Made by a program: the position numbers and the translations under genes
Origin: a virus
Length of the DNA: 64,000 bases
IMG/VR virus record: IMGVR_UViG_3300025163_000003
Reading direction: 5' to 3' (one strand)
In this document: piece after piece, positions 1-64,000 of the stretch
Numbering within the stretch: position 1 is the stretch's first letter
Layout: every line of letters begins with the position of its first letter
Notes under the pieces: generated by a model
The model's database searches: none
Told to the model about the DNA's origin: nothing
What the model saw: the letters and a program-made list of their open reading frames with translations, nothing else

Positions 1-2
1 TG

Positions 3-143
3 AAGGGAGTCACTGTCAGTCTTGAACCAGATGATGAAATAGTCTGGAATGGACAAACTTTCATTGTCAGAAACATAGAGAAATACATAGCTGGTGAAGA
101 TGAAATTTATTTGAGAGTCTACTTGAAGAGGATAGAAGGATGA
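3..143 (+). CDS. 3' end of an upstream virion-module gene (partial, C-terminus only)
   Basis: Open frame from the window edge to TGA at 141-143 (...KGVTVSLEPDDEIVWNGQTFIVRNIEKYIAGEDEIYLRVYLKRIEG*). The stop overlaps the ATG of the next gene (ATGA at 140-143), same strand as the tail module. Confidence 0.4.
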   Translation, partial: KGVTVSLEPDDEIVWNGQTFIVRNIEKYIAGEDEIYLRVYLKRIEG

Positions 144-742
144 AACTGAAACCTTATATCAAAGCTAAAGTGACAAGAGGAAAGGGAATACAACGACAAA
201 TCTATGAAGCATTCTATCAAGCTTTTTCTGAATGGATGGAAGAAGTCTATCCTAAAGTATTGAGTGAAACACCTAGATATTCTGGACCAGAAAGACCTAG
301 AACACCAGCTAATATTGCTTCTTACATTAAATTGATGACAGTACCAGGAATCTTTGGAATCAAATACAGAACAATAGGAGTGCCAGGAGCAGACAGAGTA
401 GGTTCACCTCAGTGGAGAGCATGGGTGGTGATAAATGTACTTCATTCTGGTTGGAGAAAACCTTTCATCAGAAGACCAAAGAGAAAAAGAGTAATGACAT
501 TTCCTCTTCAACGTGGAGCAGTTGTAAGAAATCCTGATGTATTGAGAGGACCACCAGGTTCACCTAGAGGACCTAAGACTTGGGTAGTCACAAGAAAAGC
601 TCAACAGTTACCAAGAGTGAAATTGAATCCTTGGATACGTAGAATTGTTCATGCTTCTTATCCCAAACTATTAGTGAAGTATGAGAAAGCACTTAAAAGT
701 CTGAAAGGTAGAGTTAAAATTAGGAGGATTGAGTTCCATTGA
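140..742 (+). CDS. hypothetical virion/neck-region protein (basic, Pro/Arg-rich)
   Basis: 200-aa ORF co-oriented and translationally coupled with the downstream tail genes. No catalytic motif recognised; assignment by position only. Confidence 0.35.
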   Translation: MKLKPYIKAKVTRGKGIQRQIYEAFYQAFSEWMEEVYPKVLSETPRYSGPERPRTPANIASYIKLMTVPGIFGIKYRTIGVPGADRVGSPQWRAWVVINVLHSGWRKPFIRRPKRKRVMTFPLQRGAVVRNPDVLRGPPGSPRGPKTWVVTRKAQQLPRVKLNPWIRRIVHASYPKLLVKYEKALKSLKGRVKIRRIEFH

Positions 743-1224
743 AAATAGTAACAGTCAATAAGATCTTAGTTGATCTCTTGAGAAACAACTTACCAAATTT
801 GCATGGTGGAAAGCCTTATGTTTATGTGGATTATCCTAGAGTAGATGCTACTTTCCCACGTGTCTCTGTTACTCATGTAGGAGGAAACTTAACTCCTATA
901 GCTGTTGGAGAAGTAGTCACTTCTACTGACGGTCACACTTTTGCTCTACTTTCAACATTAGACTTTGACATTGATGTATGGGTCAAGATGGACAACAGAG
1001 CAACAATAGATGGAACAACTTATGTTGGTACTAAGTTGAGAGATGAATTGGCTGACAGGATAATTCAAATCTTAATAGAGAACAAGAAAACTTTGAAAGA
1101 GGATTATGGCATTCTAGACGTTGAAGTTTTAGGTGTCTATTCTCATCCTTTAGATGAGGATTTAATGTTGCATCGTAAAACAATAACTATTAGAATAACT
1201 TCAGAGAGAGTGAAGAGTGAGTAA
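739..1224 (+). CDS. hypothetical virion protein (head-tail joining / tail-terminator position)
   Basis: 161-aa ORF with a TTG start overlapping the previous stop, immediately upstream of the major tail protein paralogs. Confidence 0.35.
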   Translation: MKIVTVNKILVDLLRNNLPNLHGGKPYVYVDYPRVDATFPRVSVTHVGGNLTPIAVGEVVTSTDGHTFALLSTLDFDIDVWVKMDNRATIDGTTYVGTKLRDELADRIIQILIENKKTLKEDYGILDVEVLGVYSHPLDEDLMLHRKTITIRITSERVKSE

Positions 1225-1606
1225 AATGACAGCATACAAAGGTTGGAATGCAAAGATACTGAAAGATGGTCAAGTGATAGGAACTGCTAGAGAAGTAAGA
1301 GTCACAGTAGACCATTCTCTTGAAAGATATTACATCCCATTCAGTAGGACACCTTATGAAATACGAGAAGGACAGATAAAGATAGACGGAACAATACGAA
1401 AGTTGTGGGTTGACAAGACTTATCTAACTTTGTTGGCAAATACTGGTACTCTAACTAATTTTGATCTTGAATTACAGGTGAACAATTTGCATCTCTATAT
1501 CTACAATTGTAAGTTTTCTAAAGGAGAGATCACTGTTCCTCAAGATGGTTGGATAACAGAAGACCTTGACTTTATTGGTTCTTCTATTGCTGTTGTAGAA
1601 ACTTAA
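1217..1606 (+). CDS. major tail (tube) protein-like, paralog 1
   Basis: Tandem paralog of 1653..2030; shared blocks MxxYKGWNAKIxKDG, TGTLxxFDL, CKFxxGxxxxPQDGWxxEDxDF. Sits directly upstream of the chaperone and tape-measure genes. Confidence 0.5.
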   Translation: MSKMTAYKGWNAKILKDGQVIGTAREVRVTVDHSLERYYIPFSRTPYEIREGQIKIDGTIRKLWVDKTYLTLLANTGTLTNFDLELQVNNLHLYIYNCKFSKGEITVPQDGWITEDLDFIGSSIAVVET

Positions 1607-1652
1607 GGTTTAAATAACAATCAAAGATAAGATAGAAGGTGGTGAGAGAAGA

Positions 1653-2030
1653 ATGGCGACATATAAAGGTTGGAATGCTAAAATCTACAAGGATGGACTG
1701 TTGATAGGACACTGTGATTCAGCATCAGTAGAAATAGCCACTAACCTAGAAGCCTACTATGAAATAGGCTCCAGAGTACCAACTGATCTAGTTGCTGGTA
1801 ATCAAGAAGTCACTGGCTCCCTCTCAAAGGCTTGGGTCAACAAGGACTATCTACAACTAGTTGCTGGTACAGGAACACTCTCTGAATTTGATCTTTGCTT
1901 TGAAGTTGAAAATGGACCAAAAATCTATTGCTACGACTGTAAGTTTGAGAGAGGAGCAGTGGACATTCCACAAGACGGTTGGTTGAAAGAAGACTTTGAC
2001 TTCAGGGCAAAATCAGTAGCAGTCCTCTAG
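1653..2030 (+). CDS. major tail (tube) protein-like, paralog 2
   Basis: Same conserved blocks as 1217..1606; a gene duplication. Confidence 0.5.
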   Translation: MATYKGWNAKIYKDGLLIGHCDSASVEIATNLEAYYEIGSRVPTDLVAGNQEVTGSLSKAWVNKDYLQLVAGTGTLSEFDLCFEVENGPKIYCYDCKFERGAVDIPQDGWLKEDFDFRAKSVAVL

Positions 2031-2090
2031 AAGGATTAGTACCCTAAGTAAAGGGTTTAATCCGAATCTCCAAGAAGGAGGTGTTTCGGT

Positions 2091-2444
2091 ATGAGTGAAG
2101 AAATTAAAGAGTTTGCTGAAGCAGCTGACTTGCTAGCTCCAGATGAAACTAAAGAAGTGACTCTGAAGACTATAAAGAAGAAAGTCAAGATAAGACAACT
2201 GACATTTGGTGAAATAGCTGACATAGCTAAAGTATCACAGAATGATCTAGAACAGTATGTTTGGGTAGTCTACAAAGGACTAGTAGAACCAAAACTGAAA
2301 GTAGATCAAGTCAGAAAGATGGCTCCACTGACTCTAGTTGAACTAGCCTATCATATTCAGAAGTATTCAGGACTAGACCAAGACTCTATCAAGAAACTAG
2401 AAAATTTATTGAAAACAAATATCTCTTTACAGCCTTCCAAGTAA
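2091..2444 (+). CDS. tail assembly chaperone (gpG-like)
   Basis: Acidic 117-aa protein between the major tail protein and tape-measure genes. A slippery AAATTTA lies near its 3' end, with an open -1 frame downstream. Confidence 0.5.
   Translation: MSEEIKEFAEAADLLAPDETKEVTLKTIKKKVKIRQLTFGEIADIAKVSQNDLEQYVWVVYKGLVEPKLKVDQVRKMAPLTLVELAYHIQKYSGLDQDSIKKLENLLKTNISLQPSK
2402..2408 (+). other. candidate -1 programmed ribosomal frameshift heptamer A_AAT_TTA (XXXYYYZ)
   Basis: The 0-frame codons AAT TTA (N105, L106 of the chaperone) are preceded by A. The -1 frame is open from 2342 to the TAA at 2567-2569, so a slip here would give a ~159-aa G-T-like fusion. Confidence 0.4.
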
Positions 2445-2569
2445 TGTACTACATGAAGTGGACTTTAGAAGACTTAAAGAAACTGAGAATGCCTCAATAC
2501 ATTTGGATAGTGAAGTCACTAGAGAAACAGAAACGGATGGAGGCAAGAGCATTAAGAGGTAAAAAGTAA
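2444..2569 (+). CDS. 41-aa ORF in the -1 frame of the chaperone (putative T segment of a G/GT product; also has its own ATG in a TAATG overlap)
   Basis: ATG at 2444-2446 overlaps the chaperone stop. The ORF ends 1 nt before the tape-measure ATG at 2571 and is absent from the >=60-aa track. Confidence 0.4.
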   Translation: MYYMKWTLEDLKKLRMPQYIWIVKSLEKQKRMEARALRGKK

Positions 2570-2570
2570 G

Positions 2571-4946
2571 ATGACATTAAGATCAAATGTAATAGTAGGC
2601 TTTGAAGTTGCAGGAAGACCACTGCAATGGTTAGAGAAGACTCTTGACCGTTTTGGCATGAGAATGCGACTGACAGCCAGAGACCTACTAAGATTAGGTG
2701 GCACTATTTCCTCTTATTTCTCTAGAGTTGAATCAATTTGGTTAAGATTTCTACGTCTAGGAGATGTTTTTGCTGGAGGAATGGAAGAAGTAGAATGGGT
2801 ACTAGGAGATTTAGCTGATGTAGTGGGAGAAGCATTAGAACCTGCTCTTGAATTCTTAGCTGATATACTGGAAAATGTAGTAGACTATGCTGAAGAAAAT
2901 CCATGGTTACAATGGGCTATTATTCTACCACTTATAATTGCTTTAGTAGGTAAGTTAGCAGCTGGAATACTTAGGATGGTAGGTACTATCAAACTAGCTG
3001 CAGGAACATTGATGACATGGCACCGGGAAGCACTAGGCTTTGTTGATGGTATCAGATATGTCACTATAGCTTTGACAGAAGGAAAAGAAGCAGCTGATAA
3101 ATGGTTAGTTACCACAGGAAAACTTCAAAGAATGATAGCTGAAGAGAGAGACAGATTCTTCCAACTTAGAGAGGCATTAGCTGACAAGATACAAGTTACA
3201 CGACAGAACATCAGTTTTATTGACAAAGAAATAGCTTCAAGAAAACGAAATATAGCACAGATAGATCAACAGATAAATGCTCTTACAGGATTATTGGGAA
3301 CAAGTCCAGAAGTGGCTGATAGAATAGAAGAATTAACAGCAAAGAGAGAGAAAGAAAGTACAGCTATAGAGAAGTTACAAGCCAGAAGAGATAGAGAAGT
3401 CAAGAAGCTTTACAAGTATCAAGATCAATTGATTGAAGTTGAAGGAGAAATAGCTTCTATTAACAAGTTAACTAAAGAATATGCTAAACAGTCAAAGAAA
3501 CAAGAGAAAGGAGTCAGAGGAGTATTTACAACCGTAAAGAAAGGACTCAAACCAATGGCTAAGTGGGCTGCTATAGGAACTTCATTAATAGGACTTGCTT
3601 TTGGACTGTTTCTTGCATGGGAACCATTACAAGATCTATTTGAAGTTGTGACTGACATTCTATATGACTTACTTTCTCCATTAGAACCAATAATAGAAAG
3701 TTTTGCAGACTGGTTAGAAGAGAATCCTGATCTAGCTAAGGCACTTATACTCTTGATACTGCTCTTGCCTGCTGTATTTCTAGGAATGAAAGTTCTAGGA
3801 AAAGTGGGAGGAATACTAGGGAAAGTATTTGGTAAGTTAGGTGATATCTTAGGAAAAGTAACATCTCCATTTGGTAAACTGGAACAAGGAACATGGAAGA
3901 CATACTTGGCTGAAGCAGCATTGATAGGAGCAGTAGCTGCACTTATCTTTTCACTGGCTTACTTCTTCACTTCACTTATGAAGACTGGTGTGGGACTGTG
4001 GGAAGCAGTAGGTGCTCTGTCAGCTGTCTTTGCTGCTATCTTAGGATTCTTAGGTGGACTAGTGTTACTAGCTAGAGGACTAAGTACAGTATCTTCACAA
4101 GTGTGGATGGGAATAGCTGCTCTAGCTGCTCTAGTGGGAATAGTTACTCTTCTAACTTGGGCTTTCACTATGTTGCTTCAACCACTGACACAGATAGAAG
4201 GAGGAATAGCTGCATTGTGGAACTTAGTAGGAGCATTACTGGCACTGTTAGCTGGATGCACAATTTTGATAGCTGTTCTAGGTGCTCTAGGTCCTCTAGC
4301 TCTACTAGGAGCAATGGCATTCTTGATGTTAGGTGCAGCTGTCTTAATGGCAGGAACAGGATTCTATCTTGCTGGAATGGGTGCACAATTACTGGCTCAA
4401 GCAATAGGTTTCTTGATTGACAAATTGGTTGAAAGTATAAGTGTACTACCACAAGCTGTAGCACTCTTATTTGGTCTTGGTGCTGGACTTATGGCAGTTG
4501 GTATGGGAGGACTAGTAGCTCTTGCAGGACTAATGGCTGCATTCATGGGATTTACAATGTTCTCTACAGCAATTGCAATGACAGCAGGAGCTTTGTACAT
4601 GTTAGCAGGAGCAATTTCTGCTGTAGCTGCTGCTCTTAGAGCTGTACCTGACTGGGCAAGAGGAATAGTAGGAGGTTTCTTAGGTGGTCTTGCTTCTATA
4701 GGTAGAGCTATTGGAGGAATGTTTGGCATACCAGGAGCACAAAGAGGTGGTATAGTGGAAAGAGCAGGAATTGTCTATGTACATCCTGGAGAATTAATAG
4801 TACCAGCTAGAGTGACACCTGAAGTAGGAGGAGAATATCACAATACTTTCTTCATCACAGCTTACATCAGAGGAGAAGAAGACATTAGAGCATTAGCTGA
4901 AGAAATCAATAAATTGCAAGCAGCAAAGATAGGGAGGACTGTCTAA
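2571..4946 (+). CDS. tail tape-measure protein
   Basis: 791 aa. N-terminal coiled-coil region (e.g. REKESTAIEKLQARRDREVKKLYKYQDQLIEVEGEIASINKL) is followed by many Gly/Ala-rich hydrophobic segments. Canonical position after the chaperone pair. Confidence 0.8.
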   Translation: MTLRSNVIVGFEVAGRPLQWLEKTLDRFGMRMRLTARDLLRLGGTISSYFSRVESIWLRFLRLGDVFAGGMEEVEWVLGDLADVVGEALEPALEFLADILENVVDYAEENPWLQWAIILPLIIALVGKLAAGILRMVGTIKLAAGTLMTWHREALGFVDGIRYVTIALTEGKEAADKWLVTTGKLQRMIAEERDRFFQLREALADKIQVTRQNISFIDKEIASRKRNIAQIDQQINALTGLLGTSPEVADRIEELTAKREKESTAIEKLQARRDREVKKLYKYQDQLIEVEGEIASINKLTKEYAKQSKKQEKGVRGVFTTVKKGLKPMAKWAAIGTSLIGLAFGLFLAWEPLQDLFEVVTDILYDLLSPLEPIIESFADWLEENPDLAKALILLILLLPAVFLGMKVLGKVGGILGKVFGKLGDILGKVTSPFGKLEQGTWKTYLAEAALIGAVAALIFSLAYFFTSLMKTGVGLWEAVGALSAVFAAILGFLGGLVLLARGLSTVSSQVWMGIAALAALVGIVTLLTWAFTMLLQPLTQIEGGIAALWNLVGALLALLAGCTILIAVLGALGPLALLGAMAFLMLGAAVLMAGTGFYLAGMGAQLLAQAIGFLIDKLVESISVLPQAVALLFGLGAGLMAVGMGGLVALAGLMAAFMGFTMFSTAIAMTAGALYMLAGAISAVAAALRAVPDWARGIVGGFLGGLASIGRAIGGMFGIPGAQRGGIVERAGIVYVHPGELIVPARVTPEVGGEYHNTFFITAYIRGEEDIRALAEEINKLQAAKIGRTV

Positions 4947-5392
4947 TGGTAAAGTTAATAGAATACATTTGGGATCCAGACCAACATAAGTATGTTTCCT
5001 CAGGGAACACTTTCACTTTTGATCCTCCTCCTTCATCTATTCAAAAGAATGTCAAGTGTGAATGGCGTGTAAAGCACATTGGAAAGAATGAACTTAAGAA
5101 GTTCAAGTGGAGATACAGAAGAACTTCAGCTATTAAGTTGAGAGGAGTCTTACATTCAGAAAGTGACAGACTTACTCTAGAAACTTTAGGTACAAGAAAT
5201 GCTCTCTTCAAATTAGAGATAGACTTTCAAGAACCAAAGAGTGCAGGAGAAGACATTGGTTCTGCTTATCCTCCAACTGGAAGATATGGATACTTCATCA
5301 TAACAGAGATGGTCTTTCAAGGAGTACCAGGACAGAATGATATTCAATATGAAATAACACTAGAAAGAGTTAGAGAAGATCAGGTGGGCTAA
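4946..5392 (+). CDS. tail-tip/baseplate component (distal tail protein position)
   Basis: 148-aa ORF whose ATG overlaps the tape-measure stop (TAATG), immediately upstream of the fibre gene. Confidence 0.4.
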   Translation: MVKLIEYIWDPDQHKYVSSGNTFTFDPPPSSIQKNVKCEWRVKHIGKNELKKFKWRYRRTSAIKLRGVLHSESDRLTLETLGTRNALFKLEIDFQEPKSAGEDIGSAYPPTGRYGYFIITEMVFQGVPGQNDIQYEITLERVREDQVG

Positions 5393-5393
5393 A

Positions 5394-8300
5394 ATGCAAT
5401 ATCAAGTGATCATCAAAGACAAAAACACTGGTTCAACACTTTACACTATCGATGAAGTGAAAATTGAATATGTTGAGATAGAACTGAATCTGTCTGACTT
5501 GTCTAGATTTCATATCAAGGTATTGAATGATCCTCCAATGGACATTGAAGAAGGAGATCTACTGTACTTCCAAATACAAAACATTGGTACAGGACTAAAA
5601 ACTGTCATAGGAGGAGAAATCTTAAGAGCAAAGAAAGTAATTGATGAAGGAGAGAACTACCTTGAATTAGAAGGTGAAGATTTCTCTGCTCTATTGCAGT
5701 ACAAAACAATAACTTCTGCATGGGAAGACACAGATGCAACAGACATTGTTCTTGATGTTCTTTCTCAGTTTCCTGAAATAACAACTGGAACTTATGAGAG
5801 TGCAGGAACTATCTCTTATTCATGTACAGAAAAGACAGGTTTAGAAGTTCTCCAAGATCTACACAATTACACTGGTTTTGAATTCTATGTTACACCCAAC
5901 AAAGAACTCAAATGGTTTGATCCAAACGAACATACTGGGACGACACTTACTCTGTCTGATCTAGAAAACTATGAATGTTATGAAGAAGCACATAACATCG
6001 TAAACTTTGTTAAAGTTGTAGGAGATTATAGGAGTCCTTATCCGGAAAATGAAGCAGCTACAGAAAGTGACACTTCCAATTGGACTAGTAAAAATGGAAA
6101 GACAATTGAGTTAGTGAATTCTGGTGGATTAACTCCTAAAGTTGGTGACTACTGTCTAAGAGTAGGACCTTATTCTGGTGATGCCTCTGATGAAATTGTG
6201 TATGATTTGGGAGGAACTCTTGATCTTACTAAACCTGGTTGTTACAAGAAGATCGAAGCTTTCTATGGATTTGACTTTGAAGGAAAACAGAATCTCACTA
6301 CTACAATGAAAATAAGATTGTACACAGATGACAGCAACTACTTTGAAACACCTTTTGGTGGACATTGGGGTATTAACATCACTAAGTATTGGGAGAAGAA
6401 AACAGCTAAAGTAGGTCCTAGAAGAGGAGTCTGGTATGTCTATGGAAGTCCAGACTGGTCACAAATAACAAAAGTTGGTTTCTATTTTGAACTAAGTGGT
6501 TATTCAGATACTTGGTATTTCTATTTGGATGGTTTCCAATTTACAGGAGGACAGTATAATGCAACTGCATCAGATCAGACTTCACAGAATACATGGGGTC
6601 TAAGAAAAGCCAAGACTGTCAAAGACAACTCTCTAACTTCTGATGAAATGTGTCAAGAAGTAGCAAATGCTATTATTGCTAACTTCAAAGATCCAGTACC
6701 TGTGTTGGATAACCTAGAACTGTCAGAAGGAAATGAAACATTAGAACTAGGAAAACTGATTGATGTCCAAATACCAGAAGGAACATTCACTGACAAGAAA
6801 ATAGTAAAGATCGTTCACAAGATAGATGATGGTGACTTTATTACAACTCTTTCTCTTGAGAATCCACCTAAGACAATTAATGAATTGGTTGACAGTCTGA
6901 AACATAGAATTGAACATGAAGAGACTGAACCAATAATAGAAGAAGAACCTAGTCCTTCAGGAACAGAATATCATCCACCTCCTGACATGAGTGAAGCTGT
7001 AGATACAAGTCCTGATCCACCAAGTTTCACTTGTGCTAATATTTCAGTTGTAAGAGCAGAATCAGAGATAGAGACTAAAGTAGCAATACAAGTATCTATC
7101 CCAAGAGTAGAAGAAGCAGGAGGCTATCTAGTAGATTACAGAAGAACAGATGAACCTGAGTGGAGAAGCATTATAGTTGAACAACCTTCAGCTGGTCCAG
7201 CTACTGTTCTTATTTCTGATGTAGAACTAGGGAAAGACTATGAAGTACATGTTGCATCACTTTCAAAGTTAGGTACAGCATCTAATTTTGTACCAGATCC
7301 ACCATGTGTAGTAACAATAGAAGCAGACACTGTTCCTCCTCCTGCTCCAAGTACTATTAATGCATATGAACTGTTCAATGGAATTCTCTTAGAATGGCCT
7401 GAAGTAACTGCTGCTGACTTGAAATGTTACAATGTCTTGCATAACACTATTAATGACTTGAGTTCTGCTTCAACTATTGCAAAGATAGATGCTACAACTT
7501 ACTTGTGGAAAGTACAAGATCCTAGCACTGATTATGCTGAACAATATTTCTGGGTATCAGCTGAAGACATCTATGGAAATGAGAGTGACAAGACTGGACC
7601 AGCAAAAGGAACACCTGCAAGAGCTAAACCTATTGATCTAACTATAGAAACAAGACCATGGACTTCTGACATAGGAATAATTGAAGACCATAGAACTTTT
7701 GGTAAATTCTACTATGGAAGTTCTCCAATATACTATGATGTCTCTCCTGACACAATCACAGTTGGTTCAAACACTTACAATCAGTTTGTAAATTATGAAC
7801 CTGATTCTTCTGCCAATGTCGTTCATACTAGATCTAGCAGCACTTCTTATTACACTACTTATTGGGGTGTACGAGTATTCAAAGTAGACTCCTCAGGCAA
7901 TGAGTCAGAAATAACTGATGGGAACCCTGTTGCAATTGTATCAAGAACTTCTGATGGAGAAGGTGTTCAAACTACTACATGGTCATTTCCTGGTTGTACT
8001 CTTGATCCAACTGACAGAATTTGCATAAAATACTATTCTAGAATAGGCACATCTGACTGGGTAGAAAAACTTAACGTTGTGACTCCTGAATTAGGAGTTT
8101 CAAGTCTTCCCGCTCAGTTATGGAGATTCAAATACTACACGAAAAGATTAACTCTGTACTTTGATCAATACTACACTAACAATTATCTTTTCTTTGGAAA
8201 AGACAAGAACACTAGTTTTCTTGGTTTAGCTGATGGTTTCATTAAGTTTGCAGATGGTTCTAGTAAGTCAATTCTAAGAGACACTGATGGCACTAAATTG

Positions 8301-10241
8301 ACTTCATCAGTAGAAGGAGTTCACTATGTTTATTGGGAAGATGGTGTTTCAGACTTACAATGGTCAACAGATTATTCAGACGCAGTTGGAGAAGGTAAAG
8401 GTTTAATTGCAATAATAGATAGAAAGACTTCCGAACCTTCTTCTATACTTCCTTTCAATACTTACAAACCAACTATAAGTGCAGGTGTAATAGCTGCCAA
8501 AAGTATTTTAGCTGAACATATACGAGCCAATCAGATAACAGCAGATCATATAGTAACAGGTGCTATTCACAGTGATCATATTGCAGCAGGACAAATAAAA
8601 AGTGATCATATTGCCACAAGTCAGATTGAAGCTAAACACATTAAAGCAGGAGAAATAACAGCTGAAAAGTTAACTGTTGGCTTTGCCAACTACTTACCAG
8701 ATGGTGATTTTGAAATAGGAGATCTTTCCAAAGAATGGCAAGTAGAAACTGGTTCTGCAAGTCTAGACACATATGCTTATTCAGGAAATTATTCACTAAA
8801 AGTAACAGCTGATTATTACAATTCCGACACAGGAAACTATGAGGGACGAGTTCACAGTAGAACTTATATTCCATGTATCGGTGGGGAACGATTTTATATA
8901 CGAGCTAGATTAGACACAACCAACAATGCAAAAGCAAGAATAGAAATAGCCTTCTATGATCAAAACAAAAGTTATATTTCTTCAACTACTGCAATCTCAC
9001 TTCCCTTTACAGGAATTGATTGGACAGAAGGAAAAGTCTCATTTACTGCACCAGACAATGCCTCTTACTTTAGAGTCTACTGTATTGCATTTGAAAGTAG
9101 TAGTGGAGTGAGTGCTAATTTTGATGATATTTATATCAGGAAACAAATCTTCACAGAAGATATAGATGATGATGCTATAGTAGCAAGTAAAATCGCAGCA
9201 GGAGAAGTCAAGACAGAACATATTAGATTCAGTGGTACTCAACCTTCTCAAGTTGAAGCAGGAATGTTATGGTATGATTCTTCAGAACATCTGATAAAAT
9301 TTGCAGAAGGCCCTAATGCAACTGATTGGTATTACATTCCCAAATATCCACTTTATGAATCTATGGCACCTCAAGAAAACTTCATACCAAATCAAAGTTT
9401 TGAGTATGATAGAGATGGTGATGGACAACCAGATTATTGGGAACATCACTGGGATGAAGGAGGATCACCAACTTATGATTATGTTTCCGACCATACAAGA
9501 AAGGGAGGCAAAGCTGTCAAAACAACATGTGACGTAGGTGAAAAGGCAGGTTGGATATCCACAGTCTATATTCCCGTCGCTGAAGGACAGAAATACTATG
9601 CCTCGGTCTGGATCTATTCTGGAAGTGCGAATGCTAGTGGAACAGTCTATTTATTGGCTGAATGTTATGATGCAGAGAAAAATTGGATCAACTACGTAAA
9701 TTTCGCATCAACAAGTCCTCCAGTAAGCAGTTGGAAACAAGTGAGCGGTGTAGCAACTATTCCAACTAACACACGATATATAAGACTAGCATTCAAACAT
9801 GTAAATGAAGATGGTACAAACACAAAATCTGTTTGGTGGGATGACGTAACTCTAAGTGAACTAAGAATGTTACCAGCTTCAGCCTACAGCTCTTCCAGTA
9901 GCGAACTGACTAATATGCTCGAAGGTCAACATACGTTACTAAGCAAAACAGTGTATTGCAATGAAGAATCTTACCTTTGGATTATTGCAATATTCAAAAG
10001 AAAGAATCAAACTACTCAAGTCAGTTTCTTCTTTAAAGTCGACGGGAATGTAAAAGGTCTTACTTGGCCAGTCCTTAGTGAATCCTCTGATTACGTGACT
10101 GATTGCATCCAAGCCCTAGTTCCAGTATCAAAAGGCGATCACACTGTAGAATTAATCTGTTCAGTTGGGTCCTCACCAGCAGCAGCCTCGGTGTATCACA
10201 GGTACATGGTAATTCAAGTCCTAAGACAAATTTCTGCTTAA
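5394..10241 (+). CDS. tail fibre / receptor-binding protein with FN3-like and tandem carbohydrate-binding-module-like domains
   Basis: 1615 aa. Two FN3-like segments (aa ~540-750). A five-fold decapeptide repeat HIxxGQIxxD (EHIRANQITAD HIVTGAIHSD HIAAGQIKSD HIATSQIEAK HIKAGEITAEK) encoded around 8510-8670. Two C-terminal CBM4/9-like jelly-roll-looking domains (YSLKVTADYY...ANFDDIYI and NQSFEYDRDGD...VWWDDVTLSE). Confidence 0.7.
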   Translation: MQYQVIIKDKNTGSTLYTIDEVKIEYVEIELNLSDLSRFHIKVLNDPPMDIEEGDLLYFQIQNIGTGLKTVIGGEILRAKKVIDEGENYLELEGEDFSALLQYKTITSAWEDTDATDIVLDVLSQFPEITTGTYESAGTISYSCTEKTGLEVLQDLHNYTGFEFYVTPNKELKWFDPNEHTGTTLTLSDLENYECYEEAHNIVNFVKVVGDYRSPYPENEAATESDTSNWTSKNGKTIELVNSGGLTPKVGDYCLRVGPYSGDASDEIVYDLGGTLDLTKPGCYKKIEAFYGFDFEGKQNLTTTMKIRLYTDDSNYFETPFGGHWGINITKYWEKKTAKVGPRRGVWYVYGSPDWSQITKVGFYFELSGYSDTWYFYLDGFQFTGGQYNATASDQTSQNTWGLRKAKTVKDNSLTSDEMCQEVANAIIANFKDPVPVLDNLELSEGNETLELGKLIDVQIPEGTFTDKKIVKIVHKIDDGDFITTLSLENPPKTINELVDSLKHRIEHEETEPIIEEEPSPSGTEYHPPPDMSEAVDTSPDPPSFTCANISVVRAESEIETKVAIQVSIPRVEEAGGYLVDYRRTDEPEWRSIIVEQPSAGPATVLISDVELGKDYEVHVASLSKLGTASNFVPDPPCVVTIEADTVPPPAPSTINAYELFNGILLEWPEVTAADLKCYNVLHNTINDLSSASTIAKIDATTYLWKVQDPSTDYAEQYFWVSAEDIYGNESDKTGPAKGTPARAKPIDLTIETRPWTSDIGIIEDHRTFGKFYYGSSPIYYDVSPDTITVGSNTYNQFVNYEPDSSANVVHTRSSSTSYYTTYWGVRVFKVDSSGNESEITDGNPVAIVSRTSDGEGVQTTTWSFPGCTLDPTDRICIKYYSRIGTSDWVEKLNVVTPELGVSSLPAQLWRFKYYTKRLTLYFDQYYTNNYLFFGKDKNTSFLGLADGFIKFADGSSKSILRDTDGTKLTSSVEGVHYVYWEDGVSDLQWSTDYSDAVGEGKGLIAIIDRKTSEPSSILPFNTYKPTISAGVIAAKSILAEHIRANQITADHIVTGAIHSDHIAAGQIKSDHIATSQIEAKHIKAGEITAEKLTVGFANYLPDGDFEIGDLSKEWQVETGSASLDTYAYSGNYSLKVTADYYNSDTGNYEGRVHSRTYIPCIGGERFYIRARLDTTNNAKARIEIAFYDQNKSYISSTTAISLPFTGIDWTEGKVSFTAPDNASYFRVYCIAFESSSGVSANFDDIYIRKQIFTEDIDDDAIVASKIAAGEVKTEHIRFSGTQPSQVEAGMLWYDSSEHLIKFAEGPNATDWYYIPKYPLYESMAPQENFIPNQSFEYDRDGDGQPDYWEHHWDEGGSPTYDYVSDHTRKGGKAVKTTCDVGEKAGWISTVYIPVAEGQKYYASVWIYSGSANASGTVYLLAECYDAEKNWINYVNFASTSPPVSSWKQVSGVATIPTNTRYIRLAFKHVNEDGTNTKSVWWDDVTLSELRMLPASAYSSSSSELTNMLEGQHTLLSKTVYCNEESYLWIIAIFKRKNQTTQVSFFFKVDGNVKGLTWPVLSESSDYVTDCIQALVPVSKGDHTVELICSVGSSPAAASVYHRYMVIQVLRQISA

Positions 10242-10291
10242 AGAAAAACTTAAAAATCTTAGAGTCTTTAATCACATTCGGGTGAAGAGAC

Positions 10292-10567
10292 TTGGAAGAT
10301 GACATCAGAGAAATCTTACAAAGGTTGACAAGAATAGAAAGTAAGATGGAAGAAGTCTCACATCAATTCGAAAGAATAGACAAACGACTAGATAGAATAA
10401 ATTCAGAAATGGGTTCTCTTGATTCAAGAATGGATGGACTGGACAGGAAGTTTGTGGCACAAGAAGAGAGATACAACAGAATGATATTCATCTGGAAAGT
10501 AGCAACAATGTTCCTTGCACCTATAATCACAACACTTATAATCTATGTCATTCAAAGTCTTTTGTAA
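10292..10567 (+). CDS. XhlA-like lysis-associated protein (N-terminal coiled coil + C-terminal TM helix)
   Basis: TTG start; coiled coil REILQRLTRIESKMEEVSHQFERIDKRLDRINSEMGSLDSRMDGLDRKF followed by TM segment IFIWKVATMFLAPIITTLIIYVIQSLL. Same architecture as PBSX XhlA. Confidence 0.45.
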   Translation: MEDDIREILQRLTRIESKMEEVSHQFERIDKRLDRINSEMGSLDSRMDGLDRKFVAQEERYNRMIFIWKVATMFLAPIITTLIIYVIQSLL

Positions 10568-11567
10568 GGTGGAATACATGGATCCAGTTGTAGAAGAAAT
10601 CTTCAAGAAACACTGGAAGAAATTGAAGAAACTCCCCAATGTTATTGGTTTTGATGGTAAGTTGAGACCAAGAGAAAGAAACAAACAACTTGTACCTGGC
10701 ACTCAAGTCTTCAGAGTTTATGTTTCTAAGAAAGTGCCCATTCATCAATTGAAAGACTCTGAAATAATACCTAGGAAATTGAAAGCGTCAAATTGTGAAG
10801 TTGAAGTTGACGTGGTAGAGATAGGAGAGATAAAAGCTTTGTCATTAAACAAACAAAGACACAGACCTGTTAAAGGTGGAATTTCAACCATGCACTATCA
10901 AGGTACTGCATGTACATTGAATGGTTTCTTTCGTGACAAAGAAACAGGGAAAATCTTAGTAGCATCCAACAATCATTGTTATGCAATGGAGAATAAAGCT
11001 AAGAAAGGAGATCCAGTATTACAACCTGCTCCTTATGATGGTGGAATACTAGGGAAAGACAACATTGGAAGATATTACAAATGTGTTGAAATAAAGTTCA
11101 ATGAATTCACTTGCCCTGTAAGAAACTTCTTCCATAGAATTTATCGTTTCTTCAAACGTGAACAACCTACTAACAAAGTAGACATTGCATTTGCTGAATT
11201 AGATGTTGACTATGAAGTAGCTGCCACTTATATTCAAAATGCTTACAAAGGGAAACGTCTACCAGAAGAAGGAGAACAAGTACAAAAGACAGGAAGAACT
11301 ACTGAACATACTGTAGGTGAAGTAGTTTCTCTACATTGGAATGGTCAAGTACAATACTCAAGAGGCATTGCCTTCTTCGTTGACTGTATACTCATCAAAG
11401 GACATCATTTCTCTCAAGGAGGAGACAGTGGTTCTCCTGTCTTTGACATGGAAGGAAACTACATAGGAGCATTATTTGCTGGAAGTGATGAGTACACTAT
11501 TGTCTGTAAAGTGACAAACATTGAAGAGGAAGCAGAAGTAGAATTAATAACGGAAGAGGAGAAATGA
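10545..11567 (+). CDS. chymotrypsin/trypsin-fold serine protease (candidate lysis enzyme)
   Basis: Catalytic His in ASNNHCYAME, Asp in NKVDIAFAELD, Ser in GGDSGSPVFDMEGNYIGALFAGS (GDSGxP signature). No signal peptide. Confidence 0.8.
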   Translation: MSFKVFCKVEYMDPVVEEIFKKHWKKLKKLPNVIGFDGKLRPRERNKQLVPGTQVFRVYVSKKVPIHQLKDSEIIPRKLKASNCEVEVDVVEIGEIKALSLNKQRHRPVKGGISTMHYQGTACTLNGFFRDKETGKILVASNNHCYAMENKAKKGDPVLQPAPYDGGILGKDNIGRYYKCVEIKFNEFTCPVRNFFHRIYRFFKREQPTNKVDIAFAELDVDYEVAATYIQNAYKGKRLPEEGEQVQKTGRTTEHTVGEVVSLHWNGQVQYSRGIAFFVDCILIKGHHFSQGGDSGSPVFDMEGNYIGALFAGSDEYTIVCKVTNIEEEAEVELITEEEK

Positions 11568-11791
11568 AAGGAAGAAGAATAAGAATTGTAGCCCACATTC
11601 TCTTCAACTTAGGATTTGTCACATTATTCTGGGGTGCATTTGAATTTGCATTTGAATTGGGTGTACCTGTATGGTCTGGAACATTTGGTTTTCCTATTCC
11701 TCATCATTATATTGTTGGTGCAATTATAGCTTACATAGGATATTTGATGTTAACATTTAAAAGAGGGAAGAAAGAAAATAGAAAGAGGTGA
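11564..11791 (+). CDS. holin-like small membrane protein (2 TM, basic C-tail)
   Basis: 75 aa with two hydrophobic helices (IVAHILFNLGFVTLFWGAF; IVGAIIAYIGYLMLTF) and a KRGKKENRKR tail. Start overlaps the protease stop. Confidence 0.4.
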   Translation: MKGRRIRIVAHILFNLGFVTLFWGAFEFAFELGVPVWSGTFGFPIPHHYIVGAIIAYIGYLMLTFKRGKKENRKR

Positions 11792-11798
11792 AGAAAGA

Positions 11799-12005
11799 AT
11801 GGCACAAGCTGGAGTACCTGAAAAAGACAAGCCATTCATACTGGCTTTGATATCTGCAGGTGTGACTATTTTGAATATTGCAATTATGGCCTATGGAGCA
11901 TTGACAGGAAATCAAGAAATGGTAACGTCTGCTATGGAGTCATTGAAATTCACATTTCCACTGACTACAATGGCATGGACATTCTACTTCAAGGCCAAGA
12001 GTTAG
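11799..12005 (+). CDS. holin-like small membrane protein (2 TM)
   Basis: 68 aa with two hydrophobic helices; last gene of the + strand block before the convergent terminator. Confidence 0.35.
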   Translation: MAQAGVPEKDKPFILALISAGVTILNIAIMAYGALTGNQEMVTSAMESLKFTFPLTTMAWTFYFKAKS

Positions 12006-12039
12006 AGGTACAACAAATGGATTGACTAGAAATCATAAT

Positions 12040-12104
12040 TGCCTATATAGCCTATTTCTTTTTCAAAGTGTTCTCTATATTCAAGAGAAGAAGAAAAGAG
12101 TAGT
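12040..12104. terminator. convergent intergenic region with oligo-T / pyrimidine-rich tracts (candidate bidirectional archaeal terminator)
   Basis: TTTCTTTTT at 12055-12063 lies after the + strand stop at 12003-12005. The reverse complement of 12064-12104 is CTCTTTTCTTCTTCTCTT after the minus-strand stop at 12105. This is the only strand switch in the window. Confidence 0.3.
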
Positions 12105-12362
12105 TTAGTCCCATAGCCAGAAAGCTACAATAACTAACATTAGACCTATCATGATCCAAGCACAGAACATTACATAGGCTTCAGTGTTCAACATGTACCA
12201 GAAAGGCAATACTTCAATAACTTTCTTGTCTGCCCAGACATAAGGAGCACATAACAAGTCTAGTTGCCACAGTCCTATCCAGAAGAGAGAAAGACCAAGT
12301 AACAAGAGAACTATTTCTTTAGTGTGTTTCTTTATCTTCTGAATGACATATCTCAATTTCAT
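12105..12362 (-). CDS. small membrane protein, paralog A
   Basis: 85 aa with 2 TM helices. Shares the motif WQLDLLCxPxVW and topology with 12375..12683. Confidence 0.4.
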   Translation of the reverse strand: MKLRYVIQKIKKHTKEIVLLLLGLSLFWIGLWQLDLLCAPYVWADKKVIEVLPFWYMLNTEAYVMFCAWIMIGLMLVIVAFWLWD

Positions 12363-12374
12363 CTTTATTCACCA

Positions 12375-12683
12375 CTACATTTCTTTGATGAGGCTGTAAA
12401 TAAACCATCCTAAGACAAGAATGAGACCAAAGAAACTAATGAAGTTCAGGAATAACAAAGTGTCATAAGCTTCACCAACTGTTGTCTTCCACAACCAACA
12501 CTGGAAATAGTCATCAGCATATCTGCCTATAGGATGACACCATCCTGGTTCCCATACTGGTCTTACACATATCAGATCCAATTGCCAAATAGCAAACTGA
12601 TGAACTACAATGCAAAGTGCTACTAAGACAAATACCCATACCAATTGTTTCCTGTATTTCTTAGCAAATGCACGCAACTTCAA
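12375..12683 (-). CDS. small membrane protein, paralog B
   Basis: 102 aa; WQLDLICVRPVWEPGWCHP motif between TM helices; tandem duplicate of 12105..12362. Confidence 0.4.
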   Translation of the reverse strand: MKLRAFAKKYRKQLVWVFVLVALCIVVHQFAIWQLDLICVRPVWEPGWCHPIGRYADDYFQCWLWKTTVGEAYDTLLFLNFISFFGLILVLGWFIYSLIKEM

Positions 12684-12952
12684 CTTTCTATCCCTCTTTC
12701 TATTTCTTTCTTTTCACCCATTTTAATTCTTCTATAATGCACATTTTCTACTAGACCAAACTTCTTTAGAATTCTGAGAACAAAAGAGGCTTGGTGTTGT
12801 TGATACTTCAATGGATATTCACCTTCAATACAGTACAGTCTTCCATTAGTCTTTGAAATTAGGACAAGAGGTTTGTTGTCATATTGCACACCAATGAATG
12901 AAGGAGTCTCAAAGACATTGACTGTTCCTTTGATGTTCAGAAGACCATACAA
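12680..12952 (-). CDS. hypothetical protein
   Basis: 90-aa ORF with TTG start and no nearby ATG; extent uncertain. Confidence 0.25.
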   Translation of the reverse strand: MYGLLNIKGTVNVFETPSFIGVQYDNKPLVLISKTNGRLYCIEGEYPLKYQQHQASFVLRILKKFGLVENVHYRRIKMGEKKEIERGIES

Positions 12953-13143
12953 AGTCTTGAGTGTTGAAGCTGTGAGTTTCTCTGTCTTGATTCTACTGTA
13001 ACTGATAACTTCTGCTCTGTTTCTATGATACTGTACTGGTTGTACTTCAACAATTCTCCATTCTCTATTCTCTTGACTAACACAACAACTGTCAAAACCC
13101 AGATAGGTTTTAGATATACTGTCCCAGATAGGACAAGACGTTA

Positions 13144-14043
13144 TTAATTCCCTCCATCTTCAGGAGAGTTCACCTGATAGTGATCCTCTCCTGTTATGAC
13201 TTTCAACAGTCCCTCCTCCAAAGATATTTTAGGTTTCCAACCTAATTTTCTTATCTTGTTGTCTTCTTTTATTTCTTTCCTTTCCCAGTTGACAGGTGGT
13301 TCTGCATCAGTTAATATGACAGGTTTGAAACCATACATTAGTTGTCCTATTAGCAGTCCAAGTTCATAAATTGTCAGTTGATGATTTGTTCCTACCTCAT
13401 ATATTTCTCCCACTTCTCCTTTTTCCATGACTGTTATTAGAGCTTCAACTGCATCAGTGATGTATACAAAGTCTCTTACATCAAGTCCAGTTCCTCTGAT
13501 GTGTAACACATTTGGATTTCTTCTAAGTTTCTCTATGAAGTCAGGAATGACAAAACCTAGTCTCTGTCCTGGTCCATAAACATTCCAGAATCTGACAATA
13601 CTTGCATTCAACTTACGTTTCTTGACTGCTGAAAGAATGTATTTCTCTGCTGTTCTCTTGCTTATAGCATAATGAGAGTCAGGAGCATACTTTATTTGTG
13701 CAGTTGAAGTGAAGATCATCCTACAACGATATTTCACAGCCAAGTCTATTACATTCAATGTTCCAATCACATTTATTTTCAAGTCCCATCTAGGATTTAT
13801 AGTAGCTATTCTTGGTTCAGGATTAGCAGCAAGATGGAAGACAACGTCACAATCTTTCAACAGTGTATCCAACTGGAACAGATCTGTCACATCACAATAT
13901 TTCCAATATCTTCTAAGTTTTCCATCTCTGGGTTCTTTTATGTCAGCTATAATGACTTCATGTCCATCTTTCAAGAGTCTTCTAGCTAGATACGTTCCTA
14001 TGAAACCTGAACCACCAGTTATTACAATTTTCACTTCAGACAC
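13144..14043 (-). CDS. NAD-dependent nucleotide-sugar epimerase/dehydratase (extended SDR)
   Basis: Rossmann motif ITGGSGFIGTYLARRLL and catalytic YxxxK (YAISK). Confidence 0.85.
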   Translation of the reverse strand: MSEVKIVITGGSGFIGTYLARRLLKDGHEVIIADIKEPRDGKLRRYWKYCDVTDLFQLDTLLKDCDVVFHLAANPEPRIATINPRWDLKINVIGTLNVIDLAVKYRCRMIFTSTAQIKYAPDSHYAISKRTAEKYILSAVKKRKLNASIVRFWNVYGPGQRLGFVIPDFIEKLRRNPNVLHIRGTGLDVRDFVYITDAVEALITVMEKGEVGEIYEVGTNHQLTIYELGLLIGQLMYGFKPVILTDAEPPVNWERKEIKEDNKIRKLGWKPKISLEEGLLKVITGEDHYQVNSPEDGGN

Positions 14044-15134
14044 CTCTTCACTACATCTACTACTTCTTTAGCTTCTTCCTCTGTCAACTTGTTGTGTATA
14101 GGTAGAGAGACTATTCGTTTATAGACATATTCTGCATTATGGTGTTGTGTGTGCTGGAAACACCAAGACTTTTGTAGGTGTACTGGCTTCCATGTAATTT
14201 TAAGTTGAATTCCTTCTTTCAAAGCTTCTTTCACAATTTTCAGTTGTTTCTTTCTTGGTACTAGTATTCCAAATAAGAAATAAGGATGGACACATGGATG
14301 GTATTCTCTTGGAACACACTGATATTCCACTGTGTCACCTAATTCATCTTTATAAAGAGAAGCTATTTCTTGTCTGTGCCGTAGAAACTTAGATAATTTC
14401 TTCATCTGAACAACACCTATAGCAGCTGAAGTCTCTGGCATTCTAAAGTTGAACCCTATTCTTGAATGTTTGTATTCCCATGGTTGTTTCTTCTTGTAAT
14501 ATCCTTGGTTCACTATTGCTTTCATCTCTTCATAGAAGATCTTATTGTCAGTTAATATTGCACCTCCTTCTCCTGTGGTAACTATCTTAGCTGAGTGGAA
14601 AGAGAAAGTAGTTATATCAGCAATTGAACCTAACCGTTTGCCCTTGTACATTCCACCTAATCCTTCAGCTGCATCGTCCACCACTACTAATCCTTCTCTC
14701 ATCAAAAGATCATAGTCAGCAGATAGTCCTCCAACATCTGTTGCTACTATAACATTCTTCTCTTTCACTTTAGAGACTTCATATGGATCAATGTTCCAAG
14801 TATCTTTCTGGCAGTCAACTAAAGTGATCTTGTCAGCAAAAGGAACAGCAGCATTTACAGTTGCTATGAAAGTAAAAGTAGGAGCACACAATTTTAGTTC
14901 TCCCAGAAATTCTTTCAGGAAGAAATATACTGTCATCAATGCAGTAGTTCCATTGCAAGTAGCTATTGCATATTTTGCTCCTGTATATTGACAAAGTTTT
15001 CTTTCAAACTCTCTTACCAGTGGTCCATTTCCACCTATCCAAGTAGAATCTACAACTTCATTTAAGATTTCACGTTCTTCTTCACCAATATCTGGACAAG
15101 CCCAAGGTATTCTTATTTTGTATCTAGTACCCAT
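14031..15134 (-). CDS. DegT/DnrJ/EryC1/StrS-family PLP-dependent sugar aminotransferase
   Basis: Motif FSFHSAKIVTTGEGGAILTDN (PLP-lysine context) and overall ~367-aa size. Confidence 0.85.
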   Translation of the reverse strand: MGTRYKIRIPWACPDIGEEEREILNEVVDSTWIGGNGPLVREFERKLCQYTGAKYAIATCNGTTALMTVYFFLKEFLGELKLCAPTFTFIATVNAAVPFADKITLVDCQKDTWNIDPYEVSKVKEKNVIVATDVGGLSADYDLLMREGLVVVDDAAEGLGGMYKGKRLGSIADITTFSFHSAKIVTTGEGGAILTDNKIFYEEMKAIVNQGYYKKKQPWEYKHSRIGFNFRMPETSAAIGVVQMKKLSKFLRHRQEIASLYKDELGDTVEYQCVPREYHPCVHPYFLFGILVPRKKQLKIVKEALKEGIQLKITWKPVHLQKSWCFQHTQHHNAEYVYKRIVSLPIHNKLTEEEAKEVVDVVKRCLK

Positions 15135-15922
15135 TTGTCTCCTCTCCTCACATATCCTACTTTTTCAAGTTCTGACTCAGGAAGAACTCCTCTCTGAACA
15201 TAATATTCAACTGGAAGATGATATTCTCCCTCCTTAAGAACATTAGCATGATAAATTTTGATGTATGGAAGAGCATAGACTTTGTATCCTAGTTTTCTTG
15301 CATTCTTACAAAATTGTAGATGTGGAGCAGGATTCTCCCATCTGACTCTCTTGAAGACTTCTCCTTTTATCAGTATGAAAGTACCAACAGAATCAAGTTC
15401 AACAGGTTTCTTTTCATCTTTGAATGGTGGATTCAAGGAGTCATAGACTTTACCATTCAAGACTACTTTGTCAAATCTATACCCATTTATTCTGAAGACA
15501 TAAGTGTCAAAGAACTGTTTTGTTCCTTCAATGTAGACATAAGGAGCAACAATGTCTTTGTTCACTTTCACCATTTCCTTGAGGGTATTTCTCGGGACTT
15601 GAACAACATCAGTATCAGCAAACAGGACATACTCTTCATCTTTATAGAGTTCCTTGAATGCATTGCACAATTCAGCCACATACAATGAACTTCTAACTGG
15701 CATGTGAATAGGAAATTCTTCATACACTTCATACTTGTAGGAATGTTTCTTGTGAAAGTCAAGAATTATTTGTAAAGTGTTGTCCTTTGACTTTCCATAG
15801 ATCCATACCCAACGTAATTTAGTTTTAGGATAATCCAACTTATTCATAGTTGCTAGAAAACGAGGAAGATACTTGGCATCATTCTTGGTCAATAGACAAA
15901 TCATTATTCTAGGCCACTTCAT
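15113..15922 (-). CDS. GT-A fold glycosyltransferase (GT2-like)
   Basis: N-terminal MICLLTKNDAKYLPRFLATMNKLDYP and DxD-like FADTDVVQV; lies between the aminotransferase and the acetyltransferase. Confidence 0.5.
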   Translation of the reverse strand: MKWPRIMICLLTKNDAKYLPRFLATMNKLDYPKTKLRWVWIYGKSKDNTLQIILDFHKKHSYKYEVYEEFPIHMPVRSSLYVAELCNAFKELYKDEEYVLFADTDVVQVPRNTLKEMVKVNKDIVAPYVYIEGTKQFFDTYVFRINGYRFDKVVLNGKVYDSLNPPFKDEKKPVELDSVGTFILIKGEVFKRVRWENPAPHLQFCKNARKLGYKVYALPYIKIYHANVLKEGEYHLPVEYYVQRGVLPESELEKVGYVRRGDKWVLDTK

Positions 15923-16424
15923 TTCTTTTCACCTCTTTCAGAACAAGTTCCATTTCACATCTTGTTTTATTGTCTGGGAAGAAAGTAACTATCTTCCATC
16001 CAAATTTCTGATACAATTTCAAGGCAGCTTTATTTCTTGTGTCCACAGAAAGACATATTTTCTCTACTCCCAGTTCTCTTGCTATTCTTAAAATGTACTT
16101 GACATGTTCAGTCCCTATTTTTCTTCCTCTGTAAGATGGATGAACTACTATTCCAAATCTACAGTGTTTCTTGTTGGGATAGAATCTGTCCAAATATGCA
16201 AGAGAGATAATCTTGTCATCAAGTGTTCCAACAGTGAAGAGGACATTGTCAGTTGAAAGAATATTAGAGTAAGCAGTTTCTGCATCTCTTCCAAATCTAT
16301 ACCAATGTCTCCATGTTTCTTCATCCAGTTCATTCAGGAATTCTTTAAGTTTTCTCTTGTCTGTCAAACATGAGAATTTTACTCTTTCCATTGTTGAGTT
16401 GAAAGATGTTTGCAATATCTTCAC
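15909..16424 (-). CDS. GNAT-family N-acetyltransferase
   Basis: Acetyl-CoA-binding motif VHPSYRGRKIGTEHVKYILRIARELGVEKICLSV...ALKLYQKFGWK. Confidence 0.75.
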   Translation of the reverse strand: MKILQTSFNSTMERVKFSCLTDKRKLKEFLNELDEETWRHWYRFGRDAETAYSNILSTDNVLFTVGTLDDKIISLAYLDRFYPNKKHCRFGIVVHPSYRGRKIGTEHVKYILRIARELGVEKICLSVDTRNKAALKLYQKFGWKIVTFFPDNKTRCEMELVLKEVKRNEVA

Positions 16425-16426
16425 CT

Positions 16427-17704
16427 TTATGCTATTCTCTTTAGTTTTTTCTTAGAAGTCCTGGGTATTTCATCTGCTATTTCTTTCAAGAAAGGTATCC
16501 AGTGTTTATCTATGGCTACATCCCATGTCTGTCTTCTTGCATATTGCAGTCCTCTCTTTGCATAGTATTTTCTCTTGTTAGGACTCTGATATGCTTCAGT
16601 CATAGCATCAGCAAATCCTTCAGGGTCAGGAATTGAAGACAAACCATTCAACTGAGTGTAGACATAAGTTGCAGGTTTCACCATCCAACCTGCTCTTCCA
16701 TTGTCCACTCTTTCTATCAGTGCAGAGAAACCATTTACAATAACAGGTATTCCACATGCTTGAGCTTCTAGAACTGGCAGACAGAATCCTTCACGTCTTG
16801 AGGGAAGAACAAAGACATCCATACAGTTGTAAACTTTAGCCATTGAACTCTCTGGCAGTCCTAACACTGAAGCAGTATAGACATCATTCCATATTATCCA
16901 CTTGTCAACATTCTCTTGTTTAGCAAGTTCTATCAGATTTCTTCCTCTCTCATTTGTTGGATCTGTATGTATGAAAAGTCTTGCATCTTTAACTGCATTT
17001 GGATTCTGTTCCAAGAAAATTCTGAAAGCCCTGAACAGACAGTCCCATCCCTTTCTAGGTTCATCATCATTGTTTGCAGCTACAACACCAAACAAGAAGA
17101 GATCTTTAGGAATACCAAAATGTTGTCTACATTTCAACTTGTCCATAGGTTTGAAGATATTTATGTCAACACCATGTGGGATATAAGTAGCATCTATTCC
17201 TGCTTTCTTCAACACTTGAACTCCATGTTTACTAGCTACTGCCACCCATTTATAGCTTCTAAATACAGACAACCATTTCTCTGGATAAGAATCATGATCA
17301 ACTGGAGAATAACAGATAGAATTTTCTATCAATTCTGCAAACTTTCTAGACACCCAGAAATCAGCACACCAAACAGCAACATCACAATTTAATCTCTTAT
17401 AATGGTCTCTAACAGTATAGAAACCAAGAGGATCATCAGATCTTTTCTGAACAGGCAATACAAACAGACCTTTGAAGTTGACTATTCCAGGAGTCTGAAG
17501 TCCATAGTAAGCTGAACAGATAACTGAGAATCCTCTGTTGAAAAGACCAAGAGCATTGTAATAAGTTACTTTCCCATAGCCACTACGGATATATGGAGCC
17601 ACTGAATGCCACAGAATCCTGAGATCTCTCCAGTCAACTTTCTCTTTCTTCTGTTCAGGACCTTTTAGTTCTATTTCTAGTCTCGATTCTTTCATGTATC
17701 TCAC
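16427..17704 (-). CDS. GT-B fold glycosyltransferase family 1 (GT4-like)
   Basis: Signature FVLPSRREGFCLPVLEAQACGIPVI (E-x7-E). Confidence 0.8.
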   Translation of the reverse strand: MRYMKESRLEIELKGPEQKKEKVDWRDLRILWHSVAPYIRSGYGKVTYYNALGLFNRGFSVICSAYYGLQTPGIVNFKGLFVLPVQKRSDDPLGFYTVRDHYKRLNCDVAVWCADFWVSRKFAELIENSICYSPVDHDSYPEKWLSVFRSYKWVAVASKHGVQVLKKAGIDATYIPHGVDINIFKPMDKLKCRQHFGIPKDLFLFGVVAANNDDEPRKGWDCLFRAFRIFLEQNPNAVKDARLFIHTDPTNERGRNLIELAKQENVDKWIIWNDVYTASVLGLPESSMAKVYNCMDVFVLPSRREGFCLPVLEAQACGIPVIVNGFSALIERVDNGRAGWMVKPATYVYTQLNGLSSIPDPEGFADAMTEAYQSPNKRKYYAKRGLQYARRQTWDVAIDKHWIPFLKEIADEIPRTSKKKLKRIA

Positions 17705-17954
17705 CTGATGGAATCTTTAATCCTTTATCTATCTTCTTAAGTTCATAAGATGCTATTTCAGTGACATATCCACCTTGATGCTTCATTATCCAGACTTCAA
17801 CTGGAAATTCTTGTCCTAGTTCATACTTGAAGTCAACAGTGAAGTTCTTGTGAGATTCATAACAACGTAGTGCTTCTTCTTTAGTCTTGTATATTTCTCC
17901 ACATCCCTTACATCTCCAACCTTCCACTCTTTCTATTTTGTCTCTTTCTTCCAT
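17655..17954 (-). CDS. small Zn-ribbon protein
   Basis: CKGCGEIYK...C pattern; 99 aa. Confidence 0.35.
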   Translation of the reverse strand: MEERDKIERVEGWRCKGCGEIYKTKEEALRCYESHKNFTVDFKYELGQEFPVEVWIMKHQGGYVTEIASYELKKIDKGLKIPSGEIHERIETRNRTKRS

Positions 17955-18280
17955 TCAAACAGACCTCCTTTTCTATATGTCTTGATTACTTCTATCTGAA
18001 AAGATTCAAGACTTATTTCACCTTTGTCCACACTAAATGTTACTCTGTTTGTCTTTCCTTCAACTATTGTTCCACAGAATGGACAGAAAAGAGTTATGTC
18101 TGAACCCATGTCATATATTCTAGCATGTTTCAATTCCATGAAAGCTTTACAGTTGGGACAACAAGGAAGAACAGGCTGTCCCAACACTGCTTTCAATATT
18201 GACTCTTTGTCTGAAGGAAACAATTCTTTGGGAATGTCAATTATTCCTACAAACTTGAAGTTGAAGAATTCAGAGGACAT
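17933..18280 (-). CDS. small Zn-ribbon protein
   Basis: CCPNCKAF...CPFCG four-Cys pattern; 115 aa. Confidence 0.4.
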   Translation of the reverse strand: MSSEFFNFKFVGIIDIPKELFPSDKESILKAVLGQPVLPCCPNCKAFMELKHARIYDMGSDITLFCPFCGTIVEGKTNRVTFSVDKGEISLESFQIEVIKTYRKGGLFEWKKETK

Positions 18281-19310
18281 TTTCCAACTCCTTCACAGCT
18301 TTATCCCATGTCCAACGTTTAGCATTTTCAATTGCTTTTCTCTTTGTCTTTTTGTATGCTTGTTCTACTTCCATCAAGAATCTCATCTTTCTATACAAGT
18401 CTGGTACAGATATCAGACCAATTCTTCCAACATTTGTTTCCAGGAATTCATTGACTTTGACATACAATGCTCCATTGCCAAGTACTTCTCTACTTGCTCC
18501 ATGTTCAGAAGCAATTACTGGTACACCACATGCTTGAGCTTCCAATGCTGGTAGACCAAATGATTCTGTGCCAGGAGAAATGTACACATCCAAAGTTCTC
18601 AAGAAGTCTCTCACTCCTTCTCTAGATAGTGGAATACCATGTAACTTTTGTTCAATGAACACTGGAGAAATCTTAAGTCTTCTTGACAGTTCCAGTAGGT
18701 CATAATGTCCTTCTGCTGATGCAGCTATTGCTAGTATTCCTTTTCCTAGTCTCTTGTAAGCATAAAATACTCTAGGCAATTGCTTTCTAATGTCATTTAG
18801 ACCAATATATCCAAATCTGAATTCTCTCCACATTTCTTGTGTAGGAGTAAAGAAAGAAGTGTCAACTCCATGTGGCACTACTTCTGCTTTAATCCCTGCC
18901 TTCCTCAGAATTCTAGCAGAATACTTGGAAGGTGTAATCACTTTGTCAAATTTCTTTATCAGTTCTTGATAGTGAAGTGGAACATCTTCACCTTCATATG
19001 GCAAATACAAAATCTTCTCCATCCTGAAGTTCTTTATCTTGTCTCCTATTTTCTCTAGGAAGTAACAAGAATGGAACATAATTAATCTGTCAGCATCAGC
19101 TAATTTCTTGGCATAGTAATCCAATTGATAATTCTTCTTGAGTGGATAAACAGAGACATGTTCATTTAAAGTGATAGGCAGTCCTTCATAACCAAGTGAG
19201 AGACAGAAGAATTTGTGTTGCATTCTCATTGTCATTTCATAAGTCACAGTACCAAAAGAAGTACCCAGTAAAGGATAATCTGACAACCAGATAATCTTCA
19301 ACTCTTCCAC
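18270..19310 (-). CDS. GT-B fold glycosyltransferase family 1
   Basis: Signature SFGLPALEAQACGVPVIASEHG. Confidence 0.8.
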   Translation of the reverse strand: MEELKIIWLSDYPLLGTSFGTVTYEMTMRMQHKFFCLSLGYEGLPITLNEHVSVYPLKKNYQLDYYAKKLADADRLIMFHSCYFLEKIGDKIKNFRMEKILYLPYEGEDVPLHYQELIKKFDKVITPSKYSARILRKAGIKAEVVPHGVDTSFFTPTQEMWREFRFGYIGLNDIRKQLPRVFYAYKRLGKGILAIAASAEGHYDLLELSRRLKISPVFIEQKLHGIPLSREGVRDFLRTLDVYISPGTESFGLPALEAQACGVPVIASEHGASREVLGNGALYVKVNEFLETNVGRIGLISVPDLYRKMRFLMEVEQAYKKTKRKAIENAKRWTWDKAVKELENVL

Positions 19311-19753
19311 CTCTTGATTATCTTACAAAGTTTTCCTGTCTTCAAGTTGAGAGTTCCTGGAAGTATAAACTTAGCCATTTCATCCTTCACTATTTTCACT
19401 TTATATGGCAATGTGAACTTCTTAAGTTCTTCAATAGAACCCAGGAAGAGTTCAAGGAACAAGACATAGTCTTTACCGTCAAACACTAAAGTTGATCTCA
19501 CTTTCTTCTTGTGATATTCTTCAGCAATTTGTTCTAAGATTTCCTTCTTTCCTTTCAACATCACTACATCAATTATAGCTGTTCCTGGAACAGGCTTTCC
19601 ATTGTACCATGTTGTGAAAGAATAGAGTCCTATCTCACAAGACTTGTTGTTTTGAATAGCTTCTTTCACTCTCATCTTCAACTCTTCTATACTCAGTATA
19701 ATTCTATTCTCTTTGAATCCTACTCTAGGAAATCTTTTGAGCATCTTTCTCAC
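19298..19753 (-). CDS. hypothetical protein
   Basis: 151-aa ORF translationally coupled between PolB and the GT1 gene. Confidence 0.35.
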   Translation of the reverse strand: MRKMLKRFPRVGFKENRIILSIEELKMRVKEAIQNNKSCEIGLYSFTTWYNGKPVPGTAIIDVVMLKGKKEILEQIAEEYHKKKVRSTLVFDGKDYVLFLELFLGSIEELKKFTLPYKVKIVKDEMAKFILPGTLNLKTGKLCKIIKRWKS

Positions 19754-22274
19754 CTAGAAAGATGTCAAGTGTGACACTTTTCTTCTTTCGTCTTCTCTTC
19801 CTCTTTATCTTCAACTCTTCTTTCAAGTTCAGTGAATCCCAAGTGATACCTAGTGACTCCAACAGCTTCTCTATTTTAGGTCGTACTGTCTTCTCAAGCA
19901 TTTTTGGATAGTCTATTTTTATCCATTCAGGAAGAGTAATTGTATTGTCAAAAGCTATTACGTCAATTTCCTCCAATACAGTTGGAGGTTTATTTTCAGT
20001 ATAGACATAAGCTCTTAGTGGTTTAGAACCATAGTCATAGTTTGTTCCTAGATATCTATTGGCAAGTTCTGCTGCTTTCTTCTGTATTGAATTGACAGCA
20101 TATGCTTTTAATGGTTTGGACACTGCTGATGGAACACCTATTACTTCTTTAGGCAATGTGTCATACTTGTTTAACTCCTGTTCAACTTCTTTCTTGATCT
20201 CTTCTGCACTCTTGCCACTCATCATCATATCAAGCACTTTCTCTTGAAGTTGTTTTGCAAATGCTGATGCATCTGACCTTTTAATTTCTAGTCCTTTAGT
20301 TTCTTTAGTCAGTGAACCATCTTCATGGACAATATATCCAAAGTATCTTTTCTTGGTGATGAAGAAGATTCTTCTGTAGATTTTCTCAAGTTTGATTCTT
20401 ATGATCTGTTCTCCTTCATAGCCAAATTCTTTAAGTTTCTCTGGTAGTCCTCTGTTGATCTCTTCTTCCACCATAGTACCAATTTTCTTTGCTTCTTCAA
20501 AACTACTAGCATTAGTTGCAATGAATATGCTGTCAGTGTCACCATAAAGAGCTTCATAACCTAATGACTTAGCAACTTCTTCTGCAAAATGAAGCATTAT
20601 CTTACCCATCACTGTAACAGCTTGAGCACACTCTCTTGAAGCTTGTCTTGATCTGTAAGCTAGTCCTCCATAGACTGCATTAGCCAATGTCTTGTAGACA
20701 TTCTGTTTGACATCATACACTTTAGCTTTCTCAGGTTCTTTCTTCATGAGTTCCTTGTATTTCATTCTCAACTTAATGAAGTCATCTAGAATAGTAGGGA
20801 ACAGTCCTCTTGGTTCTTTCCTGAATCTGAACACTTCTCCTGTCTCAGGATCAGTGAACTTGTAACAGTCTTCACTTTCTATTGGCAACCAAGAGAACTG
20901 GTCAATGTTAAATGTCCTAATGATGGAAGGATAAAGTGAAGCATAGTCCAATTGTACTACCCATTCATGCATTCCTTTCTTGGGTGGAAAGACATATGCT
21001 CCTCTAAAGTCCTTCACTTTCTCATGTTTAGAAGGCAGTGGATCTTTACTTCTTCTCAGACATTCTACATCTATCATTCGTTGAGTAGAGAATGCATCTT
21101 CAAGACGTACACCTACTACTTTTCTCAGTTCATCCAAGAAGGAAATCAATTCATTTTCTTTGTCTAGATCAACACACAACTCAACATCTCTTTTGTTGTA
21201 TTCCAATACTAGACTTGGATTTGTCTTCCAGAGATAAACTATGTTGGTAGAAACAGGCTTTCCTTTCCAAGTCAACTTTGTCTTTCCAGACTTCAAGAAA
21301 ACTTTGGAGATATATTCAAGACTGTAAGACTCCAACTGTTTTCGTGATATCATTCGGATCAAGTCTAACAAGTCAATTATGTTTCTTCCAGGAATCTTAA
21401 TTGTCTTCTTGGAAAGATCAACTCCTCTTATTCTATACTTCTTTGTTCTTGGTCTACCAACACCATATCCTTTGTCTGATAAACTTGACAGTTTGTCAAA
21501 CTCTTTAAGGACACCTCTTCTCTTAGCCTCATATCTCATACACAACAAGTCAAAGTCAATGTTATATCCAGTTAGAACGTCAGGGTCTCTGTCAACAATA
21601 TAGTTAACAAATCGTCTCAACATTTCTCCTACAGTTGAACATCTTATTAACACCCAGTCCTTCTGTGACTTTATTGGCACTGGATTCTTTCTAACATACC
21701 AAGTATAATAGACTCTTTCATAACTGTCAAAGGCAGAGATACAGATTATCTTGTCATTCTTCCTAAGTTTCCCTTCATGAACAGGTTTGTCACTTAAGAC
21801 TTCTATGTCCAAGTAGACAATTCTGAGAGGAATCTGTAAGTCTTCATCTATTGGCTGTAAACCTTTAGGTGTTATCTCTACACTGCTTCTTATTTTAGAG
21901 TCTATCAGAAATCTTAGTACAAATGGAACATCTGCTTCAAAAGTTCTATCTTCTCCATAGTAGTTGTACAGAATCTGTCTTAGTTGTCTGACTTGATCAG
22001 GGGTATAAGTCCACACTTTCCACAGTACACCCACATTGTCAAAAGAAACAAGTTCTTTCTTTGCTATTATGTCAAAAACAAGATGGAAGTTCTTAGGTAC
22101 AAAGAAGTATGGTTTAAAGTTGGAAATCTTACATCTTTTTCTCTTCAGGTCTTCTGTTCTAACCCATAAGTAGATGACTGGATGATACTTCCTAGGATGT
22201 CCTTCACTCAGTCTTCTATCTTTAACTTCTTTCTTGTATTCTATTGCTGTCCATATTCCTTTCATTTTACACAA
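19725..22274 (-). CDS. polB: family B DNA polymerase with 3'-5' proofreading exonuclease
   Basis: Exo I VYLDIEV, Exo II YNIDFDLLCM, Exo III YNKRDVELCVDL. Pol motif A DYASLYPSII, motif B KTLANAVYGG, motif C LYGDTDSIFI. Confidence 0.95.
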   Translation of the reverse strand: MCKMKGIWTAIEYKKEVKDRRLSEGHPRKYHPVIYLWVRTEDLKRKRCKISNFKPYFFVPKNFHLVFDIIAKKELVSFDNVGVLWKVWTYTPDQVRQLRQILYNYYGEDRTFEADVPFVLRFLIDSKIRSSVEITPKGLQPIDEDLQIPLRIVYLDIEVLSDKPVHEGKLRKNDKIICISAFDSYERVYYTWYVRKNPVPIKSQKDWVLIRCSTVGEMLRRFVNYIVDRDPDVLTGYNIDFDLLCMRYEAKRRGVLKEFDKLSSLSDKGYGVGRPRTKKYRIRGVDLSKKTIKIPGRNIIDLLDLIRMISRKQLESYSLEYISKVFLKSGKTKLTWKGKPVSTNIVYLWKTNPSLVLEYNKRDVELCVDLDKENELISFLDELRKVVGVRLEDAFSTQRMIDVECLRRSKDPLPSKHEKVKDFRGAYVFPPKKGMHEWVVQLDYASLYPSIIRTFNIDQFSWLPIESEDCYKFTDPETGEVFRFRKEPRGLFPTILDDFIKLRMKYKELMKKEPEKAKVYDVKQNVYKTLANAVYGGLAYRSRQASRECAQAVTVMGKIMLHFAEEVAKSLGYEALYGDTDSIFIATNASSFEEAKKIGTMVEEEINRGLPEKLKEFGYEGEQIIRIKLEKIYRRIFFITKKRYFGYIVHEDGSLTKETKGLEIKRSDASAFAKQLQEKVLDMMMSGKSAEEIKKEVEQELNKYDTLPKEVIGVPSAVSKPLKAYAVNSIQKKAAELANRYLGTNYDYGSKPLRAYVYTENKPPTVLEEIDVIAFDNTITLPEWIKIDYPKMLEKTVRPKIEKLLESLGITWDSLNLKEELKIKRKRRRKKKSVTLDIFLGEKDAQKIS

Positions 22275-22557
22275 ACTCCAGTCTTTTCAATTCAGGTTCT
22301 TTCTTGGAAGGATTAATCCATATCAACAACAAAACAACTCTTAGTCGTAACAGTGCACCATAAAAGCCACATGGACAAGTAACTTCCACCGCGTTTACAG
22401 TGGGAGGAAGAATCGTTTTATGTTCTTTACCACAAAAGGGACATTCCCAAGAAATTCCTTTAGCACTTGGAGTTACTGTCCTTGGTGTCCTTATTGTTGG
22501 TATTTGATGACGTGCTCTTGTTCTCAAACTCGGAAAGCGTCTTATCTTTGACACCAT
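22267..22557 (-). CDS. small Zn-ribbon protein (start uncertain; overlaps the XPF 3' end)
   Basis: CPFCGKEHK...CPCG; basic N-terminus. The predicted start overlaps the last ~30 codons of 22460..23269. Confidence 0.3.
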   Translation of the reverse strand: MVSKIRRFPSLRTRARHQIPTIRTPRTVTPSAKGISWECPFCGKEHKTILPPTVNAVEVTCPCGFYGALLRLRVVLLLIWINPSKKEPELKRLEFV

Positions 22558-23269
22558 AAATCACCTTCTTCATCAAGTTCAGTCTTTTTCTTCCAATTCT
22601 AGGACACAGTTTCTTCCACTCTTCAGGAGTCATGTTACAGAATTCTTGGAAGGAAGAAATACGTGAAGCTATTTCATCAGCCATTTTTCTTCCAATGCTG
22701 GGTATCATACACAACATATCAGACCATATTTCTCTCAAGTTAGTTGCTTTCTTCTTTGGTATTGGTTTTATACTTGCTGCTTTCTTGTCTGATGCAAAGT
22801 AGAGAAAACTTAAGAATTCTACAAAGTCTCTATAGTTCCTTCCTGAACCAGGAATGATGATAATAGATATTCCCATGAGAGCTATTCTAGCTAGTGCACC
22901 AAACACTATTCTAGCTCTTCTAGCATCAAGTAAGAAGGCATCATTCCAACGTTCAATAACTAAGAAAGGTCTTTCACATGCTCTTCTCAGATTAAAGACT
23001 TGATTCCATATTCTCTTGTTACCTGACACTATAGAGTTGTAGAAATCATTCAAAGTTTTCCTTTCAATTATAATGTTGGAGAAAGCATAGTCACCTACTG
23101 GAAGAGGTACTCTTTCAACAAATATTCCCTTCTCTTGTCTCAATGTCTCTACAATAGCTTCAGGTTCATGTACATCAACTAGCATCTTTTGTAGACCAGA
23201 ACTAGTAGAAGAAAGAGAGGAATTTATCTTGACTTTCTTTGTCTTAAAGAAATCGTTTACCTCTATCAA
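22460..23269 (-). CDS. short archaeal-type XPF/Mus81-family ERCC4 nuclease with C-terminal (HhH)2
   Basis: ERCC4 motifs VGDYAFS and IERKTLNDFYNSI; HhH region MIPSIGRKMADEIASR...LCPRIGRKRLNLMKKVIYG; no helicase domain. Confidence 0.8.
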   Translation of the reverse strand: MIEVNDFFKTKKVKINSSLSSTSSGLQKMLVDVHEPEAIVETLRQEKGIFVERVPLPVGDYAFSNIIIERKTLNDFYNSIVSGNKRIWNQVFNLRRACERPFLVIERWNDAFLLDARRARIVFGALARIALMGISIIIIPGSGRNYRDFVEFLSFLYFASDKKAASIKPIPKKKATNLREIWSDMLCMIPSIGRKMADEIASRISSFQEFCNMTPEEWKKLCPRIGRKRLNLMKKVIYGVKDKTLSEFENKSTSSNTNNKDTKDSNSKC

Positions 23270-23423
23270 GTTTCCACCCTGCTCTTCTCAATACTTTCTG
23301 TTCCATCTTCAGTATCTTTCTCATTGCCATATCAAGACAACTGGCATTTATTGCTCCATAGACTGTTATGACTTCTTTCTTGTTCTTCTTTCTAGCTCTG
23401 ATAGTGAAATAAAAGAGAGGCAT
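23244..23423 (-). CDS. unlisted 59-aa basic ORF in a 297-bp gap
   Basis: MPLFYFTIRARKKNKKEVITVYGAINASCLDMAMRKILKMEQKVLRRAGWKLDRGKRFL. It fills the largest minus-strand gap and overlaps the XPF start by 26 nt. Confidence 0.25.
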   Translation of the reverse strand: MPLFYFTIRARKKNKKEVITVYGAINASCLDMAMRKILKMEQKVLRRAGWKLDRGKRFL

Positions 23424-23566
23424 TTACTTCTCCTCTCTGAGACGACAGATCTTGCACCATTCCACTAGTGATTCTGGCTTCAGTTTCCACTCTGTCCTGA
23501 TGGGGCATTTCTTTCTCTTGTCCCATACACAAGGGTATGACTTCTTTTCTGTCATAGGATACCTCC

Positions 23567-24493
23567 TCAAGCTGGTTGTGCTTTGTTCTTTGGTAGATCT
23601 ACATATCCTGTGTCTTTAGCTAACATCACTGTTACTATCTTTTCATCCTTTCCTGGCATTCTGTAACGTTGTATTCTTCTGAGTCTATGTCCATCTGGAC
23701 CAAATGCTTTTACTTGATCTTTCAATGCCTTGTACAGACCAAACTGATATTTGACATAGTAAGTTACATTCTGTCCTCCCCAAGGATCACCTACTCCTAG
23801 ATGATATCCTGGATTCATTGGATTTCTAGTGACATGATTAGTGATCAATATAGATACATCATGTCCTCTTGCAAAAGTGTACATAGCACCTAGAAGTATT
23901 TGCAACAGTGAAGTTCTAGCTGGTAGGTTCTGAGTAGTAGAGGGTATAACTGACTTTATTGGAACAGTTATAGAGTCAATGACCACCATGCCATATTCTC
24001 CAGAAGAAAGTTTCTGCCATATTGGTGATCTTTCTTTCCAGTCTTCTCTTTGTACAGAAGTACTTGGTAGTTTACCCTTTGTCTTTGCTATCTTGGTCTG
24101 TCTTTCTGTTGGAAACTTAGCAACTACAGATACTCTCTTGTCTTCTTGTAGTATTTCAAACTGTACACCAAACAGTCTTCCTAGAGTAAAGATGTCTGGC
24201 ACTATCTCAAGTTCAATTTTAGGTTTGTCTGGTAGATCAGGCCAACGTTTCTTGAAGTAACCATAGAACATGTCAAAAGTGTTCCCTACGAAGAAAGATT
24301 CTGTGTCTAAGTAGAGGACTTTCTTTCCTAGTCCTCCATATTTTGGATCTCTAGTGCACATACATGCCAGTTGGAAACACAGCCATGTCTTACCCAAGTT
24401 AGGCATTCCAAATATCAGTAGAGGAACACCTGTTGGTACTCCTCCACACAATAAATCATCAAGTGTTTGACATCCTGTCTTTATGAATGCCAT
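23567..24493 (-). CDS. RecA-superfamily ATPase (RadB/KaiC-like)
   Basis: N-terminal LDDLLCGGVPTGVPLLIFGMPNLGKT (Walker A) and Walker B-like VLYLDTES. Confidence 0.6.
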   Translation of the reverse strand: MAFIKTGCQTLDDLLCGGVPTGVPLLIFGMPNLGKTWLCFQLACMCTRDPKYGGLGKKVLYLDTESFFVGNTFDMFYGYFKKRWPDLPDKPKIELEIVPDIFTLGRLFGVQFEILQEDKRVSVVAKFPTERQTKIAKTKGKLPSTSVQREDWKERSPIWQKLSSGEYGMVVIDSITVPIKSVIPSTTQNLPARTSLLQILLGAMYTFARGHDVSILITNHVTRNPMNPGYHLGVGDPWGGQNVTYYVKYQFGLYKALKDQVKAFGPDGHRLRRIQRYRMPGKDEKIVTVMLAKDTGYVDLPKNKAQPA

Positions 24494-24494
24494 C

Positions 24495-25337
24495 CTACAT
24501 TCCCTCCTCTTCCAGATATTCTGGTGCTTTCTTTCTAATGAACTTCAAGAACTCATACTTCCAAGTTGACTTCTTCTTGGATGCTAGGAATATGAACTTC
24601 TCTAGAATGTCTTTTGGTATTGGCACTGGTGATATCCATCTCAAGTCTCTAAGTTTCTCTTTAATCTGCTCTATTGCACTTTCTCTTTCTTCTTCACTAT
24701 AAGTGGACAGTTCTGCTTCAGCAAGTCGTCTCTCTTCAATTGTTAGACCAGCTAAAGGATCAACCACTTTACCATCTTCTTTCACTTCAGGAACAAAAGT
24801 CACTGTCTTAGTCTCTAGTGTTGCTTGTTTAGTTTCCTTTTTCTCTTCAGTGTCTAGTTTAGCAGGTGGAGTAGATCCAAGTCTACTTTCAAAGTAGTGT
24901 CTTGTACTAGTTGATATTCCAAGTTTAGCTTCTATCTCTCTGTATGACAGACCTGCTTCTCTCAGTTTCTTTATAGCAGCACCAAAGTCTCTGTCTACTA
25001 TTGGAAACTTCTGTAAGTCTTCCAGACAAGAGACAATTATTGCTTCAATGTCATCATAGTCAACTACTACACATGGAATTTCCATCTTCAGTCCTTTTTC
25101 TTGTGCTAGTTTTATTGCAGCTAACCATCGTCTTTGTCCAAGTATAATTTCATATTTCCCATCTGGTCTCTCTCTGACTATTAGAGGAACAGCTATTCCA
25201 CCAAAATTGTCTATTGTGCTCTTCAATACATCCAATTGTACTTCAATGTTGGACTTTCTGATGTTCAATGGAGAGACAATTAGTTGGTCAGGAGAAAGAG
25301 TGAGGAACTTCCATTTCCTAGGATCCAACTTCTTCAC
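24495..25337 (-). CDS. ParB-like nuclease-domain protein
   Basis: ParB N-terminal domain motif LIVRERPDGKYEIILGQRRWLAAIK. Confidence 0.65.
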   Translation of the reverse strand: MKKLDPRKWKFLTLSPDQLIVSPLNIRKSNIEVQLDVLKSTIDNFGGIAVPLIVRERPDGKYEIILGQRRWLAAIKLAQEKGLKMEIPCVVVDYDDIEAIIVSCLEDLQKFPIVDRDFGAAIKKLREAGLSYREIEAKLGISTSTRHYFESRLGSTPPAKLDTEEKKETKQATLETKTVTFVPEVKEDGKVVDPLAGLTIEERRLAEAELSTYSEEERESAIEQIKEKLRDLRWISPVPIPKDILEKFIFLASKKKSTWKYEFLKFIRKKAPEYLEEEGM

Positions 25338-25338
25338 C

Positions 25339-26397
25339 TCACTCTTCCCATTCTACTATGAACTCTTCAGCTTCTTCTGCTTCTGCAGGTCTAGCTTCTT
25401 CTACTTCTCCTTCAGGTTGGATTATTGGATACACTGAATATCCTTCTATTGAGAATCTAGGTTCATCTTCCTCTGTTCTAGTCCATATTCTAGGTCTACC
25501 AAACACTAACACTCTAGAGTATTCTCTGAATCCAAGTGGAAAGTCTTGTGGCAGGAATACTCTGATAGGCCAAGTGTAGTCACTTTCAGAGTCTGTCAAT
25601 AGAATACTTCTTGAACCTGTCTTTGGATTAATGTTGGTATCTATTAAGTCCACATCTCCTTCAATCATTATCCATGGATCAGTTGCATTCTGACAAGACT
25701 GAACAGCTTCTTCCAATTTGTCAAAGGAATAGAATCTATCTGCTAGAGCTGTTCTCATCCACTGTTCAATGTCTATTTCTTCATCCACTACTGTGAATTT
25801 AGTGTGTCTTGAAGGTGTCAATTCAAAGTATGGTGTTTCCTGCTGTACAAGTGCCAGAAATCTTACTGGTACAAATGGCTTGTATCTGAACTTCTCTGCA
25901 GCTGCTCTCCACAGTTTCATTCTAAAGAGTCTAGGTTTAGGATCATTCTCTCTTTTTGCTATTCCAAAGACACTTCTAGTGAACAAATGTCCTGTCAATG
26001 GTTTATGATAGTTTGGATTAGGAACTTCTTCTCCTCTTCTGTTCTTTATTGTTGGTCTATCATCCAATGGCACTCCATTCTCATCCACTAGTCCTAGTAG
26101 TTTAGCTTCTTCTGGATCTTCTGCCCACTTGTTAAGTGCTCGTCTTTTCTTGAGTTCTATCAAGTCTACTAGTCTGTCACATCCAAGGATAAAACCAAAG
26201 AAATATTCTGGTTTTCTTCCTCCACCTCCAGTCAATAATCTTCTAAGTTTTCTTGCAAGTTGAATTCTGACAATTCTCTCATCAGTGATTCCTGACTTAG
26301 CTGCTAGTTCTTTTTGTTTCTTCCATAGTTCTCTCATTTCCTTCATTGATTTTCCTGTTTTCTTAGCCCATTTCTTCAAAAATTGTTCCAATTCCAT
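25339..26397 (-). CDS. hypothetical protein with acidic C-terminal tail (possible ssDNA-binding protein)
   Basis: 352 aa ending EGEVEEARPAEAEEAEEFIVEWEE. Position within the replication module; no diagnostic motif. Confidence 0.3.
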   Translation of the reverse strand: MELEQFLKKWAKKTGKSMKEMRELWKKQKELAAKSGITDERIVRIQLARKLRRLLTGGGGRKPEYFFGFILGCDRLVDLIELKKRRALNKWAEDPEEAKLLGLVDENGVPLDDRPTIKNRRGEEVPNPNYHKPLTGHLFTRSVFGIAKRENDPKPRLFRMKLWRAAAEKFRYKPFVPVRFLALVQQETPYFELTPSRHTKFTVVDEEIDIEQWMRTALADRFYSFDKLEEAVQSCQNATDPWIMIEGDVDLIDTNINPKTGSRSILLTDSESDYTWPIRVFLPQDFPLGFREYSRVLVFGRPRIWTRTEEDEPRFSIEGYSVYPIIQPEGEVEEARPAEAEEAEEFIVEWEE

Positions 26398-26440
26398 TCT
26401 TCCTATTCCCTCCTTTTACTTTTAAACATGATTTCTCTTC

Positions 26441-26450
26441 TTATAAATAT
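26441..26450 (-). promoter_or_regulatory. TATA-like element upstream of 25339..26397
   Basis: TTATAAATAT (reads ATATTTATAA on the minus strand), about 45-55 nt upstream of the ATG at 26395-26397. Archaeal TTTAWA-type box. Confidence 0.3.
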
Positions 26451-26461
26451 TTAGCTTGTAG

Positions 26462-26523
26462 GGATAGAGGATAGAAAGAGAAGATTTGGTACTTGGGAGA
26501 AACAGCAATTCTATCCTCCATCC
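26462..26523. repeat. 15-nt near-perfect inverted repeat (14/15) with 32-nt spacer, containing direct GGATAGA repeats
   Basis: GGATAGAGGATAGAA at 26462-26476 versus the reverse complement of TTCTATCCTCCATCC at 26509-26523 (GGATGGAGGATAGAA). Lies in the 133-bp intergenic region between two minus-strand genes. Confidence 0.5.
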
Positions 26524-26530
26524 TTTCTAC

Positions 26531-27550
26531 CTAAACAAACTTAAGATCTCTTAGAGCAAGATACAAGTCTCTAAATGTCTGATCAGGTTTGAGTCTTAGA
26601 CCACCATATCCTGGATGACCAGATGCTATAAATCCTTTTGACTGTAAGTGTTGAAAGACAGCTTGAGCTAATGTTCCTCTTATGCTTCCTCTCCCTGTCT
26701 TCACATTTACTACCACTGTTGTTATCCTGTCACGTTGTTCAGCTACAAATGCTAAAGTTCTCTCCAACTTATAGTCTGACTGGATTTTCCAAAGTCTAAT
26801 TCCATTGTTCAATTGAATAGCATTTGACTCTTTTAGTATTCTTCTGTATTCATCATCTACAAACTTTCTAGCTGCATCTAAAGCTGGATCTTCCAGTATG
26901 TCTATTGGATCAGTAGCATTTCTCAAAACTGAATAGGCAGTGTACCACTTGTCAGGTATCTTACAGGCAGCATTTAAGGGAGCAGACAACTTAAGATAAA
27001 TTGGAAACTTTCTCAGTTCTATTTTTCCATACTTCTCATACACAGTAACATAGTTTTCCAACAGTTGAGGAGTCTCTTTAAAGACTTCAGGTGGTATCAA
27101 TTCTGGTTGTCCATCACCAACAATACCACACACTACTTTCCATCTATGTTCTTTAGGGATATAGTCTCTAAACAAGTTGTAGATTATCAAAGAAGTAGGA
27201 ACTTCACCCCAAATCAGTTTGTATGCTCTCTGCCCCTCTGGTGGATGACCTGGATGATGATCAATACATAGTTTCCCTGGCCATTGAGGATTAGCTGGAA
27301 CCATATCAACACAAGCATCTGGTGGATAGAACATTTCACCATCTATCTTTCTAGGCTTAATAGGCCATTCACCAAAATCTAATGGTGCCCATACTTTCTT
27401 TATCTTCAGTACAAAAGAGAGTAGAACACCAGAAGTTATTCCATCTGCATCATCATGTAAAGCTAGTTTCTCTATTGGTTCTACTTCCTTCTTCAATTGT
27501 TGATATTGTTTCCTGTCCAACATCCTTCCTACCTCCATCCTAATACACAT
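26531..27550 (-). CDS. DHH-DHHA1 phosphoesterase (RecJ/GAN/NrnA-like)
   Basis: Motif LHDDADGITSG, motif LCIDHHPGHPPE (DHH), DHHA1-like FIASGHPGYGGL. Confidence 0.8.
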   Translation of the reverse strand: MCIRMEVGRMLDRKQYQQLKKEVEPIEKLALHDDADGITSGVLLSFVLKIKKVWAPLDFGEWPIKPRKIDGEMFYPPDACVDMVPANPQWPGKLCIDHHPGHPPEGQRAYKLIWGEVPTSLIIYNLFRDYIPKEHRWKVVCGIVGDGQPELIPPEVFKETPQLLENYVTVYEKYGKIELRKFPIYLKLSAPLNAACKIPDKWYTAYSVLRNATDPIDILEDPALDAARKFVDDEYRRILKESNAIQLNNGIRLWKIQSDYKLERTLAFVAEQRDRITTVVVNVKTGRGSIRGTLAQAVFQHLQSKGFIASGHPGYGGLRLKPDQTFRDLYLALRDLKFV

Positions 27551-27761
27551 CTCTTCCTCTATACTTCCCTCTTCCTTTATACTTTCCCTTGTATCTTCTT
27601 GTCCTACCTTTAGAATTTCTTGTCAGAGACTTACACAACCACTTTAGAGGACAATTCTTACAGTCAAAGTGTTGTCCATATTCTCCTAGACAATATTTGT
27701 AGGAGTTGCTATAAGACACATTTTCCTCCTCTACATTTTCCATAGATGCTGACATCTTCAT
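27540..27761 (-). CDS. small Cys-rich protein with Arg/Lys/Tyr-rich tail
   Basis: CLGEYGQHFDCKNCPLKWLC followed by RRYKGKYKGRGKYRGRDVY; overlaps the ribonucleotide reductase start. Confidence 0.3.
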   Translation of the reverse strand: MKMSASMENVEEENVSYSNSYKYCLGEYGQHFDCKNCPLKWLCKSLTRNSKGRTRRYKGKYKGRGKYRGRDVY

Positions 27762-29817
27762 CCTCTTCTTCTTTAGATTCTTTTTTCACAGTAGTGAGAA
27801 CTTGAACACTTCTACAACGATCTCTAAATACCGTGATTCCTTTACACCCTAAACGGTAAGCCAACCAGTACACTTTCTCTACATCATGAGGTGTAGCTTC
27901 ATAAGGCAAATTGACAGTCTTAGAGACTGCATTGTCAGTGTATTTCTGAAAGGCCGCTTGCATTCTAACGTGCCATTCAGGAGACACATCATGAGCAGTC
28001 ATAAATAGACGTCTGATATGTTTGGGAATTTCTTCAACATCTTGAATACTTGTCTTGTTTGCTATCTTGTGTATTAGTTCAGGAGAATAGAATCCTTCTT
28101 TCACTGCTATCTCTTCAAACAATGGATTTATCTCTATCAGAGTATGTCCTAAAGATTTCTCTAGATTCCTCATGAGAACAATAGCAAAGAGAGGTTCAAT
28201 ACCACTTGAACAATTAGCTATAATTGAGATACTACCAGTAGGAGCTATAGCAGTTACACATGAGTTTCTGAGATATTTGTACCCTTTCTTCTTCCAGATA
28301 GACCTCTCAAACAATGGAAAGTTACCTTTCTCTTTCCCTAGTCTAACTGATTCTTTTCTTGCTTCTTCAGTGATAAACTTCATTATCTTCTCTGCCAAGT
28401 CAAGTGCTTCTTGAGAGGCATATGGTATGCCCAATAAGATTAACATTTCAGCCCAACCCATTACGCCTAGTCCTATTCTTCTAGTTGACTTTGTAAGTTC
28501 TTCTATCTGTTTCAAGGGATAATGATTAGCATCTATGACATTATCAAGAAATCTAACAGCTAGTCTTACTGTCTTTCTAAGTTTCTTCCAGTCTATCTCA
28601 TAACCAGAATTCTTTCTCCTCAACATCTTCTTCAAGTTGATTGAACCTAGGTTACATGATTCAAAAGGATACAGTGGAAGTTCACCACATGGATTAGTTG
28701 CTTCTATTGGTCCTAAAGATTTCACACAGTTAGAATAGGACTTGTTTATTGTGTCAATGAACAATAATCCTGGATCACCTGTCTTCCATGCTTCTGTTAT
28801 TAGAAGATCCCATACTCCTACCGCTTTTATCTTTCTCACAATTTTACCTGTCCTTGGATTTATCAATGGATATTCTTCATCATTCTCTAGTGCCTTCATG
28901 AACTCATCAGTTACAGCCACTGAAATGTTAAAGTTTTCAAATTTACCTTCTCTTGACTTGCATGTGATGAATTCAATTATGTCTGGATGATGAACAGAAA
29001 GAACTCCCATGTTAGCTCCTCTACGTTTACCTCCTTGCTTTATCTCATTAGTCGCTGCATCAAATACTCTCATGAAAGAGACTGGTCCAGAAGCTACTCC
29101 TCCAGTTGTTCTAACTACATCACCAGCAGGTCTAAGTTTAGAGAAAGAAAACCCTGTTCCTCCTCCTGTCTTGTGAATAATAGCTGCCCATTTAACAGCA
29201 TTGAAGATTTCTTCTAGAGAGTCTTCAACTGGAAGAACAAAACAAGCTGACAATTGTCCTAGTGGTCCACCTGCATTCATCAGAGTAGGAGAGTTAGGTA
29301 AGAACTCAAAGTTAGTCATCATCTTGAAGAATTCTCTTTCTAGTCTCTTCACATATTTCTTGTCCTTGCCATACTTGTATTCCACTTCAGCTATTGTCCT
29401 TGCTACTCTTCTAAACAACTGTTTAGGAGTCTCTTTCACTTCACCATTTTCATCTCTCAACAAGTATCGTTGATAAAGGACAATGAAAGAATTCAGTGGT
29501 AGTTTCAAGTCATTCTCTACACCAACTTTCTTAGCAAAGTCTCTTGCTCTTGCTTTTCGTTCTCGATACAGGATAAATGCTTTGGAAGTCTTGTAGAGTT
29601 TGTTCTGCACTAATGTCTCTTCTATCATGTCTTGTATCTCTTCAACATGCAATACTTCTTTCTTGACTGCTTTTATCTTATTCATCACACCAGAGAAAAC
29701 TTTCTCAAGAGTTTGTTTCTTGTATTCTCCTGATGCAAGTAATGCTTTCTTGATAGCTTGTTTAACTTTACAAGGATTGAACTTGACAACTCTATTGTTT
29801 CTTTTTCTTACCTTCAT
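27709..29817 (-). CDS. ribonucleotide reductase large (catalytic) subunit with N-terminal ATP-cone; probably class II (B12-dependent)
   Basis: ATP-cone [17 protein letters not shown]. Active-site motifs [17 protein letters not shown] and [10 protein letters not shown]-terminal Cys pair CRGGKC. No small-subunit gene in the window, which favours class II, but the class is not provable from sequence alone. Confidence 0.85.
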
Positions 29818-30169
29818 TCTTCTCCCTCTCCTTCAGCAAGATAAGACAGAGTAAAGAATAGTTAGCGAGATCTATAAGTGTATCTTCTAAAGACTCCATC
29901 TTGACTGCATCTTGCATGTCAGGATCGTCCATCTTTCTAGCCAAATTGTTTATTCTTGTCCATTTGTCACCCATTCTTACTAGACAACCTTTCCATGCAG
30001 GAATACCTAGTCTCTCACATTCCATGAAATTACCTAGTGGATTACCACCACCATATCCTTTGTTCTTGACTTCATGAATTTCACACATTTTGATGACAAG
30101 TTCATAGAACATTGGATGTCCATACTTCCAAATCTTTCTAAATTCTCTTAAGATTTCTTCCTTCTTCAT
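29792..30169 (-). CDS. hypothetical all-alpha protein, possibly MazG-like nucleotide pyrophosphohydrolase
   Basis: KGYGGGNPLGNF...MESLEDTLIDLANYSLLCLILL resembles the E-x2-D-x3-D-L-a-N-Y tail of the MazG/dATP-dGTP pyrophosphohydrolase superfamily; weak. Confidence 0.3.
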   Translation of the reverse strand: MKKEEILREFRKIWKYGHPMFYELVIKMCEIHEVKNKGYGGGNPLGNFMECERLGIPAWKGCLVRMGDKWTRINNLARKMDDPDMQDAVKMESLEDTLIDLANYSLLCLILLKEREKNEGKKKKQ

Positions 30170-30173
30170 CTTC

Positions 30174-30422
30174 CTACCCTCTCAACAGAAGTCCTATGAT
30201 AAGGCCAAGTTCAAAACCAAATAAGGCTCCTATGAAGAGAGCAACTTTCACTTTTCTACTGTTTTCTTCTCTAACTCTCTTAAGTGCTCTTTCTTGACTT
30301 CTATTTACTCTATTCATCAGCTCTAGTTGTCTTCTTAGTTCTCGTAATATTGGATCTTCTTCTCTTTTTCTTTCACGCAAGGAAGGATTTAACTCTTCGC
30401 AATCACCAACCATTCCAACCAA
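30174..30422 (-). CDS. small protein with C-terminal TM helix
   Basis: 82 aa; coiled-coil N-terminus, TM ALFIGALFGFELGLIIGLLL. Confidence 0.3.
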   Translation of the reverse strand: MVGMVGDCEELNPSLRERKREEDPILRELRRQLELMNRVNRSQERALKRVREENSRKVKVALFIGALFGFELGLIIGLLLRG

Positions 30423-30727
30423 TCCACCACTTTAAATTTTAAACCTAATTGACTGATCAGAAGACTTAACATTATTTTAAAGTTTGTAGATGGAAGGGTT
30501 CTCCATTCTTGATCAACTGCATAAATTGTGTTTTCCTTTTCTACCAAATGGAACCCTTCTCCTCTTAATCCTTCTATCAGGAGTTGCAACAGTTGTCTTT
30601 TCTGTTCCTTGTTCAAGATCATCTCACTCACATTCAAGTGATCTTGCCATGCTTGTATGGTCTCTTTCTGTTTATTTCCATCTTTCTCCTGATGGCTTTC
30701 TCTATATCTATTTCTAAGTCTCCACAC
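30389..30727 (-). CDS. hypothetical protein
   Basis: 112-aa ORF in the co-directional array. Confidence 0.3.
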   Translation of the reverse strand: MWRLRNRYRESHQEKDGNKQKETIQAWQDHLNVSEMILNKEQKRQLLQLLIEGLRGEGFHLVEKENTIYAVDQEWRTLPSTNFKIMLSLLISQLGLKFKVVDWLEWLVIAKS

Positions 30728-30948
30728 AAATGAAAAAGTCTGATGAAAGTGTCAGCTATTTCTTCTTCAAACTTTTCTTCCCAGTTCTTTTTCTGTTCTC
30801 TGTATACTTCTGCTGCTTCTGACAGTTCAGTTACTACAAGCATCAATGCTTCTAATACTCTCATCCAACCTTTTCTGTGAAATGTGATATAGAAACCATG
30901 TTCATTAGCTATCTTCTTGCATTCTTGTACCAGTTCATTTAATTCCAA
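30634..30948 (-). CDS. MazG-like NTP pyrophosphohydrolase
   Basis: LMLVVTELSEAAEVY...EEIADTFIRLFHLCGDLEIDIEKAIRRKMEINRKR (EExxE / ExxD metal-binding helices). Confidence 0.55.
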   Translation of the reverse strand: MELNELVQECKKIANEHGFYITFHRKGWMRVLEALMLVVTELSEAAEVYREQKKNWEEKFEEEIADTFIRLFHLCGDLEIDIEKAIRRKMEINRKRPYKHGKIT

Positions 30949-31552
30949 GATACAACCACCTGAATAAAGTCTTTAACCAGTGTTCTTGGACTAGTCTAAA
31001 TTCAGGTCTAGAGACAATAAAATCTCCTAGAGCAAACAGTCTTTCAAGTTCTGTAGTTGGTTCTGGTAGTCCCTTATACCAATGACCCATGTGAGACAAG
31101 ATAATTCGTTTAATCCTTTTGATTCTAGCTGAAGGTACTTTAGCTCTCTTCATATATTCTTCAGCTACTTTGGCAGAGACAACGGGATGATGATCTCCTG
31201 TCTCAACTCTTCTTGAGACAACGACTTTTCTCATCACTTTTTTCATTTTTTGATAGACTACTTTCTGTTCTACTCTTGTATCAACCACTTTCCCTATGTC
31301 ATGGAAATAAGCAGCAGTTAACATCTCATCTAGTGTGTCCTGATCCCACTGAAATTCATCACTACAACATAACAAGAACCAACACAATTTTTCTATATGA
31401 CGTATCAGACCTTCAAGACCATGTTCATCTGGTGGATGATAATGTCCTGTCATTGAAGAAGGAATAAATCTCAACTTGTAGCCCCAGTCAGACAACATCA
31501 TCTTGACAGCATTCTTTAACTTTGGATCTTTAATAATTTCATAGTACTTCAA
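30935..31552 (-). CDS. HD-domain metal-dependent phosphohydrolase
   Basis: H...HD motif AAYFHDIGKVVD plus the downstream His LSHMGHWY. Confidence 0.7.
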   Translation of the reverse strand: MKYYEIIKDPKLKNAVKMMLSDWGYKLRFIPSSMTGHYHPPDEHGLEGLIRHIEKLCWFLLCCSDEFQWDQDTLDEMLTAAYFHDIGKVVDTRVEQKVVYQKMKKVMRKVVVSRRVETGDHHPVVSAKVAEEYMKRAKVPSARIKRIKRIILSHMGHWYKGLPEPTTELERLFALGDFIVSRPEFRLVQEHWLKTLFRWLYLGIK

Positions 31553-31553
31553 T

Positions 31554-32249
31554 TCACTCTAACTCCTTCAATACCTTTTCATAATCTTTGTAAGTGTTGA
31601 TAGTAACCCATCTTCCTCGAAGTTTATAAACTTTAAGAAGATGATCACGAGCCATGTTCTGCCATACACATAGTTCTAGATCTCCTTTCTCTGGAAAGTA
31701 CTTCTTGATAACTCTTCTCTTGAGAGCATAATGTCCACATGAAACCCAGTAAGAAGTAAATGGTTTCTCTTCAAATCTCAGTACTTCATTCTTGTAGTCA
31801 AAGTAAACAACACCATAAGGCAGTCTTGTCTGTTGAACTAGAATTGTTCCTCCTCTTCCTAAGTTCTCTAGAAGTTCATTAGGATCATAATCAACTATGT
31901 CATCTACATTCATGACATAAAGAACTCTAGCTGTTGTATACTGAAGAGCTTGTCTCACTGCACCACCTGTTCCTAGTCTTTCCTTTTCTATTGAGAAAGT
32001 GAAATCATCAGTCTTAGCTAGATAAGAATAGTGTTTGAGCATGTACTTGTAGTCTTGTTCATTAATAGCTACAACAACATGTTCAAAGTCATGAGCTAAC
32101 AACCATTCCAACTGCAGTTCAAGAAGAGTCTGATCTTTAAAAGTTAGAAATGGTTTTGGAGTCATTACTTCTGGTTTCAGTCTTTTGGCCCATCCACCAG
32201 CTAATATAATTGCTTCTTTCAAAGTACTTCCTCCACTTCTTTCCTCCAT
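31554..32249 (-). CDS. sugar-phosphate nucleotidyltransferase
   Basis: N-terminal AIILAGGWAKRLKP (GGxGxRL-type) and overall NTP-transferase layout. Confidence 0.65.
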   Translation of the reverse strand: MEERSGGSTLKEAIILAGGWAKRLKPEVMTPKPFLTFKDQTLLELQLEWLLAHDFEHVVVAINEQDYKYMLKHYSYLAKTDDFTFSIEKERLGTGGAVRQALQYTTARVLYVMNVDDIVDYDPNELLENLGRGGTILVQQTRLPYGVVYFDYKNEVLRFEEKPFTSYWVSCGHYALKRRVIKKYFPEKGDLELCVWQNMARDHLLKVYKLRGRWVTINTYKDYEKVLKELE

Positions 32250-33415
32250 TCATCCCATATAGAACGCAAGTAAGGAGAAATATAAATTTGCACTGGATTA
32301 CTTCTACTTCCCCTTTGACTACGTGTCAGATATTTTGAACTAGAAGCATATGTTAGAATTGTTCTTGACACCATACGCATATCAGCAAAATCTTTCTGTT
32401 TACTTCGAACTCTTAAACGATAAACAAGATCAATTAAAGGTGTCTTATATCCACCAGTACGAACTATCTCTTCAACAAGAAAGAGTTCTTTCTTCTTCAT
32501 GTCTGCTGTTATCAAGAATCTAGAGAATAGTTTGTTCACAACTTGATAGTCTTCTGGCAACACTTCACTTCTACCATTTATCCTTGCATGTCCTTCAGCA
32601 AGTGAATCTATCATCTTCAGAAGATTCTCAGGGAATTTCTTGAACTGTCTAAGTTTCTGATACAAGTCCATTCTTTCAAACGCATCAACTGTTATTCTCT
32701 TCATTGGACCATAATATGGTTCTACTCCTACCTTTTTCACTCTATCACACCATTCAAGAATTACATTCCAGTCATCTTTAATTGACCTCTGGAATGCTAA
32801 GTTCTCTCTTGTTTCCCACTCTTCTGGTCTCATTAGTGCAATACAAGTTAAACTTCTTCTGTCAATGAATTCTTCATATAGACTAGTAGCTGATATCTCT
32901 TCCCAGTCAGAAGGAGTGCCTGACAACATAGCTTTCTTTGGTATTTCTCCTAGTTTAATCTCAAGTGAACCACCTTCAGAAGTTAAGTCATCTAAGTGAG
33001 TTGTTTGAGTTAGACCAGCAAGGAACTGTACAGAAGTTAGTTTAAGATAATGAGTAGTTGCTCTAGACAAGTCTTCTACAAATATTAGTTGAGCATTCTT
33101 CAGACGTTCAAATTCCATACTACTTCTGTGATTTTTCAAAGACTTCTTGTGTAGTTTAGCTACTCCAGCAGGTGTAAATCTGCCTGTCAGTATAAGTGGG
33201 TGAAGTCTTTCACCATACAGCTTTATTGCTATCTTGTCAGTTATTGTCTTTCCTGTTCCTGAGTAACCAAACTTCATAAACAACCATCTGGAGTCAGTAG
33301 CTACATAACATGAAGTCAGGAGAATAAGAGAAGACCAGAAGAGTCCTACTTCATCATAGTCATCATAAGCTGACTTGAGAAGATGAACTGTCACAGGTGA
33401 ACTATTCAGTTTCAA
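32219..33415 (-). CDS. P-loop AAA+-like ATPase (Orc1/Cdc6-type Walker A; possible replication initiator or loader)
   Basis: Walker A FGYSGTGKT and Walker B LIFVEDL. Confidence 0.45.
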   Translation of the reverse strand: MKLNSSPVTVHLLKSAYDDYDEVGLFWSSLILLTSCYVATDSRWLFMKFGYSGTGKTITDKIAIKLYGERLHPLILTGRFTPAGVAKLHKKSLKNHRSSMEFERLKNAQLIFVEDLSRATTHYLKLTSVQFLAGLTQTTHLDDLTSEGGSLEIKLGEIPKKAMLSGTPSDWEEISATSLYEEFIDRRSLTCIALMRPEEWETRENLAFQRSIKDDWNVILEWCDRVKKVGVEPYYGPMKRITVDAFERMDLYQKLRQFKKFPENLLKMIDSLAEGHARINGRSEVLPEDYQVVNKLFSRFLITADMKKKELFLVEEIVRTGGYKTPLIDLVYRLRVRSKQKDFADMRMVSRTILTYASSSKYLTRSQRGSRSNPVQIYISPYLRSIWDEWRKEVEEVL

Positions 33416-33656
33416 TTTTAATTACACCCTTTGAGAAGAGTTCATCCAAGTTTATCTTAGTAGTTACTTCATCAGCTATCATAGAAGAACTACCAGAAGA
33501 GCTTGTAGTACCAAAAGTTGTCACTATTGAAACAGTTCCTGAGTTCACTCCTGCTGGACCAAGATTAACTGGATACCATAAAGTTGAACTGTAAGAGTAT
33601 TCTGGAATTTCTAAGTCTGCCTTCTTATCTCTTAGAGAAGGATTAGTGATCTCCAC
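33402..33656 (-). CDS. hypothetical protein
   Basis: 84-aa ORF. Confidence 0.25.
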   Translation of the reverse strand: MEITNPSLRDKKADLEIPEYSYSSTLWYPVNLGPAGVNSGTVSIVTTFGTTSSSGSSSMIADEVTTKINLDELFSKGVIKIETE

Positions 33657-33660
33657 TCTC

Positions 33661-34029
33661 TTACCCTCCTGTGCTGTGGTCTGAAATATGATAAGTGGGA
33701 GGAGTAGTTCTCCACCATTCCCATTGCTCTGTAGGAAAACTTTCTTTAGATTCCAATTGTTGGAGCTTAAGTTCTATTCGACTGACTTCTTGCTTCAGAC
33801 GTTCAATTTCTTGCACTAACTTTTCCATTTGCTTTTGTAAGTAGGACAATAGAATTGTGCCATGTTCTTTACTAATGAAGAAGTCTAATGGAGTCTTTAT
33901 CTCCACCTCATAGAGAACTCCTGGTTGAAACTTACCTGACAAATTCTTAGAATTTCTTATACAGAACTTACATGGTTCACTTACAGGTCTACCTTTGTCA
34001 TCAGAATAAACACATTCACTGCAACTCAT
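33661..34029 (-). CDS. Zn-ribbon + coiled-coil protein
   Basis: CSEC...CKFC followed by EKLVQEIERLKQEVSRIELKLQQLE. Confidence 0.35.
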   Translation of the reverse strand: MSCSECVYSDDKGRPVSEPCKFCIRNSKNLSGKFQPGVLYEVEIKTPLDFFISKEHGTILLSYLQKQMEKLVQEIERLKQEVSRIELKLQQLESKESFPTEQWEWWRTTPPTYHISDHSTGG

Positions 34030-34360
34030 CTGCCAATTCCTCCAAGGTAACTTCTCTCTGTTTCTTCTCTTCCTTCTTTATTAAGTTACCATCTTTGTCA
34101 TATGCTTCCAAATCTATTATCTCTCCCTTCCATTCAACAAATCTAAAAGGCAAATACTTCTTTCTCTTCAACTGTCTGATAAACTTTCTCTTTGCAAGTT
34201 CACTTCGTTGTGCTCTCAAGATATCAGGATCACCTTTAGGTGGTATTATTTGTAGATCTTTATCAAACTTGAGATTACAGTGAGGACATTTGAAGTACTT
34301 GTTCTTTCCACTCCCTTTTCGTTTCAACTTCTGTTTACAAACAGGACATAATTTCTTCAT
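34016..34360 (-). CDS. small Zn-ribbon protein
   Basis: CPVCKQK...CPHC. Confidence 0.4.
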   Translation of the reverse strand: MKKLCPVCKQKLKRKGSGKNKYFKCPHCNLKFDKDLQIIPPKGDPDILRAQRSELAKRKFIRQLKRKKYLPFRFVEWKGEIIDLEAYDKDGNLIKKEEKKQREVTLEELADELQ

Positions 34361-34361
34361 A

Positions 34362-34640
34362 CTATCGCCTCAGAGAAGGATTAATATTTAACAGTCTTTT
34401 CAACTCTTTCTCTAGTTTCTGTTTCTTCTGCACTAACTGTGTTAGTTTCTTCTCAGCTTCACTTATTCTTCTTCTCCAGAGTCTAACTTCATACTTCATT
34501 GTTTCTGCTTCTTTCTCTAGTTTCATTGCACCTACTTGTGCTGTCAAGAGAGAATCTTTATAGTCCCTGATTTCAGTCTCTACTTTCTCTATTGCCTCTT
34601 CCAACTTCTTTATCTCCTCTTTCAAATGTTCAATTATCAA
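34362..34640 (-). CDS. coiled-coil protein
   Basis: 92 aa, heptad-rich. Confidence 0.35.
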   Translation of the reverse strand: MIIEHLKEEIKKLEEAIEKVETEIRDYKDSLLTAQVGAMKLEKEAETMKYEVRLWRRRISEAEKKLTQLVQKKQKLEKELKRLLNINPSLRR

Positions 34641-34842
34641 CTTGTTCTCCTTCCATGTCTTTTAGTTCTCTCAACAGTTGAACTAAGACTTCTCTTGCAA
34701 CATCCTGTCGCCTTTCTTTCCAACTTCTCCAATATTCTCGTGATTCTTTTAAAGTTCTCCAGTTGAGGTAAGTTCTGACAAGAGCAAATATGAAGTTTAA
34801 AGTGGCAACAACTAAGGTGCAAATCAGAAGGGTTTCGTACAT
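34630..34842 (-). CDS. small membrane protein
   Basis: N-terminal TM LLICTLVVATLNFIFALV. Preferred over the overlapping 34637..34822 frame because of the membrane helix and coupling. Confidence 0.3.
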   Translation of the reverse strand: MYETLLICTLVVATLNFIFALVRTYLNWRTLKESREYWRSWKERRQDVAREVLVQLLRELKDMEGEQVDN

Positions 34843-35180
34843 CTTTTCACTTTCCCTATCAACATCTTTCTTTCATTGTCCCATTTGACATCTACATCTT
34901 GAGGAGGAATATTGTAGTACTTCAAGAAATGTGAACAATAAAAGATATTGCAGTATCTCTTGCCTGAACCAGAAGGTCTAAGTCTAAAGTCAAGTGGATT
35001 AGAAGATGGTTTGATTCCAATTAAGTTATTCTTGGGATCAAAAAGAAGTTCCACATATTTCTCTTTGAAGTGTTCCAACTGTGTCAGAGGAAGAACTATT
35101 CTTCCATTGCGTATCTTAAGTTTGTCTGGAATTATTCTGACTTTAGGTTGTATTCTTATGAAAGAGTTACTTCCTTCCAT
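34824..35180 (-). CDS. hypothetical protein
   Basis: 118-aa ORF. Confidence 0.3.
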   Translation of the reverse strand: MEGSNSFIRIQPKVRIIPDKLKIRNGRIVLPLTQLEHFKEKYVELLFDPKNNLIGIKPSSNPLDFRLRPSGSGKRYCNIFYCSHFLKYYNIPPQDVDVKWDNERKMLIGKVKRCTKPF

Positions 35181-36142
35181 CTTCTTCTCTCCTTGAATTC
35201 TCTGACTATTCTATCTATGTCATGTTCAGGAGGTCTAACACCTACTATTCTTCTAAGTTCCTGTAGGGACAGACCTCCTGCTTTCTTGTCTGTCTTGAGA
35301 CCAATGTTATAAGTTACTCTTGGATCATCTATGATCTCTATTGCTTCTTTGTCCCAGTAGAATCTGACAATAGGTGCACCTATCTTTGTTATTGGATAAC
35401 TTCTCTTTTCAGCATATCCTAGACGCTTTACAAAACAACCAGTTGTTAACCAGTGTTGTTCATGGCAAGTCAAGTAGAAAGAGTTTCCTACTCTTCTGAC
35501 AGCATAATAAGTCTTGTGATCTTTGTATATTTGATGAATGTGAGCATGTGCTATCAATGCTGTTCGTAAGTTTTCAAATATCTTCTTCAACTGTGTCTCT
35601 TTTCTGATAGTTGCTGAAGTGTAACCATGAATAGCATAGACAGGATAGAACTGCTCAAACTCTTTCTGCTTAATATGAACAACAAACAATTGTCCTCTTT
35701 CTGGCCCAGGCAAGAGAGGTTTGATTCCTAACTTAGCTGCAATTATTTCTGTCAGACAGTCTGTTCCTTTAGTTGCTTTCCAGAATCTCTCTTCATGATT
35801 TCCTTCAAGTAAGACTATAATTCTATCCTTGATAGGTTCTAATAGTCTGATGACTTCAGTCAATTGCATTGCCACTAACTGTTTCTCTGATGCACCATAA
35901 CGTGACAGAGCAGCCATTTCAACATAGTCACCCATAAGAACTACTTTGACATTTGGATGTTCCTTGATGTACTTGACATATTCTAGATATTGCTTCTCTG
36001 AGAAGTAACCAGAACCGATATGAAAGTCGCCCATGAAGACTATTTCACCATAAGTACATCCTTTCTTAGGCTTCAGTTCTATCACTGGGATTTCTGCTTC
36101 CATTTCATCAAGAGTTATACCTGGCAAGATATCTCTTATCAT
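35156..36142 (-). CDS. calcineurin-like metallophosphoesterase (Mre11/SbcD-like fold)
   Basis: Motifs FMGDFHIGSGY, LMGDYVE, LEGNHEE, IHGYTS, AHAHIH. Confidence 0.8.
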   Translation of the reverse strand: MIRDILPGITLDEMEAEIPVIELKPKKGCTYGEIVFMGDFHIGSGYFSEKQYLEYVKYIKEHPNVKVVLMGDYVEMAALSRYGASEKQLVAMQLTEVIRLLEPIKDRIIVLLEGNHEERFWKATKGTDCLTEIIAAKLGIKPLLPGPERGQLFVVHIKQKEFEQFYPVYAIHGYTSATIRKETQLKKIFENLRTALIAHAHIHQIYKDHKTYYAVRRVGNSFYLTCHEQHWLTTGCFVKRLGYAEKRSYPITKIGAPIVRFYWDKEAIEIIDDPRVTYNIGLKTDKKAGGLSLQELRRIVGVRPPEHDIDRIVREFKERRRWKEVTLS

Positions 36143-36148
36143 GCTAAT

Positions 36149-36622
36149 TTACACCTTGTTTGCCTGGATTACTATTTCAAATGAGAACTCTACAAACTCA
36201 GTAGGATAACCTGTTTCCAGATACAATACTATCTCTCTAACTTCTTGTGGATTTATTACTGAACCATTGTAGTTCCAAGTCAGATTAAAGTAGGAAACAG
36301 CAATGTCTGGTTCCCAATTCTGTGACCACATCTCAAGAGTAACAGGACTATTTCCTTCATTTCTCAAGTAAATAGTGTAATTGTAAGTATAGCCTGCTAT
36401 CAAGTCAGTCCAGTTAATCAATGTCAGTTTGTTGATACATTCTGGTTCTGAGTAGCATTCAATTCCTAAAGTTATGATTCTACCTGTACTTTCAAGATGT
36501 TTTAGAACTGGTCTTAAAGTTAAAGCACCCAAGAGAAATGCAGCTAGACAGACAAAGAATATTGCTAAGATTTCTTTCCTCCTCAAAATCTCACCACCTG
36601 AAGAAATTGAATAATGTCCCAA
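36149..36622 (-). CDS. secreted/membrane-anchored protein with N-glycosylation sequons
   Basis: N-terminal TM ILAIFFVCLAAFLLGAL; sequons NWT, NYT, NLT, NGS. Confidence 0.4.
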   Translation of the reverse strand: MGHYSISSGGEILRRKEILAIFFVCLAAFLLGALTLRPVLKHLESTGRIITLGIECYSEPECINKLTLINWTDLIAGYTYNYTIYLRNEGNSPVTLEMWSQNWEPDIAVSYFNLTWNYNGSVINPQEVREIVLYLETGYPTEFVEFSFEIVIQANKV

Positions 36623-36891
36623 ATGAAGTCAATACCAAGAGCAATGACAGGAATCAGACGAAAGACAAGATCATATTTAGGTAGTCGTAAGCCAAGTTCT
36701 TCAAAGATGATCAAGCATACTAGAAGAGCTGCAAAATGACCAATTACATTTAGAGGAAAAGGAAGATGATACATTGCAATTGGATTAAGTTCAACTCCAA
36801 TTCCACTCTTAACTGCAAAGTCAGTTAGAAGGAAATTTACAGAGGCAAAGAAAGCAGGAAGAATTCTTGTCAACCACAAGAACTTTCTCAT
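36583..36891 (-). CDS. membrane protein
   Basis: Multiple hydrophobic helices. Confidence 0.35.
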   Translation of the reverse strand: MRKFLWLTRILPAFFASVNFLLTDFAVKSGIGVELNPIAMYHLPFPLNVIGHFAALLVCLIIFEELGLRLPKYDLVFRLIPVIALGIDFIWDIIQFLQVVRF

Positions 36892-36979
36892 TTGTACCTC
36901 TTCCTCCTCAATTTTCTCTTTCTTCTATTCCTACGTTGTCTCTTTTTCTTACTCTTTTTACTTCTATGTTTTCTGCTCA

Positions 36980-37204
36980 TTACCATGTTCTCCTTCTACG
37001 TTTCCATGGTTGACCAGGCAACTTCTTCTGGAGTATTCTCTTTTTATAAATGTTTCTTACACGTTGTTTGGGATTCTTCTTTTTCTTTCGGAGGAATACT
37101 TTCTTCTCACCTTTCTTGTTCTTACGTTCATGTTTGACTTGTGGTCTGTGACCAGGCATGTCTCTTACTTTACCAGCTTTAGCAAGACTACCATGTGTTG
37201 GCAT
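36980..37204 (-). CDS. rps30e: ribosomal protein eS30 (S30e) homolog
   Basis: MPTHGSLAKAGKVRDMPGHRPQV...KKRIL matches the conserved eS30 N-terminus (human FAU-derived S30 has HGSLARAGKVRGQTPKV...RRMQYNRRF). Extremely Lys/Arg-rich, 74 aa. Confidence 0.6.
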   Translation of the reverse strand: MPTHGSLAKAGKVRDMPGHRPQVKHERKNKKGEKKVFLRKKKKNPKQRVRNIYKKRILQKKLPGQPWKRRRRTW

Positions 37205-37205
37205 T

Positions 37206-37562
37206 TCACTTCCTCCTACTTGGTCTTATATCTCCATTCTCCTCTGCTTTCTTGTCTTCATACGGTGCTAATATTCTTCTGTAGAACTCCAATTTAACAC
37301 TTTCTAATACTTTCAGTGCATTTGATCTTCTTTCATAGTTGCCTCTTCCATAGACATCAACTAGTATTTTGTAGATGACATAAGTTACAACTCCTGAGTT
37401 TCTAGTACCTGAACTGGTCAAGTTTACTAGATTAAGAATAAGACCATCTAACCACTTTGCTAGATGTCTTCTTATTTCTCTTTTCACATATGGCATTGTT
37501 AATACTCTCACAAGACTTTGTCTATCAGGCCAAACTTCAATGCTTCTTCTGCTGACATCCAA
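37206..37562 (-). CDS. hypothetical basic protein
   Basis: 118 aa; no confident assignment. Confidence 0.3.
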   Translation of the reverse strand: MDVSRRSIEVWPDRQSLVRVLTMPYVKREIRRHLAKWLDGLILNLVNLTSSGTRNSGVVTYVIYKILVDVYGRGNYERRSNALKVLESVKLEFYRRILAPYEDKKAEENGDIRPSRRK

Positions 37563-38095
37563 TAGTCTTTCTTTCTTACTAATTTCTTTAAAGTTTTCAG
37601 CTTCTTTCCTGTTCTCTCTGCTAGAATTCTTAGAACCATCTCATTCAGTTTTGCTACTTCAGTTGACTGTTCCTGTAATTCTGTGCACTTTCCATATTCA
37701 AATGCTCCTACTTCATGGAGCATGAATCTAGACCACTTGTGAGCTATTCTCTCACTTCCTGCTTGTAGGATAATTGCTCCTGCTGATGCTGCTAATCCTC
37801 TCACTTCAATTGTTACTTTAGCACCTGAGAGAACAAGAGACCTGATAGAGTTGTACACTAGAAGAGCATGATAAACTTCTCCACCAACTGTGTTGAGAAT
37901 TATCTTGACATGTTTAGGTTTCTTCTCTTCCAGGATCAGACATTCTTTTGCTATTCTATTGCACAACTTCTCATCCAATTCTCCATGTATCACAATAATG
38001 TTCTTTTCAAGTAGATCTCTTTCTAATTCAACTGAAAAAACTGAAGTTGTTCTATCTTCCTCCTCCTGAAAATCCCAGTCAGTCATCCTTCTCAT
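37508..38095 (-). CDS. ClpP-family (S14) serine protease
   Basis: IILNTVGGEV, Ser in GLAASAGAIILQAG, His in MLHEVGAFEY. Confidence 0.8.
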   Translation of the reverse strand: MRRMTDWDFQEEEDRTTSVFSVELERDLLEKNIIVIHGELDEKLCNRIAKECLILEEKKPKHVKIILNTVGGEVYHALLVYNSIRSLVLSGAKVTIEVRGLAASAGAIILQAGSERIAHKWSRFMLHEVGAFEYGKCTELQEQSTEVAKLNEMVLRILAERTGKKLKTLKKLVRKKDYWMSAEEALKFGLIDKVL

Positions 38096-38636
38096 CTCCT
38101 TCTTTTAATTCTCTCTGGAGGAATCGTATAAAGGTTCTTTTAGAGGAGAAGATAATGTTAGAGTTACCAAACAACCATAGAGGAATACTTCCACCATCCT
38201 CTTTGTTCGTATAGATGACAATAACAGGTTTCCTGAGAATTCGATATGCAAAGAATATTTCCATGCTTGTTCCAACTGACAGTCGAGGAATGTAAGCTAG
38301 TAACATGTCACATTGAGCAATATCTTTCAAGTCATCAGTAATGACTTCTTCAGCTATCTCACGTTTCTCCTCCTCTTTCTCCAAATCTCTAAATGTCATG
38401 TGTTTACCTCTGAACTTTACCTGTTCTCTTTCCCATGGATCATGTATCTTGAACTTACTTGAGACTCTTGTCAGTTCTTCTTTCAAGATTTCTCTGTACT
38501 CTTGTTGCTCTTCTACAAAGGAAATAGGACCAGCTAAGTAGACATGAATTTCATCTTTTGTTCTCAACAACTTCCTTACTTGTTCTGAGTCTCTCTGTCT
38601 CCTCTTCCTAAGAATCCTTCTTAGAGGGATTTCCAA
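38079..38636 (-). CDS. nucleoside 2-deoxyribosyltransferase-like / deoxynucleotide N-hydrolase-like protein
   Basis: HVYLAGPISF N-terminal signature and LSVGTSMEIFFAYR (GT..E catalytic region). Confidence 0.5.
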   Translation of the reverse strand: MEIPLRRILRKRRQRDSEQVRKLLRTKDEIHVYLAGPISFVEEQQEYREILKEELTRVSSKFKIHDPWEREQVKFRGKHMTFRDLEKEEEKREIAEEVITDDLKDIAQCDMLLAYIPRLSVGTSMEIFFAYRILRKPVIVIYTNKEDGGSIPLWLFGNSNIIFSSKRTFIRFLQRELKEGDEKDD

Positions 38637-38973
38637 TTTCCTTCACCCACAAGTATTTGAAGGGATACCATACTTTACCAGACCAATGAGTGTAACCACA
38701 TAATGGACATTCTTCATCATGTTTCTCATCAGAACAGAACTCTGAATCTCTAAAAGGTTCAAATGGTAACTTTGTTATCTCCAACCAACACATCCAACAG
38801 ACACCTAAGTCAGGTGGATACTCTTGCCATTTTCTAGCTGCTCTTTTTCGTTTCTCTGGGTACTTGACATACTTCTCACGTTCTTTACAGATCTTTAGGA
38901 AATAGTAATAACTGTCTCTCCAACGTTTAGGTATCTTCTTTTTCTTCTCTTTCTTTAGAGATGGGTTTATCAA
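38608..38973 (-). CDS. Cys-rich hypothetical protein
   Basis: CWMCW...CSDEKHDEECPLCG. Confidence 0.3.
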   Translation of the reverse strand: MINPSLKKEKKKKIPKRWRDSYYYFLKICKEREKYVKYPEKRKRAARKWQEYPPDLGVCWMCWLEITKLPFEPFRDSEFCSDEKHDEECPLCGYTHWSGKVWYPFKYLWVKEIGNPSKKDS

Positions 38974-38974
38974 C

Positions 38975-39343
38975 TTATTTCACACTCGGGTTAGAAACTC
39001 GGAGTGACAGTATCTTCTTGAGGAGTTCAATTTCTTTCTTGAGGTTCTCTATCTGTGTCCTTTTAAGTTCTATCTTCTTCATTAGGTTCTTCTCATACTT
39101 TTCAGCTTCTCTCTCCAAGACTTCTTTGTTAGTTGTATAGGGACAAGTGAAAGAACAAGTTCTACAAATCAAATCATCTATAATTGTTTCATAGGTAATT
39201 GTTCTAACTCTTGTTAGAGTATTTACTCCACAGAATGGACATTTAATTTTTGTCTCCACTGGCAACAACCACCACAACAGACTTTCTTCGTTTTCTTGGT
39301 CTGACTGCCATGACTTGAACTTGTACGGTGTCTCCTTCTTCAA
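38975..39343 (-). CDS. Zn-ribbon + coiled-coil protein
   Basis: CPFCG...CRTCSFTC followed by IELKRTQIENLKKEIELLKK. Confidence 0.4.
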   Translation of the reverse strand: MKKETPYKFKSWQSDQENEESLLWWLLPVETKIKCPFCGVNTLTRVRTITYETIIDDLICRTCSFTCPYTTNKEVLEREAEKYEKNLMKKIELKRTQIENLKKEIELLKKILSLRVSNPSVK

Positions 39344-39662
39344 CTTCTATACCACCCAAGTTGGGAAATGTTTCTATTCTGTGCCATTTGTTCTTGACAT
39401 ATCTATAAATTGGTTTCCTATTCCAGACAATTCTGAATGGTCTATACTCCAACAGTCTTTCAATGTATTCTCGTGGTAAAGTAATCTTGGTAATAACAAT
39501 GTTCTTCTCATCTGGTAGTTTACGTTTCTCTTTAAAGTAAGCTCTTAAGATTTCTCTCAGAATATCCCTGTACTTTTTTTCAAGTTCAGTCAGTTCCCTC
39601 TCTAGATCCATTGACATACTCCTCCAGTTCTGACAACCTTGATGAAGGAGACAACTCTCCAA
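39243..39662 (-). CDS. hypothetical protein
   Basis: 139 aa. Confidence 0.3.
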   Translation of the reverse strand: MESCLLHQGCQNWRSMSMDLERELTELEKKYRDILREILRAYFKEKRKLPDEKNIVITKITLPREYIERLLEYRPFRIVWNRKPIYRYVKNKWHRIETFPNLGGIEVEEGDTVQVQVMAVRPRKRRKSVVVVVASGDKN

Positions 39663-39912
39663 ATAAATAGATTTTCAACACTCTAATTACTTCCTTGAAA
39701 TCTTTAACTTGAATTATTTTCGTTCTTCCATCACGATAAGCTTGAATGTATCTAACTTCAGCAGGAAAAGTTGTGTAATTAAGAGAAGAATCTAAACAAT
39801 GAAAGTTCAAGACATGACGAACTAAACCCCATGAAGTCTTGTAAGCATAAGAAGAATTACTTGGACAGAATGGACATTTTCTTGGTGGACTTAATCTAGC
39901 TTTCTGCAACAT
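39586..39912 (-). CDS. C2H2-like zinc-finger protein
   Basis: CPFCPSNSSYAYKTSWGLVRHVLNFHC. Confidence 0.4.
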   Translation of the reverse strand: MLQKARLSPPRKCPFCPSNSSYAYKTSWGLVRHVLNFHCLDSSLNYTTFPAEVRYIQAYRDGRTKIIQVKDFKEVIRVLKIYLFGELSPSSRLSELEEYVNGSREGTD

Positions 39913-39946
39913 AACTGTTCCTCCTTAAAGAGAAAGAAAAAAGAGG

Positions 39947-40864
39947 TTAAGGAGTTGGTTGAATCAATACAGGTACTCCATTTTCTCCTGTTGCAAGAAT
40001 TATCACTGGAACATCTAATTCTTTCAATGTCTGCAACCACAAATACAGCTCCAACAGTTCTGTTGAATTCATATCTGGATAAATGGACATTATCAGTTCC
40101 ATAGCTTCTTTAATACCCTCTGCTTCAATTATTTTTGCTTGTGCATATCCTTCTGCTTCTATTATCTTGGACTGTGCAGTGGCATTAGCTAATATCAACA
40201 TTCTTTCTTTCTCAAACTCTGCTTGTATTTTCTGTTGCTCTGCACATAACTTCTGTTCTATGGCATCTACATATGCTTGCGGTAGAGCAATATTTCTCAA
40301 GTCCACTTGCAAGTTGATCAGAGCATTTGCCAGTGAAGGTTCATTTTGTATAGCTGCAATAATTTCAGATTCTGCTTGATCAGCTATGACATCACGATAT
40401 AGTATAGTTTCTACAGCAGTGTATTGCTTAGTAATAAATCTCACTCGTTCTCTAACCAGTGATGCAATAGTCTTTTCTTTGTAGTCCAAGTGAGGGTAAT
40501 TGAGATAAAGATCTCTGATTTTCTCTATGTCCAATGACCATCTGACCATTATGTCAATTCTCATTTCCAACTGATCTTTAGAGAAACAAGCTACTGCAGG
40601 AAAGTCAGCAGTAGGATCGGAACCATCTCCCCACATTCCCAAAGTGTCTGTTGCAACATAAATTTTCACTACTGATACCCAAGGTGCTTTTGTACCCCAA
40701 GCAGGTCCTAAAATTGGACCAGAGACAGAACCTGACAATGGATTCACTAGGAGTGCAGCATAACCTGTTCCCACTGTGTAGAACATTGTTCCAAAGAAGA
40801 CTCCAAGAAATATTGCTGACAGTAGAATACCAATCAACAGAATAACTTTCTTTTCCATCCTCAA
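39947..40864 (-). CDS. SPFH/band-7 (stomatin/prohibitin/HflK-like) membrane protein
   Basis: N-terminal TM VILLIGILLSAIFLGVFFG. SPFH core with coiled-coil QKIQAEFEKERMLILANATAQSKIIEAEGYAQAKIIEAEGIKEA. Confidence 0.75.
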   Translation of the reverse strand: MRMEKKVILLIGILLSAIFLGVFFGTMFYTVGTGYAALLVNPLSGSVSGPILGPAWGTKAPWVSVVKIYVATDTLGMWGDGSDPTADFPAVACFSKDQLEMRIDIMVRWSLDIEKIRDLYLNYPHLDYKEKTIASLVRERVRFITKQYTAVETILYRDVIADQAESEIIAAIQNEPSLANALINLQVDLRNIALPQAYVDAIEQKLCAEQQKIQAEFEKERMLILANATAQSKIIEAEGYAQAKIIEAEGIKEAMELIMSIYPDMNSTELLELYLWLQTLKELDVPVIILATGENGVPVLIQPTP

Positions 40865-41484
40865 CTTTCACCTCCATTAGGAATTTCATATTCTTCCAAA
40901 CAGTCAAAGATTTCATACAGTCTCTTACAGTTCTCAGTTTTAGGATACTTTGACTTCTTCCTTCTTTTGTTAAGTTGGTTAACATCCTTCTCATTCAAGT
41001 GAATAACTTCCCAACCTAAATCTTCCAGTATTTTATTCTTACGTTCATCTGCACTTTCTCTATTCCACATCTTGTGCCATACAGAAGGTGACACTTCAAT
41101 AACTAATTTCTTTTCTGGTATCACAAAATCACACCAGTAATAGACTTTATTGTCATTTTCATTTATGAATGGTCCAATACGAGAATTGTGAAAGAAATCT
41201 AGACCTTCGAATAGTCCTCTGTTCTTTAGAAATCTTCTCACTTTCTCTTCTGAAGAAGTGTAATAAGTAGGACTTCTGTTTGGCTTACTTCCTACTTTGC
41301 TACAGAACTTTCTAAAGTTAGCTGATACAGCTGTTGAAGTCTTATACTGACACTTGCACTTGGAACATAACATTAGAGCAAATCCTTTTCTGTCATGCAT
41401 GTAGGGAGGATTATAAGTGCCACATTTGGGACAAGGATATTCTACTTCTACAGTTTTCACGTTTTTCTTCACTTTCATTGGCAC
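40861..41484 (-). CDS. Zn-ribbon + PD-(D/E)xK-fold nuclease-like protein
   Basis: CPKCG...CSKCKC N-terminus; C-terminal YYWCDFVIPEKKLVIEVSPSVWH (D...E.K). Confidence 0.45.
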   Translation of the reverse strand: MPMKVKKNVKTVEVEYPCPKCGTYNPPYMHDRKGFALMLCSKCKCQYKTSTAVSANFRKFCSKVGSKPNRSPTYYTSSEEKVRRFLKNRGLFEGLDFFHNSRIGPFINENDNKVYYWCDFVIPEKKLVIEVSPSVWHKMWNRESADERKNKILEDLGWEVIHLNEKDVNQLNKRRKKSKYPKTENCKRLYEIFDCLEEYEIPNGGES

Positions 41485-41882
41485 TGTTTCTTCACCTCAT
41501 CAAAACACAATTTCAAGAGAACTTCTGACTTTCCAATAGCTCCTTGTAATGGTATTTCTTTCTTGTATTCCAAGACAGGTTTCTCATCAGCTGGATTCAG
41601 AAACACTATCACTACTTTTCCCTTCAAACATGGTTTCTTTATCTTCAGAAGTAATTTCATTGAAAGAGAAGAAGTGTGATAATCCCAGTTGAGATAAGAG
41701 ATGTCAAGAGGAAGTTTCTTCCCATCTCCATATGCAAAAACTAGTAACTTGCATTTCTGAAGACGAGTAAAGACATGTTTTTGTAAAGACTTCAGTGATG
41801 GATTGTCAAGGTAATAAGGATCATGCAAAATAACTTCTGTCATTTCTTCACCAATAGGAGTAATAGAGTCTTTCCCACTCAT
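41475..41882 (-). CDS. hypothetical protein
   Basis: 135 aa. Confidence 0.3.
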   Translation of the reverse strand: MSGKDSITPIGEEMTEVILHDPYYLDNPSLKSLQKHVFTRLQKCKLLVFAYGDGKKLPLDISYLNWDYHTSSLSMKLLLKIKKPCLKGKVVIVFLNPADEKPVLEYKKEIPLQGAIGKSEVLLKLCFDEVKKQCQ

Positions 41883-43092
41883 TGACTACTGCATTTTTAC
41901 CACGAGTCAAGAAGTCCTTGATTTCTCTCTCTTTTAGTTCTATGTATTTGTCAAACATTTCACTACCAAGAGTCTCTTTCACAAGAGTATCAGATTTCAT
42001 TTCTGAAAGAGCTTCTAGTAATGACTTGGGAAGAGAAGGTAAGTTGTGTTCATAGGCATTACTTGAAAGTGGATCACCAGGATCAATTTTCTTTCTTACT
42101 CCCTCTAGACCAGCTTTCAACAGAACACTTAAGGCAAGATAAGGATTAGCAAGAGGATCAGATGCTCTATATTCAATTCTCATTCTCTCTTCCAAATTCT
42201 GTGAAGAATACAGAGGAACTCTTATCAGACAAGACCTATTCTTGAAACCCCAACTTATGTTGACAGGAGCTTCAGAATTCTTCTTTAGTCGTCTATAAGA
42301 ATTTACAGTTGGGCACATAATGGCTGACATTCCTCTAGCATGTTCCAATATACCACCAATGAAATATCTTCCAAATTGTGAGAGACCATTGTCATAGAAG
42401 AGATTTCCATTGTCAAACATTGAAATATGAAAGTGCATACCATTTCCTGGTAAGTGTGCCCATGGTTTTGGCATGAAGTTTACTTCTACTGTATGACTTT
42501 CTTTCAAGTATCTTCTCAAGAGAAATTTTATGAGAATAATGTTCTCAGAAGTGTTGATAGGAGAAGAATACTTAATACAGATTTCACTCTGGGAAGGACC
42601 AACTTCATGATTTCCATATTCCACATCTAATCCTGCTTTCTCTAAGACTTCCATAGCTTCCATTCTCAGACTTTCTGTTTCATCAGGAAAGATTTGACAG
42701 TATCTGTCAAGTAAATTCTCTGGCTCAAGAGGATTACCATTCTTAGTAAAGTAAAATTCTACTTCTGCTCCTACACGGATATTCTGATGAAATTCTTCTA
42801 AAGTTTTCTCTAAGACATACCTTGGATCAAGAGAGAATCTTTTGTCATCTTGATAGACTTCACAGAAGACTGTTGAGAATGGCTCACTCAAGTCACTGAA
42901 AAATATCTCTTTCTTAGTTCTTTCTATTGGCTTCAGAAGAAGATCAGAATTTTCTATTGTTGCAAAACCATCTACTGAAGAACCATCAAAACCAGTTCCC
43001 TCTTGTAGAACTACTTGATACTTGTCTTCAGGAATTGTTCTTACTCTTAATTTACCATTCAAGTCTAGGAAGAGAAGATAGACTATTTTCAT
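41848..43092 (-). CDS. glnA: glutamine synthetase family protein
   Basis: N-terminal beta-grasp signature GTGFDGSSVDGFATIENSDLLLKP. ATP-binding signature MPKPWAHLPGNGMHFHISMF. 414 aa. Confidence 0.85.
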   Translation of the reverse strand: MKIVYLLFLDLNGKLRVRTIPEDKYQVVLQEGTGFDGSSVDGFATIENSDLLLKPIERTKKEIFFSDLSEPFSTVFCEVYQDDKRFSLDPRYVLEKTLEEFHQNIRVGAEVEFYFTKNGNPLEPENLLDRYCQIFPDETESLRMEAMEVLEKAGLDVEYGNHEVGPSQSEICIKYSSPINTSENIILIKFLLRRYLKESHTVEVNFMPKPWAHLPGNGMHFHISMFDNGNLFYDNGLSQFGRYFIGGILEHARGMSAIMCPTVNSYRRLKKNSEAPVNISWGFKNRSCLIRVPLYSSQNLEERMRIEYRASDPLANPYLALSVLLKAGLEGVRKKIDPGDPLSSNAYEHNLPSLPKSLLEALSEMKSDTLVKETLGSEMFDKYIELKEREIKDFLTRGKNAVVNEWERLYYSYW

Positions 43093-43212
43093 TCTGTCTT
43101 CTCCTTTGCAAAGTGTTTCTTGAGTCTAGCTAACATGCAGATGGGGCATATTGGACTTAGAGGATGATCAACTTCTTCAATCTGAAAGATTTCACTTAGT
43201 TTTTCTCTCCAT

Positions 43213-43641
43213 TTACCCATTCAGTTCACCCTCCAATTCATCTAACAACTGAATAAAGAATTCAAGTTGTTCTCTCCATTCTCTGTTATCTAACCAAATA
43301 CAGTATCGTAAACGATCACAGTGAAGGCCATAAAGACTGAAACTTAGTTTTGGAGAAAACTTTCTGTCAAGTGGCTTCAAGATTCTATCAATAACTGTCT
43401 CAGGATCAAGAGAAGTTCTGAAGTCAATATGTGCTCTTCTACCTCCTTTCTCTGGATCTTCTCCATGACCACAGCAACTTTGAGTTGTCACTATAAATTT
43501 GTGTCTGTTTATTCTCTCAAGATAAGGAATCATTTCTTCATCTACATATCCCATTTGTATTTCTTCCTTCAGAGATTCTAATCTAAGTCTTCGTTCTTGT
43601 GGTGTCATCCTGTTTCCTTTGAACCTCTCCATCGAAAACAC
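43213..43641 (-). CDS. hypothetical protein
   Basis: 142 aa; QSCCGHGED motif; start region overlaps the topoisomerase 3' end. Confidence 0.3.
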   Translation of the reverse strand: MFSMERFKGNRMTPQERRLRLESLKEEIQMGYVDEEMIPYLERINRHKFIVTTQSCCGHGEDPEKGGRRAHIDFRTSLDPETVIDRILKPLDRKFSPKLSFSLYGLHCDRLRYCIWLDNREWREQLEFFIQLLDELEGELNG

Positions 43642-45253
43642 CTAATTCTTTCATGGCCCATTCAAACTTCTTTCTTAGACTTTTTGAATATGCTTTTTCA
43701 ACAGGATAATTGTATTTCAAACAGTACTTCAGAATTCTTCTTGGGTCAATGTATGAATTGAGAGAAGTGTTCAAGTTCCATTCAGCTGTTTCCTTTGTAA
43801 CTTCATAATCAAGTCTGTACTCAACTATCTTCTCCTTAATCTTTCTTATTCGTTCAAGTAGTCTTGCTTTCTGTTTCTCTGTCTTTGCCTTCTTTAACTT
43901 TTCTTCCAATTCCTTCAACTTTTCTTCATACTTCTGTATCCTTTCTTCTTTCTTCTTTAGTCTCTCTTGAAAGTTCTTAGGTAATTTCTTCTTGTGGTTA
44001 AGTCTTTTAGCAACATCACAATTGATAAGTTTGAAGGCTGTCTTCTTCAGATATAATGGTGAGTCTTCCTTGACTTCATAAAGGGAAGTGTACTTTTCTT
44101 CTGACATTTCCCATGTCTTACCAGCTAAGTGAGTCCTGAATATCTTTGCAGTTGCATTTGGAATTACTTCTTGTAAGAACTTGGCTATCTTCTTAGAATT
44201 CAAAGAGTCAAACACTCTCTGTCCTTTAGGAGTCTTCTTCCACAGTTTGAAGAAAACTTTGTGAATATCAGAAGGAAGCTCCAACTCTCTATGCCATGGG
44301 ACAAAATCTTTCCCTATGAAGTCAAGAATAACTTTGTTTCCTTCAAACTGAATATTTTCTTTTTTGAGTGTGGTACAACCTACGTTCCCTGTTTCACCAG
44401 CTATCTTTTCATCACCAACTCTAATTCCCATTTGCTGTATCAACCATACAGCAAGACCTAATTTCTGTCTTTCTTCATCATCTGAGAGAATAGCACTCTT
44501 GATGTGTTTGTCTAATTTCTTTTGATACTTGGGAATCTTAAGAGCTAGATCCCATTTCTTCTTTGCTCGTTCTTGTCTTATAACTGAATCCATACTGAAC
44601 CAGACATACTTCCACTTTCCACTGAGAGGATCTCGCCAACGAGCTATGTATAATTTGTCTGGCTTCCATTCTACCTTCCATCTTCCATCCGGTCTCGGTG
44701 CATCAGGAGATAAGTTGAGTATGATCTCCTCTTCCTTGATCCTTCTTTTGTAGCGTCCTCTCAGTGGATGTTTTCCTTTTGAAATATATAGTCCTGGTGG
44801 CTCAACTGTCCAATTCATAATTGGTACTCTTTGTCCATCCACAATAGCATATCCATATTTCTCCTTCAATGCTTCCCTCATCTTCTTTCTATCTTCTCTT
44901 AGTTTCTTCTTCATCTCTTTAGGTAAGTTCTTCTTCAGTTCCTTCTCTTTCTGTAATGCTTCATAGACCGATGAAAAGTCAAAGTCTTCCAACTTTACTT
45001 CTTCTTCAATGTTGAGTGCTATTCTCAAATCAGACAAGAAGTTGTTGACAAAGACTTCATCTTTCATGTAGTCAGTATCAAATTTCTTGACAAATGCAAC
45101 TACCATTTCTTCTTGTTCTGGTGTAAGTTTTATTTTCTTTCCTTTGTACTTGATAGTGTATCCTTTTGGCTCATAGGGAGGGATGTAAACTCCATTGTGT
45201 ATCAGTTGTTTCATAAGATTTCCCTCAGATACTTCCAAGCAAACCAAGTACAA
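43583..45253 (-). CDS. eukaryotic-type DNA topoisomerase IB
   Basis: HNGVYIPPYEPKGYTIKYKGKKIKLTPEQEEMVVAFVKKFDTDYMKDEVFVNNFLSDLR aligns with the human TOP1 core (HKGPVFAPPYEPL...YDGKVMKLSPKAEEVATFF...KEIFRKNFFKDWR). The active-site Tyr context TSLNSYIDPR matches TSKLNYLDPR. Confidence 0.9.
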   Translation of the reverse strand: MYLVCLEVSEGNLMKQLIHNGVYIPPYEPKGYTIKYKGKKIKLTPEQEEMVVAFVKKFDTDYMKDEVFVNNFLSDLRIALNIEEEVKLEDFDFSSVYEALQKEKELKKNLPKEMKKKLREDRKKMREALKEKYGYAIVDGQRVPIMNWTVEPPGLYISKGKHPLRGRYKRRIKEEEIILNLSPDAPRPDGRWKVEWKPDKLYIARWRDPLSGKWKYVWFSMDSVIRQERAKKKWDLALKIPKYQKKLDKHIKSAILSDDEERQKLGLAVWLIQQMGIRVGDEKIAGETGNVGCTTLKKENIQFEGNKVILDFIGKDFVPWHRELELPSDIHKVFFKLWKKTPKGQRVFDSLNSKKIAKFLQEVIPNATAKIFRTHLAGKTWEMSEEKYTSLYEVKEDSPLYLKKTAFKLINCDVAKRLNHKKKLPKNFQERLKKKEERIQKYEEKLKELEEKLKKAKTEKQKARLLERIRKIKEKIVEYRLDYEVTKETAEWNLNTSLNSYIDPRRILKYCLKYNYPVEKAYSKSLRKKFEWAMKELGVFDGEVQRKQDDTTRTKT

Positions 45254-45405
45254 ATACTACCAACAGTGAAAGACAGGACTCCTAATATAAGTTTTGTAAT
45301 CACTGACAATTTACAAATACAGATCACACAAGACAAGACAAGAAGATCTAAACCAGTAAGGAGAAGAAGTGCAACAAAAGCAAAGAACAGAAGTTCTCTT
45401 ATCAT
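45211..45405 (-). CDS. small membrane protein
   Basis: 64 aa, two hydrophobic helices; overlaps the topoisomerase 5' end. Confidence 0.25.
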   Translation of the reverse strand: MIRELLFFAFVALLLLTGLDLLVLSCVICICKLSVITKLILGVLSFTVGSICTWFAWKYLREIL

Positions 45406-45785
45406 CTTACTGCCTCATAGAGAACAGCTAGTGATTCAAATTTCTCTCTGTCTTGAGGCTTCATTACCTTTAGAACTTCATCCTTGAAGAAATGCCAGTA
45501 CTCCAAGAACTGAGGAGTGAAACAAACTTCATCTTCTTCAAGAGTAGACATTTCTACTCGTTGAAAGAACTTCAAACGAAGATTAGAAGAAAAGTCCAAG
45601 AAGACTCTAGACTTACTCAATACAATAGAAACTGTATAAGTACGTGTTTGCTTCAAGGTCATAGTGAAAAGTTCATGTTCAGACAAGTCCTGTTGTTTCT
45701 CTTTCAGATAAGTAACTGTTTCAGGAGGAATTTCAATTAAGACAGGAAGACCATAGAAGGCATGATAAACTCTCACTTCTTCCAC
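45402..45785 (-). CDS. hypothetical protein
   Basis: 127 aa. Confidence 0.3.
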   Translation of the reverse strand: MEEVRVYHAFYGLPVLIEIPPETVTYLKEKQQDLSEHELFTMTLKQTRTYTVSIVLSKSRVFLDFSSNLRLKFFQRVEMSTLEEDEVCFTPQFLEYWHFFKDEVLKVMKPQDREKFESLAVLYEAVR

Positions 45786-46165
45786 CGTTCAGCTCTTCTC
45801 CTATGAACTTCACGTTCAAGAATCTTACCAAACAAGTTCTCCTTACGGGGTATCCACTTAAGTTCTACCTCAAGATTTCTAGTCTTCATTACAATTCTAC
45901 ACCAAGAAGCAATTCGTTTAAGATCTTCATCTTTCACTTTATATCTTCCATTGAACTGATTAACTACAAGTTGAGAGTCAGAAAAGATTTGTATTCTTGA
46001 ATTGACAGGAGCATGAAGAAGACATATGAATAGAGCAAGCCATTCTGCTTGGTTGTTAGTGAGAGGTTGATCAACTTCAATGTGAGTGTCAACTATTTTC
46101 TTGTTCTTGACTTCACAGAAACCATATAGGCCAAGTGAAGAACCATCTATATGATATACTTTCAT
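45773..46165 (-). CDS. rnhA: ribonuclease H (type 1)
   Basis: Catalytic D in HIDGSS, E in NNQAEWLAL, D in IFSDSQLV, and a C-terminal WIPRKEN motif. Confidence 0.8.
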   Translation of the reverse strand: MKVYHIDGSSLGLYGFCEVKNKKIVDTHIEVDQPLTNNQAEWLALFICLLHAPVNSRIQIFSDSQLVVNQFNGRYKVKDEDLKRIASWCRIVMKTRNLEVELKWIPRKENLFGKILEREVHRRRAERWKK

Positions 46166-46353
46166 TTCTTCTTCCTCTTCTTTATTGGCACTTTGTCTTC
46201 ATGAAAAGGAAGACATTCTTCACACACCCAACAATGACAGGAAAGACAATAAGTCAGTTCTTCTTCAGGGAAGTATTCACCACAATAGTCACACATTCGG
46301 TATCCTTCTTTAGGTTCCTTCTTCCTTTTGAACAGCTTTCTAAAGAATTTCAT
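46162..46353 (-). CDS. small Zn-ribbon protein
   Basis: CDYCGEYF...CLSCHCWVCEEC. Confidence 0.4.
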   Translation of the reverse strand: MKFFRKLFKRKKEPKEGYRMCDYCGEYFPEEELTYCLSCHCWVCEECLPFHEDKVPIKKRKKK

Positions 46354-46354
46354 G

Positions 46355-46531
46355 TTAGTCCTTCCTTGACGGATTAAGTTCTCCTTTCAACATTTCAAAG
46401 TAGGCTAGAGCAGCTTCATATATCTTTAACTCTTTCTCTATCTCCTTCTTCCGTCTCTTCAATGCTTTAATCTCTTGCTTACAGAGTGAAATTAGAAAGT
46501 CAAGTTCTTTTCTTGACAGTGTCAACTTCAT
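46355..46531 (-). CDS. unlisted 58-aa coiled-coil protein
   Basis: MKLTLSRKELDFLISLCKQEIKALKRRKKEIEKELKIYEAALAYFEMLKGELNPSRKD. Its ATG overlaps the upstream stop (ATGA) and its stop abuts the next ATG; it fills a 150-bp gap. Confidence 0.35.
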   Translation of the reverse strand: MKLTLSRKELDFLISLCKQEIKALKRRKKEIEKELKIYEAALAYFEMLKGELNPSRKD

Positions 46532-46986
46532 TGTAACTTCTTCCTCAACAGGTAAGTGTAAATAAGTTCTTTCTCTTTCTTAAATCCTAGCTTCTCATAG
46601 AACTTTAATGCTTCAGTATTGTCTTTCTTGACTTCAAGAATTATTTCTTTGCCATTGTTGAGAAGAATTAAAGACATCAAGTACTTCATCATTCTCTTGC
46701 CAAAACCTTGTCTCTGATAACTGTCTGCTACTACAAGACCAGAAACTTCCCATGTCTCATCATCTATACGCGTCAACTTGCCACAAGCAATTATTTTCTT
46801 GTCTGTCAATAGTAAGATAAGTTGTTCATCTGGAAGACATTTCTTCAAATTAGAGTGAATGGTTTTGGGATCTATTCCAGACAGTGAGAGTCTCTTTCTG
46901 GTATCCTCAGACAATGACTCTACAAACTCAAGCAGTTTACGAGAAAAGCGACTGTTATACTTACGAAACTTGAACTTCAAGTTCAT
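46528..46986 (-). CDS. GNAT-family N-acetyltransferase
   Basis: VVADSYQRQGFGKRMMKYLMS and ALKFYEKLGFK. Confidence 0.75.
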   Translation of the reverse strand: MNLKFKFRKYNSRFSRKLLEFVESLSEDTRKRLSLSGIDPKTIHSNLKKCLPDEQLILLLTDKKIIACGKLTRIDDETWEVSGLVVADSYQRQGFGKRMMKYLMSLILLNNGKEIILEVKKDNTEALKFYEKLGFKKEKELIYTYLLRKKLQ

Positions 46987-47180
46987 TACCTCTTGGATGG
47001 AGATCTACTTCTTCTCCCTGTTGCTTCAAGTAGAAGTCTGATAGCTTCTTCCAACTTCTTCAGTTCTGTTTCTGGAATAACTTTGTCTTTGAAGGTAATC
47101 CAAATTGTAAGTTTCTCTGATGAACCTTCTTTTATTTCAACTTCCCAGTATTCTGTTCTCATCTGAAATTCAGATGCCAA
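46986..47180 (-). CDS. hypothetical protein
   Basis: 64 aa. Confidence 0.25.
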   Translation of the reverse strand: MASEFQMRTEYWEVEIKEGSSEKLTIWITFKDKVIPETELKKLEEAIRLLLEATGRRSRSPSKR

Positions 47181-48168
47181 TATCTTTCACCTCTATAGCC
47201 AATATCTTTACATTTCCTTCTGGAAATAAAGATTGTGTCTCTTCAATACGTTTAGGTGTAAGTTCAGAAGGTTTCTCTATAAGAATTATCTTGAATGAAT
47301 TTGTCAGGAGTGCTATTTCTTTTATCTTGTCTCTTGTCTTCTCAAAGTCAGCTATGTCCATGTCAGAAATGATGATGACATTAGCATCCTTGTATTCTTT
47401 GTCAGTAAAGAGGTCAAGTGCTTTAGAGAGAACTGTTCCTCCATTCCACACACCAAGTTCTCTCTTAGCTTCTGCTGTTGTGAAGAAATCTTTAATTCTT
47501 TTCTGAGGAATTCTTACTGCTGTGTCAGTGAAGAGAGCAAGGTAGAAATCAAAGTTGTTTGCTTTACAGATTTTCCATGTCTCTTCTGCTAGTAACAATG
47601 CCTTTCCTATTTTTCCCTTAGAAGTGTTCTGTCCTGAACCATAGAACATTGAACCAGAAGTATCCAAGATACAAATGATTTTAATTCCTTTCAGACGTTC
47701 TACTGATCTTCCTTTAGTGTAACCATACACTCTTTTCTGAAGAGTAACTCCAGGAATAAGACGTAAGTCTTCTAGTCCCATTGACTTTACTTCTGAAGAA
47801 GGAAGATCTATGTCCTTGAAAGAATCCCCCATTCTCCAAGGTTCAGTAGAAACTTGATACTTCTCACCTGCTACTCTTTTAAGTTCACGACTTACTCTCA
47901 AGTTTTCTTTAATGAACTTTCTAACTATCCTACGTTCCATGGCACTTTCCCATTCTGCTTTATCAACTTCAATTCCTAACTGATGAAGTTCTTCTAGAGA
48001 AGCTCCTTGTGATGCTTCTAATATCTTGTCCAAGACATCTGGATTTCCTTTTATCTTCATACCTTTTGCTTTACTTTCTGCATCTGGTTTAAGAGAACCT
48101 AATGGTTTGGGTATTACTTCTGTCTCTATTTCATAACCACATTTTGAACATCTGACTCTAATCTTCAT
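47170..48168 (-). CDS. von Willebrand factor type A (vWA) domain protein with N-terminal Zn ribbon
   Basis: RCSKCGYEIE at the N-terminus; MIDAS DxSxS motif ICILDTSGSMF. Confidence 0.8.
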   Translation of the reverse strand: MKIRVRCSKCGYEIETEVIPKPLGSLKPDAESKAKGMKIKGNPDVLDKILEASQGASLEELHQLGIEVDKAEWESAMERRIVRKFIKENLRVSRELKRVAGEKYQVSTEPWRMGDSFKDIDLPSSEVKSMGLEDLRLIPGVTLQKRVYGYTKGRSVERLKGIKIICILDTSGSMFYGSGQNTSKGKIGKALLLAEETWKICKANNFDFYLALFTDTAVRIPQKRIKDFFTTAEAKRELGVWNGGTVLSKALDLFTDKEYKDANVIIISDMDIADFEKTRDKIKEIALLTNSFKIILIEKPSELTPKRIEETQSLFPEGNVKILAIEVKDIGI

Positions 48169-48356
48169 GAGTTAATATCACCTTCTCTCTTGGAAGGATT
48201 CTTGATGGTTACTTTAACTTCTTTCATTTCAGTTGCTTCTCCTTTAACTGGTACAACCATGTTTGAACCACAATATGGACAAGAAGGTTCTTTCTGTCCC
48301 AAGAACATCCTTCCACACAACATACAGAGAAACAATTTCACTTCACTTTCACCCAC
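48165..48356 (-). CDS. small Zn-ribbon protein
   Basis: CMLCG...CPYCG. Confidence 0.35.
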   Translation of the reverse strand: MGESEVKLFLCMLCGRMFLGQKEPSCPYCGSNMVVPVKGEATEMKEVKVTIKNPSKREGDINS

Positions 48357-49225
48357 TTGCCAGTCTTAGGATCTTCATAAGCAACTATTTCCCATTCATC
48401 ATTTCCACATTTTGGACATTTAGGTGATCCTTCTCCTTCTTGTTCTTTCTTCTTCATTTCTTCAATGTCTTGTAGAATGTTCTCATGAAACAGTTTGCAC
48501 ATTTCCTTGAGAGCTAGGACAGTTGAAATTTTTCCTTCACGACATAAAGTAACAAGTTCAGCTATCTTCACAGCTTTCTCTTTAGACTTTTCATCTTTCA
48601 GTGGTACTTCAGGAAGAGTAGGATCTAGAATGGGATAGACAGAAAGATAGAGCATGAAAGTAGTATCTCTTTTAGCAGCCTTTTCTTTCTCATAGAAAGT
48701 TCCATCATTGTAGAGGAATAGCCACAATGTGTCCCAGAGTGAAGGATGCATGTCTCTAATATGTAGATTGACCAAGTAGTCTCCTAGAATGTTCTGAACA
48801 AATTGTATTTCTTTAACAGTGTATTCAAAACCTGACCAGTCTTCTATCTTGTACCACAATGTCTCCTTCTTTATTTTCGGTTTGAAGTGTAACTCTTCAG
48901 CTAGCATCCTTCTAGCTTCAAATACTTCTCTAATGCCTCTGAACAAATCAACTGGATATATTACCCAGTGATAGGCTTCATGGAACATTATAACATCAGA
49001 GAATTCTCTGCCTCTGAAGTAAGGTGTCTGAAAGAATATTTCACCAACAGTTGAGTAATAGCTTTCTACAAATGAGATCTTGAAGTGAAACCTCATCCTT
49101 GGAGTCATCGGTCTAGAGGTCTTCCACACTTTAATGAGACTCTGTTCAAATATTGACCTAACTTCATCAACTGTGTCTTTCGTGATGATCTTCTTTACTG
49201 AACCCTTCAAACTCTGTTTGGACAT
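48338..49225 (-). CDS. HExxH putative Zn-metallopeptidase-like protein (resembles vWA-associated peptidases) with C-terminal Zn ribbon
   Basis: IMFHEAYHWVIYP (HExxH) and C-terminal CPKCGNDEWEIVAYEDPKTGKWVKVK. Confidence 0.5.
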   Translation of the reverse strand: MSKQSLKGSVKKIITKDTVDEVRSIFEQSLIKVWKTSRPMTPRMRFHFKISFVESYYSTVGEIFFQTPYFRGREFSDVIMFHEAYHWVIYPVDLFRGIREVFEARRMLAEELHFKPKIKKETLWYKIEDWSGFEYTVKEIQFVQNILGDYLVNLHIRDMHPSLWDTLWLFLYNDGTFYEKEKAAKRDTTFMLYLSVYPILDPTLPEVPLKDEKSKEKAVKIAELVTLCREGKISTVLALKEMCKLFHENILQDIEEMKKKEQEGEGSPKCPKCGNDEWEIVAYEDPKTGKWVKVK

Positions 49226-49229
49226 GTGG

Positions 49230-49706
49230 CTATTCCTCTAATATTCCCAAATCTAATTCATCCAACACTTGAAAGACACTCTTTCTCACTCTAGTCTTAA
49301 TGTTGAATTTTTTCTTGAAGTATTCTATGAAGATGATGATTCTTTCCATTGGTGTCTTTTCTTGTCCTTCTTCTTCATTGAATATGACATGTCCTCTATA
49401 GACATAGAAACCAGCATCACCAAAAATGTCTAAAGATTTCTCTGCTCTCAAAATTGTCTTGAACTGATACAAGTCAAGTGAACGTTCTTTTGGTCCTCTA
49501 TGAGCATCTACTTTCTCCAACCAAGTCTTGAAGTGTTGGAACAGTTCACCATTGTTCTCAATTGGAATTCTGTATCCTTTTATTCCTTTGTCAGTTTCAT
49601 ATGCATAAGCTCTAAACTCTATACCTTTCACTGTGAGAAGAGTCTCTTCTTCCTTGACTACTTTGTGAGAGAAGACTTTAGGGTATGCTACTTGCTTTTG
49701 TGACAA
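49230..49706 (-). CDS. hypothetical protein
   Basis: 158 aa. Confidence 0.3.
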   Translation of the reverse strand: MSQKQVAYPKVFSHKVVKEEETLLTVKGIEFRAYAYETDKGIKGYRIPIENNGELFQHFKTWLEKVDAHRGPKERSLDLYQFKTILRAEKSLDIFGDAGFYVYRGHVIFNEEEGQEKTPMERIIIFIEYFKKKFNIKTRVRKSVFQVLDELDLGILEE

Positions 49707-51342
49707 GTCCTCTCTCCTCCAATTTTCTCTTTAACTCTTCTTTCAACTTGGTAGTCATAGCTGTTACTCTGACTAGACCATCTTCCTCTTCAAGAATAAC
49801 TAAGTCTGTCAACAGACTAATTTCTTTCTCAAATCTCATCTTCAAGAAAGCAAGGTCTTCTATCTCTGCATTTTGTTCTTGATGGAAGGAATGAATAACT
49901 TCAGCAAATACATCAATAGCAGTAGGTTCAACAGTCACATAGAAAGTGAAATTGGGATTGTCTTTAGTTGCCTCTGAAAGGACTTCTGACTTGTCTATTA
50001 CAGGCAGACCAGACATGTTCAAGAACTCATTAACTTCTTTCAAGTTGTTCCATTTCTTTTCTTGTATCATCTTCAAGTACTTTTTCTTGACTAAGTCTTT
50101 AACAGAATTGATTGTGTCTTCACAGAATTTGTATAGAGCATATATTTCTCGTGTTTCTGACAGGAGAGAACTTACTTCCTCTTCATTGAAGTGAGGTGGA
50201 TCACTTCTAGCATCTTCAACTATGGCATTCAATGTCAGGAAGATACCTCTGTTCTTCCAAGCTAACATGTCATCATTAAACTGTTGAACTAAGTCTTTTA
50301 CACTTTCAAGACTTTCAAATATTGTCTTTTCTTCACCTATCCAGACAAGACGATGAGGAAGAGTGAATGGAATTGCTTCATTTATCTCTTCAAATCCAAC
50401 TTGTCTCTTTCCTGCATACCATGCTAGAGCTTTAGCTAACAGAACAGTTGCTCTTAGAAATCTTGGTTTAGAGAGTGCTACTTTGGAACAGAGGTGTTGT
50501 TTCTCGTTACATTCTGCACATGTCTTCTGAAGTTTAGCTGCTGAGACATCAAACTTAGACTTGTAATGTTTACAGAGAGAAAGACAATTGGTGAAAAGTG
50601 TCAACCAGACTACTATTTTACTTGGTACCTCAATACCCATTATTTCTTTCCGTATCTCTTCATACTCTTTCCAAGTGATTATCTGTTTAAGAGGTCTCTC
50701 TTTTCTACCACAAGTAGCAAACTTATGAACCATCTTCTCTGATGCAACAGAATCTGCTTGAAAGACTGGTACTACAACGTCAATTCTGTCCAATGTAGCT
50801 AAGTTCTTTTCTTCCACTTGACCAGCATACCATTCTGTCAATGGATTTGTTAGAAATGTGTAGGTCTTAGTTAGAACATCTAAACCAGCATAAGTTCGTT
50901 CTTCTAACAACTGATGAAGTTTAGCTCTATATTTGTTGTTCCAGAGGAAGAATTCATCTATAATAATGTGATCTCTTTCCATCAATTCTCCTCTTCTCAT
51001 CTGTACTATGTTCTTCTCTCTGAAGACAGCTGGATCTATGTAAGCTATCATTGACTCATCTACTTCTGAAGAAGTAACAATTCTGTAATCAAGACCAGTT
51101 GTTATTGACCAGACTCTGGCTAAAGCAGATTTAGCTACTGCATGTTCTCCTATCAACATTATAGTCAAGTCAACAGCTTTTGAGAGACAGAAGATCTTGA
51201 TGACTTCATCCATGCCATAAAGTGTCTTCTTGATTTCTCTTATCTGTTCTTTTAATTTCTCTCTCAACTGCATTCTTTTCCCTACTTCTTTCTTGCTAGG
51301 AGACTTTTCTAAAATTTTCGTTGACATGGTATCACTCTCCAA
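49678..51342 (-). CDS. MoxR-like AAA+ ATPase
   Basis: Walker A of MoxR type (GxxxxAK[ST]) in IMLIGEHAVAKSALAR; Walker B HIIIDEFFLWNNKYRAKLHQLLEER. Confidence 0.55.
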   Translation of the reverse strand: MESDTMSTKILEKSPSKKEVGKRMQLREKLKEQIREIKKTLYGMDEVIKIFCLSKAVDLTIMLIGEHAVAKSALARVWSITTGLDYRIVTSSEVDESMIAYIDPAVFREKNIVQMRRGELMERDHIIIDEFFLWNNKYRAKLHQLLEERTYAGLDVLTKTYTFLTNPLTEWYAGQVEEKNLATLDRIDVVVPVFQADSVASEKMVHKFATCGRKERPLKQIITWKEYEEIRKEIMGIEVPSKIVVWLTLFTNCLSLCKHYKSKFDVSAAKLQKTCAECNEKQHLCSKVALSKPRFLRATVLLAKALAWYAGKRQVGFEEINEAIPFTLPHRLVWIGEEKTIFESLESVKDLVQQFNDDMLAWKNRGIFLTLNAIVEDARSDPPHFNEEEVSSLLSETREIYALYKFCEDTINSVKDLVKKKYLKMIQEKKWNNLKEVNEFLNMSGLPVIDKSEVLSEATKDNPNFTFYVTVEPTAIDVFAEVIHSFHQEQNAEIEDLAFLKMRFEKEISLLTDLVILEEEDGLVRVTAMTTKLKEELKRKLEERGLVTKASSIP

Positions 51343-51655
51343 GTATTTCTTCTAAAACAAGAACTGTTTGAAGTTTCTGTTTGTCAGCTTTGGTTAGACT
51401 GACAGTCTCAATTTCCTTCACGAAGACACTTCCCTTCAACTTGTTTCCAAATTCTTCCAATTTCTTTACAAGAGTCGTAACAGAAATAGGTTTCATGTTG
51501 TAGAGTTCTAAGATGTAACTACCCATTGAAAGAGAGAAATTGATTTTGGAAGGATGGAATTCCAGAATAACAAAATCTAACAATTTAGGAACTGGAACAC
51601 GATACAGATCAAGTTTAAGAATCACATCCATCCTTCCTTCCATCCATCCTTTCAA
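51332..51655 (-). CDS. hypothetical protein
   Basis: 107 aa. Confidence 0.3.
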   Translation of the reverse strand: MKGWMEGRMDVILKLDLYRVPVPKLLDFVILEFHPSKINFSLSMGSYILELYNMKPISVTTLVKKLEEFGNKLKGSVFVKEIETVSLTKADKQKLQTVLVLEEILGE

Positions 51656-51803
51656 TGACTACATTGAGAACAAGTTCTTTGGGTACTATGTTTCCTAATG
51701 CTCTGTCCAAGTATTCAAGGACTTCTTCAAGAGTATCACAACAAGTTATTATTGGTTCTTTGTCTTGTCCTGTTCTTGTCAAAACAATTATCACTCTATA
51801 CAT
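51615..51803 (-). CDS. hypothetical protein
   Basis: 62 aa. Confidence 0.25.
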   Translation of the reverse strand: MYRVIIVLTRTGQDKEPIITCCDTLEEVLEYLDRALGNIVPKELVLNVVIERMDGRKDGCDS

Positions 51804-52014
51804 ACTTCACCCGATTAAGTCTAGCTTCTAATTCTGCCACTCGTCTTTCTAAGTCTCTTAATCTTCTAAGAATTTCTTCCAACTTAGAGTAAGGATCATA
51901 GAGAGGAACTCTTGACACTTGAAACTCTTCTCTCAATGGATAGCCACAATTAGGACAGACTGGTACAGTCCCTTCCATTTCCCAACCACATCTAGGACAT
52001 TTCACTCTTTTCAC
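51796..52014 (-). CDS. Zn-ribbon + coiled-coil protein
   Basis: CPRCGWEMEGTVPVCPNCGYPL followed by LEEILRRLRDLERRVAELEARL. Confidence 0.4.
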   Translation of the reverse strand: MKRVKCPRCGWEMEGTVPVCPNCGYPLREEFQVSRVPLYDPYSKLEEILRRLRDLERRVAELEARLNRVKYV

Positions 52015-53251
52015 CTTTCAGTTCAGCTTTCACTTTCTGGTATACTCTATACAACACTTTTCCATCTATCTCTCCTATTCTTCTGTGAATTGTGGAGAGA
52101 ACTACTCTCTTGTTATCTAAGTCTATTCCTGCCAACTGAAGTCCTTCCATTATCTCCTTCACGACATCTTTAAGATCTTCTGGTGTTGGCATCAAGTATC
52201 TTCTTATTTCTGCTTTCACTCTGTCAATAGAATTCTCATATAACTCTGGTGTTACATCCTCCAAGAGTTCCTCTCTCACCTTAGGCTCTATGTCCTCTAT
52301 TTTCTCTAGTTCTGGATAGTTCTCGAGGACTTTCCTAATTGCTTTTCTGATGATACTTTTAGGGATAGTTGTTCTTGCATGTTCCCAACATTTCTCTTTT
52401 ATCTCTTCACACTTCAGTTTAGCCATTAACTCATCTTTCAAGTCAGTGTCATAATACTTAGCAACTAGACCTTCCATTCCATCTGGTTTCACTTCTTTCT
52501 TCAGTTCAAATTCTAGTCTCTCTATTTCCTTAGCAGTGAGTTCACCAGACCAGATTTCTTTTACTCTTCTCAGACCATTCGACCATGCTAATTCTTTAGT
52601 CTTGGACCAAGGAAGAAATCTCATTGTCTTCATGTCAACTATGTCAAATACTTTGAAGTCAATTGGAACTGAATATTGAATGAAATCTGTAGGATTCAAT
52701 GCTCCATAAAGTTCTCCAAATACAAGATATCCGTCTTTCAGAACTCTCTGTATTCTCTCATGTGTTCTTCCATCCTGTACTTTCATGAACAAGTCTTTCC
52801 ATGAAGAGATTCCTCTCTTGGCAGCTGGAGCTGTTTGAAGATCCCATCTAGGAACTAGTCTTGTCTTCCCCATTATTGTTCCATCTGGGAGCATGAAGAT
52901 ACCTAAGTTTGTACCATCAACTTTCTCTTGACAGACAACATGCTTTCCTTTCACTTCTGTCTCATCTGCATATCTTAGTTTGGGATATCCACGAACAATA
53001 AAGAGTTCTTTATCGAAGAAAGAGACAATCGTACCCATCAGACTATTTCTCTTCTGATAGATTATTCCTCTCCACTTGTGACCATTGATGCTATAAGAGA
53101 ATTCTTTCATATCTGCTGGTTTAGCATTCCATAGTTCGGAGACAGTTGCTCTAATACTCTGTAAGCTTTTCTTACCTTCCAACTCTTCTCTCAAGATGTC
53201 AAGTCTTTTACAAGTGGGTAATTCCATCACATTTACTTTCTTCACTTTCAA
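51992..53251 (-). CDS. ATP-dependent nucleic-acid ligase (Rnl2-like KxDGTN motif; RNA or DNA ligase)
   Basis: Motif I VCQEKVDGTNLG, motif III-like FKVFDIVDM, motif IV MEGLVAKYYD, motif V LMAKLKCEEIKEK. Confidence 0.7.
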   Translation of the reverse strand: MKVKKVNVMELPTCKRLDILREELEGKKSLQSIRATVSELWNAKPADMKEFSYSINGHKWRGIIYQKRNSLMGTIVSFFDKELFIVRGYPKLRYADETEVKGKHVVCQEKVDGTNLGIFMLPDGTIMGKTRLVPRWDLQTAPAAKRGISSWKDLFMKVQDGRTHERIQRVLKDGYLVFGELYGALNPTDFIQYSVPIDFKVFDIVDMKTMRFLPWSKTKELAWSNGLRRVKEIWSGELTAKEIERLEFELKKEVKPDGMEGLVAKYYDTDLKDELMAKLKCEEIKEKCWEHARTTIPKSIIRKAIRKVLENYPELEKIEDIEPKVREELLEDVTPELYENSIDRVKAEIRRYLMPTPEDLKDVVKEIMEGLQLAGIDLDNKRVVLSTIHRRIGEIDGKVLYRVYQKVKAELKGEKSEMS

Positions 53252-53295
53252 CGTTCCTCACTCCTTTCTTCTTAAACTTCTTTCCTCTTATAAAG

Positions 53296-53718
53296 TTACA
53301 GTTCAAATTTGTCGTCTTCCTTCTCTTTCCACCAGACTGTGTAACTTGGATAATAGTCATCAGAATTCAACGTTCCAATTATGAACACTACTTCTCCATC
53401 TTTATAAGCTATAATGTCCCAAGTGTTCGTTTCAGTATAGACATAGCCATGTTCTACTTGCTTGATCTTTTCTACATCAAATTCTATCTTGTCATATTCT
53501 ATTTCTCTGAACTTGTCAATGCTTCCTATCAAATCAATAATATCAACAGGAGGATTTTCATGGATGACAGTGAAACTTCTATATCCATCACAATTGTCTA
53601 GCTCAATGAAGAAAGTCTTGTTCTTCTCTGGTACATCAACTACAACTAAGTCATTGTCTCCTCCTATGTCTTCATTTTGAATTACCTTCTCCAAGATAGC
53701 AAATCTTAACTTAGGCAA
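53296..53718 (-). CDS. hypothetical protein
   Basis: 140 aa. Confidence 0.3.
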   Translation of the reverse strand: MPKLRFAILEKVIQNEDIGGDNDLVVVDVPEKNKTFFIELDNCDGYRSFTVIHENPPVDIIDLIGSIDKFREIEYDKIEFDVEKIKQVEHGYVYTETNTWDIIAYKDGEVVFIIGTLNSDDYYPSYTVWWKEKEDDKFEL

Positions 53719-54001
53719 GTAGTTCCCTCATTTCTATCAAGATGAGATGAAACGAAGAAAACTTCTTCTTGAGTAAGGACAAAATAGAATCTCGTAGATG
53801 ATACCACTTTCCACCCACGATGATAATATCAGCAACAACTGGATAGTTAGAAGGGTTAAGAACATCCTGTTCACTCAAGCTATCTGTTTCGAAGACTTTA
53901 AGTCCAGTCCTTCTGAAGAGAGTGGATTTCCCTACATTAGGCTTGCCTACAACAATATACTTGACTGGCTTTGGAAATCCTTTCTTCTTGAGCCATGTCA
54001 T
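53711..54001 (-). CDS. small P-loop protein
   Basis: YIVVGKPNVGKSTLF Walker A resembling GTPase G1 boxes, but only 96 aa. Confidence 0.35.
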   Translation of the reverse strand: MTWLKKKGFPKPVKYIVVGKPNVGKSTLFRRTGLKVFETDSLSEQDVLNPSNYPVVADIIIVGGKWYHLRDSILSLLKKKFSSFHLILIEMRELLA

Positions 54002-54444
54002 TTTTCACGTAGTTCCTCCCAGACCATGTCATTTATTTCTTCATCATACTTGAGAGAAAGAATACCCAAAACAACAATAGAACTACAAATCAGTAAGATG
54101 ATTAAAGAGACTGGAAAGAAGGTGAAGAGATAAGGAGCAGTTATAAATGCTGTGCCAACAGCCAGATATATCATGAAATATCGGAAAATGTCTCTTGGTT
54201 CTTCATAAGCTATCTTAAGTTTTCCACAGAGTGCACACTTCCAGACATCACCAATATCATCTTTAGGAGAGTAAGCAACATACCAACGATGTTCTCTGAA
54301 GATAACATGAAAGATTTTCATCAATAGTTTCAGTCTCTTCTTGTGTTTTTCCTTGAATTCTTGTATCTTCATTTGGTAGTATTTTTCAGGTTCCAATTCT
54401 TCCAGGAACTGTTCCTTTATTTTCTTCTTATTCAATTTTAACAA
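53998..54444 (-). CDS. membrane protein with CxxC
   Basis: CALCGKL and TM helices YLAVGTAFITAPYLFTFFPVSLIILLICSSIVVLGIL. Confidence 0.35.
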   Translation of the reverse strand: MLKLNKKKIKEQFLEELEPEKYYQMKIQEFKEKHKKRLKLLMKIFHVIFREHRWYVAYSPKDDIGDVWKCALCGKLKIAYEEPRDIFRYFMIYLAVGTAFITAPYLFTFFPVSLIILLICSSIVVLGILSLKYDEEINDMVWEELREK

Positions 54445-54908
54445 CCCTTGTATGGTTCTACATCACCACGGATAATGTAAGTGTCGATCTCTTCCTCATG
54501 ATACTTGAAAGTGAAAGTCTCAAAATGACCATGAACATCTACTTTCTGTCCAAGAAGATCATACTTAGGAACTTCTAAGCGTATTAGTATTCCCTTCTCA
54601 AATGAGTTGGAAGTGTAGACAGCAAAGTAATAGTCAGTATCTCGCAGAGGAACCCAAATGACCGTAGTTGTCTCTCCAGTAGAAATTATAATTGGAATGA
54701 GAATAGCTGACACATCAATTTCTCCTGTGTCTCCCAAGTAACCAATAGTATGTATGTCCTTTCCAACATATTTCTCTGGGTGTTCAATTAGTTCAGTAAG
54801 TTCAACATCAAGATATTCTCTGGGTTGCAGTAAGTAAGCTACTCCTATTCCGATTAGAACTAACAGACCAATGATTAAAGAAACAATTCCTGCTGTGAAC
54901 TTATCCAT
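54438..54908 (-). CDS. membrane-anchored protein
   Basis: N-terminal TM AGIVSLIIGLLVLIGIGVAYLL. Confidence 0.35.
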   Translation of the reverse strand: MDKFTAGIVSLIIGLLVLIGIGVAYLLQPREYLDVELTELIEHPEKYVGKDIHTIGYLGDTGEIDVSAILIPIIISTGETTTVIWVPLRDTDYYFAVYTSNSFEKGILIRLEVPKYDLLGQKVDVHGHFETFTFKYHEEEIDTYIIRGDVEPYKGC

Positions 54909-54912
54909 GAAA

Positions 54913-55200
54913 TCACTTCTGCTTGTTCCATTCTCTAGGTTTCTTTCCTTTCTTCTTTCTTTCTAATTCTCTAAAATAAGGACATACTTGCCAAGCATGT
55001 TGACCTGCTGCATGAAGCATCACTACATTCTGTGATACTTCTTGGTCTTTACAGAGAACTCTAAATTCTTCTTCTAGAACTATTTGGTCACAGGTTCCCA
55101 AGTAAGGACAGTCTTGAGGTTTCACTCTCTTCTTAAGTTTCTCTGCTAGAGACTTGGCATTGGCAAGTAGTCCTTTTGGTTTCTTGTTGAACTTTACCAA
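54913..55200 (-). CDS. hypothetical Cys-containing protein
   Basis: 95 aa. Confidence 0.3.
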   Translation of the reverse strand: MVKFNKKPKGLLANAKSLAEKLKKRVKPQDCPYLGTCDQIVLEEEFRVLCKDQEVSQNVVMLHAAGQHAWQVCPYFRELERKKKGKKPREWNKQK

Positions 55201-55215
55201 CTATTTCACCTCCAA

Positions 55216-55470
55216 CTAAGTCTCTTCACCAATTGAATAGAAGGGTGAACTCTTAGCCTTCTTCTTCAGTAGTTCCTCTTTTCTTATCAGTTCTGTCAAT
55301 GTTACAATGACATCTTTACCAGCAAACATGTCTTCAAACTGACGAATGTACTTTCTCTCCATAGGTCTGTCTTTTTCTAAGACTAGATAAAGTTCATTAG
55401 GATTCTCTGGGTTGATTAGAATTCTCTTAAGTTTTCCATATATCTGATTCTTCTGTCCCAATTTAACCAA
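55216..55470 (-). CDS. hypothetical protein
   Basis: 84 aa. Confidence 0.3.
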   Translation of the reverse strand: MVKLGQKNQIYGKLKRILINPENPNELYLVLEKDRPMERKYIRQFEDMFAGKDVIVTLTELIRKEELLKKKAKSSPFYSIGEET

Positions 55471-55831
55471 CCAACTTCTTTAGGAGTGTTCCAAATGCTA
55501 TGACTGCAACTATTGAAGTTACTAGACATATCAAGACACTCACTATGAAACCATAAAAGCAACCTATCATCAGAGCAATTGGTGTATTAACATTGAAGTA
55601 AATTGTTAATGAAGACCACCATTCCCAAAGTAACAAATACAAGTATGGACCAGCAAATGGTATCAGTCCCAGAAGTCCAAAGAAAGGTGCTAGTATCCCT
55701 GAGACAAAAGCAAAGACTGCCCCACTAATTCCTCCCTCTAAAAATCCAATAGCTGTCATCACTATTAAGACAATTAAACCTATGGGAATGCTCCATTTCC
55801 TTCCTTCTCTCTTAACAACTTCTAGTGTCAA
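55463..55831 (-). CDS. membrane protein
   Basis: Four hydrophobic helices. Confidence 0.35.
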   Translation of the reverse strand: MTLEVVKREGRKWSIPIGLIVLIVMTAIGFLEGGISGAVFAFVSGILAPFFGLLGLIPFAGPYLYLLLWEWWSSLTIYFNVNTPIALMIGCFYGFIVSVLICLVTSIVAVIAFGTLLKKLVG

Positions 55832-55846
55832 TATTTCACCTCCAGT

Positions 55847-56146
55847 CTAAGAGATATAAGACATACTTCTCCTTTCTTCTTGAGCATTAATCCACTTGAG
55901 AGTGTACCACACTCCAAAGCATACACCAGCTCTAAGAGAGACTTCATCTAAAGATTTCCCTTTGAATATCGTGTTGTTCCACCAATTCTCTACTTCATGA
56001 GTCAACATCTTTTCAACTTCTCTTGAATCTTTACCTTGTAACAAGTCATCAATTGCTTCCTCTATCTTCTTCATGATTTCCTTGTAATTGTTCTTATCTA
56101 CTTTTCCCTTCTTACGTTTCCAGAACAAATTTAATTCCTCATGCAA
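55847..56146 (-). CDS. hypothetical protein
   Basis: 99 aa. Confidence 0.3.
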   Translation of the reverse strand: MHEELNLFWKRKKGKVDKNNYKEIMKKIEEAIDDLLQGKDSREVEKMLTHEVENWWNNTIFKGKSLDEVSLRAGVCFGVWYTLKWINAQEERRSMSYIS

Positions 56147-56387
56147 TATATTCTAAACGCATCTTCCTTATCTTCTTGACACTCTCTCTTGAACCATACA
56201 ATTCAGCTAAAGAGTTGAAAAGATTATAGAGAATTTGTTCAGACAGTGGTGGATCACAGTCTAAGTGCAACTTGTATTCTCCATTTGTCAGTTCAGCTTT
56301 GATAGTAACTTTGAACTTGTCTAATGCTTTCTCTTTCCTGTTATTAGATGAACTATTCTTATGTTTCTTGAACCGCATCTTGGACAT
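56139..56387 (-). CDS. hypothetical protein (5' extent uncertain; overlaps the eL40-like ORF)
   Basis: 82-aa ORF; its low-complexity basic N-terminus overlaps 56321..56494 in another frame. Confidence 0.25.
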   Translation of the reverse strand: MSKMRFKKHKNSSSNNRKEKALDKFKVTIKAELTNGEYKLHLDCDPPLSEQILYNLFNSLAELYGSRESVKKIRKMRLEYIA

Positions 56388-56494
56388 TTGTTTTCAGACC
56401 TTCTGAATTTCTTGTGGCATTTCCTACATAGTTTGAAATGTCGTCTACGGGAATATTGTGCTATTCTCAGTTTCACAGGGTCAATAATTGGCAT
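56321..56494 (-). CDS. rpl40e: ribosomal protein eL40 (L40e) homolog, C4 Zn ribbon
   Basis: Unlisted 57-aa ORF: MPIIDPVKLRIAQYSRRRHFKLCRKCHKKFRRSENKCPRCGSRNIRIVHLITGKRKH. Compare human eL40: [49 protein letters not shown]. ATG 2 nt after the alba stop. Confidence 0.55.
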   Translation of the reverse strand: MPIIDPVKLRIAQYSRRRHFKLCRKCHKKFRRSENKCPRCGSRNIRIVHLITGKRKH

Positions 56495-56495
56495 T

Positions 56496-56753
56496 TTACT
56501 TGCCTAATGTCAGCTCAATGAAAGAGACATTCTTCTGTCCCTGTTGTGTGTCAATTGTCTCTGTTCCTATCTTTATCTCTTTAAGTTGAATGTCAGTTGC
56601 AAATCTGTGTCTGACTATTTCAGCAACATCAATAGCTTTTGATATCAGTCTTCCTCTTGCTTTGATGACAATATCTTCTTTTCCTCTAAGTCTAGAAAGA
56701 ACAGCAACTACATATGTCATAGTTGGTTTCTTTCCAATTAGAATCTCAGCCAC
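56496..56753 (-). CDS. albA: Alba (Sso10b-type) DNA/RNA-binding chromatin protein
   Basis: ILIGKKPTMTYVVAVLSRLRGKEDIVIKARGRLISKAIDVAEIVRHRF...VSFIELTL matches the Alba fold consensus. Confidence 0.85.
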   Translation of the reverse strand: MAEILIGKKPTMTYVVAVLSRLRGKEDIVIKARGRLISKAIDVAEIVRHRFATDIQLKEIKIGTETIDTQQGQKNVSFIELTLGK

Positions 56754-57009
56754 TTCTCTTCACCTCTTGTTTCTTCTTAGTGACTTTAATTTCTCTCTCT
56801 TTCTGAAGTTCTTGAATCTTGACACCTAACTCATTTATAGTTTGACTCAGGTCTTCTATTTCTTCTTTCAAGAAGTTTACTGCATTGACTAGGTTTGTAT
56901 ATTTCTCAAGCAGTTTCTTAAGTCTGACATTCAGTTGGAAGTATTGTTTTGAGACATCTTCTATTCCCAACTTGTTCACCTCTAATAGTCTGGTAAGACA
57001 CCTATACAC
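56746..57009 (-). CDS. coiled-coil protein
   Basis: 87 aa. Confidence 0.3.
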   Translation of the reverse strand: MYRCLTRLLEVNKLGIEDVSKQYFQLNVRLKKLLEKYTNLVNAVNFLKEEIEDLSQTINELGVKIQELQKEREIKVTKKKQEVKRSG

Positions 57010-57494
57010 CAGTCAACTCTTCTCTTTTCAGGAGGAATATTCTTCCAGTTCTCACAATCTGAATCTGAAGCAATAATCCATTCTTGAAGTTCTTCATTCC
57101 AAACTCTAGGTATCCATCTATTTGGTATTACAAAACTACCATTAGGGAATCGTTCTAGATTAGTAGGGTTGATTACTGCCCACAACATCATTCCCATTTG
57201 CACAGTTACTTCCTCTTCTACTTCTTGTTTTCCTTCCCTTCTAATTTGCTTTGCTTTTATATTTGTTTTGTATTCAACATAGACTTGTCCATGTTTTGCT
57301 CTCTGACAAGCTCTGTCTCCATCAACATCCCAATCTAAAGTTGGATCATTTCCATCTAGGACAGGTGGTGGATCATCCCACTTTACTTGTCTTGTCCTCA
57401 GTCTTATTTTCTGTTTCTTGAAACTTGGTTTGATTTGTCTTAAGATTTCTAGTTCTTCTTCAGTCAGCATTTCCTGTAAGTTCTTTGTAGACAA
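56982..57494 (-). CDS. hypothetical protein
   Basis: 170 aa. Confidence 0.3.
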   Translation of the reverse strand: MSTKNLQEMLTEEELEILRQIKPSFKKQKIRLRTRQVKWDDPPPVLDGNDPTLDWDVDGDRACQRAKHGQVYVEYKTNIKAKQIRREGKQEVEEEVTVQMGMMLWAVINPTNLERFPNGSFVIPNRWIPRVWNEELQEWIIASDSDCENWKNIPPEKRRVDWCIGVLPDY

Positions 57495-58398
57495 AAGGAT
57501 CTACCTCTAGAACCCAATAAGTCTCAGTCTTCTTTCCTATGCATCTACCATAACATTTCTTAGCAAATTCTGTTGCTTCATTCTCATCTTTGAAAGCATC
57601 AGCTGGTAACATAACTTTCTTAAGTTTTCTCTTTCCATTGACTAGGAATTCCCATCTATATTCCAAATAGTCAAATGACAAGTCCTCTGTCCACAGAACA
57701 TCTTCAAATTCTGCTTTCAATTGCTTCTGTATTTCCTCTGTTGGTGCTTGCTCTATCAATTGGAGTGCAGCCTTAGACTTTGAAATGATTCGTTGAAGTT
57801 TAGAGAAATCTATTTCTCCTGTTTCAAGTCTTTGAATTAGTATCTCTCTCTTGTCATCAGGAATAATATCTAGAGCTAGCAACCTAGCTTGTTCAAAAGT
57901 CAAAGTCGTCACGCCGTGACGATTGAGTCGTTCCCAAATTCTAATTCTATCTCTGACATAGCCTTCTGACACACCTAGTTTCTTAGCTAATTTTCTTTTT
58001 GAAATACCACCTAATTCACACATCTGTAAGAACAGTCTTCCTTCGTCCAAATAGTTTGGTTCTTTTCTATGGAAGTTTTCTGTGTAACTAGCTATCATCT
58101 GTTCAAAAGGTGTTGCATCACGAATTTCTACTAACATCCACTCTTCTCCAAGTTCATCGTGAGCTATGAGTCTCCTACCACCAATGTAGACTTCACCGTT
58201 GGATGTGCAGACTGGTATCTGTTGCAAGCCTAGTTCCTTAATTGACTTTGCTAGTGAACTTCGTATTTCTTCTCTTTCCTCTTCTGTCACTTCTGGTCTG
58301 ACATTGTATGGTGAAACTTTCAAGTCTTTTACTCTAGCCCATGCAAATACTTTATTCCCAACTTGTGTCTTATTTCTAAACTCAACCACACTTATCAC
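57460..58398 (-). CDS. ParB-like nuclease-domain protein with HTH
   Basis: ParB-N-like LQQIPVCTSNGEVYIGGRRLIAH; HTH-like KRKLAKKLGVSEGYVRDRIRIWERL. Confidence 0.55.
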   Translation of the reverse strand: MISVVEFRNKTQVGNKVFAWARVKDLKVSPYNVRPEVTEEEREEIRSSLAKSIKELGLQQIPVCTSNGEVYIGGRRLIAHDELGEEWMLVEIRDATPFEQMIASYTENFHRKEPNYLDEGRLFLQMCELGGISKRKLAKKLGVSEGYVRDRIRIWERLNRHGVTTLTFEQARLLALDIIPDDKREILIQRLETGEIDFSKLQRIISKSKAALQLIEQAPTEEIQKQLKAEFEDVLWTEDLSFDYLEYRWEFLVNGKRKLKKVMLPADAFKDENEATEFAKKCYGRCIGKKTETYWVLEVDPFVYKELTGNAD

Positions 58399-58718
58399 CT
58401 TTTAACTTTCATAACTCTAACTTTCATGTCTTTTGTTTGTTCTTTAAAGTCTGAAAGAGACATGAGGGAAAGATTTTCACCTTTCAAATAAAAGGCTTGT
58501 GGATACTCAAACACAACAACTTCTCTTTCTATTTCCTTGTTGTTACCAAAGGCACAACAATGTTCTATTACTTGACATTCCTTCACTATGTGATAACCTT
58601 CTTTGTCAACTTTGTCATAGACATAAAATCTTGAAAGAGGAAACGTGTCATATCCAAGACACTTCTCCTTTATACATGGTTCTCCCAAGAAGGGACAAAT
58701 CTTAACCAGTTTTCTCAC
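58395..58718 (-). CDS. hypothetical Cys-containing protein
   Basis: 107 aa. Confidence 0.3.
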   Translation of the reverse strand: MRKLVKICPFLGEPCIKEKCLGYDTFPLSRFYVYDKVDKEGYHIVKECQVIEHCCAFGNNKEIEREVVVFEYPQAFYLKGENLSLMSLSDFKEQTKDMKVRVMKVKR

Positions 58719-58980
58719 CTCTCATAACTAACTCTTTAATATAAAGGATACCTGACACAAGAACATCTTTGTAGTCTACTCCTTTCTTTTCACAGACTTC
58801 TTTGAAGTCTTCCAACCATTTTTTAGGAATGAGTATTGATACCCATGTAGTGTTCTTGAACTCTTTAACTTCTATGTCAGGGCATCTTCGTATCTTAAGA
58901 GGTTCTAGTTCTGGAGCAAACTTAGAGAGTATTCTGATTTTCACTTTGTCTTCCAACTTCGTGGTTTCTTCTCTTTTCAT
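58702..58980 (-). CDS. hypothetical protein
   Basis: 92 aa. Confidence 0.3.
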   Translation of the reverse strand: MKREETTKLEDKVKIRILSKFAPELEPLKIRRCPDIEVKEFKNTTWVSILIPKKWLEDFKEVCEKKGVDYKDVLVSGILYIKELVMRGEKTG

Positions 58981-59029
58981 TTCGTCTTCTCCTTTGTCTC
59001 TTTAAACTGTTCTCTTGTAATATAAACTT

Positions 59030-59374
59030 TTACTGTATTGCATTTCTGATAGCAAATAAATTCAAGACTTCTTCCTTGCTTAATTTTTCTCTTAAGATGC
59101 GTGACAACAAACCCCACTTATTTCTATCTTTCTTGAGTTGTTCAAAGAGCAGTCTCTCTTCTCTGGTAATTTGTTTCTCATCTTCATTTCTTCCTATCAG
59201 ATACTTGAAAATTAGTTCAGCAACATAAGTTGTTTCACCACAGACTATCCAGTCTCTTGAGACCACTTCTCCATCTCTCTTAATGAACAGTTCTACTTCT
59301 ATGAATCTTCTAGTTGGATATCGAGCATAATATTTGACAAAGTGTCGTTTCTTCAAGATGTATTCTTCACTCAT
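59030..59374 (-). CDS. hypothetical protein
   Basis: 114 aa. Confidence 0.3.
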   Translation of the reverse strand: MSEEYILKKRHFVKYYARYPTRRFIEVELFIKRDGEVVSRDWIVCGETTYVAELIFKYLIGRNEDEKQITREERLLFEQLKKDRNKWGLLSRILREKLSKEEVLNLFAIRNAIQ

Positions 59375-59592
59375 TTCTTTTTCCTCAACAGTCGTTTAGA
59401 GAACAGCATGTTGTGACAGACAATTCCATGTTTAAGGTAAAGGAGTAAGTAGTTTTCAAGAGGAGAAAGGTCAGTTAAAGTGTAGAGTTTTACCCAAGCT
59501 GTTAGACTTCTCCAAGACTTAGGTTCAAATTTGAGTAATAGACGGAGACGGAACATGTTTATTCTGTGGATAAATGAGACTAGCCTTTCCAT
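59371..59592 (-). CDS. hypothetical protein
   Basis: 73 aa. Confidence 0.25.
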   Translation of the reverse strand: MERLVSFIHRINMFRLRLLLKFEPKSWRSLTAWVKLYTLTDLSPLENYLLLYLKHGIVCHNMLFSKRLLRKKK

Positions 59593-59601
59593 CCTCTCTC
59601 C

Positions 59602-60027
59602 CTAATCTGAATTGGGATAGTAAAGAGCAACTATCATTCCTACTAACTTGTGTCTATCATCAATAGGTGAATCCCATCTTGTAATCTTAATCCATTGTAA
59701 GCCTTCTTGATTTCTTGGTTGTCCTTCTGGAGCCTCTACTTCTTCAAACTCTAAGTTCTCTCTTTCCCGTAACCACTCTTTCATCTCTTTCCAGAGTCTT
59801 TCTGCTTTCTCTCTGTTACCAGCATAGTTAGCCATTTGAAGGTCTACAAGGATTCTTCTAGGCATTGGAAGAGGAATAAAGATACCTTCAATAGTTACAT
59901 GTTCACAGAGAACACCACAAGTTTGTTGTTCCCAACAGAACCCTGAAGGATAAGGAATCACAATACCAAAGTTGTGGTGATAAGTGTGGAGTTTAATTTC
60001 TTCTACTATTCCTATCATTCTCATCAC
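59602..60027 (-). CDS. hypothetical protein
   Basis: 141 aa; GTG start. Confidence 0.3.
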   Translation of the reverse strand: MMRMIGIVEEIKLHTYHHNFGIVIPYPSGFCWEQQTCGVLCEHVTIEGIFIPLPMPRRILVDLQMANYAGNREKAERLWKEMKEWLRERENLEFEEVEAPEGQPRNQEGLQWIKITRWDSPIDDRHKLVGMIVALYYPNSD

Positions 60028-60203
60028 AAGAGTCCTATTTTCTTGAATATACTTTCTAAAGCCTTAGACCTTTTCTTTCCAAAGTTGTCTTCCCAAAAAC
60101 TTACAAGTGATTCAGCAAGTTCACTTGCACTTTCTGGATAAGCCATTTCCTTGAAATAATTTTTCAATTCTTCTACTTCTTCATCAGTCAATTCAACTGT
60201 CAT
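60024..60203 (-). CDS. unlisted 59-aa acidic protein
   Basis: MTVELTDEEVEELKNYFKEMAYPESASELAESLVSFWEDNFGKKRSKALESIFKKIGLL. It fills a 165-bp gap, and its stop overlaps the next start. Confidence 0.3.
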   Translation of the reverse strand: MTVELTDEEVEELKNYFKEMAYPESASELAESLVSFWEDNFGKKRSKALESIFKKIGLL

Positions 60204-60612
60204 GTTTTACTCCCTCCTTTTCTCTTTCTTCTAAATATTCAACAAACTGTAAGGCTCTAGGAACTGCTTCCCATTTAATATCTAGTTGAGTGAGAGTAGG
60301 CATTTCAGTTACAAACACAAAGACATCTCTTTCTTTCCAATAAAAGAAACCTATGTAAGGCATTCTCTTGTGTAAGTTTTCATCTCTATCAGCAATTGTT
60401 GAATAAGGCAATACTCTTCCATCAAAGGAAACTCCATCAACATCAAACACATGTTTCTCTAGTCCTCCTTCTTTCAATAAGAAGTCTCTGAAAGTTCTAA
60501 GTGAAGGATTGTCACTTACTTTTAATGCAACTGCCTCTTGACAACCTAAAACTTCTAGAAGAGTAAGCTTTTCTGACAAGTCTTTCAAAGATTTACTCTC
60601 TATTGTTATCAT
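60193..60612 (-). CDS. member 3 of tandem triplicated gene family (unknown function)
   Basis: Shares with 60593..60994 and 60981..61457: ES(K/E)(S/T)L.DL...L.FLE.L.C.E......V.GNP(S/H)L..F...L......DG....G...P....I......GFFYWEE.D.FVF. Confidence 0.45.
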   Translation of the reverse strand: MITIESKSLKDLSEKLTLLEVLGCQEAVALKVSDNPSLRTFRDFLLKEGGLEKHVFDVDGVSFDGRVLPYSTIADRDENLHKRMPYIGFFYWKERDVFVFVTEMPTLTQLDIKWEAVPRALQFVEYLEEREKEGVKHDS

Positions 60613-60994
60613 CTTCCTCTCTCCTCTTCAAGTATCTCACAAGTCTTAAAGCTCTTCTGACTGGAGGTTCTGGTGAAGGAGTTATAGGAGAAGTGAAGAC
60701 AAAGGCATCCTTTTCTTCCCAATAGAAGAAGCCACGATGAGTGAAGAGAAAACTAAGAGCATCTTCAACTTCTGTGATTGTCCAGAAAGCTAAAGCATTT
60801 CCTTTAACTTTCTGCCCCTCAATTACAAAACGATATTCTTGAGGCTTACGATACTTTAATAGTTTGTCTCTAAATCGTTCTAGACTAGGATTGCCTTTCA
60901 CTAGAATCATTATTCCTTCTTTACAGTCTAAAGTTTCCAAGAAAGCTAGTTTGCCTTCAAGGTCAATTAAGGATTCACTTTCAAGAGTCAACAT
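60593..60994 (-). CDS. member 2 of tandem triplicated gene family
   Basis: See 60193..60612; GNPSLERFRDKLLKY...HRGFFYWEEKDAFVFT. Confidence 0.45.
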   Translation of the reverse strand: MLTLESESLIDLEGKLAFLETLDCKEGIMILVKGNPSLERFRDKLLKYRKPQEYRFVIEGQKVKGNALAFWTITEVEDALSFLFTHRGFFYWEEKDAFVFTSPITPSPEPPVRRALRLVRYLKRREEDDNNRE

Positions 60995-61457
60995 CTTTAT
61001 TCCGTGCCTTCAAATATCTTATGAACTTTAAAGCTCTCTTGACTCCTGCTTCTTTTGGATTCTTCATGATTCCAAAGTCATAGTCAAAGACTAACAACTC
61101 TTCTTCTATCCAATAGTAGAAACCGTATGTAGGCAAGACTTCTTTGATTCTTTTCTCCTTGTGTATGATGTTGTAGTAAGGAACAACAGTCCCATTGAAC
61201 TTTTGACCATCTATTGTGAAATGAGCATTCTTGATTTTCCTCATTCGTTTCAAGTTTTCACAGTAAGATTCCAAGTGTGGATTACCAGAGACTTTTATCA
61301 GAATTGATTCTTCACATTCTAAGAACTCCAAGAACATCAAGATATTTTCCAATTCTTCTAGTGTTTTGTTCTCTATGATTATCATCTTCTCACCTAGTGA
61401 CGGAGGAAACAGACATGAATGTTTTTCCTCAGACATAACTGACATTCTTTCATGCAT
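60981..61457 (-). CDS. member 1 of tandem triplicated gene family
   Basis: See 60193..60612; GNPHLESYCENLKRM...TYGFYYWIEEELLVFD. Confidence 0.45.
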   Translation of the reverse strand: MHERMSVMSEEKHSCLFPPSLGEKMIIIENKTLEELENILMFLEFLECEESILIKVSGNPHLESYCENLKRMRKIKNAHFTIDGQKFNGTVVPYYNIIHKEKRIKEVLPTYGFYYWIEEELLVFDYDFGIMKNPKEAGVKRALKFIRYLKARNKDVDS

Positions 61458-62002
61458 TCTATTTTCTTACCCTTCTTCTTAGCTAGTTGCTCTGGACAGA
61501 TAAACTCAAATGACTTCCTTTCACTTGGTTTCTCTATTACTCTGGCAGTTGACTTTTCCCAGTTAACTTTCTCTGGAAATCTAGATTCTACACTTTGTAT
61601 TATTCGCAAGTTGTCTGGTATATTGTCCCAGAAGTTGTCAAAGAAGTATGACTTTGTGTAAGCATAGAAAATTTTGTCTGGTAGTTGTCTAGCTATTTCA
61701 CACCATTTGTTCAAGTATTCTTTGTTGTAGAAGTCACCACTCTCATGTAAACGGATAATTGTCTCTTTTCGTTTCCTTAAGAATTGAACTATCTTTTCAA
61801 CAAACTGTTCACTTTTAGAGAACTCAAAATTTCTTAATCGTGATTTTCTTGCAGATGGATAACATCTTTCAGCCTTGAGGGCATAACAGATTCTTCTACA
61901 ATAGGTTGAACTGCCAGGACAAGTCTTTACAGCTGGTAAGTTCCAGATAAGAACATTATTGGACAACTTTCTATTTCCTTTACTGAAAGTAAATTCCTTC
62001 AA
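61394..62002 (-). CDS. Cys-rich hypothetical protein
   Basis: VKTCPGSSTYCRRICYALKAERCYP cluster plus C-terminal CMKECQLCLRKNIHVC. Confidence 0.3.
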   Translation of the reverse strand: MKEFTFSKGNRKLSNNVLIWNLPAVKTCPGSSTYCRRICYALKAERCYPSARKSRLRNFEFSKSEQFVEKIVQFLRKRKETIIRLHESGDFYNKEYLNKWCEIARQLPDKIFYAYTKSYFFDNFWDNIPDNLRIIQSVESRFPEKVNWEKSTARVIEKPSERKSFEFICPEQLAKKKGKKIECMKECQLCLRKNIHVCFLRH

Positions 62003-62011
62003 ATTCCTCCC

Positions 62012-62308
62012 TCACAATACATCAACAAGTTCAACTTTATCTTTTGTAACTTGGACTCTTCTTATTCCATCATCTATCCAGACAATTTCAATCATTACTG
62101 CATGTTCTTTTACTTCAACAACTTTACCTATCCAACCAGCTGTTAGAATCCAAAATTGAAGATGAGTTCTGTCTGGTAATGCAATTGTTCTAACTAGGTT
62201 GATTACTTCTTTTGTTCTGACTATGGAGTTGAGAGGGAAGTCAACACCTAATAAGTTTCTCAAGTCCTCTAAGGAATCAGATTGTGTTTCAATAGTATCC
62301 TTATCCAT
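62012..62308 (-). CDS. hypothetical protein
   Basis: 98 aa. Confidence 0.3.
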   Translation of the reverse strand: MDKDTIETQSDSLEDLRNLLGVDFPLNSIVRTKEVINLVRTIALPDRTHLQFWILTAGWIGKVVEVKEHAVMIEIVWIDDGIRRVQVTKDKVELVDVL

Positions 62309-62652
62309 TTTCTAAACCTCCTCTTGAAGTTTGAATTGACGAAGTAGAATCTCTTCTCATCTGGACAATAAGCAAAACCAAATTGACCTAATTCCCTTTC
62401 CCAAAACTTTTCCTTGTCACAGATAATCCAATAAGGAACAACTTTAACTCCTGTAAATCCTCTTGTCTGAGTAGGATAGGTTTCTAGTCTCTGAGCATAT
62501 CTCTTGAGGAAAGTGAGATAGTCTATTGGTATTTTGACTTCAGTTGAAGTTGTTTCTGGAAAGAGACCAAGTTCCATGAGAAGAAAGAAGTTCTCTACTG
62601 CTCGTAGGATTTTAGTCTTTGACCATTTTTCATTCATTAGTAAGCCACACAT
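62269..62652 (-). CDS. hypothetical protein
   Basis: 127 aa. Confidence 0.3.
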   Translation of the reverse strand: MCGLLMNEKWSKTKILRAVENFFLLMELGLFPETTSTEVKIPIDYLTFLKRYAQRLETYPTQTRGFTGVKVVPYWIICDKEKFWERELGQFGFAYCPDEKRFYFVNSNFKRRFRKWIRILLKHNLIP

Positions 62653-63014
62653 GAAATCATTATGACTAAGAACTTTGTGTATATCCAGATTGTCTTTCTT
62701 GAAACTTGTATCTGCTTCTGAATGAAATAATGTTTCACTAACTCATATAAAGCTCCTTTAGAGAGACAAGCTAAGTTACAACCCAAGTCATTCCTTATCC
62801 ATAAAGCTATGTCTAACAGTTTCTGAAGTGTCTTATATTCGATTTTTCCATCACTGGTTACTCCACAAGTTACTTTAGTATTCTTGTAGAGTTTAACATG
62901 AGAAACTTTCTTTTTGCTAGGAGGCAATACCCACATTCTAGCTTGAGAGTCCCATACAAATCCTAATTTCTGGAAGAGAGTCTTTCCTTCTTGGTTTCCA
63001 TTCTGCAACAACAT
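62637..63014 (-). CDS. hypothetical protein
   Basis: 125 aa. Confidence 0.3.
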   Translation of the reverse strand: MLLQNGNQEGKTLFQKLGFVWDSQARMWVLPPSKKKVSHVKLYKNTKVTCGVTSDGKIEYKTLQKLLDIALWIRNDLGCNLACLSKGALYELVKHYFIQKQIQVSRKTIWIYTKFLVIMISCVAY

Positions 63015-63394
63015 TACTCTATCACCTTCTTGAGGACTAGATATTCTCTCAACTTTTCTACTACTTCGTCTACCTTGTTCTCTTGAAGTCTCTTGAAGAA
63101 ATCTATGGAGTCAAACACTATTAACAGTTCATGTCTGTGTTTCTCTGGTATCTTTTCAAGAAGTCTAAGAAGTTCTATCACATTCTCTGGTGTTCTCCAG
63201 AAGTAAGCTTCTAAGTTTTCTGTGTCATAAATGAAAGGTTTAGAGTTCTCTTGAAAGACCTTGACAAGAAAGTCAGAAGCAAGACTCCATATTGGGCGAC
63301 TTATCCAAATTTCCTTCTCAAACTTCCAGACATCATCTTCTTGTTTCCAGATTTTGAACTTGAAGTCCATTCGTCTAACAATATATTTGCTCAT
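63014..63394 (-). CDS. hypothetical protein
   Basis: 126 aa. Confidence 0.3.
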   Translation of the reverse strand: MSKYIVRRMDFKFKIWKQEDDVWKFEKEIWISRPIWSLASDFLVKVFQENSKPFIYDTENLEAYFWRTPENVIELLRLLEKIPEKHRHELLIVFDSIDFFKRLQENKVDEVVEKLREYLVLKKVIE

Positions 63395-63699
63395 TCTTTA
63401 ACTGCCTCTCTCAAGACTAGATTAGCTGTTTCTGTCTTGTTGAGTTTTATCTTAGTGAATTTGAAGTAATAGAGACAACCTCCAAACAAGTCTCTTATTT
63501 TCTTTCTCACTTCCTCTGGTGTCATGTTCTCTACTTTAGCTTTAACATGATAACCATTAGGCTTGTATTCTAATCTCTTAAGAGTGAGTTCTGAACAGAA
63601 GAGAGCTAATTGATTGGTGACAAACACAGCATCAACTTTTATTCTTTCCTTGTCTCGATACATAATAGAACCCAAGTGGATGTCAAATTCTACTTCCAT
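63391..63699 (-). CDS. hypothetical protein
   Basis: 102 aa. Confidence 0.3.
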   Translation of the reverse strand: MEVEFDIHLGSIMYRDKERIKVDAVFVTNQLALFCSELTLKRLEYKPNGYHVKAKVENMTPEEVRKKIRDLFGGCLYYFKFTKIKLNKTETANLVLREAVKE

Positions 63700-63708
63700 C
63701 TTCTCACC

Positions 63709-63972
63709 TTAAGCTATGTAACTTGGAGTCTTCTCTTTCTCTTTCACTTTCAAGGTGATTTTCCTCTTATCAACCTCTACTTTGTCTGAAAGTTGAAATT
63801 CTACTGCTAGTAGTTTACCAGCATTTCTGACTGGAATGAACAGAGGATAGTATAGACCTTCTGCTTTCTCTATGAAGATAGGAGTCAAGACTTCTCTAGT
63901 CTTCCGTCTCTTCATCAAACAAATCTTCTTCAGCAGTGCTTTCAAACCCTTTAATTTCTGCAAACTCATCAT
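63709..63972 (-). CDS. hypothetical protein
   Basis: 87 aa. Confidence 0.3.
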   Translation of the reverse strand: MMSLQKLKGLKALLKKICLMKRRKTREVLTPIFIEKAEGLYYPLFIPVRNAGKLLAVEFQLSDKVEVDKRKITLKVKEKEKTPSYIA

Positions 63973-64000
63973 CTCTGTAAAAGTCTTTCTTGAACCTATT

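Follow-up and report, generated by a model that had tools for sequence, protein, structure and literature searches.

The ribosomal proteins eL40 and eS30 are small, lie at functional centres of the ribosome and in eukaryotes occur as fusions with ubiquitin or a ubiquitin-like protein. Virus-encoded ribosomal proteins are already known, mainly as bacterial types in phages. Phages carry many bacterial-type ribosomal proteins (PMC6375957, PMC13157829), the L21e protein of haloarchaeal viruses was described as the first ribosomal protein of an archaeal virus (PMC8651126), and eL40 was reported in giant eukaryotic viruses (PMC11499249). In one of the latter, FloV-SA2, the eL40 gene is 84.6% identical to the host gene and represents a recent capture (PMC11499249). 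eL40 is a small, late-assembling protein of the large subunit, which particular viral mRNAs in eukaryotes need for their translation (PMC11499249), and infection leads to the recruitment of additional eL40 to ribosomes (bioRxiv 10.1101/2025.10.24.684008). The searchable literature contained no account of an archaeal virus with eL40.

The DNA analysed here (the window, a stretch of 64,000 nt from IMG/VR record IMGVR_UViG_3300025163_000003) looks like part of an uncultivated archaeal tailed-virus genome. Directly after its alba gene lies a short ORF, which the original prediction had read as eL40, and this reading is backed by sequence, predicted fold, conservation and viral context. What is new in comparison with the viral ribosomal proteins described so far is a virus-only eL40 clade and the presence of a second homologue, eS30. 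The features of the region are the following:

56321..56494, minus strand: eL40-like gene, 57 aa, ATG start, pI 11.6, 19 Lys and Arg residues
56441..56494, minus strand: N-terminal segment of the eL40-like protein (aa 1–18), MPxxDPxKLxIAQ motif and helix, aligning with archaeal eL40 from residue 1
56375..56428, minus strand: C4 zinc ribbon C23, C26, C37, C40 (CRKC-x10-CPRC), read from the sequence
56496..56753, minus strand: alba, 85 aa, upstream of the eL40-like gene with a 1-nt spacer
56139..56387, minus strand: 82-aa gene without an assigned function, in the -1 frame relative to the eL40-like gene, whose 3' end it overlaps
56321..56387, minus strand: dual-coding overlap of 67 nt, eL40-like codons 36–57 with the stop codon and codons 1–23 of the 82-aa ORF

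The protein resembles the eL40s of TACK and Asgard archaea, such as those of Saccharolobus solfataricus (2AYJ), S. acidocaldarius (8HKU) and Pyrobaculum calidifontis (9E6Q), at 45–57% identity. Shared with them are the size (about 50–57 aa), the very basic character, the N-terminal MPxxDPxKLxI(A/V)Q helix, the C-x2-C-x10-C-x2-C pattern with a CRxC first knuckle and a Lys before the third Cys, the S-x-N-[LI]-R stretch after the fourth Cys and the predicted fold. The viral protein differs in signature residues presented below, in falling under the Pfam and NCBIfam cut-offs and in its viral instead of housekeeping gene context. Like the eL40s of FloV-SA2 and other Imitervirales (PMC11499249), it is encoded by a stand-alone viral gene without a ubiquitin fusion, and the best structural match of its predicted (shallower) model in BFVD was the eL40 of Mimiviridae sp. 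ChoanoV1. However, the giant viruses belong to Nucleocytoviricota and the virus studied here appears to be a tailed archaeal one; in contrast to the FloV-SA2 gene, the nearest cellular eL40s are only 47–57% identical and the protein belongs to a separate virus-only clade.

L21e of haloarchaeal viruses (PMC8651126) is likewise an archaeal/eukaryotic-type large-subunit protein found in archaeal tailed viruses, but the protein, the virus group (PolB only 25–28% identical) and the environment are different, and the present genome contains eS30 as a second homologue. Phage bS21 and further viral ribosomal proteins of the bacterial type (PMC6375957; Chen et al. 2022, cited in PMC11499249) are also small, basic and late-assembling. 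The bS21 gene is sometimes located among structural genes, as is one relative described below (L009), and replacement of the host copy by bS21 has been proposed (PMC11499249, PMC6375957). Nevertheless, bS21 is not homologous to eL40, is specific to bacteria and belongs to the small subunit.

Gene arrangement and coding potential

The alba gene, the eL40-like gene (product MPIIDPVKLRIAQYSRRRHFKLCRKCHKKFRRSENKCPRCGSRNIRIVHLITGKRKH, 57 codons on the minus strand) and the 82-aa gene are arranged head-to-tail and tightly packed inside one long leftward gene run. The alba product matched Pfam Alba PF01918 (E = 1e-17, 64 bits with a cut-off of 25) and NCBIfam TIGR00285 (106.9 bits with a cut-off of 88.25). 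A strong ribosome-binding site, GAGGTGA, is present at alba, and the eL40-like gene has just the alba stop codon one base upstream. The TAA stop of alba (56498..56496) is followed by a single spacer base (56495) and the ATG of the eL40-like gene (context GGCAAGTAAA ATG). The predicted adjacency of this ATG to the alba stop was thus found, with a spacer of one base instead of 2 nt. The 108-nt gap between alba and the 82-aa ORF was as described, the C-x2-C-x10-C-x2-C assignment (C23, C26, C37 and C40) was correct, and the overlap with the 82-aa ORF in another frame is real, its length being 67 nt with the stop codon rather than 66 nt. The observation as a whole was confirmed, its factual parts being right to within one nucleotide.

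The window contains 927 stop-to-stop ORFs of at least 30 aa, so a 57-codon ORF by itself is not above chance. It is the homology and the conservation, not the length, that single out the eL40-like ORF.

The coding potential of the region was evaluated with contigs from other samples, five of them identical in the region and two (L007 and L008) about 97% identical. Outside the overlap, all three substitutions detected in the eL40-like ORF (56456, 56426 and 56405) were synonymous changes of third positions. In codons 40–79 of the 82-aa ORF, 10 of 10 distinct substitutions were synonymous in its own frame. As the substitutions are synonymous in each frame, both frames are considered to be under purifying selection. 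The interval 56269..56404 (136 nt), which contains the overlap, had no substitutions in either variant, about 3.4 being expected from the average rate over the aligned 1163 nt, computed by hand.

The sole alternative start of the 82-aa ORF located downstream and before codon 63, TTG at 56270 (codon 40), would abolish the overlap and was rejected, since it reads TTA in the variant strains. The 82-aa ORF therefore starts at ATG 56387 or 56378 and the overlap is real. The N-terminus of this ORF had been regarded as weakly supported, a view that was not sustained: the ORF is under purifying selection, its start lies upstream and the overlap is genuine. With the thresholds applied, the 82-aa protein could not be placed in any Pfam, NCBIfam or PHROG family. 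A programmed -1 frameshift between the eL40-like and the 82-aa ORF was also considered and set aside; the frames fit, but no X XXY YYZ slippery heptamer was seen in the overlap when the sequence was inspected by reading.

Taken together, the eL40-like ORF is almost certainly a real gene. Gene calls from JGI, ENA and Logan give the 82/79-aa ORF and lack the eL40-like ORF, which is called in the GenBank record alone. Its shortness and the overlap are the reason why it escaped most gene callers. Since callers miss such genes and the sole calling pipeline put this one in a cellular MAG, small viral ribosomal-protein genes are likely under-counted.

Relationship to archaeal eL40 and the virus-only clade

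The search with the Pfam Ribosomal_L40e model, proposed together with the original prediction, gave no match at E ≤ 1 and returned generic zinc-ribbon families only. The same model (PF01020, gathering threshold 23 bits) gave no match at E ≤ 1 for the viral-clade proteins L009, P0104, P0105 and P0117 either. The NCBIfam L40e model NF003161 reached 15.8 bits over residues 8–47 (E = 0.0076), with a cut-off of 54. Since genuine cellular relatives (P0027, P0039, P0010 and P0014) scored just 23.3–36.3 bits with PF01020, a diverged member falling below the Pfam threshold is unsurprising, and the failure of both models was judged to reflect their probable insensitivity, not missing homology.

The alignment with archaeal L40e proteins, proposed as another check, gave a full-length match from residue 1. 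In a phmmer search against the whole PDB, the top three matches were archaeal eL40s (9e6q_Ag, 2ayj_A and 8hku) with E of 3e-5 to 4.8e-5, and the alignments ran from residue 1 to residues 46–48, covering the MPxxDPxKLxIAQ motif outside the ribbon. Generic ribbons (Spt4, reverse gyrase) came next, with E ≥ 0.005 and residues 20–45 only. A profile of five viral-type sequences gave the same ranking, with the best E of 4.4e-6.

A set of 90 cellular eL40s was gathered, most of them with a precomputed PF01020 match and two without it but named L40e by NCBI. The hhalign comparison of the viral clade with this set gave a probability of 98.8% (E = 9.3e-17, 55 columns, 42% identity). When an HMM built from cellular eL40s only was run against the 927 ORFs of the window, the eL40-like ORF scored 40.0 bits (E = 1.1e-11) and the runner-up 9.3 bits (E = 0.043); the same HMM matched all nine other viral-type proteins with 22–40 bits. 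A word-indexed protein search with the single sequence returned only the protein itself, and relatives were obtained with an alignment seeded by PDB eL40 fragments. The homology is visible only with archaeal eL40 sequences or profiles, not with the curated Pfam and NCBIfam models.

The N-terminal segment outside the zinc ribbon distinguishes eL40 from generic zinc ribbons. Residues M1, P2, D5, P6 and K8 are common to the viral protein and the three crenarchaeal eL40s, and the first four of these show little or no variation among the 90 cellular eL40s. The four Cys are invariant in the viral clade as well as in the cellular set. An AF2 model built from viral sequences only (pLDDT 79) predicted a helix at residues 6–18 and the fold typical of eL40, with the N-terminal helix packed on a small zinc-ribbon sheet. 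The top Foldseek match of a shallower model in PDB was the eL40 of P. calidifontis. The fold-search statistics were modest in absolute terms (E = 0.015) because the protein is tiny. The eL40-like ORF is therefore very probably a homologue of eL40.

Proteins 41–67% identical to that of the window were detected on at least nine other contigs (L009, L016, L018, L021, L022, L026, L027, L029 and P0104). The same ORF, which was to be looked for in related viral contigs, was thus found, also at loci without the 82-aa ORF. L009 is an IMG/VR contig, and all nine relatives are located in unrelated contexts, without alba and the 82-aa ORF. With the window protein they make up a viral-type clade of ten members under purifying selection.

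In this clade the linker that joins helix and ribbon is longer by one residue, a derived trait absent from the cellular set. Other derived traits are C[HRK]KKF(R) in place of the cellular CGARN(P), with F in the knuckle, CPRCG in place of CRRC and R-x-V-H in place of R-x-K; in some members the Cys spacing is x9 instead of x10. Residues invariant or nearly invariant in cellular eL40 were replaced (G26 by H/R/K, A27 by K, N29 by F, R37 by P and K47 by V, in P0010 numbering), whereas the four Cys, R23, K35, R38 and R45 (same numbering) were retained. Because cellular-invariant residues were replaced and one residue was added, the rRNA interface may have changed in the viral clade.

When 1.84 billion representative proteins were searched exhaustively by HMMER with the viral profile, only five clusters were obtained at E < 1e-10, and the scan of 185,579 species-representative genomes revealed no viral-type copy, so the protein is too rare for an eL40 of a cellular lineage. 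No eL40-like ORF was detected by tblastn in 50,697 deposited phage and archaeal-virus genomes, where only weak matches to the NrdD zinc ribbon were obtained. On these sequence comparisons, the clade is small, found only in virus-like contigs and characterized by its own signature, and it diverged long ago instead of being newly copied from a host.

The nearest cellular eL40s, those of Ca. Culexmicrobium/Methanomethylicota and Bathyarchaeia, end with NLRWK(K/R)RE and are 47–57% identical, the value varying with the alignment (57% in local BLASTP). The N-terminus of the L009 protein agrees with the Bathyarchaeia sequence MPIMDPYKKALAQQ at 13 of 14 positions. Cellular matches at 40–49% identity were scattered over TACK and Asgard lineages. 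The assignment of a host or donor from eL40 (Methanomethylicota/Culexarchaeia or Bathyarchaeia) was abandoned as a mere hint, the signal in about 50 residues being too weak.

Viral context and the eS30-like gene

The GC content of the window is even (36–40%), no tRNA was found in it, and ORFs of at least 80 aa from 12 kb to the right end are mainly on the minus strand. On the left side, a tail module was identified:

1217..10241, plus strand: tail module with two minor-tail-like genes, a chaperone-like ORF, a tape-measure-like gene (791 aa), a 148-aa ORF and a fibre gene (1615 aa, with a CBM)

The two minor-tail-like proteins matched PHROG phrog_290 (7.7e-8 and 1.1e-8) and the fibre matched CBM_4_9 (5.9e-9), whereas the tape-measure matches were weak and the 148-aa ORF gave no match. 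The rest of the window encodes a family B DNA polymerase, ribonucleotide reductase, eukaryotic-type topoisomerase IB, glutamine synthetase, RNA ligase, a MoxR-like ATPase, a ParB-like protein and many ORFans. The best matches of PolB among deposited viruses were haloarchaeal tailed viruses, at 25–28% identity. No close relatives of the virus were obtained from IMG/VR scans with PolB and the eS30-like protein.

The neighbours of the eL40-like gene are co-directional ORFans or genes of phage-family proteins, with no housekeeping genes adjoining. In L009, the eL40-like gene is located between the genes of the terminase large subunit (3.2e-37) and the major head protein (1.8e-9), and at the remaining viral-type loci small co-directional ORFs follow one another, none of them matching a family. 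In contrast, cellular eL40 loci carry TruD, aspartyl-tRNA synthetase, succinyl-CoA ligase, TFIIB and Lsm genes. The suspected location in an archaeal virus and not in host DNA was borne out by the tail module, the ORFan and phage-family neighbours and the terminase/head-protein context in L009, and it is highly likely that the DNA is viral rather than cellular.

A protein identical to that of the window is present in GenBank as RLG18192.1, "50S ribosomal protein L40e [Nanoarchaeota archaeon]", on a 7.1-kb contig binned in MAG GCA_003660945.1. We read the Nanoarchaeota label as a binning artefact; the sequence has thus been in GenBank under the right protein name and the wrong biological label.

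The second ribosomal-protein homologue of this genome is the following:

36980..37204, minus strand: eS30-like gene, 74 aa, N-terminus MPTHGSLAKAGKVR

Its product stayed below the curated cut-offs, with 26.6 bits for NCBIfam S30e NF006817 (E = 3.8e-6, cut-off 75) and 16.4 bits for Pfam PF04758 (E = 0.01, cut-off 27). However, all 45 listed PDB matches at E ≤ 1 were eS30 proteins (best 9fhl_e, E = 0.0016), and the MPxHGSLxKAGKVR motif is common to the eS30-like protein and eS30. The gene, already noted in the original prediction, thus looks genuine. A search with the protein returned only its own cluster. The presence of the eS30-like gene supports a putative ribosome-directed role.

Proposed role and alternative explanations

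The explanation preferred here, with a probability of roughly 0.55, is that the gene encodes a genuine, diverged archaeal eL40 homologue from a virus-only clade, which would occupy the eL40 site of the host ribosome. As suggested by the gene layout, it would be transcribed as part of a long operon running leftward, and the position of its ATG, one base after the alba stop, suggests that alba and the eL40-like gene may be translationally coupled. This 57-aa, very basic protein would then take the eL40 site on the host 50S subunit, replacing or supplementing the host eL40, an occupancy proposed on the basis of the known properties of eL40 and the analogy with phage bS21. Ribosomes with the viral eL40 could favour viral mRNAs or keep working during a host shut-off of translation, and the eS30-like protein may act likewise on the small subunit. 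Incorporation of the viral protein into ribosomes, taken by itself, is given somewhat less than an even chance. The wider proposal, that a lineage of archaeal tailed viruses keeps a long-diverged eL40, here together with eS30, which is inserted into host ribosomes and yields virus-specialised ones, is more tentative still. Some archaeal viruses may accordingly alter the host ribosome with their own parts. Of the ribosomal proteins, eL40 has the clearest link to the selective translation of viral mRNAs in eukaryotes; should the viral protein be inserted into ribosomes, archaea would offer an equivalent of this dependence of viral mRNAs on eL40, and virus-driven ribosome specialisation would become open to study in archaea.

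Two of the alternatives question the gene itself or its origin. The ORF might have arisen by chance or encode a generic zinc ribbon unrelated to eL40, the 82-aa ORF being the only real gene, as the choice of the JGI, ENA and Logan callers and the purely generic Pfam matches would have it. This is extremely improbable: substitutions in the eL40-like ORF are synonymous only, the gene is kept where the 82-aa ORF is missing, and the eL40 match is full-length and takes in the N-terminus outside the ribbon. True generic matches, obtained in the IMG/VR, metagenome and GTDB scans (L010, L011, L012, L017 and L025) and discarded, share just the CPRCGS knuckle within larger unrelated proteins. Judged by the hhalign comparison, the synonymous substitutions and the cellular-eL40 HMM search, such a reading is already refuted. 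Very unlikely, and already largely refuted, is also a cellular gene, i.e., the own eL40 of a fast-evolving member of Nanoarchaeota (DPANN) located on the host chromosome. The identical protein deposited as Nanoarchaeota L40e in GCA_003660945.1 speaks for it, but the binning of a 7-kb contig is weak evidence. Tail genes lie in the same window, the neighbours are ORFans or phage-family genes with no tRNA, unlike true cellular eL40 loci with TruD, AspRS, TFIIB and Lsm, and the L009 relative is flanked by terminase and capsid genes. Moreover, five clusters among 1.84 billion representatives and 0 of 185,579 species-representative genomes are too few for a cellular lineage.

The remaining alternatives accept the eL40 ancestry and concern the function. 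Alba is a chromatin and RNA-binding protein, and the apparent translational coupling to its gene would suit an eL40-derived protein that was exapted, does not bind the ribosome and acts as a small, basic nucleic-acid-binding protein of the zinc-ribbon type, which might condense or protect viral DNA or RNA with Alba, or else as an internal virion protein. Such a role is possible, although well below even odds. In agreement with it, the pI is 11.6, several residues invariant in cellular eL40 were lost, the clade diverged long ago and does not stem from recent copying of a host gene, and the L009 homologue sits between terminase and the major head protein. However, most members keep the eL40-specific N-terminal helix motif, which is unneeded for generic ribbon binding, and the majority of the basic positions that are conserved in cellular eL40 (K8, R24, K36, R39 and R46), the eS30 homologue in the same genome points to the ribosome, and the adjacency to alba is not conserved at other viral loci. 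A competitive decoy, which would bind the eL40 site or an assembly factor without being functional and block the host 50S subunit as a shut-off device, is improbable. The overall retention of eL40 shape and charge together with changes of strictly conserved cellular residues could be explained in this way, but the virus needs host ribosomes, there is no precedent for a decoy in PMC6375957, PMC8651126 or PMC11499249, and no sequence feature argues specifically for inhibition.

Counting against the preferred explanation are the replaced cellular-invariant residues, the link to Alba in this virus and the location of the L009 gene in a head-morphogenesis module; this location would suit a virion or DNA-binding role no less than a late-expressed modification of the ribosome.

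Ribosomal-protein homologues and the overlapping gene

36980..37204 (-), eS30-like gene, 74 aa, pI 12, product beginning MPTHGSLAKAGKVR
56139..56387 (-), 82-aa ORFan, overlapping the eL40-like gene at 56321..56387

The comparison of the eS30-like protein with the NCBIfam S30e model gave an E-value of 3.8e-6, which was under the cut-off, and all 45 matches listed at E<=1 in the PDB search were eS30. Only near-identical relatives of this protein, and no others, were found in the protein collection. With the eS30-like and eL40-like genes, a single viral genome carries two homologues of archaeal/eukaryotic-type ribosomal proteins.

The 82-aa ORFan represents a real gene. Its first ~22 codons lie in the -1 frame relative to the eL40-like gene, across the stretch that encodes the conserved zinc ribbon and tail. 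No strain differences were detected in the 136 nt around the overlap of the two genes. The overlap is a genuine dual-coding stretch and its length is unusual for a viral operon.

Genomic neighborhoods of eL40 and alba

In cellular genomes encoding the eL40 proteins nearest to the viral clade, Alba was located 0.3-3 kb from eL40 (L013:2942-6162, L019/L024 and L020:3430-4139). The loci compared came from Bathyarchaeia MAGs and a contig with eL40 like those of Ca. Culexmicrobium, and they also contained sucC-sucD and an Lrp gene nearby, with the single-strand order sucC-sucD-eL40-Alba in L020. In the virus, the pairing of alba with eL40 may reflect a host neighborhood captured as a unit, or it may be a coincidence; alba was absent from the other loci with viral-type eL40.

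In one of these, the IMG/VR relative L009, the eL40-like gene (6001-6177) was located inside the head module (region 758-9491), in the order terminase large subunit, 424-aa ORF, 451-aa LamG/DUF2341 protein, eL40-like protein, 40-aa CxxC mini-protein, 633-aa protein and major head protein. Such a location suggests late expression or even packaging.

A 7.1-kb piece of the window's virus was found in GenBank (QMVE01000026.1, GCA_003660945.1) within a MAG labelled Nanoarchaeota archaeon, and its Alba and L40e are consequently on record as cellular proteins of that organism. The Nanoarchaeota assignment is probably a binning artefact.

Upstream of alba, the coiled-coil ORF (56746..57009, -) is interrupted by a premature stop (Q81*) in the strain variant L007 (5435-5677), where alba starts with ATG in place of the window's GTG; the 8-nt overlap of the two genes is thus not conserved.

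Auxiliary and sugar-modification genes in the window

43583..45253 (-), complete topoisomerase IB of eukaryotic type, with matches to three Pfam domains at E 1e-49, 3e-42 and 1e-15
41848..43092 (-), glutamine synthetase
27709..29817 (-), ribonucleotide reductase, class I/II-type, with ATP cone
51992..53251 (-), RNA ligase
13144..17704 (-), sugar-modification cluster: NAD-dependent epimerase/dehydratase, DegT/DnrJ aminotransferase and GT4 glycosyltransferase

The first four genes form an auxiliary set unusual for an archaeal tailed virus. A possible role of the sugar-modification cluster is glycosylation of components of the virion or the host surface.
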